Below are positions 1 through 64,000 of a DNA stretch of 64,000 nt, one piece after another. How positions within the stretch are numbered: position 1 is the stretch's first letter; every line of letters begins with the position of its first letter. Below the pieces are notes generated by a model, which worked only from the letters and a program-made list of their open reading frames with translations, was not told the DNA's origin and did not search any database. The stretch is from the NCBI GenBank assembly GCA_001464895.1, contig LNEE01000040.1, forward strand, positions 37,415 through 101,414, written 5' to 3'. The position numbers and the translations under genes were made by a program. The DNA is from Betaproteobacteria bacterium Ga0077532. Lineage in GTDB: Bacteria > Pseudomonadota > Gammaproteobacteria > Burkholderiales > Ga0077523.

Positions 1-1352
1 TGGATGCCGTGGTGCTCATCGGCGGCTGCGACAAGACGGTGCCGGCGCAGCTCATGGGGGCGGCGTCGGCGGATCTCCCCGCGATCCAGCTCGTGACGGG
101 GCCGATGGTCGCGATGCCCTTCCGGGGCGAGCGTCTCGGCGCCTGCACCGACTGCCGCCGCTTCTGGGCCAAGTACCGCGCGGGCGAGGTGAGCGACGAA
201 GGCATCGACACCATAGAGGCGAACCTCGCGACCACCGCCGGCACCTGCGCGGTGATGGGCACGGCCAGCACGATGGCGGCGATCGCCGAGGCGCTCGGCA
301 TGAGTCTTCCCGACACGGCGGCGATCCCCGCGGTCCACGCCGATCGCATCCGCGCGGCCGAGGCCACCGGCGCGCGCGCGGTCGCGATGATCGGCAAGGG
401 GCCGCGCCCCTCCGAGATCATCACGCCGAAGTCGGTCGAGAACGCGATGACGGTGCTGCTCGCGCTCGGCGGGTCGACCAACGCGATCATCCACCTCACG
501 GCCATCGCCGGCCGGCGCGGCATCGAGATCTCGCTCGCCCGGTTGAACGAACTGTCCGACCGTACGCCGGTGCTCGTCGATCTGAAGCCCACCGGGCAGC
601 ACTACTTCGCGGACTTCCACGCGGCGGGCGGCATGCAGGCGCTGCTCACCGAGCTGAAGGATCTCCTGCACCTCGACTGCATGACCGTCACCGGCCAGAC
701 GCTGGGGGAACGTCTGCAGACACCGCCCGCGTGGGTGGACCGCGGCGTGATCCGCTCGCGCGCCGAGCCCTTCGATCCGGTGGGCGGCCTCGTCGCCGTC
801 TTCGGTTCGCTCGCGCCCCGCGGTGCCATCCTGAAGCGCTCCGCCGCCGACCCGAAGCTCTTCGAGCGCGAAGGGCGCGCGGTCGTGTTCTCGTCGCTGG
901 AGGATCTCGCGGCGCGTATCGATGATCCGGACCTCGATGTGACGCCCGACGATTTCATGGTGCTGCAGAACGCGGGGCCGTTGAGCGCGAGCGGCATGCC
1001 CGAAGCCGGCTATCTGCCGATCCCGAAGAAGCTCGCGCAGGCCGGCGTGAAGGACATGGTGCGCATCTCGGATGCCCGCATGAGCGGCACCGCGTACGGG
1101 ACCATCGTGCTCCACGTGTCGCCTGACGCGGCGAGCGGCGGTCCGCTCGCGTTCGTGCGCAACGGCGATCGCATCCGGTTGAGCGTGCGCGACCGGCGCA
1201 TCGATCTGCTGGTCGACGACGCCGAGCTGGCGAAGCGTCGGGAAGGCTGGCAGGGCCCTGCGGTGCCGGCGCGCGGCTACCGTCGCCTGTATGCGCAACA
1301 GGTGCTGCAGGCCGATCAGGGCTGCGACTTCGAATTCCTGCGCGGGGTCTGA
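1..1352 (+). CDS. IlvD/Edd-family dehydratase (dihydroxy-acid / sugar-acid dehydratase type); 5' end lies outside the window
   Basis: The frame of ORF 9..1352 is open to the window edge. Translation shows IGGCDKTVP, TDCRRFW, GGSTNAIIHL and C-terminal SDARMSGTAYG..VLHVSPDAA, which are typical IlvD/Edd motifs. Confidence 0.85.
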   Translation, partial: DAVVLIGGCDKTVPAQLMGAASADLPAIQLVTGPMVAMPFRGERLGACTDCRRFWAKYRAGEVSDEGIDTIEANLATTAGTCAVMGTASTMAAIAEALGMSLPDTAAIPAVHADRIRAAEATGARAVAMIGKGPRPSEIITPKSVENAMTVLLALGGSTNAIIHLTAIAGRRGIEISLARLNELSDRTPVLVDLKPTGQHYFADFHAAGGMQALLTELKDLLHLDCMTVTGQTLGERLQTPPAWVDRGVIRSRAEPFDPVGGLVAVFGSLAPRGAILKRSAADPKLFEREGRAVVFSSLEDLAARIDDPDLDVTPDDFMVLQNAGPLSASGMPEAGYLPIPKKLAQAGVKDMVRISDARMSGTAYGTIVLHVSPDAASGGPLAFVRNGDRIRLSVRDRRIDLLVDDAELAKRREGWQGPAVPARGYRRLYAQQVLQADQGCDFEFLRGV

Positions 1353-1493
1353 CCCATGCCGACCCAGGTATGCCGGCGGTGAGAACAGCGGGTGCACACT
1401 GGTCGAGTTCCCTGCCGAATGGGGAACACGCGAACTGCCGCGAAAACAACGCCGGCAGTGCGTCCTACCGGAACCCATCTCGGGAGAACCAGC

Positions 1494-1970
1494 ATGCGCA
1501 TCCACAACAAGCTCATCCTCGCCGCCGCCCTCACCATGACCTTCGCCGGCCCCGCGGCCGCCGATAGCGAGATCCTCGAAGGCAAGCTGCGGGCGTGCCC
1601 ATCGGACGGCACCGCCATCGGTGGCGTGAATTCCTGCGGCAAGATCTGGAAGCTGAAGTCCGGCGAGGTCGAACTCAACCGCAACGGCGACGTCGAGGTG
1701 GAACTCCGCGGCCTCGTCCTGAACGACGCCACCACGGGCGAATTCAACGGGACCGCCGACGGCGTCACGCAGGTCGTGGTGAGCCTCGTGTGCGGCGGAT
1801 CGAAGGCGTCGGTCGCGGCCGAGAGCGACCGCTTCCCGCTGTCGAAGGACGGCCGGGCGGACATCGAAACCAAGCTCCGTCTGCCCGCCCAGTGCATCGC
1901 ACCCATCGTGCTCGTGCGGGAGGTCTGGGAAGGCAAGGTGGGCGGCTGGCTGGCGGCGACGGGATTCTGA
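1494..1970 (+). CDS. hypothetical secreted protein
   Basis: ATG at 1494 follows GGGAGA. The N-terminus MRIHNKLILAAALTMTFAGPAAA looks like a signal peptide. No family recognised. The longer 1392 start would add an Arg-rich leader with no SD. Confidence 0.6.
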   Translation: MRIHNKLILAAALTMTFAGPAAADSEILEGKLRACPSDGTAIGGVNSCGKIWKLKSGEVELNRNGDVEVELRGLVLNDATTGEFNGTADGVTQVVVSLVCGGSKASVAAESDRFPLSKDGRADIETKLRLPAQCIAPIVLVREVWEGKVGGWLAATGF

Positions 1971-1978
1971 TCCGTCGC

Positions 1979-2002
1979 GGAGCCCGCCTCGAGGCGGGCT
2001 CC
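1979..2002. terminator. hairpin between convergent genes (candidate bidirectional terminator)
   Basis: GGAGCCCGCC-TCGA-GGCGGGCTCC, a perfect 10-bp stem, sits between the stop at 1970 (+) and the gcvH stop at 2064 (-). There is no clear U-tract. Confidence 0.5.
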
Positions 2003-2063
2003 CTGCAGGCACTCTCTGATTTGCGCTGTCTCGTGGGACGACGGCACCACAGGGCAGAGCGCT

Positions 2064-2435
2064 TCAGCCCACCTTCGCTGCGTAGCCCGCCGCATCGAGC
2101 AGTCCGTCGAGCGGCGCGCTGCTCTCCAGCTTGAAGATCCAGTGTTCGTAGGGCGCCGCGTTCACCCGCTCGGGCGCGTCGGCGAGTGCGGTGTTGAACG
2201 CGGCGATCTTCCCGGCGACGGGGGCGTGGATGTCGGACGCGGCCTTCACCGATTCGACGACGCCCGAGACATCACCGGCTGCGAGCGTTGCGCCCACCTT
2301 CACGTCGCCCACGAACACGAGATCGCCGAGCGCCTCCTGGCCGAAATCGGTGATGCCGACCCAGACGAGGCCATCGTCGCCCACGCGGGCCCATTCGTGC
2401 GTTTCGGTGTAGCGGAGGTGGTCGGGCAGGTTCAT
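2064..2435 (-). CDS. gcvH: glycine cleavage system H protein (lipoyl carrier)
   Basis: 123 aa. It has THEWAR, GITDFGQEALGDLVFV and the lipoyl-lysine motif VESVKAASD. Confidence 0.9.
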   Translation of the reverse strand: MNLPDHLRYTETHEWARVGDDGLVWVGITDFGQEALGDLVFVGDVKVGATLAAGDVSGVVESVKAASDIHAPVAGKIAAFNTALADAPERVNAAPYEHWIFKLESSAPLDGLLDAAGYAAKVG

Positions 2436-2583
2436 GGGTTGGCTGGTCTCGGACTAGGGACTAGGGACTGCGGGCTGGGAAAGACCGTCGTCGCGCAGAG
2501 GTTCTCGAATCGAATCCGGAGTTTCGCGAAATCAGGGGGCGGCCGGCCAGACGTCCTGACGACGTTCCCGGGCCCCTCGCACA

Positions 2584-4065
2584 TCACTGCCTGTCCGCCC
2601 GCTCCACCGTGAGCGAGGGATCCTTCCGGGAATCGGCGTCGGCGACCGCGCCGTGGCGCAGCGGATTGGGGCCCCAGACCATCGGGAGGTCGTATCGGCG
2701 CGCACGGCCGAGTTCGTCGAGATGGCGGGAGGGCGCCATGTCCCACGCGTATTCCTGGAGCCGGCTGGTGAGGTCCTTCACGATTTGCGGGTTCCGTTCC
2801 GCGGCGTTGTCTTCCTCGCCCTGGTCGTGGGGGATGTCGTACAGCTCCGTTCGCGTGGGGAGCGTGGTGTAGAGGATGAGCTTCCAGTCGCCGACGCGTA
2901 TCGCGGCGCGGTGGTCTTCCACGGCGATCGGGATGTCCTTGCGCGGCGAGAGCTTCGACTGGGCGATGGCGGGCCACTGGTCGACACCGTCGAGCGGCTT
3001 GCGCTGTTCCTTCTTCGCGCCGGCCTGGGCAAGCAGGGTGGGGTAGAGGTCGGTCACGTGCACGAGGGCGCTCGACACGCCGCCCTCCAGCCCCTTGGGC
3101 CACTTCACGAACGCGGGCACGCGCACGCCGCCTTCGTACAGGCTGCCCTTCCCGTTGCGGTACGGCCCGTTGTCGGCACCCCCCACCGTGACGTCGCCGT
3201 CACCGGTCGGGTACTTGTGGGCGACGGCACCGCCGTTGTCGCTGTGGAACACCACGAGCGTGTTGTCGAGCATGCCCTTCTTCGCGAGTGCCTTCGTCAA
3301 TTCCCCCACGGCGTCGTCGACCGCCGTCACCATGGCCGCGTACGTGCGGCGGGTCTCGTCGCGGATCTGCGCGTTGCGGTCGAGCAGCGGTTTCGGTGCC
3401 TGCAGTGGTGCCGCGGGGGCGTTGAACGACAGCATGAGGAAGAGCGGCTGCGACGGATCGTGCTTTGCAACGACGGCAGCCGCTTCCCGCCCGAGCAGCG
3501 TCGTGTCGTAGCCCTCGTCCTTCACCGGCTTCTCGCCACGCCGCCAGTCGGGCCCCATGGCCCCGGATTTCTTGAAGTGATCGATCTCGCCGGCGAGCGT
3601 CCCGTAGAAGTGATCGAAGCCGCGGCGCGTCGGCCAGAACTCCGGCTTCGCGTGACCCAGCTGCCACTTGCCGATCAGCACGGTCCGGTACCCGGCTTCC
3701 TTGAGCGCCTGCGCAAGGGTGCGTTCCTCGATCGGCAACCCGTACTGGCTCTGCGGCAGGATGGACATCGTCTGCAGGCCGTAGCGCATGGGATACCGGC
3801 CCGTCATCAGCGCGGCCCGCGTCTGGCTCGAATGCGACTGCACGTAGAACTGGCTGAGTCGCACGGCCCCATCGGCGAGTGCGTCGATGGCCGGTGTCGG
3901 GATCTCCTTGCCGAGATAGCCGACGTCCTGCCACCCCAGATCGTCGGGCATCACGTAGACGATGTGCGGCCGGTCGGCGGCGTGCGCGAGCGATGCGCAG
4001 GCGAGCGCGAGAACGGCGGCGATTCCGGGCAGGGTGAGGCGCGGCAGGGTGGGGCGGGCAGGCAT
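2584..4065 (-). CDS. type I sulfatase-family (arylsulfatase-like) secreted enzyme with a non-canonical S-S-Q-T-R active-site motif
   Basis: Signal peptide with AHAADRP. Metal-site motif VMPDDLGWQDVG, then SHSSQTRAALMTGRYP where C/S-x-P/A-x-R is expected, and FHSDNGG further on. Confidence 0.85.
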   Translation of the reverse strand: MPARPTLPRLTLPGIAAVLALACASLAHAADRPHIVYVMPDDLGWQDVGYLGKEIPTPAIDALADGAVRLSQFYVQSHSSQTRAALMTGRYPMRYGLQTMSILPQSQYGLPIEERTLAQALKEAGYRTVLIGKWQLGHAKPEFWPTRRGFDHFYGTLAGEIDHFKKSGAMGPDWRRGEKPVKDEGYDTTLLGREAAAVVAKHDPSQPLFLMLSFNAPAAPLQAPKPLLDRNAQIRDETRRTYAAMVTAVDDAVGELTKALAKKGMLDNTLVVFHSDNGGAVAHKYPTGDGDVTVGGADNGPYRNGKGSLYEGGVRVPAFVKWPKGLEGGVSSALVHVTDLYPTLLAQAGAKKEQRKPLDGVDQWPAIAQSKLSPRKDIPIAVEDHRAAIRVGDWKLILYTTLPTRTELYDIPHDQGEEDNAAERNPQIVKDLTSRLQEYAWDMAPSRHLDELGRARRYDLPMVWGPNPLRHGAVADADSRKDPSLTVERADRQ

Positions 4066-4270
4066 GGGTGAAGTGCGGGTGCGCCGGTTCGGGGTGGTCC
4101 GATGTTACCGCAGCGACCTGCGCCGACACCTCGAAACGCGAGCGTTTGCGGGCCGCTCGGCGCATGTTTTCGCGAGGAGGATTGACACGAGGTTGGACAA
4201 ACCCAGGTTGGACAGAATCCCGGCGCTTCGCGCTTCGCGTTGCCGCGGAACGCTGTGCTAGCATCGATCG

Positions 4271-5866
4271 ATGATTTCGCCCGACCCAGCCATCGCCAAT
4301 GCCCTCGATGCGGTCCGTCGCCGGCTCGGGACACGCCGGCTGGTGGCAGCCCTCGCGTTGGGGGGGGCGTCCGCTGCGGCGCTGCTTTTCGTGGCCCTGG
4401 TGTTCGCGGCGATCCTCGGCAACACGGCGCTCGCTGGCGCCCTCCGCATTACCGGAGTCCTCGGTGCCATTGTCATCCTGGCGGGTTCCGTCTGGCGGGG
4501 TTCCCGCCCTGTCTCCATCGCCCGCGCTGCGGCAGAGGCCGACGCCCGTGGGGATCTGCACGACACCCTGAAATCCGCGCTCGACCTGGCACCGCAGGCC
4601 CCGGGCTCTCCCTGGGTCGAGGCGTTCCTGCAGCGCGCGGCCACGTCGGTCGGCCAGATCGATGTGCGCCGTATCCTTCCGATCGTCGTGCCCACCTCGG
4701 CCTGGGTGGCGGCGGGCTTCGCGGCGGCAGTCCTCTTCCTCGTCGTGGCCGACCCTGACCTCAGCCCCCATGGCGGCGAACTTGCCCAGGGCGCGCCGTC
4801 GGTGCCTGCGAGATTTGCTGCCGACACCGACGACGTGAAAGCGCTGCTCGAAGATGTCGCGAAGACGGCCGACGCGGGTTCCCGTGCGAAGCTCGAGAAG
4901 GTGATGGCCGCCCTCGACCGCCCCGATGCGACCGATGACGAGAAGCGGCGGGCCCTGGCCGAAGCGAAGGCGGCGCTCGACCAGAAGCGCCTCGAAACCA
5001 GTTCCAACGTCGAATCGCTCCAGCAACTCGCGGCCGGTCTTGCCGGCAAGCGCGAGTTCGAGGCGGTGGCCCAGGCCCTGAAGGAAGGCGACGCGGGGCG
5101 CGCAGCGGAAGAGATGCGCAAGCTGGCCGGCGGCGGTGCCAAGCCCGCCTCCGACAATGCCGACGGCGAGAGCCGTCCCGAAGAGACCAAGGCCACCGAG
5201 ACGCCTGCCCCCGTCGATCTCGAAGCGGCGCTGCAGGCGGCTGCTCAGTCGAAGGACGGCGGCCGGCCCGACGGCGAGACGCAGGGCCGCATGCAGAAGG
5301 CGGTGCAGGGTCTCGAGGAACTCGCGAAGAAGCTCGAAGTGCAGGCCCGCCAGAACCAGGCGACGCGCAAACTGAACGCGGTGTCCCAGGCGATGGACCA
5401 GAAGGACCGCGGTCTGCGCGCTGCGCGCTTCGGGCAGCAGCAGGGCCAGCAGAACGACGGCCGCGGTTCGTCCGAGACCGGCAACGCCGACATCCAGGGC
5501 GGGCACATGTACCGCCTCGGCGCGCTGGCCCGTGAGGCCGAGCCGCCCCCGGGGCAGGAAGGCGCCCGGGCCGGCGACTCCTCAGGGGATGCGCCCGGCG
5601 ACCCGGTCGTCGGGGACGAGGTCAACAAGCCCAAGGCGAAGTTCGAGAAGGCCGGCGTGCGCGGTGCGGAAGCCCCGGGTCCCGACGGCACCGATTCGAC
5701 GTTCTATGCCGCCAGCCGCCAGGGCGCATCGAAGGTGGAGTACCAGGCGGTGCGAGCCCCGGTCCGCTACGCGGCCGAGGCAGCACTCGAACCCGAGCGC
5801 ATCGCCCTGCGTCATCGCGCGCAGGTGAAGGGCTTCTTCAGCGACAAACCGGAGACACGCCAGTGA
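4271..5866 (+). CDS. membrane-anchored, Ala/Glu/Lys-rich low-complexity (probably coiled-coil) protein; first gene of the MoxR cluster
   Basis: Hydrophobic segments lie near residues 25-75 and 140-160, followed by a long charged low-complexity region. The stop overlaps the GTG start of the MoxR gene (GTGA at 5863-5866). No domain recognised. Confidence 0.6.
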   Translation: MISPDPAIANALDAVRRRLGTRRLVAALALGGASAAALLFVALVFAAILGNTALAGALRITGVLGAIVILAGSVWRGSRPVSIARAAAEADARGDLHDTLKSALDLAPQAPGSPWVEAFLQRAATSVGQIDVRRILPIVVPTSAWVAAGFAAAVLFLVVADPDLSPHGGELAQGAPSVPARFAADTDDVKALLEDVAKTADAGSRAKLEKVMAALDRPDATDDEKRRALAEAKAALDQKRLETSSNVESLQQLAAGLAGKREFEAVAQALKEGDAGRAAEEMRKLAGGGAKPASDNADGESRPEETKATETPAPVDLEAALQAAAQSKDGGRPDGETQGRMQKAVQGLEELAKKLEVQARQNQATRKLNAVSQAMDQKDRGLRAARFGQQQGQQNDGRGSSETGNADIQGGHMYRLGALAREAEPPPGQEGARAGDSSGDAPGDPVVGDEVNKPKAKFEKAGVRGAEAPGPDGTDSTFYAASRQGASKVEYQAVRAPVRYAAEAALEPERIALRHRAQVKGFFSDKPETRQ

Positions 5867-6858
5867 CCGTTGCCAACGTGGAACGCCGCATCGAGCAGTT
5901 CCAGAAGAATCTGCAGCTCGTGCGCGAGGAGGTCGGACGCATCATCGTGGGCAACCGCGACGTCGTCGACGGCGTGATGACCTGCCTGCTCGCCCGCGGC
6001 CACGTACTGCTGGAAGGCATTCCCGGCGTGGGCAAGACCAAGCTGGTCCAGACGCTCGCCGACGTGCTGCACCTGAAGTTCTCGCGCATCCAGTTCACGC
6101 CCGACCTGATGCCCGGCGACATCATCGGCACCTCGATCGTCCGCGAGGACGAGGGCGGCAGGAAGTACTTCGAATTCCAGCCCGGCCCCATCTTCGCGAA
6201 CATGCTGCTCGCGGACGAGGTGAACCGCTCGACACCGAAAACGCAGTCGGCGCTGCTGGAAGCGATGCAGGAGAACAGCGTCACGGCCGGCGGCACCACC
6301 CGGCCGCTCGAGCAGCCCTTCTTCGTGCTCGCGACGATGAACCCGCTCGAGATGGAAGGCACGTATCCGCTGCCCGAAGCGCAGCTCGACCGTTTCTTCT
6401 TCAAGCTGAAGATGGGTTTCCCCGCGATCGATCAACTGCACGAGGTGCTCGACCGCACGACGCATGCGCGCGAGCCCCAGGTGGAGCGCACGCTCGCACA
6501 GGGCGAGATCCTCGAGATGCGCGACACCGTGCGCGACGTCCCGATCGCGCGCCCCGTGCAGGATTACGCCATCCGCCTGACGCTCGCGACGCATCCGGAG
6601 TCCGAGCAGGCCCACGAGATGGCGAAGCGCTATATCCGTTTCGGTGCGAGCCCGCGCGGCACCCAGGCGCTGATTCTCGGCGCGAAGGTGCACGCGCTCA
6701 TCCACGAGCGACTGCACGTGGCGACCGAGGACGTCCAGGCGGTCGCGCTCTCGGCACTCCGGCATCGCATCCTGCTCAACTTCGAGGCCGAAGCCGACCG
6801 CATTGACGCCGATGCGATCCTGACCCGCATCATGGCGAGCGTTGCGCCGGCTTCCTGA
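5863..6858 (+). CDS. MoxR-family AAA+ ATPase
   Basis: Walker A GIPGVGKT, RIQFTPDLMPGDIIG, Walker B LLADEVNR, and ATMNPLEMEGTYPLPEAQLDRF. Confidence 0.9.
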   Translation: MTVANVERRIEQFQKNLQLVREEVGRIIVGNRDVVDGVMTCLLARGHVLLEGIPGVGKTKLVQTLADVLHLKFSRIQFTPDLMPGDIIGTSIVREDEGGRKYFEFQPGPIFANMLLADEVNRSTPKTQSALLEAMQENSVTAGGTTRPLEQPFFVLATMNPLEMEGTYPLPEAQLDRFFFKLKMGFPAIDQLHEVLDRTTHAREPQVERTLAQGEILEMRDTVRDVPIARPVQDYAIRLTLATHPESEQAHEMAKRYIRFGASPRGTQALILGAKVHALIHERLHVATEDVQAVALSALRHRILLNFEAEADRIDADAILTRIMASVAPAS

Positions 6859-6929
6859 AGAATCCAGTCGGTCCGCCCTCCCGGACCACACTCCCGCGCC
6901 CCGAAGCCCTCCGCCGCATCGCGAACCCC

Positions 6930-7811
6930 GTGTCGAACGCCCTCTTCAACGAAGACTTCCTGCGCCGCCTCGAGCACCTCAATCTGGTGACCCGGCGGCC
7001 CGTGGCCGGCCATCTGCGCGGTTCGCATCGGTCGCGCCGCACCGGCAGCGGGATGGTGTTCTCCGACTATCGTCCGTACACGCCAGGCGACGACACCCGC
7101 AACCTCGACTGGGGCATCTATCTCCGCCTCGATCGCCTGATCCTCCGCCTCTTCGAGGAGGAGGCCGATCTGCCCGTCTACGTCTTCGTCGATGCCAGTG
7201 CGTCGATGGGGCACGGTGCGCCATCCAAGTTCGACTTCGCGCGGAAGATCGGCGCCGCCCTGTCGTATCTTGCGCTGCTCAACTACGACCGCGTCACGGT
7301 GGTCGGCTGGGCCGACGGCATCGCGAAGGAACTGCCCGCCCGCCGTGGGCGCACCCAGGTGTGGCCCATGTTCCGGTTCCTCGACGGGCTCGCACCCGCG
7401 GGCGGCACCGATCTCGATGCGGCGCTGCGCGGCTACTTCGGCGGCAGCCGCACGCGCGGCCTCGTCGTGCTGATCTCGGATTTCCTCGACCGCGGCGGAT
7501 TCGCGCCCGCTGCACAGTGGCTCGCGCAGTTCCGGCACGAGGTCCACGCGGTGCAGGTGATCTCGCCGCAGGAGGCGGATCCTGACCTCCCCGACCAGGC
7601 GATGATCGTCGATGCCGAGACCGACGCGTCGAGCGTGATCGAGATGACGCCAGCACTCATCGCTGCCTACCGCGAGGCAGTCGCGGCCCACGCCGAGGAG
7701 GTCGGCAACGTCTGCCGACGCAATGGCTGGGCCCACCTGGTGGCGCGGACGGATGCGCCCTTCGAGGACCTCATGCTGAAGGGCCTGCGCGTGCACGGCA
7801 TGCTCCGTTGA
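6930..7811 (+). CDS. DUF58 (vWA-like) protein
   Basis: GTG start. SHRSRRTGSGMVFSDYRPYTPGDDTRNLDW is the hallmark DUF58 motif. Canonical partner of MoxR. Confidence 0.85.
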   Translation: MSNALFNEDFLRRLEHLNLVTRRPVAGHLRGSHRSRRTGSGMVFSDYRPYTPGDDTRNLDWGIYLRLDRLILRLFEEEADLPVYVFVDASASMGHGAPSKFDFARKIGAALSYLALLNYDRVTVVGWADGIAKELPARRGRTQVWPMFRFLDGLAPAGGTDLDAALRGYFGGSRTRGLVVLISDFLDRGGFAPAAQWLAQFRHEVHAVQVISPQEADPDLPDQAMIVDAETDASSVIEMTPALIAAYREAVAAHAEEVGNVCRRNGWAHLVARTDAPFEDLMLKGLRVHGMLR

Positions 7812-9601
7812 ACTTCGGCCTGCTCTCCATTCCCGCGGCGCTCGGACTCCTCGCGGCCGTCGCTGCGGTCGTCACGGGTCTCTACCTGCTGCGCCCGCCG
7901 CCCCAGCGGCTCGTGCTGCCGTCGACGCTCCTCTGGGAGCGCGTTCTCGCACGCACCCGCAGCACCAGCCAGCGGTGGCGCTGGTGGGTGTCGCTGCTGC
8001 TGTCCCTCGCGATCGCGTTGCTGGCCGCGCTCGCACTGCTGCAGCCGGGTGCCGGGCCCACCGATGCGAAGGCGCGTCCGCGCGTGATCGTGATCGACGA
8101 CTCCCCCACGATGGGCGCACTGCGGGCCGACGGGCGCACGCGGCTCGAGCACGCGATCGATGCGGCGCGCCGCGAGATCGGCCAAGGCGGGGGTAGCCAT
8201 CTCGTTCTCGACACCATGCGCAATCTCGGACCCTCCGGGTTCACCGACGGTCCGCGCGCATTGGTGCGGCTCGCTGCACTGGCGCCCGCGGCCGGGGTCG
8301 AACCGCGGTTCCCGGAGCTGGCTGCATTGCCGCGGACGGCGCTGCCGCCCGAGGTGGTCTTCATCACCGACGGGGTCGCGCCGGTGACCGTGCCCGACGG
8401 CGTGCGGACCGTCTCCGTCTTCCAGTCCGTGGCGAACGTGGGCATCACCGCGTTCGATGTGCGCGCGCTGCCGGCGGATCCGTCGCGCGTCGAAGCGTTC
8501 ATCGAGGTGGGCAACGCGGACACCGCGGCGGCCAAGGTCACGGTGCGTGTGAGCGGCGCGGGGCGCGACCCGGTGGCCCGCACGGTGAACGTGCCGGCCC
8601 GCGGCTTCGCATCCGTGACGGTGCCGGTGTCGGACTTCACCGGCGGCGCGCTGCGCGCCACGCTCGATACCGGGGCCGATGGCCTGCTCGCCGACGACGA
8701 GGCCTTCGGCTTCCTGCCGTTCAATCGTGTGCTGTCGGTGGCGCTCGTCACGGCGGGGAACGAGCCGCTGGAGCGCGCGCTCCAGCTCGATCCGCGGGTG
8801 CGGCTCACCGTCCTCCCGCCGGCACAGTACGGACGCCGCACGGGGTTCGACGCCTACGTATTCGACCGCTTCGCGCCGCCGTCCGCTCCCGCGGTGCCCT
8901 CGCTCGCGTTCGCGCCGCCTGTGGCATCGTGGCTGCCCAAGGCCACCGCGTCGCGCGGGGCCACGAAGATCTCCGACTGGCGGTCGGATGCGGCCGTGCT
9001 GGAGAACGTCTCGTTGGCCGACATCGTCATCGAGCGCGCGCGGCCGTTCGCGATGCCGGCGGATGCCGAGGGTGCCCTGGCGCGGACCGCGGAGGGCGCC
9101 GCGATCGTCGTGGCCGACGATGCCGCGCCGCGGCGCGTGGCGGTCGGCTTCGCGATCCAGGACTCCAATTTCGCGGCGCAGGCGTCGTTCCCCGTCTTTC
9201 TCTCGAACACCGTGGCCTGGCTCGCCAGTGAACCTGCCCCGGTGACCCGCGCCGTCGGACCCGTGAACCTGCCGCTGGCCGAGGCGAAGGTGCGCGGCCT
9301 CGAAGCCGGTCCGGTGGATACGCGCTTCGTGCCCGGCGCCACGCTCTTCACCGCGAAGGCGCCCGACTTCTTCACCGCCGAATCCGGTGGACGGCGCGTG
9401 CGTGTGCTCGTGAACGTGCTGGATCCGGCCGTGACCGATGTGAACGCCAGCCGTCTCGCGGCCACGGGCGATCGCGCGGCCGACGATGCCTCCGCATCCG
9501 CCGCCTCGCCGCGTACGGCGCCGTGGCTCGTGCTGCTTGCCGTGGCGGCTGCGCTGATGTTGGCCGAGTGGTGGACCTACCATCGGCGGGTGACGATATG
9601 A
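7808..9601 (+). CDS. BatA_N-type (N-terminal double-transmembrane, aerotolerance-regulator-like) membrane protein with a C-terminal anchor
   Basis: TTG start overlaps the DUF58 stop (TTGA). N-terminus is ...LLAAVAAVVTGLYLLRPPPQRLVLPSTLLWERV. A C-terminal TM segment APWLVLLAVAAALMLAEWW is present. Confidence 0.75.
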   Translation: MNFGLLSIPAALGLLAAVAAVVTGLYLLRPPPQRLVLPSTLLWERVLARTRSTSQRWRWWVSLLLSLAIALLAALALLQPGAGPTDAKARPRVIVIDDSPTMGALRADGRTRLEHAIDAARREIGQGGGSHLVLDTMRNLGPSGFTDGPRALVRLAALAPAAGVEPRFPELAALPRTALPPEVVFITDGVAPVTVPDGVRTVSVFQSVANVGITAFDVRALPADPSRVEAFIEVGNADTAAAKVTVRVSGAGRDPVARTVNVPARGFASVTVPVSDFTGGALRATLDTGADGLLADDEAFGFLPFNRVLSVALVTAGNEPLERALQLDPRVRLTVLPPAQYGRRTGFDAYVFDRFAPPSAPAVPSLAFAPPVASWLPKATASRGATKISDWRSDAAVLENVSLADIVIERARPFAMPADAEGALARTAEGAAIVVADDAAPRRVAVGFAIQDSNFAAQASFPVFLSNTVAWLASEPAPVTRAVGPVNLPLAEAKVRGLEAGPVDTRFVPGATLFTAKAPDFFTAESGGRRVRVLVNVLDPAVTDVNASRLAATGDRAADDASASAASPRTAPWLVLLAVAAALMLAEWWTYHRRVTI

Positions 9602-12177
9602 CCCGCCTCGTCGTCGAAGCCTGGTGGCCCCTCGTCGCGCTCGCTCTCGTGGTGCCGCTCGTCGTGTGGTTCGCGATGCGGTCGCTCTCGCCGCTCTCCG
9701 GCCGTCATCGGCTCCTGCTCGGCGGTGTCCGTTTCCTCGCGCTTGCGTGCGTGGCGGCTGCTTTGATGCGGCCGTCGTGGCTCGGCCAGAGCACGGACGT
9801 CTCGGTGATCTACGCGCTCGACGTCTCCAAGAGCGTGGACCCGGCCTTCATCGACGCCGCGATCCGCTGGATGGACAAGGCGCGGCTCGAGAATCCGACG
9901 GCGGGCGCGCGGTTCGTCGCGTTCGCCGACCGGCCGCGGTTCGTCGATTCGCCGGAGGCGATCCGCGCGGTGCCGCTCGCCACGCGCGCCGGGGCGTCCC
10001 CCGACGCACTGGATCCACTGGTCACCGATCTCGAACGCACGCTCGAATCGGTCGCGGGCGCCTTCGATCCGGAGGCGCTGAAACGTGTGGTGCTGATGAC
10101 CGACGGCAACGCGACGCGTGGCGACCCGTGGCGCGTGCTCGAACGATTGCGTGCGCGCGGCGTCCGCGTGTTCCCGGTGCCCGCGCTCGTGCGTCCTGGC
10201 AGCGATGTGTGGATCGCCGGCATCGACCTCCCGCCGGAACTGCGACGCGACGAGCCTGCACAGGTGGTCGTTCGCTTGCAGGCGCAAGCCGGCGCCCGGG
10301 CGACCGTCCGGCTGCTGCGTGGCACACGCGTATTGCAGTCCCAGACAACGAAGCTCGTCGCAGGCGAGAACGCCGTGCGTTTCACCGTTCGCATCGCCGA
10401 CGAGGGTGCGACGTCCCTCACCGCGGAGGTGAGCGCCGAGGGTGACACGCTGCGCGACAACGATCGCCTCGTCGCCCCGGTGCGCGTGCAGGCGCGGCCG
10501 CGGGTGCTCTACGTGCAAGGCGATGCCGAGGCCGCGAAGACGCTCCGCGATGCGTTGGCGTCGAGCGGGTTCGACGTGCAGGTGGCGGCGCCGCAGGCGG
10601 TGCCCGAGGATGCGCGCGCGCTCGATGCCTTCGACGCAGTGGTGCTCGGCAACGTGCCAGCCACCGCCCTGGGGCCCGCGCGCATGGCCGCGCTCGCGAC
10701 GCACGTGCGCGACCAGGGCGGCGGTATCGTCTTCGCTTCGGGCCCCAACGTGTATGGCGACGCGGGCTACAAGGAGTCCGCACTCGAGAAGGTGCTCCCG
10801 GTGACTTTCGAGGCGCAGGAGAAGCGTCGCGATCTCGCGCTCGTGATCGTGCTCGACCGTTCGTACAGCATGAAGGGTCGCAAGCTCGATCTCGCGAAAG
10901 CGGCGACGCTCGGAGCGCTCGACCTCCTGGAGGAGGAGCATCGCTTCGCTGTGATCACGTTCGACTCGCAGCCGGAGATCACGGTGCCGCTTGCGCAGGT
11001 GCGCAGCAAACGCAAGGCCGAGGACCTCATCTCGCGCTTCACGGCGAGCGGGCAGACGAACATCTATCCCGCGCTGCAGATGGCGTATCGCATGCTGGTC
11101 GACGTGCCCGTCAAGGCGAAGCACGTGATCGTCCTTTCCGACGGGGACACCCAGCCCGCCGACTTCCAGCGCCTCGTGAAGCGCATGGCCGACGCGCAGA
11201 TCACGGTGAGTTCGGTGGCCATCGGCGGCGAGGCCGACAAGAAGCTGCTGGGCGACATCGCGAACTGGGGCCGGGGGCGGTTCCACTACGCCGAGACCGC
11301 CGATCGCGTGCCGCAGATCTTCATCGAGGAGACCCAGCGGCTGGTGAACGAGAGCGTCCGCGAGGAGCCGTTCCGCGTGGTCGTGAAGCGTCCTGCCGAG
11401 GCGCTGCGCGATATCGACTTCACGAAGGCGCCGATGTTGAAGGGCTACGCGAGCATCAAGCCCCGCGACCGCGCCGAGGTCTGGCTCGCGAGCGAGGCCG
11501 ACGCGCCGATCCTCGCGCGCTGGCAGGTGGGGCTGGGCAAGGCGGCCGTGTTCGCCTCCGACGCCGAGAACCGCTGGGCCGCCGACTGGCTTTCCTGGCC
11601 GGGCTACGGAAAGTTCTGGAGCCAGCTCGTGCGAGAGACCATGCGTCGACGGGTCCGCGAAGGCACGGGCTTCGAGGTCCGGACGCTTCCCGGCGGCGAC
11701 ACCCTGGTCGGTCTCACTCTGCTCACGCCCGAGGGAGCCTTCCGCAACGGCCTCGCGCCGCGGGTGCGGGTCACGCCCAAGGGGCGGCCGGCGCAGACGA
11801 TCGCGATGCGGCAGAGCGGTCCGGGGCGCTACGAACTGCGCTGGCCGTCCGACGGCACCTCCCGGGGCACCACGCGCTTCGAGTTGGCCGATGGCGTGCC
11901 GGCGGAGGTTCGCGCGGAGGCCGGCATCCGCGAGGTCGTCGACCCGTATCCCGAGGAGTACCGGCTGAAGCCCGTCGACCGGACCTTCCTCGAGGCCCTC
12001 GCGAAGCAGACCGGCGGCAAGCTCGCGCCCGAGCCGAAGGATGTCTTCGCGCCGCTGGGCGAGTCCGCGACGGTGCCGCGCGCCCTCTGGCCGTGGTTCG
12101 GCGCGGCGGCGCTTCTGCTCTACCTGCTGGATCTCCTGATCCGCCGGCTCCCCTGGCTGAGGCGGCGTCTGGGCTGA
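9598..12177 (+). CDS. large membrane protein with a von Willebrand factor A domain
   Basis: ATG overlaps the upstream stop (ATGA). N-terminal TM segments are present. The vWA domain has a MIDAS-like LVIVLDRSYSMKG ... GQTNIYPAL ... VIVLSDGDTQ. A C-terminal TM segment WPWFGAAALLLYLLDLLI is present. Confidence 0.8.
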   Translation: MTRLVVEAWWPLVALALVVPLVVWFAMRSLSPLSGRHRLLLGGVRFLALACVAAALMRPSWLGQSTDVSVIYALDVSKSVDPAFIDAAIRWMDKARLENPTAGARFVAFADRPRFVDSPEAIRAVPLATRAGASPDALDPLVTDLERTLESVAGAFDPEALKRVVLMTDGNATRGDPWRVLERLRARGVRVFPVPALVRPGSDVWIAGIDLPPELRRDEPAQVVVRLQAQAGARATVRLLRGTRVLQSQTTKLVAGENAVRFTVRIADEGATSLTAEVSAEGDTLRDNDRLVAPVRVQARPRVLYVQGDAEAAKTLRDALASSGFDVQVAAPQAVPEDARALDAFDAVVLGNVPATALGPARMAALATHVRDQGGGIVFASGPNVYGDAGYKESALEKVLPVTFEAQEKRRDLALVIVLDRSYSMKGRKLDLAKAATLGALDLLEEEHRFAVITFDSQPEITVPLAQVRSKRKAEDLISRFTASGQTNIYPALQMAYRMLVDVPVKAKHVIVLSDGDTQPADFQRLVKRMADAQITVSSVAIGGEADKKLLGDIANWGRGRFHYAETADRVPQIFIEETQRLVNESVREEPFRVVVKRPAEALRDIDFTKAPMLKGYASIKPRDRAEVWLASEADAPILARWQVGLGKAAVFASDAENRWAADWLSWPGYGKFWSQLVRETMRRRVREGTGFEVRTLPGGDTLVGLTLLTPEGAFRNGLAPRVRVTPKGRPAQTIAMRQSGPGRYELRWPSDGTSRGTTRFELADGVPAEVRAEAGIREVVDPYPEEYRLKPVDRTFLEALAKQTGGKLAPEPKDVFAPLGESATVPRALWPWFGAAALLLYLLDLLIRRLPWLRRRLG

Positions 12178-12484
12178 CGTTGTCGCGGCCTGCCGCTTCG
12201 CCCGTTTCGTGGCCCGTTTCGAAGCTCAAGGTTCCGGTCATCGCGCCGTGATGTGCGGGGCGGCCCTCGTCGAAACACCACCGTCTTCGGGTTGGATGCC
12301 AGGGTCGCGCAGAACGCCGACCTTCGTCTCCGATGCCATCGCCCCTTGCCCGCCCCTCGCAGCGGCGTTCCGCGGTGGTTCCGGACCGAGGCTTGCCGGA
12401 AATCGATATGCATCCCTGGGGCGGCCGGTGCCGCGTCGGGGAGTCCGCCCCGGAGATCCGCCCGTGCAACGCTCTTCCGCCGCC

Positions 12485-13057
12485 ATGTCCCGTCCGTCCG
12501 AAGTGCCACTCGACGACGGGGATGTCTTCGTCTCCAGGATCGAACCGCTGGCCGCGCTCTTCGGCATGCCGCTGTTCACCGATCTCGCGGAGGCGCGCTT
12601 CAGCGAGGCCCGGCGGCACGGCTTCATTGCGAGTCTGCTCTGCGTGGAACTGGACGATTTCGAGAGCATCCGGATGCGGCACGGCCGCCTCGTCGCGGAT
12701 GCTGCGATGCTCTCGGTTGCGGATCTGCTCCGCCTGTCATTGCGTCGGGAGGACATGGTCGCCCTCACCGGCGAGGCGACGTTCGTGGTCCTGCTCATGC
12801 ACTGCGACGGCGTGTCCGCGCACGCCAAGGCGGAGAGCCTGCGCCTCGCCATGACATCGATGGATCCCACCGGTACCGGACTCACCGTGAGCGCCGGCGT
12901 CGCCGCGGGTGTCCCGGGGCCGGGATTGCGGCTGGAGCTCTTGATGACACGCGCAACTGACGCCCTCGCGTCGGCCCGTGCGCGCGGAGGCGACTGCGTC
13001 GTGGTCGAGACGGCACCGTCGTTGACGCGGATCGAGCGGGCGGCGCCGACGCATTGA
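12485..13057 (+). CDS. stand-alone degenerate GGDEF-domain protein (A-site GEATF, RxxD I-site retained)
   Basis: ATG at 12485. GGDEF-fold landmarks are LLCVELDDFESIRMRHG, RREDMVALTGEATFVVLL and TVSAGVAAG. The longer 12209 start would add a Pro/Arg-rich leader. Confidence 0.7.
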   Translation: MSRPSEVPLDDGDVFVSRIEPLAALFGMPLFTDLAEARFSEARRHGFIASLLCVELDDFESIRMRHGRLVADAAMLSVADLLRLSLRREDMVALTGEATFVVLLMHCDGVSAHAKAESLRLAMTSMDPTGTGLTVSAGVAAGVPGPGLRLELLMTRATDALASARARGGDCVVVETAPSLTRIERAAPTH

Positions 13058-13080
13058 GGGGATGGGTGCGGAGGCTTGAC

Positions 13081-13330
13081 CGCGTGGAGTACGAACAAGG
13101 GGAGGGGCCCCTTGCGTATCACCCGTGGTGCGCATCCGCCGTGGCAACGGGCGCATGTTCTGTAGGAGGGGCCCATGGCCCCGAAAGCGGTCGATGCAAG
13201 GAAACGTTTCAACCGGAACCGACGCTTTCGCGGCCATGGGCCGCTCCTACAAACGCGTGGCCAGATCCCGATGTCAGTGGTGCATCCACGGGGGATACAC
13301 AAGGGGTCCTCCCCTTGTTCGTACTCCGCG
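13081..13330. repeat. about 250-bp nested palindromic element: outer inverted arms enclosing a family-1 REP pair (13160-13250)
   Basis: The left arm GCGTGGAGTACGAACAAGGGGAGGGGCCCCTTGCGTATCACCCGTGG.. is the near reverse complement of ..CCACGGGGGATACACAAGGGGTCCTCCCCTTGTTCGTACTCCGCGC. The inner arms are TGTAGGAGGGGCCCATGGCCCCGAAAGCG / CGCTTTCGCGGCCATGGGCCGCTCCTACA. Confidence 0.85.
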
Positions 13331-13428
13331 CGGCCAAGCCGCCGCGGGCCGTCAGGCCCGAGAGGCGGCCATGGGCCTCGCCGACAGGGTCGCGCCCCAT
13401 CGGGTGGGGTGGGTACGCCGTCCGGACC

Positions 13429-13460
13429 AAAAGAAAAGGCGCCCCTCGGGGCGCCTTTTT
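13429..13460 (-). terminator. rho-independent terminator of mscL (A-tract/T-tract on both sides, so possibly bidirectional)
   Basis: AAAAGAAAAGGCGCCCC-TCG-GGGGCGCCTTTTT lies 27 nt downstream of the mscL stop. Confidence 0.8.
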
Positions 13461-13486
13461 CGTTTCCGGGAACGATCCCGTGAACG

Positions 13487-13915
13487 CTACTTCTTCAAGC
13501 TGTCGCGGATCTCTCTCAGGAGGATGACGTCCTCCGGGGTCACCGGGGCCGGCGGAGCTTCGACCGGCGCTTCGCGCTTCAGGCGATTCATCTGCTTGAT
13601 CATCAAGAAGATCACGAAGGCGAGGATGATGAAATTGATGAGGATCGTGATGAAGCTGCCATAGGCGAAGACCGGAACGCCCGCCTTGCGCAGGGCGTCG
13701 AGCGTTTCCGCAGTGCCTGCTGGCGCATCGGCGAGCTTGAGGTACATGTTGCTGAAGTCGACATTGCCCACCACGCGCCCGACGATCGGCATGATGAGGT
13801 CGTTCACCGCAGAATCCACGATCTTGCCGAAGGCCCCGCCGATGATCACGCCGACGGCGAGATCCATCACGTTGCCCTTCATTGCGAATTCCTTGAACTC
13901 CGACGCGAAACTCAT
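13487..13915 (-). CDS. mscL: large-conductance mechanosensitive channel
   Basis: [37 protein letters not shown] is the classic MscL N-terminus. ATG at 13915. Confidence 0.9.
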
Positions 13916-14101
13916 ATGGGCGCTCCCCTTGATCCGATGGTGCTGTTGGTCGTCATCCACCAGGCTTTCTAGGGTGGCCCGGATGGAAGTTGTCCCGGCG
14001 CACGGCTGGGGTGGCCAGGATCGGCCGGATACTAAGGGAAGGGGCTGTCGGCGTACATCCCGGAAGGGTTTCCCGTTGGGGCGCCACCGTCGGCCCGAAC
14101 C

Positions 14102-14746
14102 TCACCGGGGGAAGGGCTGGTCGTCGGACGGCGCCACCCTTCTTGCCTCGAGGAATCGCTGGCGCCAGTGTGGGGTGGCCAGTGATTCCAACCGGACGCC
14201 TCCACCGTGGGTCGCTGCATGTACGAACCGGCCATCCCCGGCGAAAATTCCCACGTGGAGAGCCGTCTTGCCGCGGGAGAAGAACACGAGGTCACCTGCC
14301 TGAAGTGCTTCCGTCGGAGGCAGCCGCCGCGTCGTCTCCCGTTGTTGGCCTGTGGCCCTCGGAAGCGAGAGGCCTGCGAGCTGATAGCTGTAACGAACGA
14401 GCCCGCTGCAATCAAAGCCCGACGGGCTTGTGCCGCCATAGCGGTAAGGACTGCCGATCAGGCCAAGGGCATGGGTGACGGCCTGGGCGCCCAGGCTCGG
14501 CAAGGGCGTAGGCGTTTCCCGCGGCGGCTGTTGCGCGTCGAACGGGGAGGTGCTGCCAATGGTGACGCCGGGCAAAGCGACGCCGATGCCGTCGTCTCGG
14601 GACCGGGCATCAGCGGCCATGGCCTTCTTGTCCGGCGTTGATGGCGCGTCCGTGCGGGGAGAGGGGGAGACTGCGCATCCCGACACGACGGCGATCCCCG
14701 CGAGGATCACGACGAACGGGCCCCCGCCGATCGATCCGAATCTCAC
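14102..14746 (-). CDS. NlpC/P60-family peptidoglycan endopeptidase lipoprotein
   Basis: GTG start overlaps the upstream stop (GTGA). Lipobox AVVSGC. Catalytic region GFDCSGLVRYSY ... ALHVGIF ... FVHA. Confidence 0.8.
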   Translation of the reverse strand: MRFGSIGGGPFVVILAGIAVVSGCAVSPSPRTDAPSTPDKKAMAADARSRDDGIGVALPGVTIGSTSPFDAQQPPRETPTPLPSLGAQAVTHALGLIGSPYRYGGTSPSGFDCSGLVRYSYQLAGLSLPRATGQQRETTRRLPPTEALQAGDLVFFSRGKTALHVGIFAGDGRFVHAATHGGGVRLESLATPHWRQRFLEARRVAPSDDQPFPR

Positions 14747-16053
14747 CGTCGCGATTCCACTCCGCACCAGCGTGCGAGAAAGAGGGCGAGGACGCGCGTG
14801 ACCTGCCGGGTGCTTTCGAGCGACACCGACTCGTCGATGCCGTGGATGAATGTCGCCTCGGGGCCGTAGCACGTGGCGGGCGTGGCGCCGTACAGGTTGA
14901 ACACCCGCGCATCGGTGGTGGCCGTGCTGGCGAGCCACGCGGGCGGTGACCCCATCACGCGCCCGTGCGATTCCGCGAGCAGGCGCATCATCGGCAGACC
15001 GCGGTCGAGGACGAAGCCCTCGGCGTGGAAGCCGCCGTAGGACACGCGGATCAGCGCCTCGCGGAGTTTCTCGTCTGCGGCGGCGACCTCCGCGATGCGC
15101 TCTTCGATGGCAGCCTTCGCCTCGGTCGCGGTCATCCCCGGATGGAATCCGGCGCGGATCCCCATCACGCAGCGGGTCGGGACCGACGACGCCCATTCGC
15201 CGCCCTCGATCTTTCCCAGATTGAAGTTGATGGGCCGCTCCTGGTGGGCGAAGGCCGCGTGGCGATGGTTGCATCGGGGGGCATTCCATTCGTCGCGGAG
15301 CGTCTCCAGGCCGCGGTACAGCGCGAAGGCGCATTCGATGGCGTTGATGCCGCGCCGCACGTCGAGTACGTGGGCCGGCTTGCCGAGCACCTCCACCTGG
15401 AGCCAGAGCACGCCCACCTGGGCGTCGAGGATCGAATGGTCGAAGGGTTCGGGGATCAGCGCGGCGTCGGCGCGATAGCCCCGGTGCAGGCAGGCCAGCG
15501 CGCCGTTGCCGGTGCACTCCTCCTCCACCACCGACTGGAGCCACACCGGGGCCGCGGGCTGGTACCCGATGCGGCGCAGCGCTTCGAACGCCGCGATGTA
15601 GGCAGCGATGCCCGCCTTCATGTCCCCGGCGCCGCGGCCGTACATGCGTCCGTCGCGGATGACGGGCTCGAAGGGCGGGGCGGTCCAGAGTGACTCAGCA
15701 CCCACGGGTACGACGTCGATATGCCCGTTCAGGATGAGCGACCGGCCGGTGGCGTCCCTCGGGCGATGCGCGCCGACGATGTTGTCCTGGCGCTGGCCGT
15801 GGCCGGTCGGCGGGGAGTAACCGGGCATCCCGCGGAGGTCCTCGTCGCGGACCTCGAAGCGGTCCACGGCGAGCCCCATGCCGCGGAACAGGCCCTCCAT
15901 GTAGTCCTGCGCTGACGCTTCATACCCCATCAGACTGGGGAAGCGGACCAGCGTCGCGAGATTCGCCTGGAGTTCGGGCTGCAGGGCATCGCATGCTTCG
16001 AGGAGGTCCTGCTCGAGCGCGGGATCCAGCGGTGGCGGGAGGTCGAGGGGCAT
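14743..16053 (-). CDS. M20-family metallopeptidase (ArgE/DapE/ACY1 type)
   Basis: ATG at 16053. Motifs: LNGHIDVVP, GRGAGDMKAG, SVVEEECTGNGA. The 105-aa N-terminal extension in the track lacks coding character. Confidence 0.85.
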   Translation of the reverse strand: MPLDLPPPLDPALEQDLLEACDALQPELQANLATLVRFPSLMGYEASAQDYMEGLFRGMGLAVDRFEVRDEDLRGMPGYSPPTGHGQRQDNIVGAHRPRDATGRSLILNGHIDVVPVGAESLWTAPPFEPVIRDGRMYGRGAGDMKAGIAAYIAAFEALRRIGYQPAAPVWLQSVVEEECTGNGALACLHRGYRADAALIPEPFDHSILDAQVGVLWLQVEVLGKPAHVLDVRRGINAIECAFALYRGLETLRDEWNAPRCNHRHAAFAHQERPINFNLGKIEGGEWASSVPTRCVMGIRAGFHPGMTATEAKAAIEERIAEVAAADEKLREALIRVSYGGFHAEGFVLDRGLPMMRLLAESHGRVMGSPPAWLASTATTDARVFNLYGATPATCYGPEATFIHGIDESVSLESTRQVTRVLALFLARWCGVESRR

Positions 16054-16360
16054 GGCGGGATTCCCTGGGGCAAGAAAGGCAGATCGGCCGGATTCTAACC
16101 GCCGGTTCCGCCGTGGCGCGGGGTCTGTGTTCCAGGCGACCGCATCGGCGGGACGCTCGATGCCCGGAACGGTGCCGATGTCGTGGGTACCGGGGAGGGT
16201 TCGACGCATTCGCGCGGTCGCGAAACGCGCAATGACCCCGGGCAACCACATCTTCGAACGCCTCCGGCCAAGCAGAGCCTGACCATGGCTCCATACGCCC
16301 GCGGCGCGATCCGTCATCGGCCGGGCGCCGACCGACACCGCATGGATGCGGTCCACCAAC

Positions 16361-16392
16361 GACAACGGGCGCCCCGCGGGGCGCCCGTTGTC
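16361..16392 (-). terminator. strong hairpin downstream of the OmpA-family gene
   Basis: GACAACGGGCGCCCC..GGGGCGCCCGTTGTC has 15-nt arms and lies 23 nt after the TAA at 16415-16417. There is no U-tract. Confidence 0.55.
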
Positions 16393-16414
16393 GCTTCCGG
16401 AACTGCGATCCGGA

Positions 16415-17557
16415 TTACTGGCCTTCGATGACCTGCAGCTCGACGCGGCGGTTCTTCGCCTTGCCTTCTGCGCTGGTGTTCGGCGCCACCGGCTTGTCGG
16501 AACCGTAGCCCTTGGCTGTCATGTTCGCGGAGGGCACGCCCTTCGCGGCCAGGTAGGCCAGGACCGATTCGGCACGGCGCTGGGACAGCGCGCGGTTGAT
16601 GGCTGCGGACCCGGAGGCGTCGGTGTGGCCGCTGATTTCCACCTTCACGCCGCTGGACCGGAGCTGCGCCGCCACGCCGTCGAGCATGCTAAGGGAGCCC
16701 GGCTTCAGCTTCGCGGAACCGCTTTCGAACGTCACGCCGGTCAGCACCATCGATGCGCCGGCGGTGGTGGGTACTTCCATCGAACCGGCAGTCGCACCCG
16801 CGGCCCCCGCACCCCCGCTCTTCGTCATCGGTGCAGCCATGACTTCGCAACCGGACGCGTCGACCTGCGCACCGGGTCGCGTGTCGGCGCAGCGGTCGAG
16901 GATGTCGGAGACACCGTCGTTGTCGCTGTCGACCGCGCAACCGTCACCCCCTGCCTTCACGCCAGCCGGCGTGCCCGGGCAGCGATCGCGGCTGTCGGAG
17001 ATGCCGTCGCCGTCGCTGTCCTTCTCGCAGCCGTTCGGCAGGACCGAGGCACCCGCTTCCGTGTTCGGGCAGAGGTCCGCGATGTCAGGCACGCCATCGG
17101 CGTCGGCATCGGCGACCGGGTTGCAGCCGTTCTCGTCCACCTTCGTTCCCATCGGGGTGGCCGCGCACTTGTCCATGCTGTCGGGCACGCCGTCGCCGTC
17201 GGTGTCGCCATCGATCGGGCAACCATTGGCGCCAACCTTCGTGTTCCCCGGGGTGTCGGCGCAGACGTCGACCTTGTCCGGCACGCCGTCACCGTCGGCA
17301 TCGGCCTGCGTCTTCTCGCGCTGATCGCATGCCCACCAGCCGAGCAGGCCGCCCGCGACGGCACCGATCGCCATCACTTCGCGGTTCTCAACGGCGCCGA
17401 CACCGCCGGCGAGCAGCGCGCCAGCGGCCGCGCATGCCATCGGGTTCTTGAAGGTGTCGCCGGTGGAGAGGTCCGGGGTCACGCTGTTGATGCTGGCGCA
17501 GCCGGTGGCCAGCACGGCCACGGCGCCCAACAGGGCTACTCGCTTGATCAAGCTCAC
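16415..17557 (-). CDS. OmpA-C-domain lipoprotein with a glycine-zipper segment and five thrombospondin type-3 (Ca-binding) repeats
   Basis: GTG at 17557 lies 8 nt after AAGGA. Lipobox LATGC. Five repeats of D.D.DG[VI][PS]D..D.C..T. C-terminal OmpA motif: ISGHTD..GS...N..LS.RRA.SV..YL ... NRRVEL. Confidence 0.85.
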   Translation of the reverse strand: MSLIKRVALLGAVAVLATGCASINSVTPDLSTGDTFKNPMACAAAGALLAGGVGAVENREVMAIGAVAGGLLGWWACDQREKTQADADGDGVPDKVDVCADTPGNTKVGANGCPIDGDTDGDGVPDSMDKCAATPMGTKVDENGCNPVADADADGVPDIADLCPNTEAGASVLPNGCEKDSDGDGISDSRDRCPGTPAGVKAGGDGCAVDSDNDGVSDILDRCADTRPGAQVDASGCEVMAAPMTKSGGAGAAGATAGSMEVPTTAGASMVLTGVTFESGSAKLKPGSLSMLDGVAAQLRSSGVKVEISGHTDASGSAAINRALSQRRAESVLAYLAAKGVPSANMTAKGYGSDKPVAPNTSAEGKAKNRRVELQVIEGQ

Positions 17558-17707
17558 GGTCTTGGTCCTTTGTTCATGGGGGAGGGGCGTGGAAACGCTA
17601 CCCACCCGATTATGGCCCGAATCCGGGGTCGATTGGCACCCGGGAACCCAAGGGAGTCTCTGATTCATTCGCGCGGTCGCGAACGGATCGGAGTCTCCGC
17701 AGACACC

Positions 17708-19366
17708 TCAGGTACCCCATTCCTGCTCCTGCAGGGCCCGCCATTGCACTTTCCCAGTCCCCGACCGCGGCAGGGCTTCGATGAAGTGCACCGACCGGGG
17801 CACCTTGTAGGCGGCCATGTGTTCCCGGGACCACGCGATGATCTCCGCCGGGGTGACGCTCCCCACGTGGTCGTCGCGCAGGACGACGTACGCCTTCACC
17901 GTCTCGCCGCGACGCTCGTCCGGCGCCGCCACGATGCAGGCCTCCTTCACGGCCGGATGGCGGAAGAGGGTGGCCTCCACCTCCGCGGGCCAGACCTTGT
18001 AGCCCGAGGCGTTGATCATTCGCTTCAGGCGGTCGGCGATGTAGAAGAACCCTTCGTCGTCGCGTCTGCCGAGATCACCGGTGCGCAGGAACCGGCGACC
18101 GTCGATCTCGACGAAGACCTGTTGCGTTGCCTCGGGGTTGTTCCAGTAGCCCTGCATGAGCTGCGGCCCCGCGGAGACGATTTCACCTATTTCCCCTGCG
18201 CCCAGGATCGCGAGCGTGTCCGGGTCGATCACGTGCGACTCGGTGTCGAAGGTCGGGATGCCGAGGCACTGCTTGCGCAGCCGGTTCGGCGGGTTCATGT
18301 GGGTCTGCGAGATGGTTTCCGTCATCCCGTAGGCTTCCATGTACTCGATGCCGCAGCGTGCCTGAAGCTCTTTCGCGACGGCCTCGGGCATCGAGGCGCC
18401 GCCGCCGAAGATGTTGACGAGCGACGAGAGATCCCGTCCCGCCGTCGACGGATGCGCGAGCAGGTCGACGACCATCGTCGGCACGTTCGCCCAGTGGGTG
18501 CATCCGTAACGCTCGATGAGATCGCCGGCAGCGACCGGGTCCCATCGCGGAAGGAAAGCGATCGTGGCGCCGGTGTAGATCGCCGCGTTCATCGAGTGCT
18601 GCATGCCGGTCACGTGGAACATCGGGGCGGTCGAGAGCACGACCGAGTCGGCGAGGATGCCTTCCCAGAGGGCGCCGCCCACGGTGGTGGTCATCAGCGT
18701 GCGGTGGGTGTGCATGCAGCCCTTCGGCTTGCCGGTGGTGCCCGACGTGTAAAGGATCGCCGCGAGGTCGTCCGGCTCGGCGGCGTGGGCCCGCGGAATT
18801 GCGTTGCGCGCCATGGCGTCGGCCCAGGCCGTGACGCCGGGCAGGTCGATCGCGCGCCGCGGCGCCCGCACGGCATCCGGCACCGGCATGGCCGTCGGCG
18901 CTGTGAGGGCGTCGGAGTACGTGGCCACCACGACGTGGTCGACGCCACTGCCCAGCAGCGGTGTGATGCGGTCGAAGAGTTCCTGGCCGACGATGGCGAT
19001 GCGCGCCCCGCTGTCGGCGACGTTGTGCGCGAGTTCGTCCGTCACGTTCATCGGCGACACGGGCACGACGACGGCGTCGGCGCGGAGGATCGCGTAGTAC
19101 GCGGCCATGCTCTGCGGGCAGTTCTGCATCTGCAGGATCACGCGGTCGCCGCGGGCGAGGCCGCACGTCTGCTGGAGGAATCCGGCGAGCGCCTCGGTGG
19201 TACGCAGGAACTCCGCGAAGGTCTCGCGCGAGTCGTAGAAGATCGAAAGCGGTTTGGTCGGATAGCGCGCAGCGCTGATCGCCAGGTTGGTCCAGAGACT
19301 GGTCGCCGGGACGGTGAGGTGCCGGGGGAACTGCTTCGGCCAGAAGGGATAGTCTTGGGGCTTCAT
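17708..19366 (-). CDS. AMP-dependent acyl-CoA synthetase/ligase (long-chain-fatty-acid-CoA ligase-like)
   Basis: YTSGTTGKPKGCMHTH, GYGMTET-like AYGMTET, TGDLGRRDDEGFFYIADRLKRMI and a C-terminal SGTGKVQWR. Confidence 0.9.
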   Translation of the reverse strand: MKPQDYPFWPKQFPRHLTVPATSLWTNLAISAARYPTKPLSIFYDSRETFAEFLRTTEALAGFLQQTCGLARGDRVILQMQNCPQSMAAYYAILRADAVVVPVSPMNVTDELAHNVADSGARIAIVGQELFDRITPLLGSGVDHVVVATYSDALTAPTAMPVPDAVRAPRRAIDLPGVTAWADAMARNAIPRAHAAEPDDLAAILYTSGTTGKPKGCMHTHRTLMTTTVGGALWEGILADSVVLSTAPMFHVTGMQHSMNAAIYTGATIAFLPRWDPVAAGDLIERYGCTHWANVPTMVVDLLAHPSTAGRDLSSLVNIFGGGASMPEAVAKELQARCGIEYMEAYGMTETISQTHMNPPNRLRKQCLGIPTFDTESHVIDPDTLAILGAGEIGEIVSAGPQLMQGYWNNPEATQQVFVEIDGRRFLRTGDLGRRDDEGFFYIADRLKRMINASGYKVWPAEVEATLFRHPAVKEACIVAAPDERRGETVKAYVVLRDDHVGSVTPAEIIAWSREHMAAYKVPRSVHFIEALPRSGTGKVQWRALQEQEWGT

Positions 19367-19423
19367 CGGTTGGATCTTCTGGGGTGCTGCGGGTTGTTCG
19401 GCTGCATTGTCTTCAATCTCATC

Positions 19424-21085
19424 TCATCGATTCCATTCGCGGTCCTGCAGTTGGCGCCACTGCACCTTCCCGGAGGCGGACTTCGGCAGCGTGTCGGCGA
19501 ACTCCACGATGCGGGGGATCTTGTAGGCGGCCATGTGCTCCCGGGCCCAGGCGACGATGTCCTCGGGTGTCACCGCGCCGCGGCGGTCCGCACGCAGCAC
19601 CACCACCGCCTTCACGGTCTCGCCGCGGGCGCTGTCGGGCGTGGATACGATGCAGGCCTCCTGGATGTCGGGGTGGGCGTAGAGCATCGACTCGACCTCG
19701 GCGGGCCACACCTTGAACCCGGCAGCGTTGATCATGCGCTTCAGGCGGTCGACGATGAAGAAGTAGCCGTCCTCGTCACAGTAGCCCAGATCCCCCGTGC
19801 GGAAGAATCGGCGGCCTTCGATCTCGACGAATGCGGCCGCCGTCGCCTCGGGCGCCTTCCAGTAACCGCGGAACACCTGCGGACCGCACACGATGATCTC
19901 GCCCACTTCGCCGGCCGCGCGTTCGGCGAGCGAGTCGGGGTCCACCACGCGGGCCTCGGTGTCGAAGATCGGGATGCCGAGGCACTGGCGCTTCGGGCGG
20001 TTCCGCGGATTGATGTGCGTCGGCGAGATCGTCTCCGAGAGGCCGTAGCCCTCGATGTAGTCGAGCCCGGTGAGATCCTTCAGCTTCCCCGCGACAGCTT
20101 CCGGCATTGCCGCGCCGCCGCCGCCGATCGCGCGGAGACTCGACAGGTCGTGGTTGCCCACGTTCGGGTTCGCGAGGAAGTCGATCGCCATCGTCGAAAT
20201 GCACGTCCAGCTCTCGACCTGATAGCGCCCGATGAGGCGTGCCGCGGTCTCGCGATCCCATCGCTGCATGAGCACGATGGTGGCGCCCCAGAAGATCGGC
20301 GAGTTCATGCCGCCCTGCATGCCCGTCACGTGGAAACAGGGCAGGGTGGTGAGGATCACGCTCTGCGGTGAGTAGCCGAACCACACGCCGCTCGCCACGA
20401 GATTCATCATCACGGACGCGTGCGTGTGGACGCAGCCCTTCGGCAGCCCGGTCGTCCCGGAGGTGTACGGCATCACGCAGAGATCGTCCGGGCCTGCCTC
20501 GGACGCGCCGGGGCCGAGGTCGTCGGCGAGGACGTCCTTCCAGAGCGTCACGCCCGGTTCGTCGATGGCCTCGCGCGGCGCGGCCACGGCGGGCGGCAGG
20601 GGAAGGTCCGTGGGCACCTCGATGTAGTCGGAGTACGCGGCGACGACGGCGTGTTCGAGGCTGCCGTCGGCGAGCAGCGGCCGCACGTGGGCGTAGAGTT
20701 CCTGGCCGCACAGGATCGTCGTCGCATCGGCGTTTCGGGCGTAGTGGCGCAGCTCGTCGGCGAGGTTCATCGGGTTCACCGGCACCACCATGGCATCGGC
20801 GGCCAGGATGCCGTAGAAGCCGACGATGAACTGCGGGCTGTTCTGCATGAAGAGCAGCACGCGGTCGCCGCGCTTCACGCCGCACCGGTGGCGCAGGAAG
20901 CCGGCCACGGCGCGCGCCTGTCGCCAGGCCGCGGCGTATCCGAGCGGCGAGTCGTAGAAGATCGCCATCGCCTTCTCCGGATAGCGGTGCGCCGACACCT
21001 CGAGGTCGTAGTGCACGGTCGTGCACGGCACATCGAGCTGCCGGGGGACGCCCGCTGGCCAGAACGGCAGGTGGCGCTGCGACAT
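19424..21085 (-). CDS. AMP-dependent acyl-CoA synthetase/ligase, paralogue of the downstream gene
   Basis: ATG at 21085 follows GGGAGGA. Motifs: YTSGTTGLPKGCVHTH, GYGLSET, TGDLGYCDEDGYFFIVDRLKRMI. Confidence 0.9.
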   Translation of the reverse strand: MSQRHLPFWPAGVPRQLDVPCTTVHYDLEVSAHRYPEKAMAIFYDSPLGYAAAWRQARAVAGFLRHRCGVKRGDRVLLFMQNSPQFIVGFYGILAADAMVVPVNPMNLADELRHYARNADATTILCGQELYAHVRPLLADGSLEHAVVAAYSDYIEVPTDLPLPPAVAAPREAIDEPGVTLWKDVLADDLGPGASEAGPDDLCVMPYTSGTTGLPKGCVHTHASVMMNLVASGVWFGYSPQSVILTTLPCFHVTGMQGGMNSPIFWGATIVLMQRWDRETAARLIGRYQVESWTCISTMAIDFLANPNVGNHDLSSLRAIGGGGAAMPEAVAGKLKDLTGLDYIEGYGLSETISPTHINPRNRPKRQCLGIPIFDTEARVVDPDSLAERAAGEVGEIIVCGPQVFRGYWKAPEATAAAFVEIEGRRFFRTGDLGYCDEDGYFFIVDRLKRMINAAGFKVWPAEVESMLYAHPDIQEACIVSTPDSARGETVKAVVVLRADRRGAVTPEDIVAWAREHMAAYKIPRIVEFADTLPKSASGKVQWRQLQDREWNR

Positions 21086-21241
21086 GGATTCCTCCCTCGT
21101 GTTTCTTGTCATGATGATCCCCCGATTATTCGAGAAGGACCGCCCCAGCACAATGCGCGCATTCGGTCCGGATGACGGCGTGCTCCGCTGCACTGCACCT
21201 TCGCCGGAGGCCCGCCGCGCGTTGCGCCGCGCGCTTGCGTT

Positions 21242-22171
21242 GTGTCAGACTCGATTCACCAGACGGCGCCCGTGGGGCGTCATTCCGACGCAACCACGAA
21301 GCAACCATCGAGGCGGCCCAGATTGCCCAGCGTGACCAGCGAGCCCGGAGATGACAGCGCCACCGGAACCGCGGACGGGCTGCAGGCGGAGAGGCCGTCG
21401 GCCGGGGCGCCGGTCCTCAGCGTGCGCGGTGTGACGGTCCGATTCGGCGGCATCGTTGCGCTGGACGGGGTCGCGTTCGACATTCATCGGGGCCACATCT
21501 GCGGGCTCATCGGTCCGAACGGCGCCGGCAAGACCACGCTCTTCAACTGCCTCTCGCGGCTCTATCGTTTCGAGCAGGGCACGATCACGTTCGAAGGCCG
21601 GTCCATCGCCGACATCCCCAGGCACGGTATCGCGCACGCAGGCATCGGCCGTACCTTCCAGAATCTCGCGCTCTTCCGCACGCTGACCGTCCTGGAGAAC
21701 ATCATGCTTGGCGCCCACGCGGTGAGTCGCGGTGGCTTCGTCGCCGGGATGCTTCGCCTGCCGGGCGTCGCGCGCGAGGAGGCCCGCATCGCGGCGCGCG
21801 CCCGCGAACTCGCAGCTCTCGTCGAACTCTCGTCCGTGGCGGACACCCGTGTCGCGGATCTCCCGTTCGGCACCCAGAAGCGCGTGGAACTCGCGCGGGC
21901 GCTGGCCGCCGATCCGAAGCTGCTGCTGCTCGACGAGCCCGCCGCCGGGTTGAACCACGAGGAGGTCGAGGCGCTCATGGCGCTCATCCTCAAGCTGCGC
22001 GGCGACCTCGATCTCACGGTGCTGCTCGTGGAGCACCACATGAACCTCGTGATGCGCGTGTCCGACCGCGTGGTCGCGCTCGACTTCGGCCGCAAGATCG
22101 CCGACGGCACGCCCGCCGAGGTTCGGGCGGATCCCGAGGTGATTCGCGCGTACCTGGGCGAGGCCGCGTGA
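21242..22171 (+). CDS. ABC transporter ATP-binding protein (LivG-type); start uncertain
   Basis: Walker A GPNGAGKTT, LLLLDEPAAGL, and the LivG-type C-terminus ADPEVIRAYLG. The first ~55 aa from the GTG at 21242 are low complexity, so the true start may be further downstream. Confidence 0.85.
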   Translation: MSDSIHQTAPVGRHSDATTKQPSRRPRLPSVTSEPGDDSATGTADGLQAERPSAGAPVLSVRGVTVRFGGIVALDGVAFDIHRGHICGLIGPNGAGKTTLFNCLSRLYRFEQGTITFEGRSIADIPRHGIAHAGIGRTFQNLALFRTLTVLENIMLGAHAVSRGGFVAGMLRLPGVAREEARIAARARELAALVELSSVADTRVADLPFGTQKRVELARALAADPKLLLLDEPAAGLNHEEVEALMALILKLRGDLDLTVLLVEHHMNLVMRVSDRVVALDFGRKIADGTPAEVRADPEVIRAYLGEAA

Positions 22172-22884
22172 CGGCGCCGCTCCTCGAAGTCGAATCGCTC
22201 GACGCCGGCTACGGGCCGACGGACGTGCTCCACGGCGTGAGCTTCACCGTGGGCGAGGGCGGCATCACCACCGTGCTCGGTGCCAACGGCGCCGGCAAGA
22301 CGACCCTGCTCCGCGCGGTCTGCGGCCTGATCCGCCGGCGCGGCCGCGTGCGCTTCGGCGGTGCGGCGATCGAGTCGAAGGCCACCGAGGACATCGTGCG
22401 TCTCGGCCTCGCTCACGTCCCCGACGGGCGTGGGACCTTCGTGCAGCTCTCGGCAGAGGAGAACCTCCGCGTGGGGGCGATCACCCGCCGGGATCGCAAG
22501 GGCGTCGCGGCAGACATGGAACGCATGTACGGCTACTTTCCGCGGCTTCGCGAACGACGGCATCAGCAGGCCGGAACGCTGTCGGGCGGTGAGCAGCAGA
22601 TGCTCGCGATCGCGCGGGCGCTGATGCTGCGGCCACGGCTGCTCGTGCTGGACGAGCCGTCGTTCGGACTCGCGCCGCTCATCGTCCGCGACATCTTCGC
22701 GATCATGCGGACGGTGAACCGGGAGGAGCGCGTCGGCATCCTTCTCGTCGAGCAGAACGCCAAGCTCGCGCTCGAACTGGCCGACACCGCTTACCTTCTC
22801 GAGACGGGCCGCGTCGTCACCGGCGGACCTGCCGCACAACTCCGCGACGACGAGACGATCCGTCGCGCCTACCTCGGTTACTGA
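22168..22884 (+). CDS. ABC transporter ATP-binding protein (LivF-type)
   Basis: GTGA overlap with the upstream gene. GANGAGKTT, LSGGEQQMLAIARAL, LLVLDEPS. Confidence 0.9.
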   Translation: MTAPLLEVESLDAGYGPTDVLHGVSFTVGEGGITTVLGANGAGKTTLLRAVCGLIRRRGRVRFGGAAIESKATEDIVRLGLAHVPDGRGTFVQLSAEENLRVGAITRRDRKGVAADMERMYGYFPRLRERRHQQAGTLSGGEQQMLAIARALMLRPRLLVLDEPSFGLAPLIVRDIFAIMRTVNREERVGILLVEQNAKLALELADTAYLLETGRVVTGGPAAQLRDDETIRRAYLGY

Positions 22885-22897
22885 AGGCGTCGCGACC

Positions 22898-23767
22898 ATG
22901 GAAGCCTTCCTCCATCAGATCCTCTCCGGCCTCGCCACGGGCGGCATCTACGCAGCCATCGCGCTGTCGCTGGTGATGATCTACCAGGCCACCCACCACA
23001 TCAATTTCGCGCAGGGCGAGATGGCGATGTTCTCGACGTACCTCGCGTGGATGATGATCGACGCGGGCCTGCCGTACTGGGTCGCCTTCGCGGGGACGGT
23101 CGCGCTGTCGTTCGTGCTGGGTGTGCTGATCGAGCGCATCGTGATCCGACCGGTGGAGCACGCGCCGGTGCTGTCGGTGGTGATCGTCTTCATCGCGCTG
23201 CTCGTCATCCTGAACAGCCTCGCCGGCTGGATCTTCTCGTACACCATCAAGACGTTCCCGAGCCCGTTCACGTGGGAGGGCTCGCAGAACGGCTACCTGT
23301 CGCCGCACGAGCTGGGCACCATCGGGGTGACGCTCCTCGTGCTCGCTGCGCTGTTCCTCTTCTTCCGCTTCACTTCGCTCGGACTCGCCATGCGCGCCGC
23401 TGCGCAGAACCCCGTGTCGAGCCGCCTCGCCGGCATCCGCGTCGGCTGGATGCTGGCCCTGGGCTGGGGTCTCGCCGCCGCGATCGGTGCCATCGCCGGG
23501 ATGATGATCGCGCCCGTCGTGTATCTCGACCCGAACATGATGGCCGGGGTGATGCTCTACGCCTTCGCCGCGGCGCTGCTGGGCGGCATCGACAACCCGC
23601 TCGGCGCGGTCGTCGGCGGATTCGTGGTGGGCGTGGTGGAGAACCTCGCGGGGGCCTATGTCGTCGGCACCGAACTGAAGCTGACGGTGGCGCTCGCACT
23701 CATCATCGGCGTGTTGGTGTTCCGCCCCACCGGCCTGTTCGGCCGGCGCTACGTGACCCGAGTCTAG
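22898..23767 (+). CDS. branched-chain-amino-acid-type ABC permease (LivH-type)
   Basis: 289-aa polytopic protein. MEAFLHQILSGLATGGIYAAIALSLVMIY is typical of LivH. Confidence 0.9.
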   Translation: MEAFLHQILSGLATGGIYAAIALSLVMIYQATHHINFAQGEMAMFSTYLAWMMIDAGLPYWVAFAGTVALSFVLGVLIERIVIRPVEHAPVLSVVIVFIALLVILNSLAGWIFSYTIKTFPSPFTWEGSQNGYLSPHELGTIGVTLLVLAALFLFFRFTSLGLAMRAAAQNPVSSRLAGIRVGWMLALGWGLAAAIGAIAGMMIAPVVYLDPNMMAGVMLYAFAAALLGGIDNPLGAVVGGFVVGVVENLAGAYVVGTELKLTVALALIIGVLVFRPTGLFGRRYVTRV

Positions 23768-23771
23768 GCGC

Positions 23772-24740
23772 ATGGATCAGCGCGCGACGACGGGCGGAGG
23801 TGGCATGCGCATGGCGGGCGTGATCGTCACGATCGCGGTCCTCGTCGCGCTGCCGTTCTTCATCTCCGACTACCGCACCTTCCAGTTCACGCAGGCCATC
23901 GTGTACGCGATCGTCCTGCTCGGCCTCAATCTGCTCACGGGCTACAACGGCCAGATCTCGCTGGGCCACGGGGCCTTCTATGCCGTCGGTGCGTACACCG
24001 CTGCGATCCTGATGGAGCACTTCGGTGTGCCCTACTGGGCCACCGTGCCGGCTGCGGGCCTCGTGTGTTTCGGATTCGGATTCCTGTTCGGGCTGCCCGC
24101 CCTGCGGCTGCACGGTCACTATCTCGCGCTCGCGACCTTCGCCCTCGCGGTGGCGACGCCGCAAGTGCTCAAGGTGAAACATCTCGAGGCCTGGACGGGC
24201 GGGGTGCAGGGCATCGTGATCATCAAGCCCGATCCCCCGTTCGGATTGCCGCTCTCTCAGGATCGCTGGCTGTACTTCTTCACCCTGGCGGTGGCGATGC
24301 TGCTGTTCCTCGCCGCGTGGAATCTCGTCCGCGGGCGGGCCGGTCGCGCCATGGTGGCGTTGCGCGACCACCCGATCGCCGCGGAGGCCATGGGCGTGAA
24401 TGGCGCGATGGTGAAGAGCACGGTCTTCGGCATTTCGGCGCTCTACACCGGGATCGGTGGTGCGCTGGGGGCGATCGCCGTGCAGTTCGTCGCGCCGGAC
24501 AGCTTCGGGACTTTCCTCTCGATCAGTTTCGTCGTGGGCATCGTGGTGGGCGGGCTCGCCACGCTGTCGGGTGCGATCTGGGGGGCGCTCTTCATCCAGT
24601 TCGTGCCGAACGTGGCCGACCAGATCTCCAAGGCGGCGCCGTGGGCCATCTACGGCGCGGTGTTGCTGGTGTTCATCTACGTCGCGCCGGGCGGTGTGGC
24701 ATACCTGCTCAGCAGGGTGTGGGGAAAGCTGAGAGGGTGA
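23772..24740 (+). CDS. branched-chain-amino-acid-type ABC permease (LivM-type)
   Basis: Polytopic protein. GYNGQISLGHGAFYAVGAY is the LivM hallmark. The start could instead be one of the internal ATGs at codons 12/14. Confidence 0.85.
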   Translation: MDQRATTGGGGMRMAGVIVTIAVLVALPFFISDYRTFQFTQAIVYAIVLLGLNLLTGYNGQISLGHGAFYAVGAYTAAILMEHFGVPYWATVPAAGLVCFGFGFLFGLPALRLHGHYLALATFALAVATPQVLKVKHLEAWTGGVQGIVIIKPDPPFGLPLSQDRWLYFFTLAVAMLLFLAAWNLVRGRAGRAMVALRDHPIAAEAMGVNGAMVKSTVFGISALYTGIGGALGAIAVQFVAPDSFGTFLSISFVVGIVVGGLATLSGAIWGALFIQFVPNVADQISKAAPWAIYGAVLLVFIYVAPGGVAYLLSRVWGKLRG

Positions 24741-24754
24741 GTCGAGGGCCAAAG

Positions 24755-25106
24755 GGTGTCGTGGGTCGAGCTACGGCTCGACGCGGCGCTGGCTTGGGTG
24801 CAGCGATGAATCCTGGAACGCAGGCGTCGGGCCGAGCCCGACCCACGGGGGTGTCGATTGGGCTTCCGCGTGGCGAGGGCGAAAGGGTTTCGTGGGTCGA
24901 GCGACCGCTCGACGCGGCGATGGCGAGGGTGCAGAGGTGGATCCTGGAACGCAGGCGTCGGGCGGAGCCCGACCCACGGGGGTGGTATCCAGCACTGCGG
25001 GCGTCAATGGACAGGGTGTTTCGTGGGTCGAGCTACCGCTCGACGCGGCAATGGCGTGGGTGCAGAGGTGGATCCTGAAACGCGGGCGTCGGGCGGAGCC
25101 CGACGT
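24755..25106. repeat. family-2 REP/BIME array, 3 units, about 131-bp period
   Basis: CGTGGGTCGAG starts at 24760, 24891 and 25022. Each unit has the GTCGAGC..GCTCGAC and GTCGGGC..GCCCGAC hairpins. The array fills the gap between the permease stop and the DUF4124 gene. Confidence 0.9.
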
Positions 25107-25127
25107 GAGGAGATGGCGTCGCGCGCG

Positions 25128-25574
25128 CTAAAGGCACATCTGCGCGATGCGGTCGCGCAGGTTCGTAGTCTCGCGGCCAACGTCCGCTTCGTCCAGGAAG
25201 CTGCGCTCGCCCGACGCGTCGATTCGCGCCACGCGTCCGCCCGATTGCAGCCAGGCAAGTCGGCCGCGCGCTTCGCGGCAAGCGTCGTTCAGGCGGTCGC
25301 GCTCGCGTTTCTCGTGCGCCGCGCGCTCCTCGGCGTCGATGCGGGCGATGCGGCGTTGGCGGAATTCCATCTCCTGGCTGCGATAGTCCTGCATCGTCGC
25401 CGAGCTGGCGCCCGCCGTCTGCAGAGGTGCACGCATGGTCCTTTCGCATTCCATCCCTTCGGGCGCGAATGCGGAGTAGTGCACGCGCCCCTCCGGGTCG
25501 CGCCAACGGCAGATGTCGGCCCGGGACGCCGTGACGACGGTCACGAGCGTGACGACAAGAAGAATCCGGACCAT
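25128..25574 (-). CDS. DUF4124-domain secreted protein
   Basis: A signal-like MVRILLVVTLVTVVTASRA is followed by DICRWRDPEGRVHYS (DUF4124-type) and then a charged helical region. ATG at 25574 lies 8 nt after AGGAAG. Confidence 0.7.
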   Translation of the reverse strand: MVRILLVVTLVTVVTASRADICRWRDPEGRVHYSAFAPEGMECERTMRAPLQTAGASSATMQDYRSQEMEFRQRRIARIDAEERAAHEKRERDRLNDACREARGRLAWLQSGGRVARIDASGERSFLDEADVGRETTNLRDRIAQMCL

Positions 25575-25717
25575 GAAGCGCACTTCCTGAGCAAGCCTGA
25601 CCTACGCTCCATCGGCACTGGGCGGCCACACCTGAGGGCTGCGAGACAGCGGCGAGGTTGGCGGGGGTGCTCGGGCATAATCGGGCAAAAGTCCGGAACA
25701 CCACAAAGGGAGGAGTC

Positions 25718-26926
25718 ATGAAGCGCTTCGCGTCGTGCATTGCGGCCATCGCCGCGGCAGTCCTCGCGGTTTCTCCGGCCCTGGCCCAGAAGAAGTACGG
25801 GCCCGGGGTCACGGATACCGAGATCAAGATCGGTCAGACCATGCCCTACAGCGGACCTGCTTCCGCCTACGGCGTGATCGGCAAGGCCGAGGCCGCGTAC
25901 TTTGCGATGATCAACGATCAGGGCGGCGTGAACGGCCGCAGGATCAATCTCATCTCCCTCGACGACGGCTACAGCCCGCCTCGCACGGTCGAGCAGACGC
26001 GCAAGCTGGTCGAGCAGGAGGAAGTCCTGCTGATCTTCCAGTCGCTGGGCACGCCCACCAACACGGCCACGCAGAAGTACCTCAACGCGAAGAAGGTGCC
26101 GCAGCTGTTCCTCGCGTCCGGTGCCTCGAAGTGGAGCGACCCGAAGAACTTCCCCTGGACCATGGGCTGGAATCCCAGCTACCAGGCGGAAGGCCGTATC
26201 TACGCGCAGCACATCCTCGAGACGAAGCCGGACGCGAAGATCGCCGTTCTCTACCAGAACGACGACTTCGGGAAGGACTACGTGGTCGGCTTCAAGGGCA
26301 TGCTGGGCGAGAAGGGCGCAAAGCTCATCGTGGCCGAGCAGACCTACGAGGTGACGGACCCGACGGTGGATTCCCAGGTCGTCAGTCTGAAGTCGAGCGG
26401 TGCAGACGTCCTGGTGACCTTCGCGACGCCGAAGTTCGCTGCGCAGGTGATCCGCAAGGTCCACGACATCGGCTGGCGCCCGGTGCACTACCTGACGAAC
26501 GTTTCCATCTCGGTCGCGGCAGTGCTCGTACCCGCGGGGCTGGAGAAGGCGACAGGCATCCTGAGCGCCCACTACATCAAGGACGCCACCGACCCGCAGT
26601 GGAAGAACGATCCGGCGTTCAAGGTCTGGGACGAGTGGATGAAGAAGTACCACAAGGGCGCCGACCCGCTGGATGGCTTCAACACCTACGGCTACAGCAC
26701 GGCGCAGACGCTCGTGCACGTGCTGAAGGCCTGCGGGGATGACCTGACCCGCGAGAACGTCATGCGCCAAGCAGCGAACCTGAAGGAGCTCGAACTCCCG
26801 ATGCTCCTGCCAGGCATCAAGCTGAACACCAGCCCCACCGACTTCAACCCGATCGGCGAGATGGTGCTGACCCGGTTCGACGGCAAGCGCTGGGTCGTCA
26901 CCGGCAAGCTGCTGAGCGGCCGCTGA
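25718..26926 (+). CDS. ABC transporter periplasmic substrate-binding protein (LivK / type I PBP family)
   Basis: ATG follows AAGGGAGGA. Signal peptide ...AVSPALAQ. GVTDTEIKIGQTMPYSGPASAYG is typical of the family. Confidence 0.9.
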   Translation: MKRFASCIAAIAAAVLAVSPALAQKKYGPGVTDTEIKIGQTMPYSGPASAYGVIGKAEAAYFAMINDQGGVNGRRINLISLDDGYSPPRTVEQTRKLVEQEEVLLIFQSLGTPTNTATQKYLNAKKVPQLFLASGASKWSDPKNFPWTMGWNPSYQAEGRIYAQHILETKPDAKIAVLYQNDDFGKDYVVGFKGMLGEKGAKLIVAEQTYEVTDPTVDSQVVSLKSSGADVLVTFATPKFAAQVIRKVHDIGWRPVHYLTNVSISVAAVLVPAGLEKATGILSAHYIKDATDPQWKNDPAFKVWDEWMKKYHKGADPLDGFNTYGYSTAQTLVHVLKACGDDLTRENVMRQAANLKELELPMLLPGIKLNTSPTDFNPIGEMVLTRFDGKRWVVTGKLLSGR

Positions 26927-26956
26927 TCGCAGTGCTCGTGTCGGCGGGGGCGCGTT

Positions 26957-27031
26957 GCCCCTGTAGGAGCGGGCCGCGCCCTTGTAGGAGCGGGCCATGC
27001 CCTTGTAGGAGCGGGCCATGCCCGCGAAAGC
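26957..27031. repeat. family-1 REP: three tandem 21-bp half-arms (CCCTTGTAGGAGCGGGCCATG) ending in GCCCGCGAAAGCG
   Basis: Read directly from the sequence. The half-arm starts are about 21 bp apart. No opposing arm is present. Confidence 0.85.
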
Positions 27032-27123
27032 GGTGGATGCACTGACCTGTACCCACAGAGCAAGACCATCCACCGCCCCCATTCCCCCGATCCCAATCCC
27101 CCTGCAACAACAAGGAACCCCCC

Positions 27124-27882
27124 ATGAACGGACGATTTCTCGAAGGCCGCGTCGCGGTCGTGACCGGCGGCAACCGCGGCATCGGCCGCGCCACCGCACT
27201 GGCGCTGGCGGGCGCCGGTGCGAAGGTGGCCATCACGGGCCGAAATCAGGAAAAGATCGCCGAGACGCTCGCGCTGCTGAAGGCCGCTGGTGCCGACGCT
27301 GCCGCGTTCACGTGCGACATGCGCGACGAGGCGCAGGTGAAGAAGCTCGCCGAGGATGTCGTCGCGCGTTTCGGTGCCGTGCACATCCTCGTCAACAATG
27401 CCGGCACCGCGATCCGCAAGAACATCATCGACTTCACGATGGAAGAATGGCGCGCGCTGACCGACACGAACATCACCGGCGTGTGGCTCGCGTGCAAGTA
27501 CTTCGTGCCGCACATGAAGGGCCGCGGCTACGGCCGGATCATCAACCTCACGTCGATCATGGCGCACGTTTCGAGCACCGGTCGCGGCGTGTACTCCGCG
27601 ACGAAGCACGCGGTGGCTGGTCTCACGAAGGCACTCGCGCTGGAACTCGTCGACGACAAGATCACGTGCGTCGCGATCAGCCCAGGGTTCATCGCCACCG
27701 ACCTCACGGCGCCGCTCCGCGCGGACCCCGCCAAGAATCAGGCGCTGATGGAGCAGACGCCGATGAAGCGTTGGGGCGAGGCCGGCGAGATCGCGTCGCT
27801 CGCGCTGTACATCTGCTCTGATCAGGCGGCATTCATGACCGGCAACGACGTCCTGATGGACGGCGGCTTCTGCGCGCAGTGA
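27124..27882 (+). CDS. short-chain dehydrogenase/reductase (SDR)
   Basis: VTGGNRGIGRA, NNAG and the YSATKHA catalytic triad region. Confidence 0.9.
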   Translation: MNGRFLEGRVAVVTGGNRGIGRATALALAGAGAKVAITGRNQEKIAETLALLKAAGADAAAFTCDMRDEAQVKKLAEDVVARFGAVHILVNNAGTAIRKNIIDFTMEEWRALTDTNITGVWLACKYFVPHMKGRGYGRIINLTSIMAHVSSTGRGVYSATKHAVAGLTKALALELVDDKITCVAISPGFIATDLTAPLRADPAKNQALMEQTPMKRWGEAGEIASLALYICSDQAAFMTGNDVLMDGGFCAQ

Positions 27883-27889
27883 CGGTCCG

Positions 27890-27915
27890 GGGAGACCTCG
27901 TCTGCGAGGTCTCCC
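27890..27915. terminator. hairpin between convergent SDR and CZB genes
   Basis: GGGAGACCTCG-TCTG-CGAGGTCTCCC, a perfect 11-bp stem, lies 8 nt after the SDR stop and 10 nt before the CZB stop. Confidence 0.6.
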
Positions 27916-27924
27916 ACCGCCGGC

Positions 27925-28278
27925 CTACTTCGAGACGGCGCGCTGCATCGCCATGATGGCGCTGACCGTTTCGGTGGAGTGCCTTGAAAACTCTCCGCCG
28001 TTGGCCATCAGTTTCTCGGCCTCGGCCTTCTGACCCTTCGAGTTCCTGGCGACCACCTCGCTTGCGCACTTGTGGAACTTGGCGTGGGCAGCGCGAAGCG
28101 CCTGGTGCTCGGGCAACGCCTTGAAGCGGCTCCCGTCGCCGTGGATCCATTTCCCTAGATCGCAAGCGTCGTCCCGCGCCACCATGGCGGCGTCGAGCTT
28201 CTCCCCGGATCCGTCGAGGTTGGCCCGAAGGCGGATTTTCCACTTGGTGTGTGCCGAGACGGCGTCATCGAAGTTCAT
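27925..28278 (-). CDS. stand-alone CZB (chemoreceptor zinc-binding) domain protein
   Basis: AHTKWKIRL ... CDLGKWIH ... H..L...H..FH is the CZB His/Cys pattern. 117 aa. Confidence 0.75.
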   Translation of the reverse strand: MNFDDAVSAHTKWKIRLRANLDGSGEKLDAAMVARDDACDLGKWIHGDGSRFKALPEHQALRAAHAKFHKCASEVVARNSKGQKAEAEKLMANGGEFSRHSTETVSAIMAMQRAVSK

Positions 28279-28487
28279 GTGTTCTCCAGTGAAACGGGCG
28301 ATGCTTGCCCCGCGGGAGATAACGGTGCCGCCAACAGGGACTTGATGAGGTCTTCGTTTCGGGCGATTCCGGGCTCATGTCGGAACGGCATGTAGATATT
28401 CGAAAGTGCTCGTTCCTGGAATGAAGCGGCGCGGCTAACTTCGTGGCTTCCAGTCGGCGGGTGTCGCCGAAGCTCACGGAGCGATCC

Positions 28488-29792
<1,305 letters not shown>

Positions 29793-29869
29793 TCGCACCG
29801 GGGCGTCGGGGCGACGCGTGCAGATATCGCGCATTGCCCCGATCGCCGTTCCAGGCCTAGACTCGCCGC

Positions 29870-30313
29870 ATGAGTCGTCTTCGCATCTTCGTCGTCCTGC
29901 TTCTGCTCGCCTGCCTGCCGTTGAAGGTGCTGGCCGCCGTGGCCATGCCGTTCTGTGGGCCGGCGACCGGTGCGGCGTCGGCTCACGCGGTGTCGGCTCA
30001 TGCGGCGTCGACTCATGCGGCTTCGATGGGTCATGGTGACGATGGCGACCACGGTGCCGACCATGCACGGCATGCGGGGCACGCTGCCATGGTCGAGTCT
30101 CCCGCGGATTCCACGCCTGCATCCGCAGACGACTGCAGCCAGTGCGGGCTCTGCCATCTCGCCTGCGCCTCGGCGATACCGCTGGACGTCGCCGCACTGA
30201 AGATTGCCTTCGCACCCGTGCTCGAGGCAGCAGTCCCGGCCACCTTCCTCTCGTTCATCCCTGAAGTCCTCTTCCGACCTCCGTTGCATCGCCCGATGAA
30301 CGCACTCTCCTGA
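29870..30313 (+). CDS. secreted His/Cys-rich protein, possibly DUF2946-like; putative metal binding
   Basis: A signal-like MSRLRIFVVLLLLACLPLKVLAA is followed by the His-rich HAVSAHAASTHAASMGHGDDGDHGADHARHAGH and then CSQCGLCHLAC. It sits first in the copper cluster. Confidence 0.55.
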   Translation: MSRLRIFVVLLLLACLPLKVLAAVAMPFCGPATGAASAHAVSAHAASTHAASMGHGDDGDHGADHARHAGHAAMVESPADSTPASADDCSQCGLCHLACASAIPLDVAALKIAFAPVLEAAVPATFLSFIPEVLFRPPLHRPMNALS

Positions 30314-30437
30314 GTGCCTGGTCCGGCGGCGACGACGTGCGCCACCGGTTGGTCGTCAGCCCGTGCACCCATCGAGGTGCGCGCAGGCGGCGACGCCGCG
30401 TCCATCGTGGGCGCGGCTGACCATCGGAGGTTTTTCC

Positions 30438-31931
30438 ATGGGGCTCATCCCTTTGCTGGCGCTGCCATCGCGCGCGCCGTGGCGCATCGACCGCCTGGTC
30501 GGCGCCGTCTTCCTGCCCATGCTCGTCCTCTTGGGTTGCAGCACAGTCACTCCCGATCATGGCTTCGGCGATGTCCGGCGCAGGGTCGCGGACCGCGTCG
30601 ATGCGCCGCTCACCTGGGCGCGGTCGGACGCCGATCGTGCGCATGTCCGCGAGGTGGTGGCCGCCCATCTCGCCAAACCACTCGATGCCGACGCTGCCGT
30701 GGCCGTGGCGGTGGTCAATCACCCCGGCCTTCAGGTGGCCTATGCCGAGCTGGGAATCGCCGAGGCCGACGTCGCGCAGGCCGGCCGCTTGCCCAACCCG
30801 AGCTTCTCGACGATGCGCACCCGATCGGACGATGCGTTCAAGTACGAGACCTCGTTCACGCTGCCCATCGTCGCTCTGCTCACGATGCCGGCCACCATGC
30901 GCATGGAGGGGGAGCGGTTCGAGGCCGTGAAGCTCGAGGTGGCGGACCGGGTGGTCCGGCACGCCGCGCACACCCGTCGTGCGTGGGTCGAAGCCGTGGC
31001 CGCCGCCGCCAACGTGGCGTACCTGAAGCAGGTGCACGACGCTGCCGAGGCCGCATCGGAGCTGGCCGGCAGGATGGTCGTGGTCGGCAACGCGCCGCGT
31101 CTGGACGCGCTCCGCGAGCAGGCGTTCGCAGCCGAGACGGGTCTGCAGCTTCGCCGTGCGGAGGGCGCATCGACGGCCGCGCGCGTGCGGCTCGCCCGCT
31201 GGATGGGGTTCGGCGACATGCCGCCGCGGTTCGTCCTCGCGGAAGCTCTTCCGCCGCTGCCGCCGACGGTCGACGCACTCGCTCCGCTGGAGGCCGTCGC
31301 GCTCGACCAGCGACTGGATGTCCTCGCGGCGAAGCGGAGCGCCGAGGCCACCGCCCGCTCGCTGGGGCTCACCCGCGCAACCCGCTTCGTGAACGCGCTC
31401 GAACTGGGGCCGGCGACCGTCCTGGAGCAGGGTGACGCCGTGAAGAAGGGCTACCAGATCAGCATCGAGCTGCCGCTCTTCGACTGGGGCACGAGCCGCG
31501 TCGCCCGCGCGGAAGCGACCTACATGCGCGCCGTTGCGCGCGTGGCTGAAGTCGCGCTCGATGCCCGTTCGGAGGTTCGCGAAGTCCACGCCGGCTACGA
31601 GGCGGCCTGGGATGTCGCGGATCGATACGGGCGCACCGTCGTCCCCGTGGCCCTGCGCATCGCGGACGAGAGCCTGCGGCGCTACAACGGGATGCTGATC
31701 AGCGTGTTCGAGCTGCTGGCGGATGCGCGTGAGCAGGTCCGCGCGGCGCAGGGTTTCAACGAAGCCCTGCGCGACTTCTGGCTGGCCGAGGCCGAACTGC
31801 GGCTGGCATTGGGCGGGCGCCTGTCGTCACCGACCTCGGCGGCTGCTTCGGCACCTGTTCCACCAGTCGTGCCCATGCCGCCCGCCGCTCCGTCCGCACC
31901 CGCCCACGATCACCAACATCATCAGGACTGA
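30438..31931 (+). CDS. TolC/OEP-family outer-membrane lipoprotein
   Basis: ATG follows GGAGG. Lipobox LLGCS. The C-terminus ISVFELLADAREQVRAAQGFNEALRDFWLAEAELRLALGG is typical of outer-membrane efflux proteins. Confidence 0.8.
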   Translation: MGLIPLLALPSRAPWRIDRLVGAVFLPMLVLLGCSTVTPDHGFGDVRRRVADRVDAPLTWARSDADRAHVREVVAAHLAKPLDADAAVAVAVVNHPGLQVAYAELGIAEADVAQAGRLPNPSFSTMRTRSDDAFKYETSFTLPIVALLTMPATMRMEGERFEAVKLEVADRVVRHAAHTRRAWVEAVAAAANVAYLKQVHDAAEAASELAGRMVVVGNAPRLDALREQAFAAETGLQLRRAEGASTAARVRLARWMGFGDMPPRFVLAEALPPLPPTVDALAPLEAVALDQRLDVLAAKRSAEATARSLGLTRATRFVNALELGPATVLEQGDAVKKGYQISIELPLFDWGTSRVARAEATYMRAVARVAEVALDARSEVREVHAGYEAAWDVADRYGRTVVPVALRIADESLRRYNGMLISVFELLADAREQVRAAQGFNEALRDFWLAEAELRLALGGRLSSPTSAAASAPVPPVVPMPPAAPSAPAHDHQHHQD

Positions 31932-31935
31932 CCCC

Positions 31936-33303
31936 ATGGACCGCAGACATTTCCTCCGCGGCTCTGCCGCCACCGGATTGGCGACGATGGCCGTCAGCCG
32001 CGCTGCACTCGCAGGCCTGCCCGAGATCGAAACGCACGCCGGTGCCGCGACGCGCCCGCCCCTCGCACCCTTCGATGGCGTTCCGTACCGCCCCGTCACC
32101 ACGCTGAACGGCTGGACGCTGCCGTGGCGACGCAACGGCGAGTGGAAGGAGTTCCACCTCGTCGCCGAGCCGGTCGTGCGCGAGATCGCGCCGGGCATGA
32201 AGGCCAACCTGTGGGGCTACAACGGCCAGTCGCCGGGCCCCACGCTCGAGTGCGTCGAGGGCGACCGCGTCCGCATCTTCGTGACCAACCGCCTGCCCGA
32301 GCACACGACGATCCACTGGCACGGCATCCTGCTGCCCAACGGGATGGACGGCGTGGGCGGTCTCACGCAGCCGCAGATCGACCCCGGCAAGACCTTCGTC
32401 TACGAGTTCGAGATGCGGAAGTCGGGCACCTTCATGTACCACCCGCACGCCGACGAGATGGTGCAGATGGCGATGGGGATGATGGGCGCCATCGTCGTCC
32501 ATCCGCGGAACCCCGCGGAGCACGTGGTGGACCGCGACTACGTCTTCCTCATCAACGCCTACGACATCGATCCTGGCAGCTACACCCCGCGCGTGGCGAC
32601 CATGACCGAGTTCAACCTCTGGACGTGGAACAGCCGCGCCTTCCCGGGCATCGACTCGCTCGTCTGCGGCGTCGGCGAGCGGCTGCGCATCCGCATGGGC
32701 AACCTGACGATGACGAATCACCCGATACACATCCACGGTACCGAACTGTTCGTGACGTGCACCGATGGGGGCTGGGTGCCGCCCGCCGCCCGCTGGCCCG
32801 AGGTCACGGTCGACATGCCGGTGGGTGCGATGCGCGCCGTCGAATGCGTCTTTCGGGACCCGGGGGACTGGTCGCTCCATTGTCATAAATCGCATCACAC
32901 AATGGGCCCCATGGGACATCGCGTGCCGACCATGATCGGCGTCGATCACGCGGGGCTCGTGAAGCGCATCCGCGGCATCGCGCCTGGGTACATGGTGATG
33001 GGCGAGACGGGCATGGCCGAGATGGCCGACATGCAGATGGCGCTGCCCGAGAACACCCTGCCCATGATGACGGGCGAGGGCCCCTTCGGCCCCATCGAGA
33101 TGGGCGGGATGTTCACGACCGTGAAGGTGCGCGAGGGGCTGGCGTCCGACGCCCATGAGGTGCCGGGCTGGTACGACCATCCCGCGGGCACCGTGGCCCG
33201 CGAATGGACCGGCGGCGAGGTGGGCGCGGTCCGGCAGGAAGGCCCGCCGGCGGACGCCTCGACGATGCAGGTCCGGAAGCCGGGTCCGCACGAGGGGCAC
33301 TAG
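31936..33303 (+). CDS. Tat-exported multicopper oxidase (CopA-like) with a Met-rich segment
   Basis: Twin-arginine signal MDRRHFLRG. Copper ligand motifs: HWHG, HPH, HPIHIHG, HCHKSHH. Met-rich region: GYMVMGETGMAEMADMQM..MMTG. Confidence 0.9.
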   Translation: MDRRHFLRGSAATGLATMAVSRAALAGLPEIETHAGAATRPPLAPFDGVPYRPVTTLNGWTLPWRRNGEWKEFHLVAEPVVREIAPGMKANLWGYNGQSPGPTLECVEGDRVRIFVTNRLPEHTTIHWHGILLPNGMDGVGGLTQPQIDPGKTFVYEFEMRKSGTFMYHPHADEMVQMAMGMMGAIVVHPRNPAEHVVDRDYVFLINAYDIDPGSYTPRVATMTEFNLWTWNSRAFPGIDSLVCGVGERLRIRMGNLTMTNHPIHIHGTELFVTCTDGGWVPPAARWPEVTVDMPVGAMRAVECVFRDPGDWSLHCHKSHHTMGPMGHRVPTMIGVDHAGLVKRIRGIAPGYMVMGETGMAEMADMQMALPENTLPMMTGEGPFGPIEMGGMFTTVKVREGLASDAHEVPGWYDHPAGTVAREWTGGEVGAVRQEGPPADASTMQVRKPGPHEGH

Positions 33304-33397
33304 TGTCTCGACCTCGGAAATGCTTCGAGTGGGCGGCGGGCCCAATGCCGGCAACGTCGGGGGGAAAGTACTTCAAACACTGCAATCAGGTCAGCGA

Positions 33398-33670
33398 ATG
33401 ATGAAACCGATCCAACTCCATCTCTTCCGTCGGCCGCGGGTGACGTTTCCAACCTGGGGCTGGCGTCTTGTCGTCGTGGCAGTCGCCGTCGTCGGCTGCC
33501 TCCCGACGGTGATCGTCCGCCTCCAGCTCCAGGCGACCCTCGACGAGTTCGACGCCAACCGCGGGCACGCGGGACGGCAGGTCAACACCGGGCTCGCCGC
33601 TGCCGCTTCGCATCGCAATCGGAACGATCAGGGTGGCCGCCGCGAACGCGACGCAGGCGTGCTCCGCTGA
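33398..33670 (+). CDS. possible small membrane protein (weak call)
   Basis: ATG-ATG start with no SD. One hydrophobic segment, WRLVVVAVAVVGCLPTVIV. GC3 is fairly high. No family recognised. Confidence 0.25.
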   Translation: MMKPIQLHLFRRPRVTFPTWGWRLVVVAVAVVGCLPTVIVRLQLQATLDEFDANRGHAGRQVNTGLAAAASHRNRNDQGGRRERDAGVLR

Positions 33671-33677
33671 CCGAGCC

Positions 33678-34406
33678 TCAGATGGCCGTGGTGAGGTCGA
33701 TCAACCAGGTCGGCGCGTGATCCAGCACCCAGATCTCGAAGCGCTTGTCGGCACCGGTGAGGATCGCGAGACCGGCCAGCAGCAGCACCCCGCCGAGGAA
33801 TCGCTTGCCACGCTTGCCTGCCTCCAGCAGTCGCCCGCGGACCCGTTTCAGGACCGCGGTGGACAGGAGACCCAGCACCACCAGCGGCACCCCCGCCCCG
33901 ATGCCGAACACGAGCATCACGAGTGCCGCCTGACCGAGATCCTCCCCCTGGCTCGCCAGCGTGATCGTCGCGCCCAGCGTGGGCCCGACGCAGGGGCTCC
34001 AGACCACGCCGAGCAGCAGTCCGAGCAGTGCCTGACCCGTGAGGCCGCGCGGCTCGAACCGGCCCAGTGCCGTCTGCCCAGCTCCGGAGGCGCGTGACGC
34101 CAGCAGGGCGAAGCGCGCCTGCAGCGCCTCCGACAGCAGGACTGCGCCGAAGACCACCAGCAGCAGCGCAGCGGCCATCCGAAGCCCCTGCCCGGTCAGC
34201 CCCAGCGCGGCGCCGAACGCCGTGACCAGCACCCCGAGCACCGTGAACGACACCGCCAGCCCGGCCGCGAGGACGACCGGCCCGAGCCGGTGCGTCGCCG
34301 CGGCCGTGCCGACGATGATCGGTACGAGCGGCAGCACGCACGGCGACAATGTGGAGAGGCCACCCGCCACGGCGGCGAGCCCGTAGGTGGCCAGCGGAAG
34401 CGCCAT
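33678..34406 (-). CDS. CcdA/DsbD-type thiol:disulfide transporter membrane protein
   Basis: LSTLSPCVLPLVP and VWSPCVGPTLG, the two conserved Cys motifs, in a polytopic protein. Confidence 0.85.
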   Translation of the reverse strand: MALPLATYGLAAVAGGLSTLSPCVLPLVPIIVGTAAATHRLGPVVLAAGLAVSFTVLGVLVTAFGAALGLTGQGLRMAAALLLVVFGAVLLSEALQARFALLASRASGAGQTALGRFEPRGLTGQALLGLLLGVVWSPCVGPTLGATITLASQGEDLGQAALVMLVFGIGAGVPLVVLGLLSTAVLKRVRGRLLEAGKRGKRFLGGVLLLAGLAILTGADKRFEIWVLDHAPTWLIDLTTAI

Positions 34407-34417
34407 CGCGTCGTGCC

Positions 34418-34792
34418 CTACAGCGCTTTGCGGAACTGGGCGGCGATCGCGTCCGGTCGCGTCTCGCCCGTGGAGCGCACGACCTCCTTATCACCCTTGT
34501 AGACGATGAGCGTGCTCTGCCGAGACACGCGCAGCGCCTTGAGGACTTCGTCCTGCATGTCGAAGTCGACGCGGAACAGCTCGAACTGCGCGAACTCGGG
34601 CGACTTCAGGACGGCCTCGACGGCCGGGTCCTGCTTCCGGCAGGTGGGGCACCACTCGGCGTAGACCATGACGACCACCGGCTTGCCCGCCTTGCGGGCA
34701 GCATCGAACGGCGCCTGTTCGAAGGGGGTGCCGGCAGCGAGAGCGAAGCCGGCGAGGCAGAAGAAGGCGAGGGCGGCGAGTATGCGGATCAT
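34418..34792 (-). CDS. periplasmic thioredoxin-family protein
   Basis: ATG at 34792. Signal MIRILAALAFFCLAGFALAA. Active site WCPTC. Only the last 124 aa of track ORF 34418..36382 are real. Confidence 0.85.
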   Translation of the reverse strand: MIRILAALAFFCLAGFALAAGTPFEQAPFDAARKAGKPVVVMVYAEWCPTCRKQDPAVEAVLKSPEFAQFELFRVDFDMQDEVLKALRVSRQSTLIVYKGDKEVVRSTGETRPDAIAAQFRKAL

Positions 34793-34858
34793 GGTGTGGT
34801 CTCGGTGAGGTGGACGGATGGTTGGACGGAGAGTGCGTGGCGCAGATGGATGTGGATG

Positions 34859-34951
34859 TTGTAGGAGCGGGCCATGCCCGCGAAAGCGATGGTCCGGAGT
34901 GCGGGGCATCCTTGGATCCACAGGTTTCGCGGGCATGGCCCGCTCCTGCAA
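34859..34951. repeat. family-1 REP inverted pair
   Basis: TTGTAGGAGCGGGCCATGCCCGCGAAAGCG, a ~37-nt spacer, then TTCGCGGGCATGGCCCGCTCCTGCAA. Confidence 0.9.
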
Positions 34952-35077
34952 GGGCGTCGCCTCGCCACCCGATGTACGCGATGCCCCCCGCTTCGGATTC
35001 ACCACCGACATCGCCGCTGGCCCCGTGCCCCGAAAGCGTGTTAGAAGCCGGGTTTTGCAAACCCCGACAACCGGGGC

Positions 35078-36388
35078 ATGGAGATCATCGAGATGGTGCG
35101 TTTTCTCAAGCAGGGCATCAGCGCCGCGGACGACGCGGCCGAGCAGGCGAAGGTGCGGGCCACGGTGGAAGGGATCATCGCCGACGTCGAGAAGCGCGGT
35201 GACGCCGCCGTGCGCGAGATGTCCGAGAAGTTCGACAAGTGGTCCCCGCCGTCCTTCCGGCTGACCCAGGCCGAGATCGAGGCCAACGTGAAGGCGCTCT
35301 CGCCACGCGACGTCGACGACATCAAGTTCGCGCAGACACAGATCCGGAACTTCGCGCAGATCCAGCGTGACTCGATGAAGGACGTCGAGGTCGAAACCCT
35401 CCCCGGGATCATCCTCGGCCACAAGAACCTGCCCGTGAACTCGGTGGGCTGCTATGTGCCCGGTGGCAAGTACCCGCTGGTGGCGTCGGCCCACATGACC
35501 ATCCTCACGGCCAAGGTTGCCGGCGTGCCGCGCGTGATCGCGTGTGCGCCGCCCTTCCAGGGCAAGCCGTCGCCGGCCATCGTGACCGCCATGTACCTCG
35601 CCGGCGCCGACGAGATCTACGCACTGGGCGGCGTCCAGGCCATTGCAGCGATGGCGGTGGGCACCGAGACCATCCAGGCGACCGACATGGTCGCGGGCCC
35701 CGGCAACGCCTACGTGGCCGAAGCCAAGCGCCAGCTCGCGGGCCGGGTCGGCATCGACCTCTTCGCAGGCCCGACCGAGACCCTCGTGATCGCGGATGAG
35801 ACCGTCGACGGCGAGATTTGCGCGACCGACCTGCTGGGTCAGGCCGAGCACGGCCCCAACTCGCCGGCGATCCTGCTCACCAATTCCGAGAAGCTCGCGC
35901 ACGACACGATGGCGCAGATCGAGATCCAGCTGAAGACGCTTCCCACCGCCGCCGTCGCCGGCCAGGCGTGGCGCGACTACGGACAGGTCATCGTGTGCGA
36001 CACGTACGAGGAGATGGTGATCGAGGCCGATCGCATCGCGTCCGAGCACGTGCAGGTCATGACGAAGGACCCCGACTACTTCCTGAAGAACATGACCAAC
36101 TACGGCGCGCTCTTCCTGGGCCCCGAAACGAACGTGAGCTACGGCGACAAGGTGATCGGCACCAACCACACCCTGCCCACGCGCAAGGCTGCGCGCTACA
36201 CGGGCGGACTGTGGGTCGGCAAGTTCATCAAGACGTGCACGTACCAGAAGGTGAAGCCGGAAGCCTCGGCGATGATCGGCGAGTACTGCTCGCGGCTCTG
36301 CGCCATCGAAGGCTTCGCGGGGCACCAGGCCCAGGCCGACATCCGCGTGAAGCGCTACGGCCATCTGAAGTCGGGTGGTCACCGCTGA
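35078..36388 (+). CDS. histidinol dehydrogenase-family NAD-dependent dehydrogenase (HisD paralogue, not in a his operon)
   Basis: [48 protein letters not shown]. Confidence 0.85.
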
Positions 36389-36420
36389 CCAGGCGTACGC
36401 CTGGTCCCGGGTGAACGTCG

Positions 36421-36460
36421 CCGCGGCCGGCGCAGAGCATCGCGCCGGCCGCGGTTGTTT
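36421..36460. terminator. hairpin plus T-rich tail between convergent genes
   Basis: CCGCGGCCGGCGC-AGAGCATC-GCGCCGGCCGCGG followed by TTGTTT. Confidence 0.6.
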
Positions 36461-36469
36461 CGACGGCTC

Positions 36470-37099
36470 CTACTTCGACTGCAGGTAGGTAGCCAGCGAG
36501 AAGATGTCTTCGTCGCTGAGGTCCTTCACCACCCCGTGCATCACCGGCGAATCGCGCAGGCGGTTGCGCAGCATCTGCATCTGCCGCGACAGGTACTGGC
36601 CGTACTGCCCGGCCAGCCGCGGGAACACGGTGTGGCCCTCGGCATCCATGCCGTGGCAGGTCGCACAGGCAGGGATGCCCTTGTCGGCACGGCCACGCTC
36701 GTAGAAGTCGCGCCCCGCTGACATGACCGCCGGATCGCCCGGCACGCCCTTCATGGGTGGCTGGGACGCGTAGTAGTGCGCCAGTCCCTCGACGATGTTG
36801 TCGTCGAGCGTTGCGGCGATCCCCCACATGAAATCGTGCGCCTCAGGGTCCCCCCGGTTCTGGCGGCGGAACGCCTTCAGTTGCGCCTCGAGATACTGCT
36901 TCTGCTGTCCAGCCAGACGCGGCACGAGCGGGTTGTCGCCAGCGCCCTGCGTTCCATGACAGGTCATGCACATCCCGGTGGCGAGGCGTTTCGCGGCTTC
37001 GCGCGAGGCGGCGTCGGGCGCAGTCTGCGCGAGGGCGTCCCAGGCACCAGCGGCGAACAACGTGGCTGCGGCGAGTCCTGCGGTCAACACGGTCTTCAT
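36470..37099 (-). CDS. dihaem cytochrome c4-type protein
   Basis: ATG follows GGGAGGA. Signal MKTVLTAGLAAATLFAAGAWDALA. Two CxxCH motifs (CMTCHG, CATCHG). Confidence 0.85.
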   Translation of the reverse strand: MKTVLTAGLAAATLFAAGAWDALAQTAPDAASREAAKRLATGMCMTCHGTQGAGDNPLVPRLAGQQKQYLEAQLKAFRRQNRGDPEAHDFMWGIAATLDDNIVEGLAHYYASQPPMKGVPGDPAVMSAGRDFYERGRADKGIPACATCHGMDAEGHTVFPRLAGQYGQYLSRQMQMLRNRLRDSPVMHGVVKDLSDEDIFSLATYLQSK

Positions 37100-37392
37100 G
37101 ATGTTCCTCCCGGGCGGGTGGGGTCCACCGATGCTGTGCCCCATGGAACGCAGCCCATCGACGGAACGCGATCGAGGCGCTTGGTGCCGGTTTCATCGAC
37201 ACCGACGACTTCTCCGCAACCAGTAGACGCCTGACCCACTTCGCAATCGTTGATTTGGGTCAATCGAGATGCTGCGTCGCGGCATCGGAGGGCTCTGTGG
37301 CGCTGGTAGCACGCTCGATGCGCACGCCGGAACGAAGGAGAACGCGGACCAGCGCGCCGTCACCAGTGCTTTCGCGCGCCAGCCGCGTAGGC

Positions 37393-37398
37393 GATAAT
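37393..37398 (+). promoter_or_regulatory. candidate -10 box (GATAAT) for the tRNA-Leu gene
   Basis: GATAAT lies 15 nt upstream of the tRNA 5' end. The -35 region (TTTCGC) is weak. Confidence 0.3.
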
Positions 37399-37412
37399 CC
37401 GGCTCCCTCCCA

Positions 37413-37499
37413 GCCGGGATGGCGGAACTGGTAGACGCAGCGGACTCAAAATCCGCCGGTGGAAACATCGTGGGGGTTCGATTCCCCCTCCCGGCACCA
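37413..37499 (+). tRNA. tRNA-Leu, anticodon CAA (37447-37449), encoded CCA
   Basis: Acceptor GCCGGGA/TCCCGGC. Anticodon arm GCGGA-CTCAAAA-TCCGC. Long variable arm. T arm GGGGG-TTCGATT-CCCCC. 3' ACCA. Confidence 0.9.
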
Positions 37500-37654
37500 A
37501 GAACACTTCCAAGAACGTCCAGAAATGTCCGGAAAAGGCCGATCCTCATAGGGGAAACGCCCGTTCCGAGGTCCGGCATTGTCTTCGGCGTTCCGTTGCG
37601 AGCTGGGGGTACATCTGGGGGTATATCTGGTACCCCCAGTCGGAGATACCCCCA

Positions 37655-37828
37655 ATGCCTCTGACCGCACTCGAACGCAAGACCGCGAAGCCCGGCGAGA
37701 CCAATCAGAAGCTCTCCGATGGTGGCGGCTTGTACTTGCTCGTGAAGCCCAACGGCGGGAAGTACTGGCGGCTCAAGTACCGGTTCGGTGGCAAGGAGAA
37801 GCTGCTTGCCATTGGCGCGAACAGGTGA
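37655..37828 (+). pseudogene. 5' stub (57 codons) of a P4-type tyrosine integrase (DUF4102 N-terminal domain)
   Basis: MPLTALERKTAKPGETNQKLSDGGGLYLLVKPNGGKYWRLKYRFGGKEKLLAIGA then NR-stop. This is the canonical N-terminus of tRNA-targeting P4-family integrases. It is below the 60-aa cutoff of the track. Confidence 0.75.
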
Positions 37829-38018
37829 AGGTCTGCGTCATCTGGCCGGGCGTGCCGGCCAGCGTGCGCAGCGTGGTCACGTTGCCCATGGCGTCGTAGA
37901 CCATCTCCGTCCGCCGCGATAGCGGATCCACGGTGGCGGTGAGCAGGTTCGTGCCGCTCTGGTACTCGAAGGTGGTGGTGCGAGCCTTCGCGGTGCCGTG
38001 GGCCTCGGTGCGGGAGGT
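37824..38018 (-). pseudogene. internal fragment of an Rhs/YD-repeat protein
   Basis: The minus-strand translation TTTFEYQSGTNLLTATVDPLSRRTEMVYDAMGNVTTLRTLAGTPG fits the YD-repeat pattern (..Y.YD..GN......D..G). No start is present and it abuts the integrase stub. Confidence 0.55.
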
Positions 38019-38309
38019 GAGGAGGCGGGCGGCGCTGGCAGGTGTGGGTGGTGAGCTGGCGCTTGCGGGAAGAGGCAAGACGTGGCCCCATAGCTTGCGT
38101 GACCCACTCGGCGCTTCTTCGGAGCCGGACCATTTCGGGGCAAAAAACAGTGCTCTAAGCCCGGAAGCAAGGGGTTTCTGCGGGCATTTCTCCGAGAGGT
38201 CAGATGGTTGCGTAGGTCCGACCCCAGAGCGCGGCAGCCAGAGCGCGTCAGATGGCCGACCGCAGAGCGCGTGACGGGCTGGCTCTTCGCACTTGACGAG
38301 ACTAGAGTT

Positions 38310-38327
38310 AGTACCGTTTCAGGTACT
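38310..38327 (+). promoter_or_regulatory. inverted repeat AGTACC-N6-GGTACT upstream of the antitoxin gene (candidate operator)
   Basis: Read directly from the sequence. It lies 17 nt upstream of the ATG at 38344, in a locally AT-richer stretch that also contains TTGACG (38293-38298). Confidence 0.4.
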
Positions 38328-38343
38328 GAATGAGGTCCCGACA

Positions 38344-38595
38344 ATGAGAACCATCCCGGCGCAGGAAATCAAACGACGGGGCATCTCCGCCCTCGACGAT
38401 CTGCTGAAGGACGGTCCGGTCCACGTCATCAAGAACAATCGTCCTTGCTACGTGGTGCTGCGCGAGGACGACTACGTTCGGCTCATCGAGCGGCGCGGGC
38501 TGTGGGAGCTGGTCGAACGATCAGCACGGGGAACCCGATCCAAGAAGGACATCGACGAGCAACTGCGCATCGAGCGCGATGCCTGGAGCGCTTAG
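38344..38595 (+). CDS. type II antitoxin (Phd/YefM-like)
   Basis: 83 aa. GAGG lies 8 nt upstream of the start. MRTIPAQEIKRRGISALDDLLKDGPVHVIKNNRPCYVVL is a Phd/YefM-type N-terminus. It sits immediately upstream of a PIN toxin. Confidence 0.75.
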   Translation: MRTIPAQEIKRRGISALDDLLKDGPVHVIKNNRPCYVVLREDDYVRLIERRGLWELVERSARGTRSKKDIDEQLRIERDAWSA

Positions 38596-38597
38596 CG

Positions 38598-39008
38598 GTG
38601 ATCCTGTTCCTCGATGCCTGCATCGTCATCTACTGGATCGAGGCGCCCGCCCCCTTCCACACCCGTCTGATGGAGCGGTTGCGAGCGCTGCGTAAAGAAG
38701 CCCCGGACGCCGTCTTCGCCGTATCCCGTCTGAGCTTTCTGGAATGCATGGTCAAGCCATTCCGCGACAAGGATCAGGCCTTGGCGGACGAATACCGGCC
38801 CTTTTTCGAGGCCGGACAACTGACAGTCGTCGAGCTCACGGCCGCGGTGGTCGAGCGTGCTGCTGTGCTTCGTGCCAATCACGGACTGAGAACGCCGGAC
38901 GCCCTCCAGGTCTCCAGCGCGCTTGAACTTGCCGATGATGTGCTCTTTCTCACCAATGACCGGCGCTTGCAGAAGGTGCCGGGGCTGCGGGCGGAGATTC
39001 CGGCGTGA
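38598..39008 (+). CDS. vapC: PIN-domain toxin (VapC family)
   Basis: GTG lies 2 nt after the antitoxin stop. Acidic PIN residues are present: ILFLDACIVIY, SRLSFLEC, RTPDALQVSSA, LTNDRRL. Confidence 0.85.
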   Translation: MILFLDACIVIYWIEAPAPFHTRLMERLRALRKEAPDAVFAVSRLSFLECMVKPFRDKDQALADEYRPFFEAGQLTVVELTAAVVERAAVLRANHGLRTPDALQVSSALELADDVLFLTNDRRLQKVPGLRAEIPA

Positions 39009-39350
39009 ACAGGCTGGACCTGCAGGGCCTTCACGGCTGACCAGCACTCGCTGGGAAGCACAGGAATGAACCGCTGCAGCTTGGCGTCGAAGACCAATTC
39101 CTCGGCCTGCGGCACACCTGCCGCGCTCCGGCCGCCTCGGACCAGAACGCGCCCAGCCGAGAGGAACGAGATGACCTGATCTCGTTCATCCGATGGATCG
39201 GTGTCGAGCGACGGTGAAGGGCGAGGAAGCGCACGGATCTTCCGACGAGTTCAGCGTTGATGCACACGCAGGTACTCCGCAGCGCCTGGAGAGGGGCCCT
39301 ACTATCCCCCCGTGCAACACCGCTCCAGGGCCCTGCCATGCATCACGCCA

Positions 39351-39977
39351 TCAGGTCAGCGTCGACGCGACTCTGCAATAACAGTAGGTGAACTGCTGCA
39401 CCGAACCCGCCGGCGTCCGATGCAGTTCGGTCGTGTGCTTCTCGAGCGCGAAGGCGGGACCGAACTGATCGTGCAGGGCATCGGGCGCATAGCGCACGAC
39501 GTCGAGCCCGCTGCACTTGGTGGGCCCCTCCGGACCGAATGTCGCGACGATGACGTGTCCGCCAGGCTTCACGGCAAGTGCCACCTGACGGACGTAGGCC
39601 GCCCGAGACGTGGCGTCGGTCAGGAAGTGGAACACCGCACGGTCGTGCCAGACATCGTAGTGGTGACGCGGCAGGGCTATCGACGTGACGTCGCCGCAGA
39701 GCCACTGGACTGCATCCCCCGAGTCGCCCATGCGGGCCTTTGCCACGTCGAGTGCGGTTCGCGAGATGTCCAGTACCGACAGTTCGCGGTAGCCCGCCGC
39801 AGACAGATCGTCGACGAGCGTCGATTCACCGCCACCGACATCGATGATCCGGGCGTCGTATCCGCCGGCCGCCTCCTCGATAAGCTGGAGCGAGGTTTCG
39901 AGATGCGGGCGATACCAGCTGACCTCGGTCGGATCCTTCGTCGTGTAGACCGTTTCCCAGTGCGCCTTCGAGTCCAT
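39351..39977 (-). CDS. class I SAM-dependent methyltransferase
   Basis: HWETVY..K....VSWY N-terminus. Motif I is IIDVGGGES. LDIS and GGHVIVATF are also present. Confidence 0.85.
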   Translation of the reverse strand: MDSKAHWETVYTTKDPTEVSWYRPHLETSLQLIEEAAGGYDARIIDVGGGESTLVDDLSAAGYRELSVLDISRTALDVAKARMGDSGDAVQWLCGDVTSIALPRHHYDVWHDRAVFHFLTDATSRAAYVRQVALAVKPGGHVIVATFGPEGPTKCSGLDVVRYAPDALHDQFGPAFALEKHTTELHRTPAGSVQQFTYCYCRVASTLT

Positions 39978-40019
39978 GGATGTCGCTTCTCCTCGTATCG
40001 CAGATCACGCGTGGTTCTG

Positions 40020-40610
40020 TCAGACGGCGGACGCGGGTCGTGAGCCCAACAGGGCGAAATGGTAAGGGCAGATGTCCTCGACAGCGACAGCCCGCACGTC
40101 GACAAGATCTGCGTCCTGCATCCACTCCGCGCACTGGGCGGGCGACGGGCGGATGGCGAGTGACGGGCCGCGCGGTGTCGGAATGTCACTACGCCAGTGG
40201 AGCACCGAGACGGTTCCCCCGACGGCCAGCGTTCGCCGCGCCTCGCGAAGCAGTGCGACGGGATCCTCGAGGTGCAGCAGGTTGAAGATCATCGCGTGCA
40301 CCTGTGAGCCGTCTTCGATGCCGGTTCCGTCTGCGACGACATCGCGAAGCACTGGCCGGATGTTCGGCAGTCGATCCGCCTCGACCTTCCGACGGACGTG
40401 ATCCACCATCGCTGGCTCGATGTCGAGCGCGGTCACGATGCCCGACGTCATGCGTGCCGCCGGAATCGTGAACGTTCCGTATCCGGCTCCGAACTCGACG
40501 ACCGCGCCGTCCATATCGTGTGCGGGCAGAAGACGCTGCAGCAGACGGTCCGGGTCGAAGAAGGAATCCCACCACTCTTCGTCCGGCATGCCGCTCTCGC
40601 GCGCCTTCAT
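40020..40610 (-). CDS. class I SAM-dependent methyltransferase (start 40610 or 40589)
   Basis: Motif I is VVEFGAGYGTFT. ALDIE and GGTVSVLHW are also present. The upstream 112 codons of the track ORF have a visibly lower GC3 and are not called. Confidence 0.75.
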   Translation of the reverse strand: MKARESGMPDEEWWDSFFDPDRLLQRLLPAHDMDGAVVEFGAGYGTFTIPAARMTSGIVTALDIEPAMVDHVRRKVEADRLPNIRPVLRDVVADGTGIEDGSQVHAMIFNLLHLEDPVALLREARRTLAVGGTVSVLHWRSDIPTPRGPSLAIRPSPAQCAEWMQDADLVDVRAVAVEDICPYHFALLGSRPASAV

Positions 40611-40952
40611 TGCGCGGCTCTCGAATGCCCGCTCAGAACGCCAGCACCGTGTCGACGTCGGCTGTCCGATCTGCCAGGGAGAATCTGATGCGTTCGCTCG
40701 ATCGCGACGGCAAGCCCAAGGACCGATGGCGCGAAGGTCCGGGCCGCCATGTGCGCAACGCACATCAGGACCGCACGCGAATGCGAGTGCCTTCGTCGAC
40801 ATGCAGACATCGAAACTGTCGGCTGACGTCTTGGCGGCGGAACGAAGGATCCGGGCGTCGCGGACAATGCGGTCACCGAGGGAGACTCGAGCCATTGCCA
40901 TGCGTTGCCTCCGCGTGTCGCAGAACAACGGCCGGGCGTTCGCCATGCCACA

Positions 40953-42368
40953 TCACAGCCTCGGCGCCATCGTATGAAACGCTGTCACCCCCTGATACGC
41001 CGCCCCCACCCGGAACAGCTTCGCCTCGTCGAACGGCTTGCCGATGATCTGCATTCCGATCGGCAAACCGTCGGGGTCGAAGCCACACGGCACGTTCAGC
41101 GACGGCAGGCCGGTCAGGCTCGGGACGCCGGTGTACTGCATGATCGCCGAGAGCATGTCCTCCTCGACGCCGTTCTCGATGACGACCTTCATCTCGCCCA
41201 CGCGCGTGGCGGTGAAGGGCAGCGTGGGGCAGAGGAACACGTCGACCTTGCGGAACGCCTCCATGAACTCGTTGCGCAGCAGGGTGCGATAGCGCTGCGC
41301 CTGCAGGTAGTGGGTCGCGAGCAGCATCTCGCCCACCTCGAGGAGCGTGCGCACGTCGGCGCCGTAGTTCTGCGGTTGCTCGCGCAGCCAGCGCTGGTGG
41401 TACGTGCTCGGCTCGGCGGATTCGATCGTGAGCTGCGCCGAGATGTTGCCGTGGATGTTGTCGATGTCGACGTCGACGATCCTCGCGCCGAGGCCCTTCA
41501 ATGTGTCGAGCGCCGACATCACCGCGGCGTGCACCGGCGGCTGCAGATGGTGGAAGAAGTAGCCGGGCACCACGCCGATGCGCAGGCCGTCGATGCCGGC
41601 GCCGAGGTCCGCCAGATAGTCGGACGTCGGGGCGCGCGACGTCGTCGGATCCTTCGGATCGTGACCCGCGATCGCGCCGAACATGAGCGCGCAGTCCTCG
41701 ACGGTTCGGGTCATCGGGCCCGCGGTGTCCATGCTCCACGCGAGCGGGATGATGCCGTGGTTGCTCACGCGTCCATAAGTGGGGCGAATGCCGACGACGC
41801 CGTTGATGGCCGACGGCAGACGGATCGATCCGCCGGTGTCGGTCCCGATGGCGCCGTAGCACATGCGTGCGGCGACCGCGGCGCCGGATCCACCACTGGA
41901 CCCCGCGGGGAATCGATCGGTGTTCCACGGGTTGCGCACGGCGCCGTAGTGCGGGTTGTCGGAGGTGCCGCCCCACGCGAACTCGTGCATGTTCAGCTTG
42001 CCGAGCAGGATCGCGCCGGCGCGGCGGAGACGCTCGGTGACGGTGGCGTCGTGGTCGGGAATCCAGTTCTCCAGCACCTTGCTGCCGGCGGTGGTCCGCG
42101 TGCCGCGTACGGCCACGTTGTCCTTCAGGCTCACCGGCACGCCGTGCAGCGGGCCGAGGTCGTAGCCCGCGCGAAGCATCGTGTCGGCCGCCTTCGCGAC
42201 GCTGCGTGCTTCTTCCGCGAAGACGGTGATGTACGCGGCGAGGCGGCTGTCCACGGCGTCGATGCGCGCGAGGCAGGCGTCGACGAGTTCCAGCGGTGAC
42301 ACCTCGCGCGTGCGGACCAGGCGGGCGGCTTGTGCCAGAGAGAGGTCGAGCAGGTCGGCGGTGCTCAT
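40953..42368 (-). CDS. amidase-signature (GatA/AtzE-like) amidohydrolase
   Basis: ATG follows GGAGGAGGG. PVSLKDN (Lys) and GSSGGSGAAVA (Ser-cisSer). Confidence 0.9.
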   Translation of the reverse strand: MSTADLLDLSLAQAARLVRTREVSPLELVDACLARIDAVDSRLAAYITVFAEEARSVAKAADTMLRAGYDLGPLHGVPVSLKDNVAVRGTRTTAGSKVLENWIPDHDATVTERLRRAGAILLGKLNMHEFAWGGTSDNPHYGAVRNPWNTDRFPAGSSGGSGAAVAARMCYGAIGTDTGGSIRLPSAINGVVGIRPTYGRVSNHGIIPLAWSMDTAGPMTRTVEDCALMFGAIAGHDPKDPTTSRAPTSDYLADLGAGIDGLRIGVVPGYFFHHLQPPVHAAVMSALDTLKGLGARIVDVDIDNIHGNISAQLTIESAEPSTYHQRWLREQPQNYGADVRTLLEVGEMLLATHYLQAQRYRTLLRNEFMEAFRKVDVFLCPTLPFTATRVGEMKVVIENGVEEDMLSAIMQYTGVPSLTGLPSLNVPCGFDPDGLPIGMQIIGKPFDEAKLFRVGAAYQGVTAFHTMAPRL

Positions 42369-42589
42369 GGCTGTCCCTCCTCCGGCTCGACCGGATGCGT
42401 GAAGACGGTGGCAGGCACGAGGGTCATGTATTGCTCGGCGCTCATCTTGCGGCTCAGTTCGTTGGCGTCCAGTACCCACGCCTCGAGGATCGGCGTGACG
42501 ATGGCTTCGCGATCGGCACCGAGCGGCAGTTCCGCGTAGTCGGCGAGCGCTCGTGTCAGGGCAGGGGTGACTTCCTTGCGTTGGGGCAT
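42365..42589 (-). CDS. small AtzG-like/DUF4089 (GatC-like) partner protein
   Basis: 74 aa. GGAGA lies 8 nt upstream of the start. The stop overlaps the amidase ATG (ATGA). The pattern ..YAELPLGADREAIVTPILE.......L......L.PATVF.HP resembles the DUF4089/AtzG family as I recall it. Confidence 0.55.
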   Translation of the reverse strand: MPQRKEVTPALTRALADYAELPLGADREAIVTPILEAWVLDANELSRKMSAEQYMTLVPATVFTHPVEPEEGQP

Positions 42590-42684
42590 CGGGGGATCTC
42601 CGGGGGTGCGCATCGGCGCGGCAATGGGGCCCAGCTGGCTCGGATTATGGCCTCTTCCTGCGCGCGGTCTGCGGGTGGCAAGGG

Positions 42685-43592
42685 CGGTTCTCGGCGCCGG
42701 AGGTGCCAGTCCCGAGGGCCCTTCGTGGGTCGAGTATCGCTCGACGCGGCGATGGCTTGGGCGCAGGGGCGAATCCAGGAGCGCGGGCGTCGGGCGGAGC
42801 CCGACCCACGGGGATTGTTTCCAGAACCGAGGAATCCAGTGGCGAGGCCCTTCGTGGGTCGAGCATCGCTCGACGCTGCGTGGGCTTGGGCGCAGCGGCG
42901 AATCCAGGAACGCGGGCGTCGGGCGGAGCCCGACCCACCGGGGGTGTTTTCAGCGCCGAGGCATCCAATCGCAAAGACCCTTCGTGGGTCGAGCATCGCT
43001 CGACGCGGCGATGGCTTGGGCACGGGGGCGCATCCAGGAACGCAGGCGTCGGGCGGAGCCCGACCCACGGGGATTGTTTCCAGAACCGAGGCATCCAGTG
43101 GCGAGGCCCTTCGTGGGTCGAGCATCGCTCGACGCGGCGATGGCTTGGGCACAGCGGCGAATCCAGGAACGCAGGCGTCGGGCGGAGCCCGACCCACGGG
43201 GATTGTTTCCAGAACCGAGGCATCCAGTGGCGAGGCCCTTCGTGGGTCGAGCTGCGCTCGACGCGGCGATGGCTTGGGCACAGCGGCGCATCCAGGAACG
43301 CAGGCGTCGGGCGGAGCCCGACCCACGGGGGATGTTTCCAGCGCCGCGGCATCCCGTCGCGCAGTCCCTTCGTGGGTCGAGCATCGCTCGACGCGGCGAT
43401 GGCTTGGGCACGGGGGCGCATCCAGGAACGCAGGCGTCGGGCGGAGCCCGACCCACGGGGATGGTTTCCAGAACCGAGGCATCCAGTGGCGAGGCTCTTC
43501 GTGGGTCGAGCATCGCTCGACGCGGCGATGGCTTGGGCACAGCGGCGAATCCAGGAACGCGGGCGTCGGGCGGAGCCCGACCCACGCGGATC
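42685..43592. repeat. family-2 REP/BIME tandem array, 7 units, 129/130-bp period
   Basis: CGTGGGTCGAG starts at 42723, 42852, 42982, 43111, 43240, 43370 and 43499. The units are near-identical. Confidence 0.95.
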
Positions 43593-43651
43593 GTGCGTCA
43601 CGCGCTCGATGAGAGGGCCGCTGGCGTCCGCATTCAGGAAATACGTGATAG

Positions 43652-43667
43652 TTCAGTAATTACTGAA
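43652..43667. promoter_or_regulatory. perfect 16-bp palindrome TTCAGTAATTACTGAA upstream of the regulator gene (candidate operator)
   Basis: Read directly from the sequence, in an AT-rich patch. TATACT (43686-43691) lies 7 nt before the ATG at 43699. Confidence 0.5.
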
Positions 43668-43698
43668 AAGTAAGATTCTCTCGCCTATACTTCCCGCC

Positions 43699-44280
43699 AT
43701 GCCGCTCAACGATCAACTCCCCGCCCTCAACCGCGAGTTCATCGCCCACTTCGGCGAGATGGGCAGCCGCTGGGGCATCAACCGCACCGTCGGCCAGATC
43801 TACGCGCTGCTTTTCCTGTCGCCGAAGCCGCTCTGCGCCGACGAGATCGCCGAGAGCCTCGAGTTCTCACGATCCAACGTGAGCATGGGCCTGAAGGAAT
43901 TGCAGGCGTGGCGGCTCGTTCGTCTGCGTCATGTCCCAGGCGACCGCCGCGAGTACTTCGGCGCCCCTGACGACGTCTGGGAGATCTTTCGCGTGCTGGC
44001 CGAGGAGCGCCGCCGCCGCGAGGTCGAGCCCACGCTGACGATGCTGCGCTCCGCCCTCCAGGAAACCCCCGCCACCGACGACGAGCGTCACGCGCAGGAG
44101 CGCATGCGCCAGATGCACGAGTTCATCAGCCGACTGATGACGTGGTTCGATGAAGTCCAGAAGCTGTCGCCGGAAACCGCAGTGCAGTTGATGAGCATGG
44201 GGTCGATGGTGACCCGCGTGCTCGAAGTGAAGGACCGGCTCACGGGCCGTAATACGAAGAAGCAGAGCAGCACCCCCTGA
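43699..44280 (+). CDS. GbsR/MarR-type winged-helix transcriptional regulator
   Basis: GINRTVGQIYALLFLSPKPLCADEIAESLEFSRSNVSMGLKELQAWRLV is the GbsR-type wHTH pattern. It sits directly upstream of cydAB. Confidence 0.75.
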   Translation: MPLNDQLPALNREFIAHFGEMGSRWGINRTVGQIYALLFLSPKPLCADEIAESLEFSRSNVSMGLKELQAWRLVRLRHVPGDRREYFGAPDDVWEIFRVLAEERRRREVEPTLTMLRSALQETPATDDERHAQERMRQMHEFISRLMTWFDEVQKLSPETAVQLMSMGSMVTRVLEVKDRLTGRNTKKQSSTP

Positions 44281-44299
44281 ACGACAAGGACTTGCCAGC

Positions 44300-45664
44300 A
44301 TGACGCTCGATGCCCTGATGCTCTCGCGCATACAGTTCGCCGCGAACATCAGCTTCCACATCCTCTTCCCGACCATCACGATCGCGCTGTGCTGGTTCCT
44401 GCTGTTCTTCCGCGTCCGGCTCGTGCAGACCCGCGAGCCGGCGTGGGAAGAGGCGTACTACTTCTGGACGAAGGTGTTCGCGCTGACGTTTGCGCTCGGC
44501 GTCGTGTCGGGCATCGTGATGAGCTTCCAGTTCGGTACCAACTGGCCGGGCTTCATAGAGACGACGGGCAACATCTCCGGTCCTCTGCTGGGCTACGAGG
44601 TCCTCACGGCGTTCTTCCTCGAGGCGAGCTTCCTCGGGATCATGCTGTTCGGCCGTGGGCGCGTGTCGGAGCGCGTGCACCTCACGGCGACGTTCCTCGT
44701 CGCGCTCGGCACCACGCTCTCCGCATTCTGGATCCTGAGTCTCAACTCGTGGATGCAGACGCCCGCCGGATTCGAGATCGTCGACGGCAAGTTCATGCCC
44801 ACCGACTGGTTCGCGGTGGTGTTCAACCCGTCGTTCCCGTACCGGTTCGCGCACAAGCTGCTTGCCTCGGCACTCACCGCGGCGTTCCTCATCGCCGGGC
44901 TCAGTGCTTGGCAGTTGCTGAAGGGCACTGCGACCGACGGCACCCACAAGGCCATGCGAGCAGCCGTGTTCACCGCGGCGATCGTGATCCCGATCCAGTT
45001 CGTCGCGGGTGATCTCCACGGCCTCAATACGCTGGAGCACCAGCCCGCGAAGGTCGCCGCGATGGAGGGCATCTGGGAGACCGAGCGCGGCGCGCCCCTC
45101 ACGCTCTTCGGCATCCCCGACGAAGAGACCGGCACGACGCACCTCGCGATCAAGATTCCGAAACTCGCGAGCCTCATCCTCACGCACGAACTCGACGGCG
45201 AGATCGCGGGCATCGACGCGTTCCCGGACGCGCACCCGCCGGTGGCGCCGGTCTTCTACGCGTTCCGGATCATGGTGGGCGTCGGTTCGCTGATGCTCGT
45301 CGTGGCGGCGTTCGCGGCGTGGAAGCTTTGGGGCCAGCGCGGGCGCGCGCGCATCAGCCTGCCCAGGCCCTTGCTCTGGACGCTCTCAGCGATGACCTTC
45401 TCCGGCTGGGTCGCCACGCTGTCCGGCTGGTACGTGACCGAGACCGGCCGACAGCCGTTCGTCGTCTACGGCGTGCTGCGTACGAGCGATGTGGTCACGA
45501 GCGTCCCCTCACCGTTCATCGGCGCCACGCTCGTCGCCTATCTGCTCGTGTACGGCCTGCTTCTCGTCACCTACGTGGGCGTGCTCAAGTACATGGCCGA
45601 GAACCCGGTGACGCATGCGCCGGTGCCGGTCACCGACGCCGGGCTCGGCAAGGCGGGGGTGTGA
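44300..45664 (+). CDS. cydA: cytochrome bd-type ubiquinol oxidase subunit I (short, CIO-like length)
   Basis: LSRIQFAANISFHILFPTITI, GYEVLTAFFLEA, and a polytopic topology. 454 aa. Confidence 0.9.
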   Translation: MTLDALMLSRIQFAANISFHILFPTITIALCWFLLFFRVRLVQTREPAWEEAYYFWTKVFALTFALGVVSGIVMSFQFGTNWPGFIETTGNISGPLLGYEVLTAFFLEASFLGIMLFGRGRVSERVHLTATFLVALGTTLSAFWILSLNSWMQTPAGFEIVDGKFMPTDWFAVVFNPSFPYRFAHKLLASALTAAFLIAGLSAWQLLKGTATDGTHKAMRAAVFTAAIVIPIQFVAGDLHGLNTLEHQPAKVAAMEGIWETERGAPLTLFGIPDEETGTTHLAIKIPKLASLILTHELDGEIAGIDAFPDAHPPVAPVFYAFRIMVGVGSLMLVVAAFAAWKLWGQRGRARISLPRPLLWTLSAMTFSGWVATLSGWYVTETGRQPFVVYGVLRTSDVVTSVPSPFIGATLVAYLLVYGLLLVTYVGVLKYMAENPVTHAPVPVTDAGLGKAGV

Positions 45665-45665
45665 C

Positions 45666-46673
45666 ATGCTGGGCATGACCTGGGCCGAGTGGCTGCCGCT
45701 CATCTTCCTGGCGACGATGGGGTTCGCGCTGCTCGTGTACGTGATCCTCGACGGCTACGACCTCGGCGTCGGCCTGCTGCTGCCGTTCGCGGACGACGCC
45801 GCGAAGGACACCATGATCTCCAGCATCGGCCCCTTCTGGGATGCCAACGAGACCTGGCTCGTGCTCGGTGTGGGGGTGCTGCTCGTGGCGTTCCCGATGG
45901 CGCATGGACTTGTGCTGCAGGCGTTGTACCTGCCCGTGGCCGTGATGCTGATCGGGCTCATCCTCCGCGGCGTCGCGTTCGATTTCCGGGTGAAGGCGCC
46001 ACTCCGCTACAAGCCGTTCTGGAACCGCGCGTTCTTCGCCGGTTCGCTGCTCGCGGGTGCCGCGCAGGGGTGGATGCTCGGAAGCTACATCACGGGCTTC
46101 GACGCGGGGCCGTTCGGCATCGCGTTCAGCCTGGGCATCGCGATCACGCTCCCCGCGGCCTATGTGCTGCTGGGAGCGGGGTGGCTCATCATGAAGACGG
46201 AAGGTCCGCTGCAGATGCAGGCCGTGGCCTGGGCGAAACGTGTGCTGTGGCCCATGGGCGTCGCACTCGTGGCGATCTCCGCGGCCACGCCGCTCGTGCA
46301 CCCCACGGTCGCCGCGAAATGGTTCGGCGTGCCCCAGGTGTTCGCGCTGCTGCCCGTTCCGCTCGCGTGTGCCGTGGCGTTCTTCGCGGTGCGTTGGGTC
46401 CTGACACACCCTGATCTGGTGCGTGCCGGCCATGGCTGGATCGTGTTCGCTGCGACCGTGCTCATCTTCGTGCTGGCGTTCTTCGGCCTCGCGTACAGCA
46501 TCTTCCCGGACATCGTGATCGGCCGGATGACGGTGTGGGAGGCGGCCATCAGCACCGCATCGCTCAACGTCGTGTTCGTGGGCGTGGCCATCACGCTGCC
46601 GGTGATCGTTGCCTACACGGTGTTCATGTATCGGGTGTTCTGGGGCAAGGCGCGGGCGCTGACGTACGGGTGA
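45666..46673 (+). CDS. cydB: cytochrome bd-type ubiquinol oxidase subunit II
   Basis: ATG lies 1 nt after the cydA stop. YVILDGYDLGVG and FWDANETW. Confidence 0.9.
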   Translation: MLGMTWAEWLPLIFLATMGFALLVYVILDGYDLGVGLLLPFADDAAKDTMISSIGPFWDANETWLVLGVGVLLVAFPMAHGLVLQALYLPVAVMLIGLILRGVAFDFRVKAPLRYKPFWNRAFFAGSLLAGAAQGWMLGSYITGFDAGPFGIAFSLGIAITLPAAYVLLGAGWLIMKTEGPLQMQAVAWAKRVLWPMGVALVAISAATPLVHPTVAAKWFGVPQVFALLPVPLACAVAFFAVRWVLTHPDLVRAGHGWIVFAATVLIFVLAFFGLAYSIFPDIVIGRMTVWEAAISTASLNVVFVGVAITLPVIVAYTVFMYRVFWGKARALTYG

Positions 46674-46727
46674 CGGGTGCAGGCGCGAAGCGCCTCGTTC
46701 TCGATCTCCGGCGGAGGATGCACCCCC

Positions 46728-46840
46728 TTGTAGGAGCGGCCCATGGCCGCGAAAGCGATGGTTCCGGGTGAAGCGTTTCCTTGCATCTACCGCTCTCGAG
46801 GGCGTGGCCCGCTCCTACAGGGGCCATGGGCTCCTCGTAC
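46728..46840. repeat. family-1 REP inverted pair plus a partial extra arm
   Basis: TTGTAGGAGCGGCCCATGGCCGCGAAAGCG ... spacer ... GGCCCGCTCCTACAG, then GGGCCATGGGCTCCTCGTAC. Confidence 0.85.
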
Positions 46841-47003
46841 GGGAACCTACGCTTCGTTTCCCGCGGTCAGCGCGATTCCATGGCTGTGCATTCCGATGGG
46901 GTTGTCCGCGATTCACTTCGCCGGGCATGATGCCCATGGCCGTTCCGAACGCCACGTCGGGACGGCTTCCTCCCGCCGCCGCCCACTGCTGACCGTGATC
47001 CCC

Positions 47004-48047
47004 ATGAAGAGCACCCTCCGCGCCGGTCTTCGCCATGCCCCTTGTGGCGGCTTCCGCGCGACGTCCGCCCGGTGGGCCGCCGCGGCCCTCCTCGCGGCGG
47101 CATCGATCGGCCCCGCGCCGGCGGCCAATCGTCCCGAACCCGAGTCGGTGGATTTCTACGTCGTGGGCGGGGCACTGCGCGGCCTTGGCGAGAACACCTG
47201 GACTGCGCAAACCGGGTTCATCTACAGCCCGACGACCACGCCCTGGGGCATCGGCTTCGTGTACACGAACGACGGCCACCTCACCAACAATCACCGCGAC
47301 GGTTTCGCATTGCAGGGCTGGTATGCATGGGACCTCTCCGATCGCCTCGAACTTCAGGCGGGCATGGGGCCGTACGCGAACATGAACAACACCACCCTGA
47401 ACCGCGGGCGAGAGAACAGGTTCCGCGTCGGTCTGTTCACGACGGTCGCCCTGAAATGGCACCCGTTCGAATCCGGCTGGTACCTGCGGTCCCAGCTCAC
47501 CAATACGCTGGTGCCCGGTTCGTTCAACTCCAATGCCATCCTCTTCGGCGCCGGGTACGACTTCATCTCCACCTCGGACATCGAGCGGCCGACCCGGCTG
47601 AAGGCCGACCTCAGCGTCTGGAGCGGCGCATCGCGGACGACGCAGCTCGGGGCGCAGCAGACGAGTGGCGCGGTGCAGATCGAGGCGCAGTACATACTCG
47701 ACCAGCCGTCGGCATGGTGGCAGCCTGCGGCCTATTCGGTGGCGTTTCTGTCGGAAGGCGACACCGGCTTGATCCATCGCCGCGGCTTCCCCCTCCAGGC
47801 GTGGTGGCGGACCCCGCCGGACACCTTCACTTTCAGTTTCGGCCTGGGACCGTACATCGCCTACGACACCTATCGCGAGACACCGCTGACCGCGATGGGC
47901 ATCCTCAGCATCCGCGCGGCTTACAAGGTGCTCGACATGCCTTCGAGTTCCATCGAGGCGGCGTTCATGTACACGCGCGTCGCGTCGTTCTACCACAGGG
48001 ACCAGGACATCTTCATGCTGGGGGTACGCCTGAACGCCAAGCGCTGA
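47004..48047 (+). CDS. hypothetical outer-membrane beta-barrel-like protein with an internal duplication
   Basis: An Ala-rich signal-like N-terminus, alternating aromatic/polar strands, and a C-terminal ..IFMLGVRLNAKR. HRDGFALQGWY/LQAGMGPYANMN in the first half repeat as HRRGFPLQAWW/FSFGLGPYIAYD in the second. Confidence 0.6.
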   Translation: MKSTLRAGLRHAPCGGFRATSARWAAAALLAAASIGPAPAANRPEPESVDFYVVGGALRGLGENTWTAQTGFIYSPTTTPWGIGFVYTNDGHLTNNHRDGFALQGWYAWDLSDRLELQAGMGPYANMNNTTLNRGRENRFRVGLFTTVALKWHPFESGWYLRSQLTNTLVPGSFNSNAILFGAGYDFISTSDIERPTRLKADLSVWSGASRTTQLGAQQTSGAVQIEAQYILDQPSAWWQPAAYSVAFLSEGDTGLIHRRGFPLQAWWRTPPDTFTFSFGLGPYIAYDTYRETPLTAMGILSIRAAYKVLDMPSSSIEAAFMYTRVASFYHRDQDIFMLGVRLNAKR

Positions 48048-48143
48048 GCGGGCTGCGCGGCGCCGCGGGTTCCATGCCATCATTTCGCCTCCCGCCTCGG
48101 CACCGCCGCGCGGCGATACCCAACAAGATCGAGGGAGACCGTC

Positions 48144-48569
48144 TTGGCAGTTCTCGTGGAAGCAATGTCGCTCGTCGTCCGGTTGGACGCGATCAACGAA
48201 GAGTACGTCGGTGGCCTCGAAGCCTTCATCGCCGGGATCCACAGCGCGTCGGTGTGCATGGACGGCGAACTGCTCCGCGTCGGGTTCCTGAGCCTCGCCG
48301 AGGCCGATGCGAACATCCACCGTCTCGAAGAGGGCGGCCTGCAGTACCTCCAGGACGGCGCCCCGCGCGACATGATCCTGGTGGACCAGCTCCGTGGCCC
48401 GAGTGCGCCGTGCGACTGGCTGGAGGTGGGCGAAGTGCAGATCGGGCCCGGCCAGAGCGTCATGGCGGCGCGCCTGGTGGACACCAAGGTCGGAACGCTT
48501 TTCACGCCGGAGGGCTGGCGATTCGAGCATTCGCATTCGAAGGCGCTGGGGTTGGGGGGGCGGCAATAG
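48144..48569 (+). CDS. hypothetical protein
   Basis: TTG start lies 5 nt after GAGGGAGA. 141 aa with normal composition. No family recognised. Confidence 0.45.
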   Translation: MAVLVEAMSLVVRLDAINEEYVGGLEAFIAGIHSASVCMDGELLRVGFLSLAEADANIHRLEEGGLQYLQDGAPRDMILVDQLRGPSAPCDWLEVGEVQIGPGQSVMAARLVDTKVGTLFTPEGWRFEHSHSKALGLGGRQ

Positions 48570-48570
48570 G

Positions 48571-48985
48571 GGGGCGAAAGCGGCGGTTCCGGGTGGAGCG
48601 CTTCCTCGCATCCACCGCTTTCGGGGCCATGGGCCTCTCCTACAGAACCCGTCGACGCGCCACCGATGGTGATTGTGACCTTGTAGGAGCGGGCCATGCC
48701 CGCGAAAGCGCCGGTTCCGGGTGAAGCGTTTCCTTGCATCGACCGCTTTCGGGGCCATGGGCCCCTCCTACAGAACCCGTTGATGCGCCACCGATGGTGG
48801 TTGTGAAATTGTAGGAGCTGGCCATGCCCGCGAAAGCGATGGTTCCGGGTGGAGTGCTTCCTTGCATTCCTCGCTTTCGGGGCCATGGGCCCCTCCTACA
48901 GAGCCCGGTTGATGCGCCACCGATGGTGGTTGTGACCTTGTAGGAGCGGGCCATGGCCGCGAAAGCGTCGGTTTCGGTCGACGCA
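48571..48985. repeat. family-1 REP tandem array: about 3.5 copies of a ~128-bp module (arm, spacer, inverted arm, linker)
   Basis: TTGTAGGAGC starts at 48681, 48809 and 48938, with a partial module from 48571. Arm: GTAGGAGCGGGCCATGCCCGCGAAAGCG. Linker: GAACCCGTTGATGCGCCACCGATGGTGGTTGTGA. Confidence 0.9.
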
Positions 48986-48990
48986 CCCCG

Positions 48991-50088
48991 CTACAACCCC
49001 AACGGATCCCGCCCCTCCCGCAGCCCGCCCACTGCAGCCTCCAGCCGCGCCAGGGTCGTCTCCCGCAACGCCTTCCCGTTGCTCCCCGCCCCGACCAGGA
49101 AGAACGCGCTGTCGTGGTCGAAGTACCCCGCGCCCACGCGGATCACCGCCTTGAAGATCATGTTGCGCAGCAGGTGCAGCCAGAAGCGCGGGACGTGTTC
49201 GGCGGGTAGCGCGCGGACCGAGGCGTAGCCCTCGAACGCGGCTCGCAGGAACGCGCCGTCGTGGAAGCATCCCAGCAGCGCGAGATCGTCCATCGCATCG
49301 CCGCCGACGCAGTCGTCCCAGTCGATCACCGCCGTGACCTCATGCTCGGTTCCGAGCAGATTCCACAGTGCCGTGTCCTTGTGGACGAGGCACGGTGTGG
49401 CGAGGTCGAGGAGGGCGCGGTGGTCGTCGATCGCGGTGCGCATCGCCTCGGCTTGTGACGGCGTGAGGAAGCGGCGTTCGACGAGAAAGGTGAGGTGCGC
49501 GTCGAGGCGCGTGAAGTAGTACGACGGATACGTCGCGTGCAGGCCGTGCAGCACGCCGTCCGTCGCCAGACGCTGCACGTCGAACGGTCCGAACCCTTCC
49601 ACCGGTACGTCCTGCCACGTCGCGATCAGCCGACCGATCTGCGCCGCGACTTCGACGGTGGCCAGCGTGCCGGCCTTGAAGTGTCGATTCAGATCCGGTT
49701 CCGCGACGCGTTCGAGGATCTGCCACGCGAACGGCGCGACGCTCCGCGCGGCGTCAGTGGCGTACACGCGCGGCGTCGGAACGCCGAGCGCCCGCACGCG
49801 ATCCATCACGAACGACTCGACCGCGATGTAGTCGTCCTGCTCCGGGCCGTCCTCGATGCGGACGAAGACGTCGTGCGCATCGACGGTCGCGATGAAAGTG
49901 AGGTGGTTGCCCTGGCCGCCGCCATCGCGCAGGGTGGTCGGCGGCGCGCCGAAGTGACGCGTCAGGAGATCGCGGACGAGGGATGCCGTCTCCTGGCTCG
50001 GCCGTCGCGCATCGCCCTGGGTGGTGCCGTGGAAGGCGGCCAGGCGATCGCATTTCCAGTAGTAGATGTCGCGGCGGGTGGACGGCAT
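48991..50088 (-). CDS. aminoglycoside-phosphotransferase/choline-kinase-family (APH-like) kinase
   Basis: LVHKDTALWNLL (HxDxxxxN catalytic loop) and VIDWDDC (DxD). The start is taken at the ATG at 50088. The upstream extension runs into repeat DNA. Confidence 0.75.
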   Translation of the reverse strand: MPSTRRDIYYWKCDRLAAFHGTTQGDARRPSQETASLVRDLLTRHFGAPPTTLRDGGGQGNHLTFIATVDAHDVFVRIEDGPEQDDYIAVESFVMDRVRALGVPTPRVYATDAARSVAPFAWQILERVAEPDLNRHFKAGTLATVEVAAQIGRLIATWQDVPVEGFGPFDVQRLATDGVLHGLHATYPSYYFTRLDAHLTFLVERRFLTPSQAEAMRTAIDDHRALLDLATPCLVHKDTALWNLLGTEHEVTAVIDWDDCVGGDAMDDLALLGCFHDGAFLRAAFEGYASVRALPAEHVPRFWLHLLRNMIFKAVIRVGAGYFDHDSAFFLVGAGSNGKALRETTLARLEAAVGGLREGRDPLGL

Positions 50089-50160
50089 GGGGCGCGGCGG
50101 GACAGGTGGATGGTGGTGCCGCATGGTGCCGGAGGCGGGGGCGTCTGTGCAGCGCCGTCT

Positions 50161-50388
50161 CTCGTGGGTCGAGCCATCGCTCGACGCGGCGATGGCGAAC
50201 GGCGACGTGGTCACGGGATGCGCCGCGTCGGGCTGCAGCCCGACCCACGGGGGTTGTTTTCGGCATCCCCGCGCGTGGCGCTGGTCTACGGTGTTCGTGG
50301 GTCGAGCTACAGCTCGACGCGGCGAGTGCGAACGGCGCCGTGGTCGCGGGATGCGCCGCGTCGGGCTGCAGCCCGACCCACGGGGGGT
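50161..50388. repeat. family-2 REP/BIME, 2 units (~133-bp period)
   Basis: CGTGGGTCGAGC at 50163 and 50296. Each is followed by GTCGGGCTGCAGCCCGACCCACGG. Confidence 0.9.
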
Positions 50389-50437
50389 GTTCTCGGCATC
50401 CCCGTGCGCTGGAATGGTCGACGGTGTTCGCTCTACG

Positions 50438-51901
50438 TCAGCTCCCCGTCCCGTTCGGATCCCGCCATACCCGCTCGAACGGCAGCCGCCACGCGTGTGG
50501 CGCGATCAACTGGTGGATCGACTTCGGCCCCCACGAACCCGGGGCATACAACCGCACCGGCGGCGGCGCTTCGAGCAGCTGGGTCGACACCTGCCACAGG
50601 CGCTCGATGCCGTCGGCCGTGTTGAACAGCGTGTGATCGCCGCGCATCGCGTCGAGGATCAGGCGTTCGTACGCCTCGAGCACCTCACCGATCAACCCCG
50701 TGTCGTGCATCGCGAACTGCAGGCTCAGCTTGTCGAGGCGCATGCCCGGGCCGGGGCGCTTGCCGTAGAAGGAGAGCGACATCTTCGAGGCGTCGGCGAG
50801 GTCGAACGTGAGGTGGTCGGGGCCCTGCGCGCCCACGCCGGAGCCGGGCGGGAACATGCTCTTCGGCGGCTCGCGGAAAGCGATGGAGATGATCCGCTGG
50901 CCCTCCGCCATGCGCTTGCCCGTGCGCAGGAAGAACGGCACCCCGGCCCAGCGCCAGTTGTCGATGTAGCACTTCAGCGCGATCAGCGTCTCGGTGTCGG
51001 ACTCCGGGTCGACGCCATCCTCCGCGCGATAGCCGGTGTACTGCCCGCGCACGACGTCGGTGGGCAGGATCGGCAGCATGCTGCGGAAGACCTTGTTCTT
51101 CTCCTCGCTGATGGGCGCGGGCTCCAGCGCGGTGGGCGGCTCCATCGCCATGAAGGCGAGGATCTGGAAGAGGTGCGTGACCACCATGTCGCGGTAAGCG
51201 CCGGTCTGCTCGTAGAACCCGGCGCGCGTGCCGAGGCCGAGCGTCTCCGGCACGTCGATCTGCACGTGGTCGATGAAGTTGCGGTTCCAGATCGGTTCGA
51301 ACAGCCCGTTCGCGAAGCGGAACGCGAGGATGTTCTGCGCGGGCTCCTTCCCGAGGAAGTGGTCGATGCGGAAGATCTGGTCCTCCGTGAAAACGTCGTG
51401 CAGCTTCGCGTTCAGCGAGACGGCCGACGCGAGGTCGGTGCCGAAGGGCTTCTCCATGACGATGCGGGCGCGGTCCACGAGGCCCGCCTCGCTGATCATC
51501 CGCACCGCGGCGAGGGCGGCGTTCGGCGGCACGCTGAGGTAATGCAGCCGGCGGCTCTCGCCTTCGAAGGTCTGCTCGGCGGTTTCGACGGCGGTTCGCA
51601 GCGCCTCCGGACCGGAACCGAGGGGCACGTAGTCCAGGCTCCGCGCGAAGGCCTCCCAGTCGCGGTCCGTGACCTTGCGATTGAAGAACTCGTTGAGCGA
51701 AGCCCGGGCGATCTTCCGAAAGCCATCGGCATCGATGTCGTCGAGCGAGACGCCGATGATCCGGCAGCCGGGGATGAAGCCGGCGCTGACCAGGTGATAC
51801 AGCCCCGGCAGCAGCTTGCGCCGGGAGAGATCGCCGGTGGCACCGAACAGCACCACCACCTGCGGAAAGCGCGGACCAACCCCTGGGGGAACCTTCGCCA
51901 C
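50438..51901 (-). CDS. zwf: glucose-6-phosphate 1-dehydrogenase
   Basis: GTG at 51901 lies 6 nt after [25 protein letters not shown] (NADP site) and RIDHFLGKE (active site). The ATG at 51937 is an alternative start. Confidence 0.9.
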
Positions 51902-51978
51902 GGCGGATCTCCTGTGCGGGATGCGGGGAGCGTGCATCGGTGGCGAGGGCGGCGCAACATCCGTACCGGTGGGTTTCC

Positions 51979-52109
51979 CTTGTAGGAGCGCGCCATGCCC
52001 GCGAAATCGTGGTTTCCGGGTGGAGCGCTTCCTTGCATCGACCGCTTTCGGGGCCATGGGCCCCTCCTACAAGGGCATGGCCCGCTCCTACAAGGGCATG
52101 GTCCGCTCC
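51979..52109. repeat. family-1 REP inverted pair with a tandemly duplicated right half-arm
   Basis: CTTGTAGGAGCGCGCCATGCCCGCGAAATCG ... CGCTTTCGGGGCCATGGGCCCCTCCTACAAGGGCATGGCCCGCTCCTACAAGGGCATGGTCCGCTCC. Confidence 0.9.
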
Positions 52110-52265
52110 GGCGACGGCCCCACCCGCACCGCCGGGGTGCGCGCCGCCCATGGGCGCACCGGGCATTTGCCGGCACAATCGCGGCCTTCCGCTCCATGCC
52201 CCGACCCATGAACGACCGCCACGACATCGCTGCCCGCGCATCGACGCCTCCCGGAGGCGCCTGAC

Positions 52266-53105
52266 TTGTCCGACCGTCTGGCCGTGCTGCCGCAATACCT
52301 CCTGCCCAAGCGCGCGATCACCGGGTTCGCCGGTTGGTGCGCCAACTCCCGGTCGAAGGCCTGGACGCGCCGGGTGATCCCCTGGTTCATCGCGCGCTAT
52401 GGCGTGAACATGGCCGAGGCCGAGAATCCGGATCCGATGGCGTACGAAACCTTCAACGCGTTCTTCACGCGGGCGCTGCGGCACGATGCGCGACCGCTGG
52501 CCGCGGGGCCGTTCGTGTGCCCGGTGGATGGCGCCATCAGCCAGTGCGGTGCCATCGTGGGCGATCAGCTGTTGCAGGCGAAGGGGCACACCTACAGCGT
52601 CCGGGCGATGGTGGGTGGGGATGCCGCGCTGGCGGCGCAGTTCGTCGACGGCCAGTTCGCGACGCTCTACCTGAGCCCGAAGGACTACCACCGCATCCAC
52701 ATGCCCTGCGACGGTCGTCTGGTGCGGATGATCCACGTGCCCGGCGATCTCTTCTCGGTGAACCCGACCACGGCCCGCGGCGTGCCCGGTCTCTTCGCGC
52801 GGAACGAGCGCGTGGTGTGCGAGTTCGACTCCGACCACGGCACCTTCGTACTCGCCCTCGTGGGCGCCACCATCGTCGGTAGCATGGCGACGGCGTGGCA
52901 CGGACTGGTGAATCCGCCGCGTCCGGGCACCGTGCGCGAGTGGCGCTACGACGGCCGCGACATCGCGCTGCGCAAGGGTGAGGAGATGGGGCGCTTCCTG
53001 CTCGGGTCCACGGTCGTGATGCTGTTCCGGAAGGGCACGCTGCAGTTTCCCGCCGACTGGGTGGCGGCGCGCGACATTCGCATGGGCGAGGCCATGGTTC
53101 GGTAG
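52266..53105 (+). CDS. psd: phosphatidylserine decarboxylase proenzyme
   Basis: TTG start. LPQYLLPKRAITGFAGW, DYHRIHMP, and the LGST self-cleavage motif (FLLGSTVV). Confidence 0.9.
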   Translation: MSDRLAVLPQYLLPKRAITGFAGWCANSRSKAWTRRVIPWFIARYGVNMAEAENPDPMAYETFNAFFTRALRHDARPLAAGPFVCPVDGAISQCGAIVGDQLLQAKGHTYSVRAMVGGDAALAAQFVDGQFATLYLSPKDYHRIHMPCDGRLVRMIHVPGDLFSVNPTTARGVPGLFARNERVVCEFDSDHGTFVLALVGATIVGSMATAWHGLVNPPRPGTVREWRYDGRDIALRKGEEMGRFLLGSTVVMLFRKGTLQFPADWVAARDIRMGEAMVR

Positions 53106-53197
53106 TTCAGCGGTGCCGCGGTACCGTGCGGTGGCGTACATATCGCCGCGCGCCCTCGGCGCAGACTCGGCTCTGCAACATCACAGGAGCCTCGAGA

Positions 53198-53509
53198 ATG
53201 AACACACGCACCGTCATCATCGCTGCAGCACTTGCTGCCGCACTCGTCACGTCCGGCTGCGCCGTCCAGCGCGGCCAGCAGACCGTCGGCGGCTACGTCG
53301 ACGATTCGGCCATCACCGCGCAGGTCAAGAGCAGCTTCGTCGGCAACAAGGACGTCGGCGCGGCCAGCATCAGCGTCGAGACCCTCGAAGGGAAGGTGAT
53401 GCTGTCGGGCTTCGCGAAGAACGAAGCCGAGAAGGCGGCTGCCGGCCGACTCGCGATGAGCGCGAAGGGCGTGAAGTCGGTGGAGAACCAGATCATCGTC
53501 CAGCCCTGA
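53198..53509 (+). CDS. BON-domain (OsmY-like) lipoprotein
   Basis: ATG follows CAGGAG. Lipobox VTSGC. BON pattern: DDSAITAQVKSSF ... ISVETLEGKVMLSGFA ... GVKSVENQI. Confidence 0.8.
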   Translation: MNTRTVIIAAALAAALVTSGCAVQRGQQTVGGYVDDSAITAQVKSSFVGNKDVGAASISVETLEGKVMLSGFAKNEAEKAAAGRLAMSAKGVKSVENQIIVQP

Positions 53510-53542
53510 TCCCCGCCCGGCATCGCCCGCACGTCGCGGGGG

Positions 53543-55495
53543 ATGTCGGGGCTGCGCTACCATCCGGCCCCACAACAACGTAGCCGCGCGCAGGCCGCCA
53601 TCGAGCCCGCCGCGGGGGAGCCGGGGGGAGTCTTGGTTCGAAACGAAGCAGTACCGGATGCGGGTCCGGTCCGGAGGCTGTCCACGTTCGTCGACAGCCT
53701 GGTAGGTGGGCTCGTCGAGGGTCTCGTGGCGCTCCTCATCCTGGCCGAGGTCGTGATCCTCTTCACGGGGGTCGTCTCGCGCTACGTGTTCGAGGAGCCC
53801 ATCGTCTGGTGCGACGAGCTGGCGTCGATCCTGTTCCTGTGGCTCGCGATGCTCGGCTCGGTGGTGGCGCTGCGGCGTGACGAGCACATGCGCATGACCG
53901 CCGTGGTCGGCATGGTGCGCCCGAAGGTCCGCGCGTTCCTCGACATGTTCGCCGTCGCGGCGGCGCTCGCGTTCCTCTTCCTGTTCATCGGCCCCGCGTA
54001 CGAGTTCGCCCACGACGAGATCCCCATCTCGACCCCCGCGCTCGACATCTCCAACGCCTGGCGGGCCGCGGCGCTGCCCATCGGCGGGGCGCTGATGATC
54101 CTCGTGGCGCTGCTGCGATTGCTCAGGACGGCGAGTGCGCCGCTCGCCATCGCCGCCTTCGCGGTCGTCGCCGCGCTGGCCGGTGCGCTGATCGCGATCA
54201 GCCCGCTGCTGCAGGACCTCGGCAACCTCAACCTGCTCATCTTCTTCGTCGGCGTCGTGTCGGTGAACGTCTTCGCCGGTGTGCCCATCGCGTTCTCGTT
54301 CGGGCTCGCCACCGTCGGTTATCTGGCACTGACCACGAGCACGCCGATGCCCGTCGTCGTCGGCCGCATGGACGAGGGCATGTCGCATCTGATCCTGCTG
54401 TCGGTGCCGCTCTTCGTGTTCCTCGGCCTGCTGATCGAGATGACCGGCATGGCGCGCGCGATGGTGGCGTTCCTCGGCAACCTGCTCGGACACGTGCGCG
54501 GCGGGTTGTCGTACGTGCTCGTCGGATCGATGTACCTGGTGTCCGGCATCTCCGGGTCGAAGGCGGCCGACATGGCGGCAGTGGCACCGGTGCTCTTCCC
54601 GGGGATGCAGGCGCGCGGTGCCAAGAAGGGCGAGCTGGTCGCACTCCTCGCGGCCACGGGCGCCCAGACGGAGACGATCCCGCCCAGCCTCGTGCTGATC
54701 ACGATCGGGTCCGTCACCGGCGTGTCGATCGCCGCGCTCTTCACGGGCGGCCTGCTCCCGGCCGTCGTGCTCGGCCTCGCGCTGTGCGTCCTCGTGTGGT
54801 TCCGCTACCGCCACGAGGATCTCTCCGGCGTCCGGCGCGCGACACGCGGCGACATCGTCCGAAGCCTCGTCATCGCATTGCCGGCGATCGCGCTTCCGTT
54901 CGTGATCCGCACGGCGGTGGTGAAGGGCGTGGCGACGGCAACCGAGGTGTCGACGATCGGCATCGTCTACGCCGTCCTCGCCGGCCTGCTCATCTACCGG
55001 TGCTTCCCCTGGCGACGCCTCGTGCCGATGCTCGTCGAGACCGCGGCGCTGTCGGGCGCGATCCTGCTCATCATCGGCGCGGCGACGGGCATGGCCTGGT
55101 CGCTCACGCAGTCCGGCTTCTCGGAGGACCTCACGCGACTCATGGCGAACCTGCCCGGCGGGCGGGCCGGATTCCTCGCCGTGTCGATCGTCGTCTTCAT
55201 CGTCCTGGGCAGCGTGCTGGAGGGTATCCCCGCCATCGTGCTCTTCGGGCCACTGCTGTTCCCCATCGCGCGGGAAATGGGTGTCCACGACGTCCACTAC
55301 GCGATGGTTGTGATCCTCGCGATGGGCATCGGGCTCTTCGCTCCGCCGTTCGGCGTTGGCTACTATGCCGCGTGCGCCGTCGGTCGAGTGCCGCCGGACG
55401 AGGGCATCCGGCCGATCGTGGGGTACCTCGTGGCACTGGTGATCGGCTTGATCGTGGTCGCCTGCGTGCCCTGGATTTCCATCGGGTTCCTGTGA
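53543..55495 (+). CDS. TRAP transporter fused small+large permease (DctQ-DctM); start uncertain (53543 ATG or 53633 TTG after GGGGGGA)
   Basis: The N-terminal DctQ-like region VVILFTGVVSRYVFEEPIVWCDELASILF is followed by a DctM-like polytopic domain of about 430 aa. Confidence 0.85.
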   Translation: MSGLRYHPAPQQRSRAQAAIEPAAGEPGGVLVRNEAVPDAGPVRRLSTFVDSLVGGLVEGLVALLILAEVVILFTGVVSRYVFEEPIVWCDELASILFLWLAMLGSVVALRRDEHMRMTAVVGMVRPKVRAFLDMFAVAAALAFLFLFIGPAYEFAHDEIPISTPALDISNAWRAAALPIGGALMILVALLRLLRTASAPLAIAAFAVVAALAGALIAISPLLQDLGNLNLLIFFVGVVSVNVFAGVPIAFSFGLATVGYLALTTSTPMPVVVGRMDEGMSHLILLSVPLFVFLGLLIEMTGMARAMVAFLGNLLGHVRGGLSYVLVGSMYLVSGISGSKAADMAAVAPVLFPGMQARGAKKGELVALLAATGAQTETIPPSLVLITIGSVTGVSIAALFTGGLLPAVVLGLALCVLVWFRYRHEDLSGVRRATRGDIVRSLVIALPAIALPFVIRTAVVKGVATATEVSTIGIVYAVLAGLLIYRCFPWRRLVPMLVETAALSGAILLIIGAATGMAWSLTQSGFSEDLTRLMANLPGGRAGFLAVSIVVFIVLGSVLEGIPAIVLFGPLLFPIAREMGVHDVHYAMVVILAMGIGLFAPPFGVGYYAACAVGRVPPDEGIRPIVGYLVALVIGLIVVACVPWISIGFL

Positions 55496-55562
55496 CCCGG
55501 ACCAACTGAATCGTGACCGAGCGGCGCAGCACGCACGGCACTTGCGGAGGAGAGAAAACCCC

Positions 55563-56579
55563 ATGTCGATGATCAGCAGACGCGGATTCGTGCGGGGCGC
55601 CGCACTGGCAACGATGGGCGCGCTGGGCGGGCTGCCGATGCGCGCGGGTGCTGCCGAGTTCACCTGGAAGCTGGCGAACAACCTGCCGGTGACGCACCCC
55701 ACCAACGTCCGGATGCAGGAGGCCGCCGCGAAGATCCTCGAGGAGACCGGCGGCAAGGTGGAGATCCGGATCTTCCCGAACAACCAGCTGGGTGGCGACA
55801 CCGACATGCTCTCGCAGCTGCGCTCCGGCGGGATCCAGATGTTCACGCTGTCGGGGAACATCCTCTCGACGCTGTCGAAGCCGACCTCGCTGTGCGGCGT
55901 CGGCTACGCATTTCCCGACTACAAGCGCGTGTGGGAGGCCGTCGACGGTGATCTCGGACGGCATCTGCGCGGGATCATCGGCAAGCTCGGCCTGCACTCG
56001 CTCGACAAGATGTGGGACAACGGCTTCCGGCAGATCACCAGCGGCACGCATCCAATCAACACGCCGGAGGACCTCAAGGGCTTCAAGATCCGCGTGCCGG
56101 TGAGCCCGCAGTGGACCTCGCTCTTCAAGGCGCTCGGGTCCTCGCCCACCTCGATCAACTTCAACGAGGTGTACTCGGCGCTGCAGACGAAGATCGTCGA
56201 CGGGCAGGAGAACGCCATCCAGCTCATCGAGATCGCGAAGCTCTACGAGGTGCAGAAGTACGTCTCGATCACGAACCACATGTGGGACGGCTGGTTCTTC
56301 CTCGTGAACGGTCGTGCGTGGGCCAAGCTTCCGCCGAACCTCCAGGAGATCGTCGCCCGCCAGTTCGACGCTGCGGCCCTGCGGCAGCGCGACGACCTCG
56401 TGAAGCTCAACGTGACGGCGGAAGAGAAGCTGCGGAAGGCCGGTCTCGTGTTCAACCGGACCGACCCGGCGAAGTTCCGCGCCGTGCTGTCGTCCGCCGG
56501 GTACTACAAGGACTGGAAGGCGATCTACGGGCCCGAGGCCTGGGCGCTGCTCGAGAAGTACTCGGGCCCGCTCGCCTGA
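55563..56579 (+). CDS. TRAP transporter substrate-binding protein (DctP family)
   Basis: Tat-like signal MSMISRRGFVRGAALA. DctP-family patterns FPNNQLGGD and GFRQITS...IN.PEDLKG.KIRV. Confidence 0.9.
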   Translation: MSMISRRGFVRGAALATMGALGGLPMRAGAAEFTWKLANNLPVTHPTNVRMQEAAAKILEETGGKVEIRIFPNNQLGGDTDMLSQLRSGGIQMFTLSGNILSTLSKPTSLCGVGYAFPDYKRVWEAVDGDLGRHLRGIIGKLGLHSLDKMWDNGFRQITSGTHPINTPEDLKGFKIRVPVSPQWTSLFKALGSSPTSINFNEVYSALQTKIVDGQENAIQLIEIAKLYEVQKYVSITNHMWDGWFFLVNGRAWAKLPPNLQEIVARQFDAAALRQRDDLVKLNVTAEEKLRKAGLVFNRTDPAKFRAVLSSAGYYKDWKAIYGPEAWALLEKYSGPLA

Positions 56580-56610
56580 CATCCGCCATCGAAAGACACG
56601 AGGAAGCACC

Positions 56611-57378
56611 ATGGCGCAATCAAAAGCGGGGCAGCGCGTCGCCCTGATCACGGGGGCCGCGAAGGGCATCGGCGCAGCCATCGCGGATCGTCTCGCGCGG
56701 GACGGCATGCATGTGCTGATCGGCGACATCGACGACGCCGAGGCTGCAGCCACTGCAACGTCACTGACGCAGGCCGGGTTCGCGGCTTCGCCGCTGCATC
56801 TGGACGTCGGTAACGCCGATTCGGTTGCCGCGGCCTTCGCCGGGATCGACCGGCGCTGGGGTCGCTGCGATGTCGTCGTGAACAATGCCGGCATCGCGAA
56901 GACGGCACCGTTCGTCGACTTTCCGCTCGACAGCTGGGAGGCGCATCTGCGCGTGAACGTGACCGGCGTGCTGCTGTGTTCTCAGCACGGCGCGCGCCTC
57001 ATGCAGCGCGCGCGTTGGGGTCGCATCGTGAACATCGCGTCCGTGGCCGGCATGCGCGCCGTCGGCGTCGGGCGCACCGGCTACGGCACGTCGAAGGCAG
57101 CCGTCATCGGCCTCACGCGGCAGATGGCGGTGGAGCTGGCCGAGTTCGGGATCACCGCGAATGCAGTGGCGCCGGGTCCGGTCGACACGCCGATGACGCG
57201 CGTCCTGCATTCGCCGGAGTTCCGCCAGGCGTACACGGACGCCATCCCGATGGCCCGCTACGGGACGCAGGACGAGATCGCGGCCGCCGTGGCGTACTTC
57301 GTCTCCGATGCGGCCGGCTATGTGACGGGTATCGCGATGCCGATCGACGGCGGGTTCCTGGCGTCGGGGGCGCGGTAG
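56611..57378 (+). CDS. short-chain dehydrogenase/reductase (SDR)
   Basis: ITGAAKGIGAA, NNAG and YGTSKAA. Confidence 0.9.
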   Translation: MAQSKAGQRVALITGAAKGIGAAIADRLARDGMHVLIGDIDDAEAAATATSLTQAGFAASPLHLDVGNADSVAAAFAGIDRRWGRCDVVVNNAGIAKTAPFVDFPLDSWEAHLRVNVTGVLLCSQHGARLMQRARWGRIVNIASVAGMRAVGVGRTGYGTSKAAVIGLTRQMAVELAEFGITANAVAPGPVDTPMTRVLHSPEFRQAYTDAIPMARYGTQDEIAAAVAYFVSDAAGYVTGIAMPIDGGFLASGAR

Positions 57379-57453
57379 GGTGGTTGGTCCTGCACACCGA
57401 CATTCGCCCGGGGCTCGGAACCGCAGTTCGAATCTCCGTCGGAGTGCATCCCC

Positions 57454-58410
57454 ATGAAGTCCTTCGTTGCACCGTTCGCTCTGGCGCTGGCCGCGACCCT
57501 GGCCCCACCCACCCTCGCCGACGCGCCCATCCCCGCCTGGGCCTACCCCGTGAATCCCCCGGGGGCACCGCCACCGGACGACGGCACCCCACTCTCCGTA
57601 CCTGGCAGTGACCGACGTTTCACGATGACGCAGTTGCGCGATCTCACGAGCGTGCCCGACTGGCATCCGGACGATCACCCACCCATGCCGCCGAGCGTGG
57701 CAACCAGCGCGGGGAAGGGCGTGTATGCCTGCGGCTTCTGTCATCTCCCGAACGGTCTGGGACGGCCCGAGAACTCGAGCCTCGCGGGGCTGCCGGCCGA
57801 GTACATCGTGAAGCAGGTCGAGGCGTTCCGCAGCGGCGCGCGCAGGAGTGCCGAGCCTCGATCGTTGCCGATCAACATCATGATCGGCGTGGCTCAGGCC
57901 GCCACGGACGCCGAAGTGCGCGAGGCCGCCGAGTATTTCGCGGCGCTGCCCGCGCGGCCATGGATCCGTGTCGTCGAGGCCGACGTCGTGCCGATGACCC
58001 ACGTCGCCGGATGGATGCTGGTGGCTTCCGAACCGGCGGCCACCGAACCCATCGGCGAGCGGATCATCGAGATGCCCGAAAACCTCGAACGCACGGAGCG
58101 CCGCGATTCGAGATCGGGCTTCGTCGCATACGTGCCCACAGGGAGCATCGCGCGCGGCGAGGCACTCGTCACGACGGGCGGCGGTCGGACCACAGCGTGC
58201 GGCATCTGCCACGGCGCCGATCTGCGGGGACTCGGGCCGGTGCCCGCACTGGCGGGGCGCTCGCCGAGCTATCTCGCGCGCCAGCTCCACGACATGCGGC
58301 GCGGCCTGCGCGGCGGCGGGTGGGCGGTGCTCATGCAACCGGTGGTGGCCGGGCTCTCGGACGGCGACATCATCGACCTCGCGGCGTACATGGCGTCGCG
58401 AGCACCCTGA
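57454..58410 (+). CDS. periplasmic dihaem c-type cytochrome
   Basis: Signal MKSFVAPFALALAATLAPPTLA. Two CxxCH motifs (CGFCH, CGICH). Confidence 0.8.
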   Translation: MKSFVAPFALALAATLAPPTLADAPIPAWAYPVNPPGAPPPDDGTPLSVPGSDRRFTMTQLRDLTSVPDWHPDDHPPMPPSVATSAGKGVYACGFCHLPNGLGRPENSSLAGLPAEYIVKQVEAFRSGARRSAEPRSLPINIMIGVAQAATDAEVREAAEYFAALPARPWIRVVEADVVPMTHVAGWMLVASEPAATEPIGERIIEMPENLERTERRDSRSGFVAYVPTGSIARGEALVTTGGGRTTACGICHGADLRGLGPVPALAGRSPSYLARQLHDMRRGLRGGGWAVLMQPVVAGLSDGDIIDLAAYMASRAP

Positions 58411-58418
58411 AGGGGCGT

Positions 58419-59027
58419 TCAGGCGCCGCCGTCGTCGTCTGCCGTGTTCCGGCCGGCATCCTCGCGGCATTGCCGCCGCAGTGCCGCCCAGCCATCGGCG
58501 CCGAGTGATTCCATCGTCGCGATGTTCGTCTCGTAGATCGCGTCGGCTTCCGGGAATGCCTGGACGGCGCGGTCGATGCTCGTTTCGCGGAGCAGGTGGA
58601 GAGTGGGGTGGGGCGCGCGGTTGGTCGCGTTGCCCATGTCGTCCGGTGCCGTCCCCGCGAACTGGTAGTCGGGATGGAAACTCGCCACCTGGATCACGCC
58701 GTCCAGACCCATCGCTGCAACGACGGCGTCGGCCTCGTCGAGGAAATCGTTGTAGTCCAGGAAGTCCTGCAGCACCCGCGGATGCACGAGCAGCGTCGTC
58801 TCGAGCGTGGAGGCGTCGGTGTCGCGCAGGCGCTCCAGCTCCGTGACCAGAACGTCGCGCAGGGCATCGGTATCGGTCGCCTCGGTGGCGACGTATCGGA
58901 TGAGCCGCTTCACCTGCACCGCTTTCGCGAACGGGCAGAGGTTGAGACCGATGACGGCGCGGTCCACCCATGCTCGAACCTCGGCGAGGGCATGCTCCGG
59001 CGACACTGCAGGGGAGACATCTTTCAT
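58419..59027 (-). CDS. DUF1415-family protein
   Basis: ATG at 59027. GLNLCPFAK ... FHPDYQF ... NATNRAPHPTLHLL is a pattern I recognise as DUF1415. Confidence 0.7.
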   Translation of the reverse strand: MKDVSPAVSPEHALAEVRAWVDRAVIGLNLCPFAKAVQVKRLIRYVATEATDTDALRDVLVTELERLRDTDASTLETTLLVHPRVLQDFLDYNDFLDEADAVVAAMGLDGVIQVASFHPDYQFAGTAPDDMGNATNRAPHPTLHLLRETSIDRAVQAFPEADAIYETNIATMESLGADGWAALRRQCREDAGRNTADDDGGA

Positions 59028-59430
59028 CTCCGGATTATGCCTTCGCCGGGACGTCGGATGCCGCGGGAGCGAGGCCTGTCGGGCGCGCTTCCGGACTGCG
59101 ACGATCGGACGCGCGGGGGGCTTCCCGGAGGTGCAGGACATCGCCCTATAATCGCCCGACCTATCCCGGCGAGCGATACGCTGACCGGTACGTTTCAGCG
59201 GGAGAGGTGCCTGGTGCCCGACTCCTGCGCCGAAGTGCGCGCCGTACCGAGAGATCCGGCCTCAGAGACCAGGCAGGTCGCACGACGCATCGGGATCAGG
59301 GAGCCGACGAGCTTCCGCATACCGTCCACAAGACCAAGCCGGACATCGGTGCATGGTGCGCGCACCGGTGATCGCAGGCGGCAAGCCCGAGCGTCGGTCC
59401 GCATCGGAGGCAGCAGAAGGGGGAGCAACG

Positions 59431-60027
59431 ATGACACGCGAAGGGGAGGGGTCCCGTCGGCGGCAGGGTTGCGGCGGACGCAGGGAGGGTCTGGAAGCAC
59501 TCGGGCGCATTGCATCTTTCATGGACGACGCGGCTGCGCGTTCGAGCTGGCCCCGCGACCCCGGTGGTTGCGGCACGGTCACCTTGCCGGCGCCCGATGG
59601 TGCCGACCTGGAGGTCGTGCGCAGGTGGTCACGCGGCAGGCCGCTGGTCACGCAGGCGCATGGCGGGCCTTCCGGGGGCTACGACGAGCTGGGGATGGTG
59701 GCGCACACGGTGCTCCGCTATCACGCGCATCTGCTCACTGATTTCGAACGCAAGGCCATCGTCGCTTTCGACGCCCGCTGGCGGATCGCCCTGGCACGCG
59801 ATCCGGAGGTCATGCATCACCAGCTTCGGCGCGCCGGGGTGTTCGACACGCCCGGCCTCGGCGCGGTGATGTCGCGCGGTTACGAGACCTTCTGCCGGGA
59901 CATCGCCGCCCGCGTACTCTTCGAGCATGCTGGCGACCTCGTGCTGAATCGATGCCCGCAGTGCGATCGCATCGTTCGTACGCCCAGGGCGAGGCAGTGC
60001 TTGTGGTGTTTCCACGACTGGCATTGA
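59431..60027 (+). CDS. hypothetical protein with a C-terminal CxxC...CxxC zinc-ribbon-like motif; start uncertain
   Basis: ATG at 59431 lies 6 nt after AAGGGGGAG. The C-terminal half (LRYHAHLLTDFERKAIVAF ... CPQCDRIVRTPRARQCLWCFHDWH) looks protein-like. The N-terminal ~60 aa are Arg/Gly-rich. Confidence 0.4.
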   Translation: MTREGEGSRRRQGCGGRREGLEALGRIASFMDDAAARSSWPRDPGGCGTVTLPAPDGADLEVVRRWSRGRPLVTQAHGGPSGGYDELGMVAHTVLRYHAHLLTDFERKAIVAFDARWRIALARDPEVMHHQLRRAGVFDTPGLGAVMSRGYETFCRDIAARVLFEHAGDLVLNRCPQCDRIVRTPRARQCLWCFHDWH

Positions 60028-60544
60028 GCGCGTACCCGGCGCTGGGTTGTCCGACTCGTCTTGCCGCGCGTATGCTCGTGTCGTGAATCCGGCCGGCCCG
60101 GAGTCGGGCTTTCCGCCATTCCCGGAGCGCAATTCCCGGAACGAGTTCCCCGGGCGCATTTTCCGACGCGCAGCATGCCGCGTCGCTTCGAACACGTCTT
60201 CACGGCGCCTTCTCCCGCGCCGTCCTGTTCACGGTGCCACAACCTGGTGGCCGCACCGCCCTGAGTCCTGACGTCGACCGCGACGTCCTGTGCGATGGCC
60301 CGCCTGCGACGCGTTGCCGCAGGCGTCGGCATTTCCAGCCTTTCCCGCTGTGCGCGCCTTCGCCCGCGCGCCACCGCCGACGTCGCGACTGCCTTCAATC
60401 ACGATGGGGCTGCCGCGTGCAGGACTGGGCAGGGCTTGCTTCGCGAATGCGTTGGCTGCCGTGTCGGGTCGTGGTTCGGGCCGACGGCGCCGTCGCTTGG
60501 TCCAGTGCCGCGCGCCGGAGAGAGGGGGGGCTGCCGTGGGAGAC

Positions 60545-61009
60545 ATGCTGAATCGCTGGCTGCATTCCGGACGGATGGTGCTCGTGGGCATCGCACTGCT
60601 TGCCGCGGCGGTTCCCGTGGCGAGCCGATGGTCCTTGCTGGCAACCGTGGAGACCTACGATGCCCGCCTCGCGGGTGCGCAGCAGGTGCCGCCCGTGCGG
60701 CAGAGCGCAGGCCATGGCGCCGGGGTCTTCTTCGTCCGCAACGATCGCACCCTGGAAGGTCATGTCGAGACGTCCGGCATCGACGCCACCATCGCCCATC
60801 TGCACGAAGGGGCAGTCGGGCGGCTGGGCCCCGTCATCGTCCCGCTCGCGAGGCAGGCCGACACCTTCGTCGTTCCGCCCGACACGCGACTCACGGAAAG
60901 TCAGATGGCCAGCCTTCGGGCGGGAGAGGTGTACGTGAGTGTCCGCAGCGCCCGGTATCCGGACGGGGAACTCCGGGCGCAGCTCATTCTGATGGCGGGG
61001 CAGTTCTGA
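60545..61009 (+). CDS. CHRD-domain protein (secreted/anchored)
   Basis: An N-terminal hydrophobic segment, then L.G.QQVPP.....GHGAGVFF ... AHLHEGAVG..GPVIVPL ... GEVYVSVRSARYPDGELRAQL, which is the CHRD pattern. Confidence 0.7.
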   Translation: MLNRWLHSGRMVLVGIALLAAAVPVASRWSLLATVETYDARLAGAQQVPPVRQSAGHGAGVFFVRNDRTLEGHVETSGIDATIAHLHEGAVGRLGPVIVPLARQADTFVVPPDTRLTESQMASLRAGEVYVSVRSARYPDGELRAQLILMAGQF

Positions 61010-61053
61010 GAGGGTGATCGGGGACGACCTGCCGCTTGCCGCCCGCGTTCACT

Positions 61054-63225
61054 TCAGGCGGCGCGGGAGGGCTCTCGGATCGTGGCGGTCCACCGCTCGA
61101 TGATGGCGCGAAGGAGATCCACCGTGAACGGCTTGCCGAGGTGGTCATCCATGCCCGCGGCGAGGCAAAGCTCGCGATCCCCGGCGAGTGCATTCGCCGT
61201 CAGCGCCACCACCGGGGTGCGCGGGCGTGCGAGGTCGGCTTCGAGAGAGCGGATCGCGCGCGTCGCGTCGTAGCCGTCCATCACGGGCATCTGGCAGTCC
61301 ATCAGCACCAGATCGTAGTTGCCGCCGCGCCATCGCTCCACGGCGACTGCCCCGTCGACAGCGAGGTCCACCTCGCAGCCGAGCCGCTTCAACAGCGTCG
61401 AAGCGATCTGCTGGTTCACGGGGTTGTCCTCGACGAGCAGGATGCGCCGACGGATGGGAGCGCGTACCGCCGGCGGCGGGCTGGCCGATCGGGCGGTCGA
61501 GCCAGGGTCGGCGAGCGCGTCGACGAGCGCGGCGCGGCGCAGCGGGTGCGGGATCACCGCGTGGACCGCCAGCTGGGACGAAGGCTCACCGGTGTGCCCA
61601 GCAGGTGCCGTCACGAGAATCCGCCAGCGCGCCGCGGATTCCCCGGGAGGCCGAAGCGGGAGATCCCGCCATGCGGGCTCGAGGGTCGCTGCCGCCGGGA
61701 CGAGCCATGTGTTCGGAGCGCTCCCCTCGCGGATGGCCGTCGCGAGGTCTGCAACGGATTCGAAGATCACCGCCGATGCCCCGCAACCCGCCAGGAGTTC
61801 CTCGAGGATAGTGCGGACACGGGGGGCGGCCCGCACCAGCGCGACGCGTTGCGTCACTGACGAGTTCTGCTGGTGTGCCACGGCGTCGAGCGCGACCGGC
61901 AGGATGAAATGAAAACAGGATCCCTCGCCCGGGACGCTGTCGATGCTGATCCGCCCGCCCATCAGCCGGACGAGTTCCGCGCTGATGGCGAGTCCGAGCC
62001 CGGTGCCGCCGAAGACGCGGGTGGTCGTGTCGTCGGCCTGCACGAAGGCGCGGAAGAGTCGGTCGCAGGTGGCGGCGTCGATCCCGATCCCGGTGTCGAT
62101 GATGCGGAACAGCAGTCCGCCCGACCCGCCGTCCGCGCGGACCACCTCCAACGCAACCTCGCCCGACGCGGTGAACTTCACCGCATTGCTGAGCAGGTTC
62201 GAGAGGATCTGCCGCAGGCGCAGCGGATCGCCGTGCACGGTGGCCGGCAGGTCAGGCGCGACGCGGCACGTGCAGGTGAGGCCCTTCTCGGCGGCGTCCG
62301 GGGCGAACAACTCGGCCACGCTCTCCACGACCTCCCGCAGGTCGAACGGGATGTGCTCCAGGGTCACCCGGCCCGCCTCGATCTTGGAGTAATCGAGCAC
62401 ATCGTTCACGAGGGCGACCAGCGTGTTGCCGCTCTGCCGCAGCACGCCCACGAACCGCTCCTGTTCAGCCGTGAGCGGTGTTGCGGCGAGCACGTCGGCA
62501 GCACCGAGGACCCCGTTCAGCGGCGTGCGGATCTCGTGGCTCATGTTCGCGAGGAAGCGCGACTTCTCGCGCACGGCTGCCAACGCCTTGTCGCGCGCCT
62601 CGGAGAACTCCTCGTTCTGGGCGTGCAGCTGAATGACGGCCTGCTGGCGGGCCCGGTTCACCAGGAAGAGCAGTGTGAAGATGACGAGGAAGAGGCCGGG
62701 CTGGCTCACCACGTACAGCATCTCGGGGTCGACGCCACGGTGCGTCGCGAACGCGTGCCCCGACAGCGTCATGCCGCCCATCACGAACATCTCGACGAGC
62801 ACGATCCCGAACCAGACATAGGCCCGGCTCGACAGGCCGGCGATGCTGAGAGCGAGCGGGACGATCATCAGCCACGGGGCCACTGCGGAGGACAGCCCGC
62901 CCTGGTGCCAGGTGAGGTACGACGTAAGCGTGAAGATCACGGCCGACATGCCCTGTAGTGCGATCTGAACGCTGCGGGTGGCGAAGTAGAGCGGCAGGGT
63001 CGCCAGTCCGCCGATCATGCCCATACCGATGGCCATCGCGCCCACGGGCTCTTTCAGAACGAGCGCGTAGACCGGAACGTAGAAGAGGGCCGCCAGCGTC
63101 AACGCGAGCAGGGCGATGACATAGATCTGCAACTGGTACGCCGTCTCGCGGCCGGCCGTGTCGGCCGCGCCACCGATGACGCGCACCAGTCTCCGGATCC
63201 AGTCGATGCTTCGCGGTTCTGTCAT
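61054..63225 (-). CDS. hybrid sensor histidine kinase/response regulator with a polytopic N-terminal sensor region
   Basis: ATG at 63225. About 6 TM segments. H-box SHEIRTPLNG. N/G boxes NLLSNAVKFT, DTGIGI, GGTGLGLAIS. C-terminal receiver ILLVEDNPVN..DLVLMDCQMPVMDG. Confidence 0.9.
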   Translation of the reverse strand: MTEPRSIDWIRRLVRVIGGAADTAGRETAYQLQIYVIALLALTLAALFYVPVYALVLKEPVGAMAIGMGMIGGLATLPLYFATRSVQIALQGMSAVIFTLTSYLTWHQGGLSSAVAPWLMIVPLALSIAGLSSRAYVWFGIVLVEMFVMGGMTLSGHAFATHRGVDPEMLYVVSQPGLFLVIFTLLFLVNRARQQAVIQLHAQNEEFSEARDKALAAVREKSRFLANMSHEIRTPLNGVLGAADVLAATPLTAEQERFVGVLRQSGNTLVALVNDVLDYSKIEAGRVTLEHIPFDLREVVESVAELFAPDAAEKGLTCTCRVAPDLPATVHGDPLRLRQILSNLLSNAVKFTASGEVALEVVRADGGSGGLLFRIIDTGIGIDAATCDRLFRAFVQADDTTTRVFGGTGLGLAISAELVRLMGGRISIDSVPGEGSCFHFILPVALDAVAHQQNSSVTQRVALVRAAPRVRTILEELLAGCGASAVIFESVADLATAIREGSAPNTWLVPAAATLEPAWRDLPLRPPGESAARWRILVTAPAGHTGEPSSQLAVHAVIPHPLRRAALVDALADPGSTARSASPPPAVRAPIRRRILLVEDNPVNQQIASTLLKRLGCEVDLAVDGAVAVERWRGGNYDLVLMDCQMPVMDGYDATRAIRSLEADLARPRTPVVALTANALAGDRELCLAAGMDDHLGKPFTVDLLRAIIERWTATIREPSRAA

Positions 63226-63521
63226 CACGTGGTTAGCGGCATCGCGCCCGTGGCGTTGAGGGGCGAGATGCGCGTGCAGCCTCCAGTGCGACGGCTTCCG
63301 AGGGGCAGCTTGCCGGGTGCCCGACCGTCGTTGTGCTCGATTATGGGGTGCCACGCCCGTTTGCGGGGCGTCCAGTGACCAATGCATAACGAGTCGGTGG
63401 ACGGAAGCGATTGAAATCCCGCGGGTTCTGCCGGTGGGTCTCCGGCTGGCGCCATGGCTCCGGATTTGCAGTGTCGGGACTGCCGCCAACGGCGTGCCCC
63501 GACCCAGGAACCGAAGTCGCC

Positions 63522-64000
63522 ATGACCCTCGCCGCCGTCGACGCACAACCTGCCCCCATCGCCATCGACCCGGCGCGCACTGCGCTGATCGTGATCGACA
63601 TGCAGCGCGACTTCCTCGAACCGGGGGGCTTCGGCGAGACGCTGGGCAACGACATCTCGCTGCTCGCTGCGGCCGTCGAGCCGTGTCGTGCCCTCATTGC
63701 CGGCTTCCGACGGCACGGCCTGCTGGTTATCCACACCCGGGAAGGGCATCGCCCCGACCTCTCCGATGCACCGCGCGCCAAGGTGGAGCGCGGCGAGCCG
63801 CGGCTGCGCATCGGCGCGCAGGGGCCCATGGGTCGCATCCTGGTCCGCGGGGAACCCGGCCACGACATCATCCCTGCCCTCTACCCGATCGACGGCGAGC
63901 CGGTCATCGACAAGCCGGGCAAGGGCGCCTTCCACGCGACGGATCTCCACCAGATCCTTCTCAACGACGACATCGAGAACCTCGTCGTCTGCGGCGTCAC
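63522..64000 (+). CDS. isochorismatase-family cysteine hydrolase; 3' end outside the window
   Basis: My own translation from the ATG at 63522 gives [38 protein letters not shown]...[14 protein letters not shown]...NLVVCGVT. It is not in the ORF track because no stop is reached. Confidence 0.8.

Follow-up and report, generated by a model that had tools for sequence, protein, structure and literature searches.

A tandem array of inverted REP doublets resembling BIME-2 between divergent amidase and cydAB operons in a Burkholderiales lineage

The features of BIME-2 and of REPtrons have been described together with models of their amplification by TnpA-REP (PMC3333891). The arrangement that defines a REPtron is a REP-associated tyrosine transposase (RAYT) gene flanked by its own repeats, and the E. 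coli enzyme TnpA-REP requires an unpaired base in the stem of the REP (PMC3333891). For the REP and BIME sequences of E. coli, binding of gyrase, IHF and Pol I has been reported, as have effects on mRNA stability and termination (PMC3333891). Clusters of tandem REPINs adjoining RAYTs are known (PMC3116915), and degenerate GTGG tags and tandemly reiterated REP dimers have been documented (PMC3733652).

Here we describe an array within a 64-kb stretch of DNA (the window, meaning the whole stretch that was analysed). It is very probably a non-coding, BIME-2-like series of tandem REP doublets (REPIN-like units) that belongs to a lineage-specific REP family. About 70 arrays of this kind exist in its Burkholderiales lineage, and the array is a fresh example of well-known bacterial selfish or domesticated DNA, not a new class of element. 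The family is unusual in that nearly all of its copies stand in arrays and that the linker between units is conserved genome-wide.

Structure and setting of the array

The array at 42685-43592 consists of seven units of 129 or 130 bp, each of which runs from REP-A through a 39-nt core and an inverted REP-B to a 42-43-nt linker. An earlier note, made from the sequence, had described a seven-unit tandem array of paired inverted REPs, and TRF and a pattern search agreed on it. TRF reported a tandem repeat at 42717-43591 (period 129, 6.8 copies, 90% matches, score 1438) and a second period of 388 (2.3 copies, 94% matches). A relaxed REP pattern matched 22 times in the window versus 0.00 times expected from 100 shuffles. 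The sequence CGTGGGTCGAG started at 42724, 42853, 42983, 43112, 43241, 43371 and 43500 (spacings of 129, 130, 129, 129, 130 and 129). The seven unit starts given earlier stand, each one base early because the preceding T had been counted in. The four-part unit was also correct, although its split into a core of ~45 nt and a linker of ~35 nt was slightly off, as the inter-arm distance measured 39 nt within a unit and 42-43 nt from unit to unit.

The 24-nt REP arms, CGTGGGTCGAGCATCGCTCGACGC and GCGTCGGGCGGAGCCCGACCCACG, are 83% complementary to each other. Every REP combines a perfect 7-bp palindrome, a loop of 3-4 nt and the 5' tag GTGG, which is a degenerate GTAG. Subtypes A (GTCGAGC/GCTCGAC) and B (GTCGGGC/GCCCGAC) are inverted and alternate. 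The strand split was complete in 22/22 window REPs, with A (GAGC) on one strand and B (GGGC) on the other.

All units are given here on the + strand. A leading linker-like segment (42685..42722, +), an additional copy of the inter-unit linker, lies 5' of the first REP-A. It aligned locally to the linker consensus with a score of 17 (most arrays: 5-9), and the orthologous array in a related MAG also has a leading linker-like segment (score 22). Such a leading copy is atypical, the majority of family arrays opening at REP-A itself. Unit 1 (42723..42851) has REP-A at 42724-42747 (variant GAGT), the core, REP-B at 42787-42810 and a linker of version a. Unit 2 (42852..42981; 130 bp) has REP-A at 42853-42876, REP-B at 42916-42938 and linker b, with a TCA at 42950. 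Linker a follows in unit 3 (42982..43110; REP-A 42983-43006, REP-B 43046-43069) and unit 4 (43111..43239; REP-A 43112-43135, REP-B 43175-43198). The second 130-bp unit, unit 5 (43240..43369), carries a REP-A with the loop variant TGC (43241-43264), REP-B at 43304-43327 and linker b, and unit 6 (43370..43498; REP-A 43371-43394, REP-B 43434-43457) carries linker a again. The terminal unit 7 (43499..43592; REP-A 43500-43523, REP-B 43563-43586) is without a trailing linker, and the array ends just past its REP-B, like most arrays of the family. The linker order a-b-a-a-b-a noted earlier was confirmed in the window sequence, as was a private variant common to units 3 and 6, found in the core (CACGGGGGCGCATCC). 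Pairwise identity was 0.98 between units 3 and 6, 0.95 between units 1 and 4 and 0.87 between units 2 and 5. The proposed duplication of a three-unit block of ~388 bp is therefore plausible, yet not clean.

As had been stated, the array fills most of the gap between the amidase and cydAB operons: it occupies 908 of the 1109 bp from the ATG of a minus-strand small ORF (42589) to the start of a regulator gene (43699). The small ORF (42365..42589, minus strand; 74 aa, without a Pfam match) opens the minus-strand operon, in which the amidase gene (40953-42368, minus strand) and then methyltransferase genes come next. On the right flank, the gene of a GbsR/MarR-family regulator (43699..44280, +) is followed by cydA (44300-45664, +) and cydB (45666-46673, +). 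A palindrome, TTCAGTAATTACTGAA (43652-43667), lies between the array and the regulator gene. A promoter and terminator scan found zero sites within the array, and the sole promoter-like site (43663-43691) was located between the array and the regulator gene. Both divergent promoters retain their proximal ~100-130 bp. The array most likely sits between these promoters as a passenger spacer.

Further copies reported in the window were recovered as two arrays of the same family, which makes 12 units in 3 arrays. The second array (24759..25105, +) has 3 units with a period of 131 and a truncated last REP-B, and lies between convergent genes, 19 nt past the stop codon of the + strand gene. The third (50162..50430, +) has 2 units with a period of 133 and a diverged core; its orthologue is a 2-unit array in the MAG (L046 997-1232).

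The repeat family and its RAYT gene in relatives

When 185,579 species representatives were searched for the exact doublet pattern, the 58 stretches that matched all belonged to a single genome. This genome, a MAG from the Burkholderiales, shares synteny with the window (87-95% nucleotide identity). Within the genome collection no other species-level lineage carried the exact doublet, and within the metagenome collection it was limited to a single WGS set. The earlier note had proposed counting copies genome-wide; nhmmer detected 376 units (~750 REPs) in 68 intergenic arrays on 25 contigs of the MAG, within 8-kb blocks holding an exact match, a census that decayed or solitary copies elsewhere would escape. 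Arrays had 1-12 units, with at least 2 units in 67/68 and a singleton in 1/68, and ~5 REP-like matches fell outside arrays in roughly 520 kb. The period was 129 in 89 cases, 130 in 141 and 131 in 53, and the 5' tag was GTGG in >90% of the 376 units. Conservation among family units was 0.91-0.92 for the REP arms, 0.84 for the core and 0.68 for the linker. Intergenic placement was judged against GC3-supported ORFs, with crude gene calls, and gave neighbourhoods of 19 convergent, 22 co-oriented and 5 divergent gene pairs; arrays were frequently located ≤30 nt from stop codons. The array termini are the outer feet of REP-A and REP-B. In most arrays, linker similarity past the ends faded within ~2 nt (5') or ~5 nt (3'), and partial linkers marking a circular-junction point were discarded on this loss of similarity. 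Among the LNFM01 metagenome loci, single units made up 6/68 arrays; neither a RAYT nor long synteny with the window was seen in the loci retrieved. Arrays are also formed by a second, unrelated REP family, whose periods are about 125-157 bp.

The array in the amidase/cydAB spacer is kept in two species, with flanks that are about 89% identical. Seven units are present in the window, the MAG orthologue (L043) has 5 and a metagenome contig (L001) has 4, although the 4-unit version may be a collapse in short-read assembly and not a real allele. The window units were 85-98% identical to one another and mostly 82-90% identical to the orthologous units. Across the family, identity within arrays was 0.90, and between arrays it was 0.90-0.91 for the REPs, 0.76 for the core and 0.72 for the linker. 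Units are homogenised within each array and within each genome.

A search for a RAYT gene, also proposed in the earlier note, located one in the syntenic MAG (L035 3175-3627, minus strand), with array-flanked orthologues in four other contigs. The product matches NCBIfam NF047646 REP_Tyr_transpos (equivalog; 116.9 bits vs a cutoff of 80, E 6e-34) and Pfam Y1_Tnp, and its HUH and YI..NP motifs align with TnpArep of PDB 4er8. The gene is preceded by 2 units and an additional REP-A, and directly past its stop codon begins a run of 4 units, again with an additional REP-A. RAYT orthologues that are 85-91% identical (L062 and L064-L067) share its location, between genes for a gamma-glutamyltranspeptidase and a patatin; their contigs have 6+6 or 3+2 flanking units, or units at the contig edges. 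The RAYT gene and the same-family arrays on both of its sides constitute a REPtron in these relatives. In the 64-kb window, tblastn with E. coli RayT and the MAG RAYT returned no RAYT, and because none lies within it, we infer the presence of the gene in the window's own genome from the relatives. Lysobacter sp. A289 has a 63%-identical RAYT followed by a 6 x 110-bp array of the same architecture. Two distant RAYT homologues (Gallionella MAG; SRR10388253 contig) are situated in type I restriction-modification operons, without arrays.

Coding potential, folding and origin

The sole TAA/TAG/TGA/TTA/CTA/TCA triplet within 42685-43592 is the TCA at 42950, which terminates a 211-aa minus-strand ORF. 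The unit had been described as free of such triplets, which nearly holds for this array but not for the family: family units had a mean of 1.86 stop-type triplets and only 47/376 were stop-free, ruling out stop-codon avoidance as a family property. ORFs of 211-438 aa are indeed present in all six frames, and this openness is what speaks for a protein-coding repeat in which one of these ORFs is real. However, no reading frame is kept between units, because the period is 129/130 here and 129-131 family-wide. None of the six array ORFs matched a Pfam family above the cutoff, most family units contain stop triplets, and the genuine flanking genes start on their own. The array shows none of the marks of a protein-coding tandem repeat (a period that is a multiple of 3, a kept frame, homologues). 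We regard the coding reading as effectively refuted, with a negligible probability, and the array as non-coding, in agreement with the earlier note.

The unit folds well. The A-core-B fold had -54.2 kcal/mol (z = -4.8), and units folded better than shuffles on either strand (RNA z-scores of -4.4 to -5.2), as would be seen if the array consisted of tandem structured non-coding RNA genes with one ~90-nt hairpin RNA per unit. The equal quality of the fold on both strands and in both registers speaks against RNA genes, because inverted DNA repeats yield such folds anyway, as does the lack of a promoter-like site within the array. An Rfam search had been suggested; at the gathering threshold the whole window gave nothing but a tRNA elsewhere, and at E<=10 the region 42400-43800 gave only sub-threshold matches to generic miRNA-precursor hairpins (best match 22.8 bits vs a 74-bit cutoff). 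The array thus falls in no known Rfam family, and a known RNA family was dropped from consideration. RNAalifold on the 12 in-window units, likewise suggested, gave a covariation term of +0.25 and no compensatory changes, and pair counting over 361 unique units showed that the core pairs vary without compensation. Compensatory variation is restricted to the REP palindromes: at position 5 of the REP-B stem, 325 units had G-C and 25 had A-T, and 2 units were intermediate. A unit had been proposed to form either two local hairpins or one closed structure of 95 nt. The local hairpins are perfect, whereas the long A:B hairpin has a fixed A.C mismatch (319/376 units), and it is the local palindromes that are kept. 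Because neither the core nor the long hairpin showed compensatory changes, a structured RNA was dropped, and RNA genes are a very improbable explanation. According to the earlier note, an ordinary intergenic distribution of REP/BIME type without covariation would make this ordinary REP DNA, and this is largely what was observed, with no Rfam family. The array also differs from a CRISPR array in that both inter-REP segments are repeated and conserved genome-wide and the REP orientation alternates.

By analogy with E. coli TnpA-REP, a RAYT would bind REP hairpins on single-stranded DNA and cleave and rejoin beside them, and this activity may seed new loci and add units. Unequal recombination or slippage would then expand, contract and homogenise each array, and the ~388-bp three-unit higher-order repeat may be an instance of this step. 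New arrays were probably seeded from pieces of at least two units or from amplified one-period circles, because the linker is found only between units and yet is conserved genome-wide. If the RAYT of the window family is active, its predicted recognition rules must differ from those of E. coli TnpA-REP, since the tag is GTGG and not GTAG and the stems are without a mismatch. By the same analogy the units may be mobile. Singleton doublets are almost absent, unlike in REPIN populations, whose replicative unit is the dispersed doublet, and this counts against the preferred reading.

Two other origins were weighed against such a RAYT-driven family. Host selection for a structural or cis-regulatory element, with function and not RAYT activity explaining the existence of the arrays, might involve binding of gyrase or nucleoid proteins, supercoil insulation of divergent operons, or protection or termination of mRNA 3' ends. 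It would fit the persistence of the array at the same spacer in both species, the many arrays that abut stop codons on either side of convergent pairs, the tight period (129-131) and the arrays of the unrelated second REP family (about 125-157 bp), as well as the reported effects of E. coli REP/BIME on gyrase, IHF, Pol I and mRNA (PMC3333891). Yet copy number varies freely at the locus (7, 5 or 4 units), core and linker drift alike between arrays (0.76 and 0.72) without covariation, and there are no terminator-like sites within the array. Host function is compatible with a RAYT origin and does not exclude it, and we consider it unlikely as the explanation in its own right. To assign a host effect to the amidase/cydAB locus (binding of gyrase, insulation of supercoils or protection of mRNA ends, for example) would be speculative and drawn from analogy with E. 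coli REP/BIME. Less likely still is a RAYT-independent minisatellite, made by slippage, unequal crossing-over and segmental duplication, with the RAYT in a repeat-rich spot by chance. Units that are more alike within than between arrays, the higher-order 388-bp periodicity and the near-absence of dispersed single doublets are all as a minisatellite would have them. Slippage alone cannot account for dispersal, however, since one 130-bp consensus is common to about 70 separate intergenic loci. The unit is also made of tagged-palindrome REPs, and in five independent contigs the family flanks the RAYT on both sides, which is a REPtron (PMC3333891).

Within the preferred reading of a RAYT-associated BIME-2-like family, we tentatively raise an 'array-only' REP-RAYT system, in which an entire 130-bp period, or a piece of several units, would propagate in place of the REPIN. 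This possibility, which we hold with low confidence, is based on the termini at the feet of REP-A and REP-B, the 42-nt linker conserved over ~70 loci and the few solitary doublets. Such arrays are what the rolling-circle or one-period-circle models of BIME amplification by Nunvar et al. and Ton-Hoang et al. predict, and if the array-only reading is true, the lineage would offer a natural setting in which to test them. A host constraint, e.g. the length of gyrase-wrapped DNA, might additionally be reflected in the tight ~130-bp period. The family adds a betaproteobacterial REP-RAYT system that is nearly all-array with a conserved linker and that could help to discriminate between models of BIME amplification by RAYT. 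In practical terms, the arrays are an annotation hazard, yielding long spurious ORFs in all six frames, and they break short-read assemblies: the ends of many MAG contigs fall in them, and the amidase/cydAB array itself cuts short one metagenome contig. Recognising the family averts false gene calls and accounts for contig breaks.

Comparison with known REP systems

The family has the short tagged palindrome of REP/BIME sequences (24 nt, 7-bp stem, 3-4-nt loop, GTGG) and their high-copy extragenic dispersal, in both the MAG and the window. Like E. coli BIME-2 with its y and z2 REPs, it has two REP subtypes that strictly alternate and two kinds of spacer; it is tandem and multicopy, with a number that varies among loci and related genomes; and it is extragenic, with well-conserved copies within one locus (PMC3333891). 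Two inverted subtypes with linkers in tandem, a locus-variable copy number and a within-array identity (0.90) above that between arrays place it with BIME-2. As in the E. coli REPtron, a Y1/HUH transposase gene is located between the same repeats (PMC3333891). The E. coli y and z REPs are unrelated in sequence, however; the tag is GTGG where that of E. coli is GTAG, and the perfect 7-bp stems do not contain the unpaired base that TnpA-REP needs. BIME-2 linkers are variable in both sequence and length; the window family instead has long spacers (39 and 42 nt) that are conserved across the genome. The family is almost wholly in arrays, while single REPs are numerous in E. coli, which has BIME-1 as well.

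The units resemble the REPINs of P. fluorescens SBW25 (Bertels & Rainey 2011) in being inverted REP doublets that could form a long hairpin (PMC3116915). In Pseudomonas fluorescens SBW25, too, clusters lie beside the cognate RAYT, and the RAYT site is conserved (PMC3116915). Two inverted REPs and a spacer capable of a long hairpin, as in a REPIN, were found despite the A.C mismatch in 319/376 units, a fixed mismatch by which the family differs from the SBW25 REPINs. The single dispersed doublet does not predominate as in a REPIN population, with single units in 1/68 MAG, 6/68 LNFM01 and 0/3 window loci (counted in exact-match blocks). SBW25 REPINs are mostly dispersed singlets with a largest ordered cluster of four, in contrast to 67/68 arrays of at least 2 and up to 12 units here. 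The repeated flanks in SBW25 were described as part of the cluster, whereas the linker of the window family is a family-wide consensus.

Like the GTAG-tagged REP superfamily (Di Nocera et al. 2013), the family is built on a tagged palindrome with a 7-bp stem (PMC3733652). It shares with those REPs the tag-outward dimers, their tandem reiteration and the documented GTGG tag (PMC3733652). The array next to the 63%-identical RAYT of Lysobacter sp. A289 (6 x 110 bp) differs in its unit length (110 vs 130 bp) and its spacers are unrelated, but its layout is equal, and REP-B has the same GTCGGG/CCCGAC stem as the GTAGGTCGGG...CCCGAC REPs beside that RAYT.

The array and its spacer

Tandem Repeats Finder described the array (42717–43591) as 6.8 copies of a 129-bp period with 90% matches (score 1438). 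Periods of 259 and 388 bp scored in the span as well, and matches reached 94% for 388. The CGTGGGTCGAG motif started at 42724, 42853, 42983, 43112, 43241, 43371 and 43500, with spacings of 129, 130, 129, 129, 130 and 129 bp. The unit positions in the earlier note therefore stand, but each was set one base early because the preceding T was included. The REP arms were 24 nt long, CGTGGGTCGAGCATCGCTCGACGC on the plus strand and the related CGTGGGTCGGGCTCCGCCCGACGC on the minus strand, with 83% complementarity. They were 39 nt apart within a unit and 42–43 nt apart between units. A relaxed REP pattern had 22 matches in the whole window (0.00 expected), all within the three arrays located previously: 24759–25105, 42723–43594 (seven units) and 50162–50430 (two units).

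The array takes up 908 bp of a spacer that measures 1109 bp from gene start to gene start. Its left neighbour, on the minus strand, is a 74-aa ORF, the first of the amidase/methyltransferase operon, and its right neighbour is a GbsR/MarR-type regulator gene followed by cydA and cydB. The promoter-proximal DNA of both lies outside the array (approximately 130 bp towards the amidase operon, 107 bp towards the regulator). The 107 bp contain a promoter-like site (43663–43691), the sole such site found, overlapped by a perfect 16-nt palindrome, TTCAGTAATTACTGAA (43652–43667), immediately 5′ of the regulator gene. This palindrome was conserved in part in the orthologous locus (L043) of the syntenic MAG Burkholderiales bacterium Bin_40_2, and is probably the regulator's own operator. 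The 74-aa ORF (42365–42589) and a 434-aa ORF downstream of cydB (46743–48047) are conserved, matched no Pfam family and were both called as genes in metagenome contigs. Beside the methyltransferase/amidase operon, 37413–39008 resembles what is left of a tRNA-integrated island: a tRNA gene (37413–37496) precedes an N-terminal integrase fragment (Arm-DNA-bind_3) and a PhdYeFM/PIN toxin–antitoxin pair in the gene calls of an identical metagenome contig (L001).

A lineage-restricted family and its transposase

Genomes of 185,579 species, one apiece, were searched with an exact doublet pattern (REP-A, 30–50 nt, start of REP-B); the 58 matching stretches all came from Bin_40_2. Four parts of the window (40947–48848, 49166–57173, 1–5276 and 61730–64000) were 87–95% identical to consecutive blocks of MAG contig JALHMS010000002.1, which shows the window to come from a syntenic relative of the MAG and not from the MAG itself. 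A count of the kind suggested in the earlier note, made with a unit profile HMM on the 58 MAG blocks, came to 376 units in 68 arrays of 2–12 units, with one singleton. Many MAG arrays lie at contig ends, so the real number must be higher. Outside the arrays, about 5 REP-like matches occurred in ~520 kb. In the metagenome collection, the exact pattern matched 54 stretches from one WGS set only (LNFM01), holding 262 units in 68 arrays of 1–9 units. By arithmetic, the family accounts for at least 1.3% of the total length (3.7 Mb) of the MAG contigs in which it occurs. The family is abundant and limited to a narrow lineage.

With E. coli RayT (from NC_000913.3) as the tblastn query, a single match was obtained in the fetched DNA, in MAG locus L035. 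The ORF (L035 3175–3627, minus strand) matched Pfam Y1_Tnp and the NCBIfam equivalog NF047646, 'REP-associated tyrosine transposase' (116.9 bits, cutoff 80, E 6e-34), and its HUH (HVH) and YI..NP motifs aligned with those of the E. coli TnpA-REP structure 4er8. It was flanked on both sides by arrays of the same family, oriented as the gene: two units plus REP-A on the 5′ side, and four units plus REP-A on the 3′ side, beginning ~20 nt past the stop codon. Orthologues with 85–91% identity were present in other metagenomes at a constant site, with a gamma-glutamyltranspeptidase gene on one side and a patatin gene on the other. They were flanked by 6+6 or 3+2 units, and short contigs ended in units on both sides. 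The RAYT gene that the earlier note suggested looking for was thus found, flanked by arrays, in the MAG and metagenome relatives, but tblastn found none within the 64-kb window. The array belongs to a lineage-specific REP–RAYT system. More distant RAYT-like Y1 transposase genes (58–62% identity to the REPtron RAYT) were seen in a Gallionella MAG and in a contig from sequencing run SRR10388253 (L069 and L070, both 3001–3447). These lie between hsdS and hsdR of type I restriction–modification operons, with tight intergenic gaps and no flanking REP arrays.

According to crude GC3-based gene calls, arrays lay between 19 convergent, 22 co-oriented and 5 divergent gene pairs, and a stop codon was within 30 nt of the start or end of many of them. 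Such intergenic placement is typical of REPs; sitting in a divergent spacer, the present array is in the minority class. Between co-oriented genes in the MAG (L003–L060), 16 arrays ran opposite to the genes and 6 along them, taking REP-A as first, a weak orientation bias that rests on the same crude calls.

A second, sequence-unrelated REP family, GTAG-tagged (GTAGGAGCGGGCCATG...), also forms paired inverted copies and tandem arrays. It occurred in the window at 48574–48977 (three units of 128 bp), 26957–27023 and 52055–52109, and in MAG blocks L009, L024, L026, L029, L043, L053, L058 and L060 with periods of 125–157 bp. No RAYT was seen for it. That one genome has two REP families with periods close to 130 bp is curious.

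Maintained palindromes in a non-coding array

Consensus match and between-array identity were 0.91 and 0.90 for REP-A, 0.84 and 0.76 for the core, 0.92 and 0.91 for REP-B, and 0.68 and 0.72 for the linker; units inside one array shared an overall identity of 0.90. The local 7-bp REP palindromes were essentially invariant. At the sole polymorphic REP-B stem position, 325 units had G-C, 25 had A-T and only 2 were intermediate. The long A:B hairpin, in contrast, had an A.C mismatch at position 5 in 319 units. The maintained element is therefore the palindrome of each REP, as in the E. coli y and z REP types, and not the closed 90-nt structure, one of the two folds named in the earlier note.

Stop codons had been reported absent from all six frames; this was nearly so, with one stop-type triplet on either strand of 42685–43592 (TCA at 42950), which explains the ORFs of 211–438 aa listed in all six. 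Family units contained on average 1.86 such triplets, and only 47 of the 376 contained none; of random 129-mers drawn from the window, 4.4% were stop-free. Lack of stops is a peculiarity of the present array. Family-wide, no reading frame is kept, the period being 129 (89 cases), 130 (141) or 131 (53). Together with the lack of a Pfam match for the six ORFs across the array, this ruled out a protein-coding reading and upheld the earlier non-coding one.

As for a structured RNA, no Rfam family reached the gathering score in the window except a tRNA away from the array; over the array, E ≤ 10 yielded merely sub-threshold generic hairpin (miRNA-precursor) matches. No promoter-like or terminator-like sites were found within it. 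The A–core–B and B–linker–A registers folded equally well on both strands (z −3.0 to −5.2), which alternating inverted repeats yield for free. Core pairs predicted by folding varied without compensation, and RNAalifold on the 12 in-window units gave a covariation term of +0.25, so the compensatory substitutions sought did not emerge. The array is a non-coding BIME-2-like REP array, and the description of it in the earlier note was correct.

Array ends, turnover and known REP systems

Of 49 complete arrays, 40 had a first unit starting at HMM positions 1–6, and so right at the REP-A foot, which has TT before it. The majority of arrays ended at positions 83–96, just past REP-B and GGGG. Likeness to their own linker fell to background ~2 nt upstream and ~5 nt downstream; exceptions were the present array and its orthologue, both of which have an additional linker in front. 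The linker thus occurs only inside arrays, although its conservation across loci is about the same as that of the core (0.72 against 0.76). Seeding by single doublets with local flanks would not yield such a segment. This led us to infer that new loci may arise from pieces containing two or more units, or from circles of one period that are subsequently amplified, which fits models of TnpA-REP excision and amplification (PMC3333891). That the propagating entity is a whole period or multi-unit piece, and not a single doublet, is a tentative and rather doubtful proposal.

The orthologous amidase/cydAB spacer in the MAG held five units (L043 1869–2483). The seven window units were 85–98% identical among themselves and mostly 82–90% identical to the MAG units (flanks ~89–90%), indicating that the arrays were resized and homogenised separately in each lineage. 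The two-unit array at 50162 also had two units in its orthologue (L046 997–1232). A duplicated three-unit block, as proposed earlier, agreed with the 388-bp periodicity and with the identity of units 3 and 6 (0.98) and 1 and 4 (0.95), but units 2 and 5 shared merely 0.87; the duplication was therefore not recent, or conversion occurred. An activated-carbon metagenome contig (L001, flanks 99.9% identical) carried a four-unit version (5413–5896) consisting of units 1, 2, a 3/6 hybrid and 7, shorter by exactly 388 bp. It could be either an allele from before the duplication or after a deletion, or a short-read collapse of units 3 and 6, which are 98% identical. A second contig (L002, 100% identical) broke inside the array and retained units 5–7 (1–372). 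One metagenome project thus gave, in two assemblies, four units or a contig break. Eleven MAG contigs began or ended in arrays. The family systematically makes short-read assemblies collapse and fragment. Its annotation value lies in explaining spurious six-frame ORFs and contig breaks, and it may offer a natural setting in which to test models of BIME amplification.

E. coli BIME-2 elements combine two REP types in inverse orientation with a short linker and flanking motifs, and occur as several copies in tandem; their copy number differs by locus and strain, and copies at the same locus are well conserved (PMC3333891). All of these features hold for the present family, and the L035 RAYT with its arrays has the E. 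coli REPtron arrangement (PMC3333891). The RAYT-side arrays also resemble the REPIN clusters adjoining each RAYT in P. fluorescens SBW25, where REPINs are mostly singlets, with 16 ordered tandem clusters of which the largest has four REPINs (PMC3116915). Di Nocera et al. described degenerate tags, GTGG among them, as well as dimers tandemly reiterated in large clusters (PMC3733652). In Lysobacter sp. A289, a RAYT with 63% identity is followed by a 6 × 110-bp array, likewise of paired REPs (GTAGGTCGGG...CCCGAC) of two subtypes. The differences of the present family from known systems are quantitative: copies lie almost exclusively in arrays, which reach 12 units; the spacers are long and conserved throughout the genome; the stems are perfect and the tag is GTGG.
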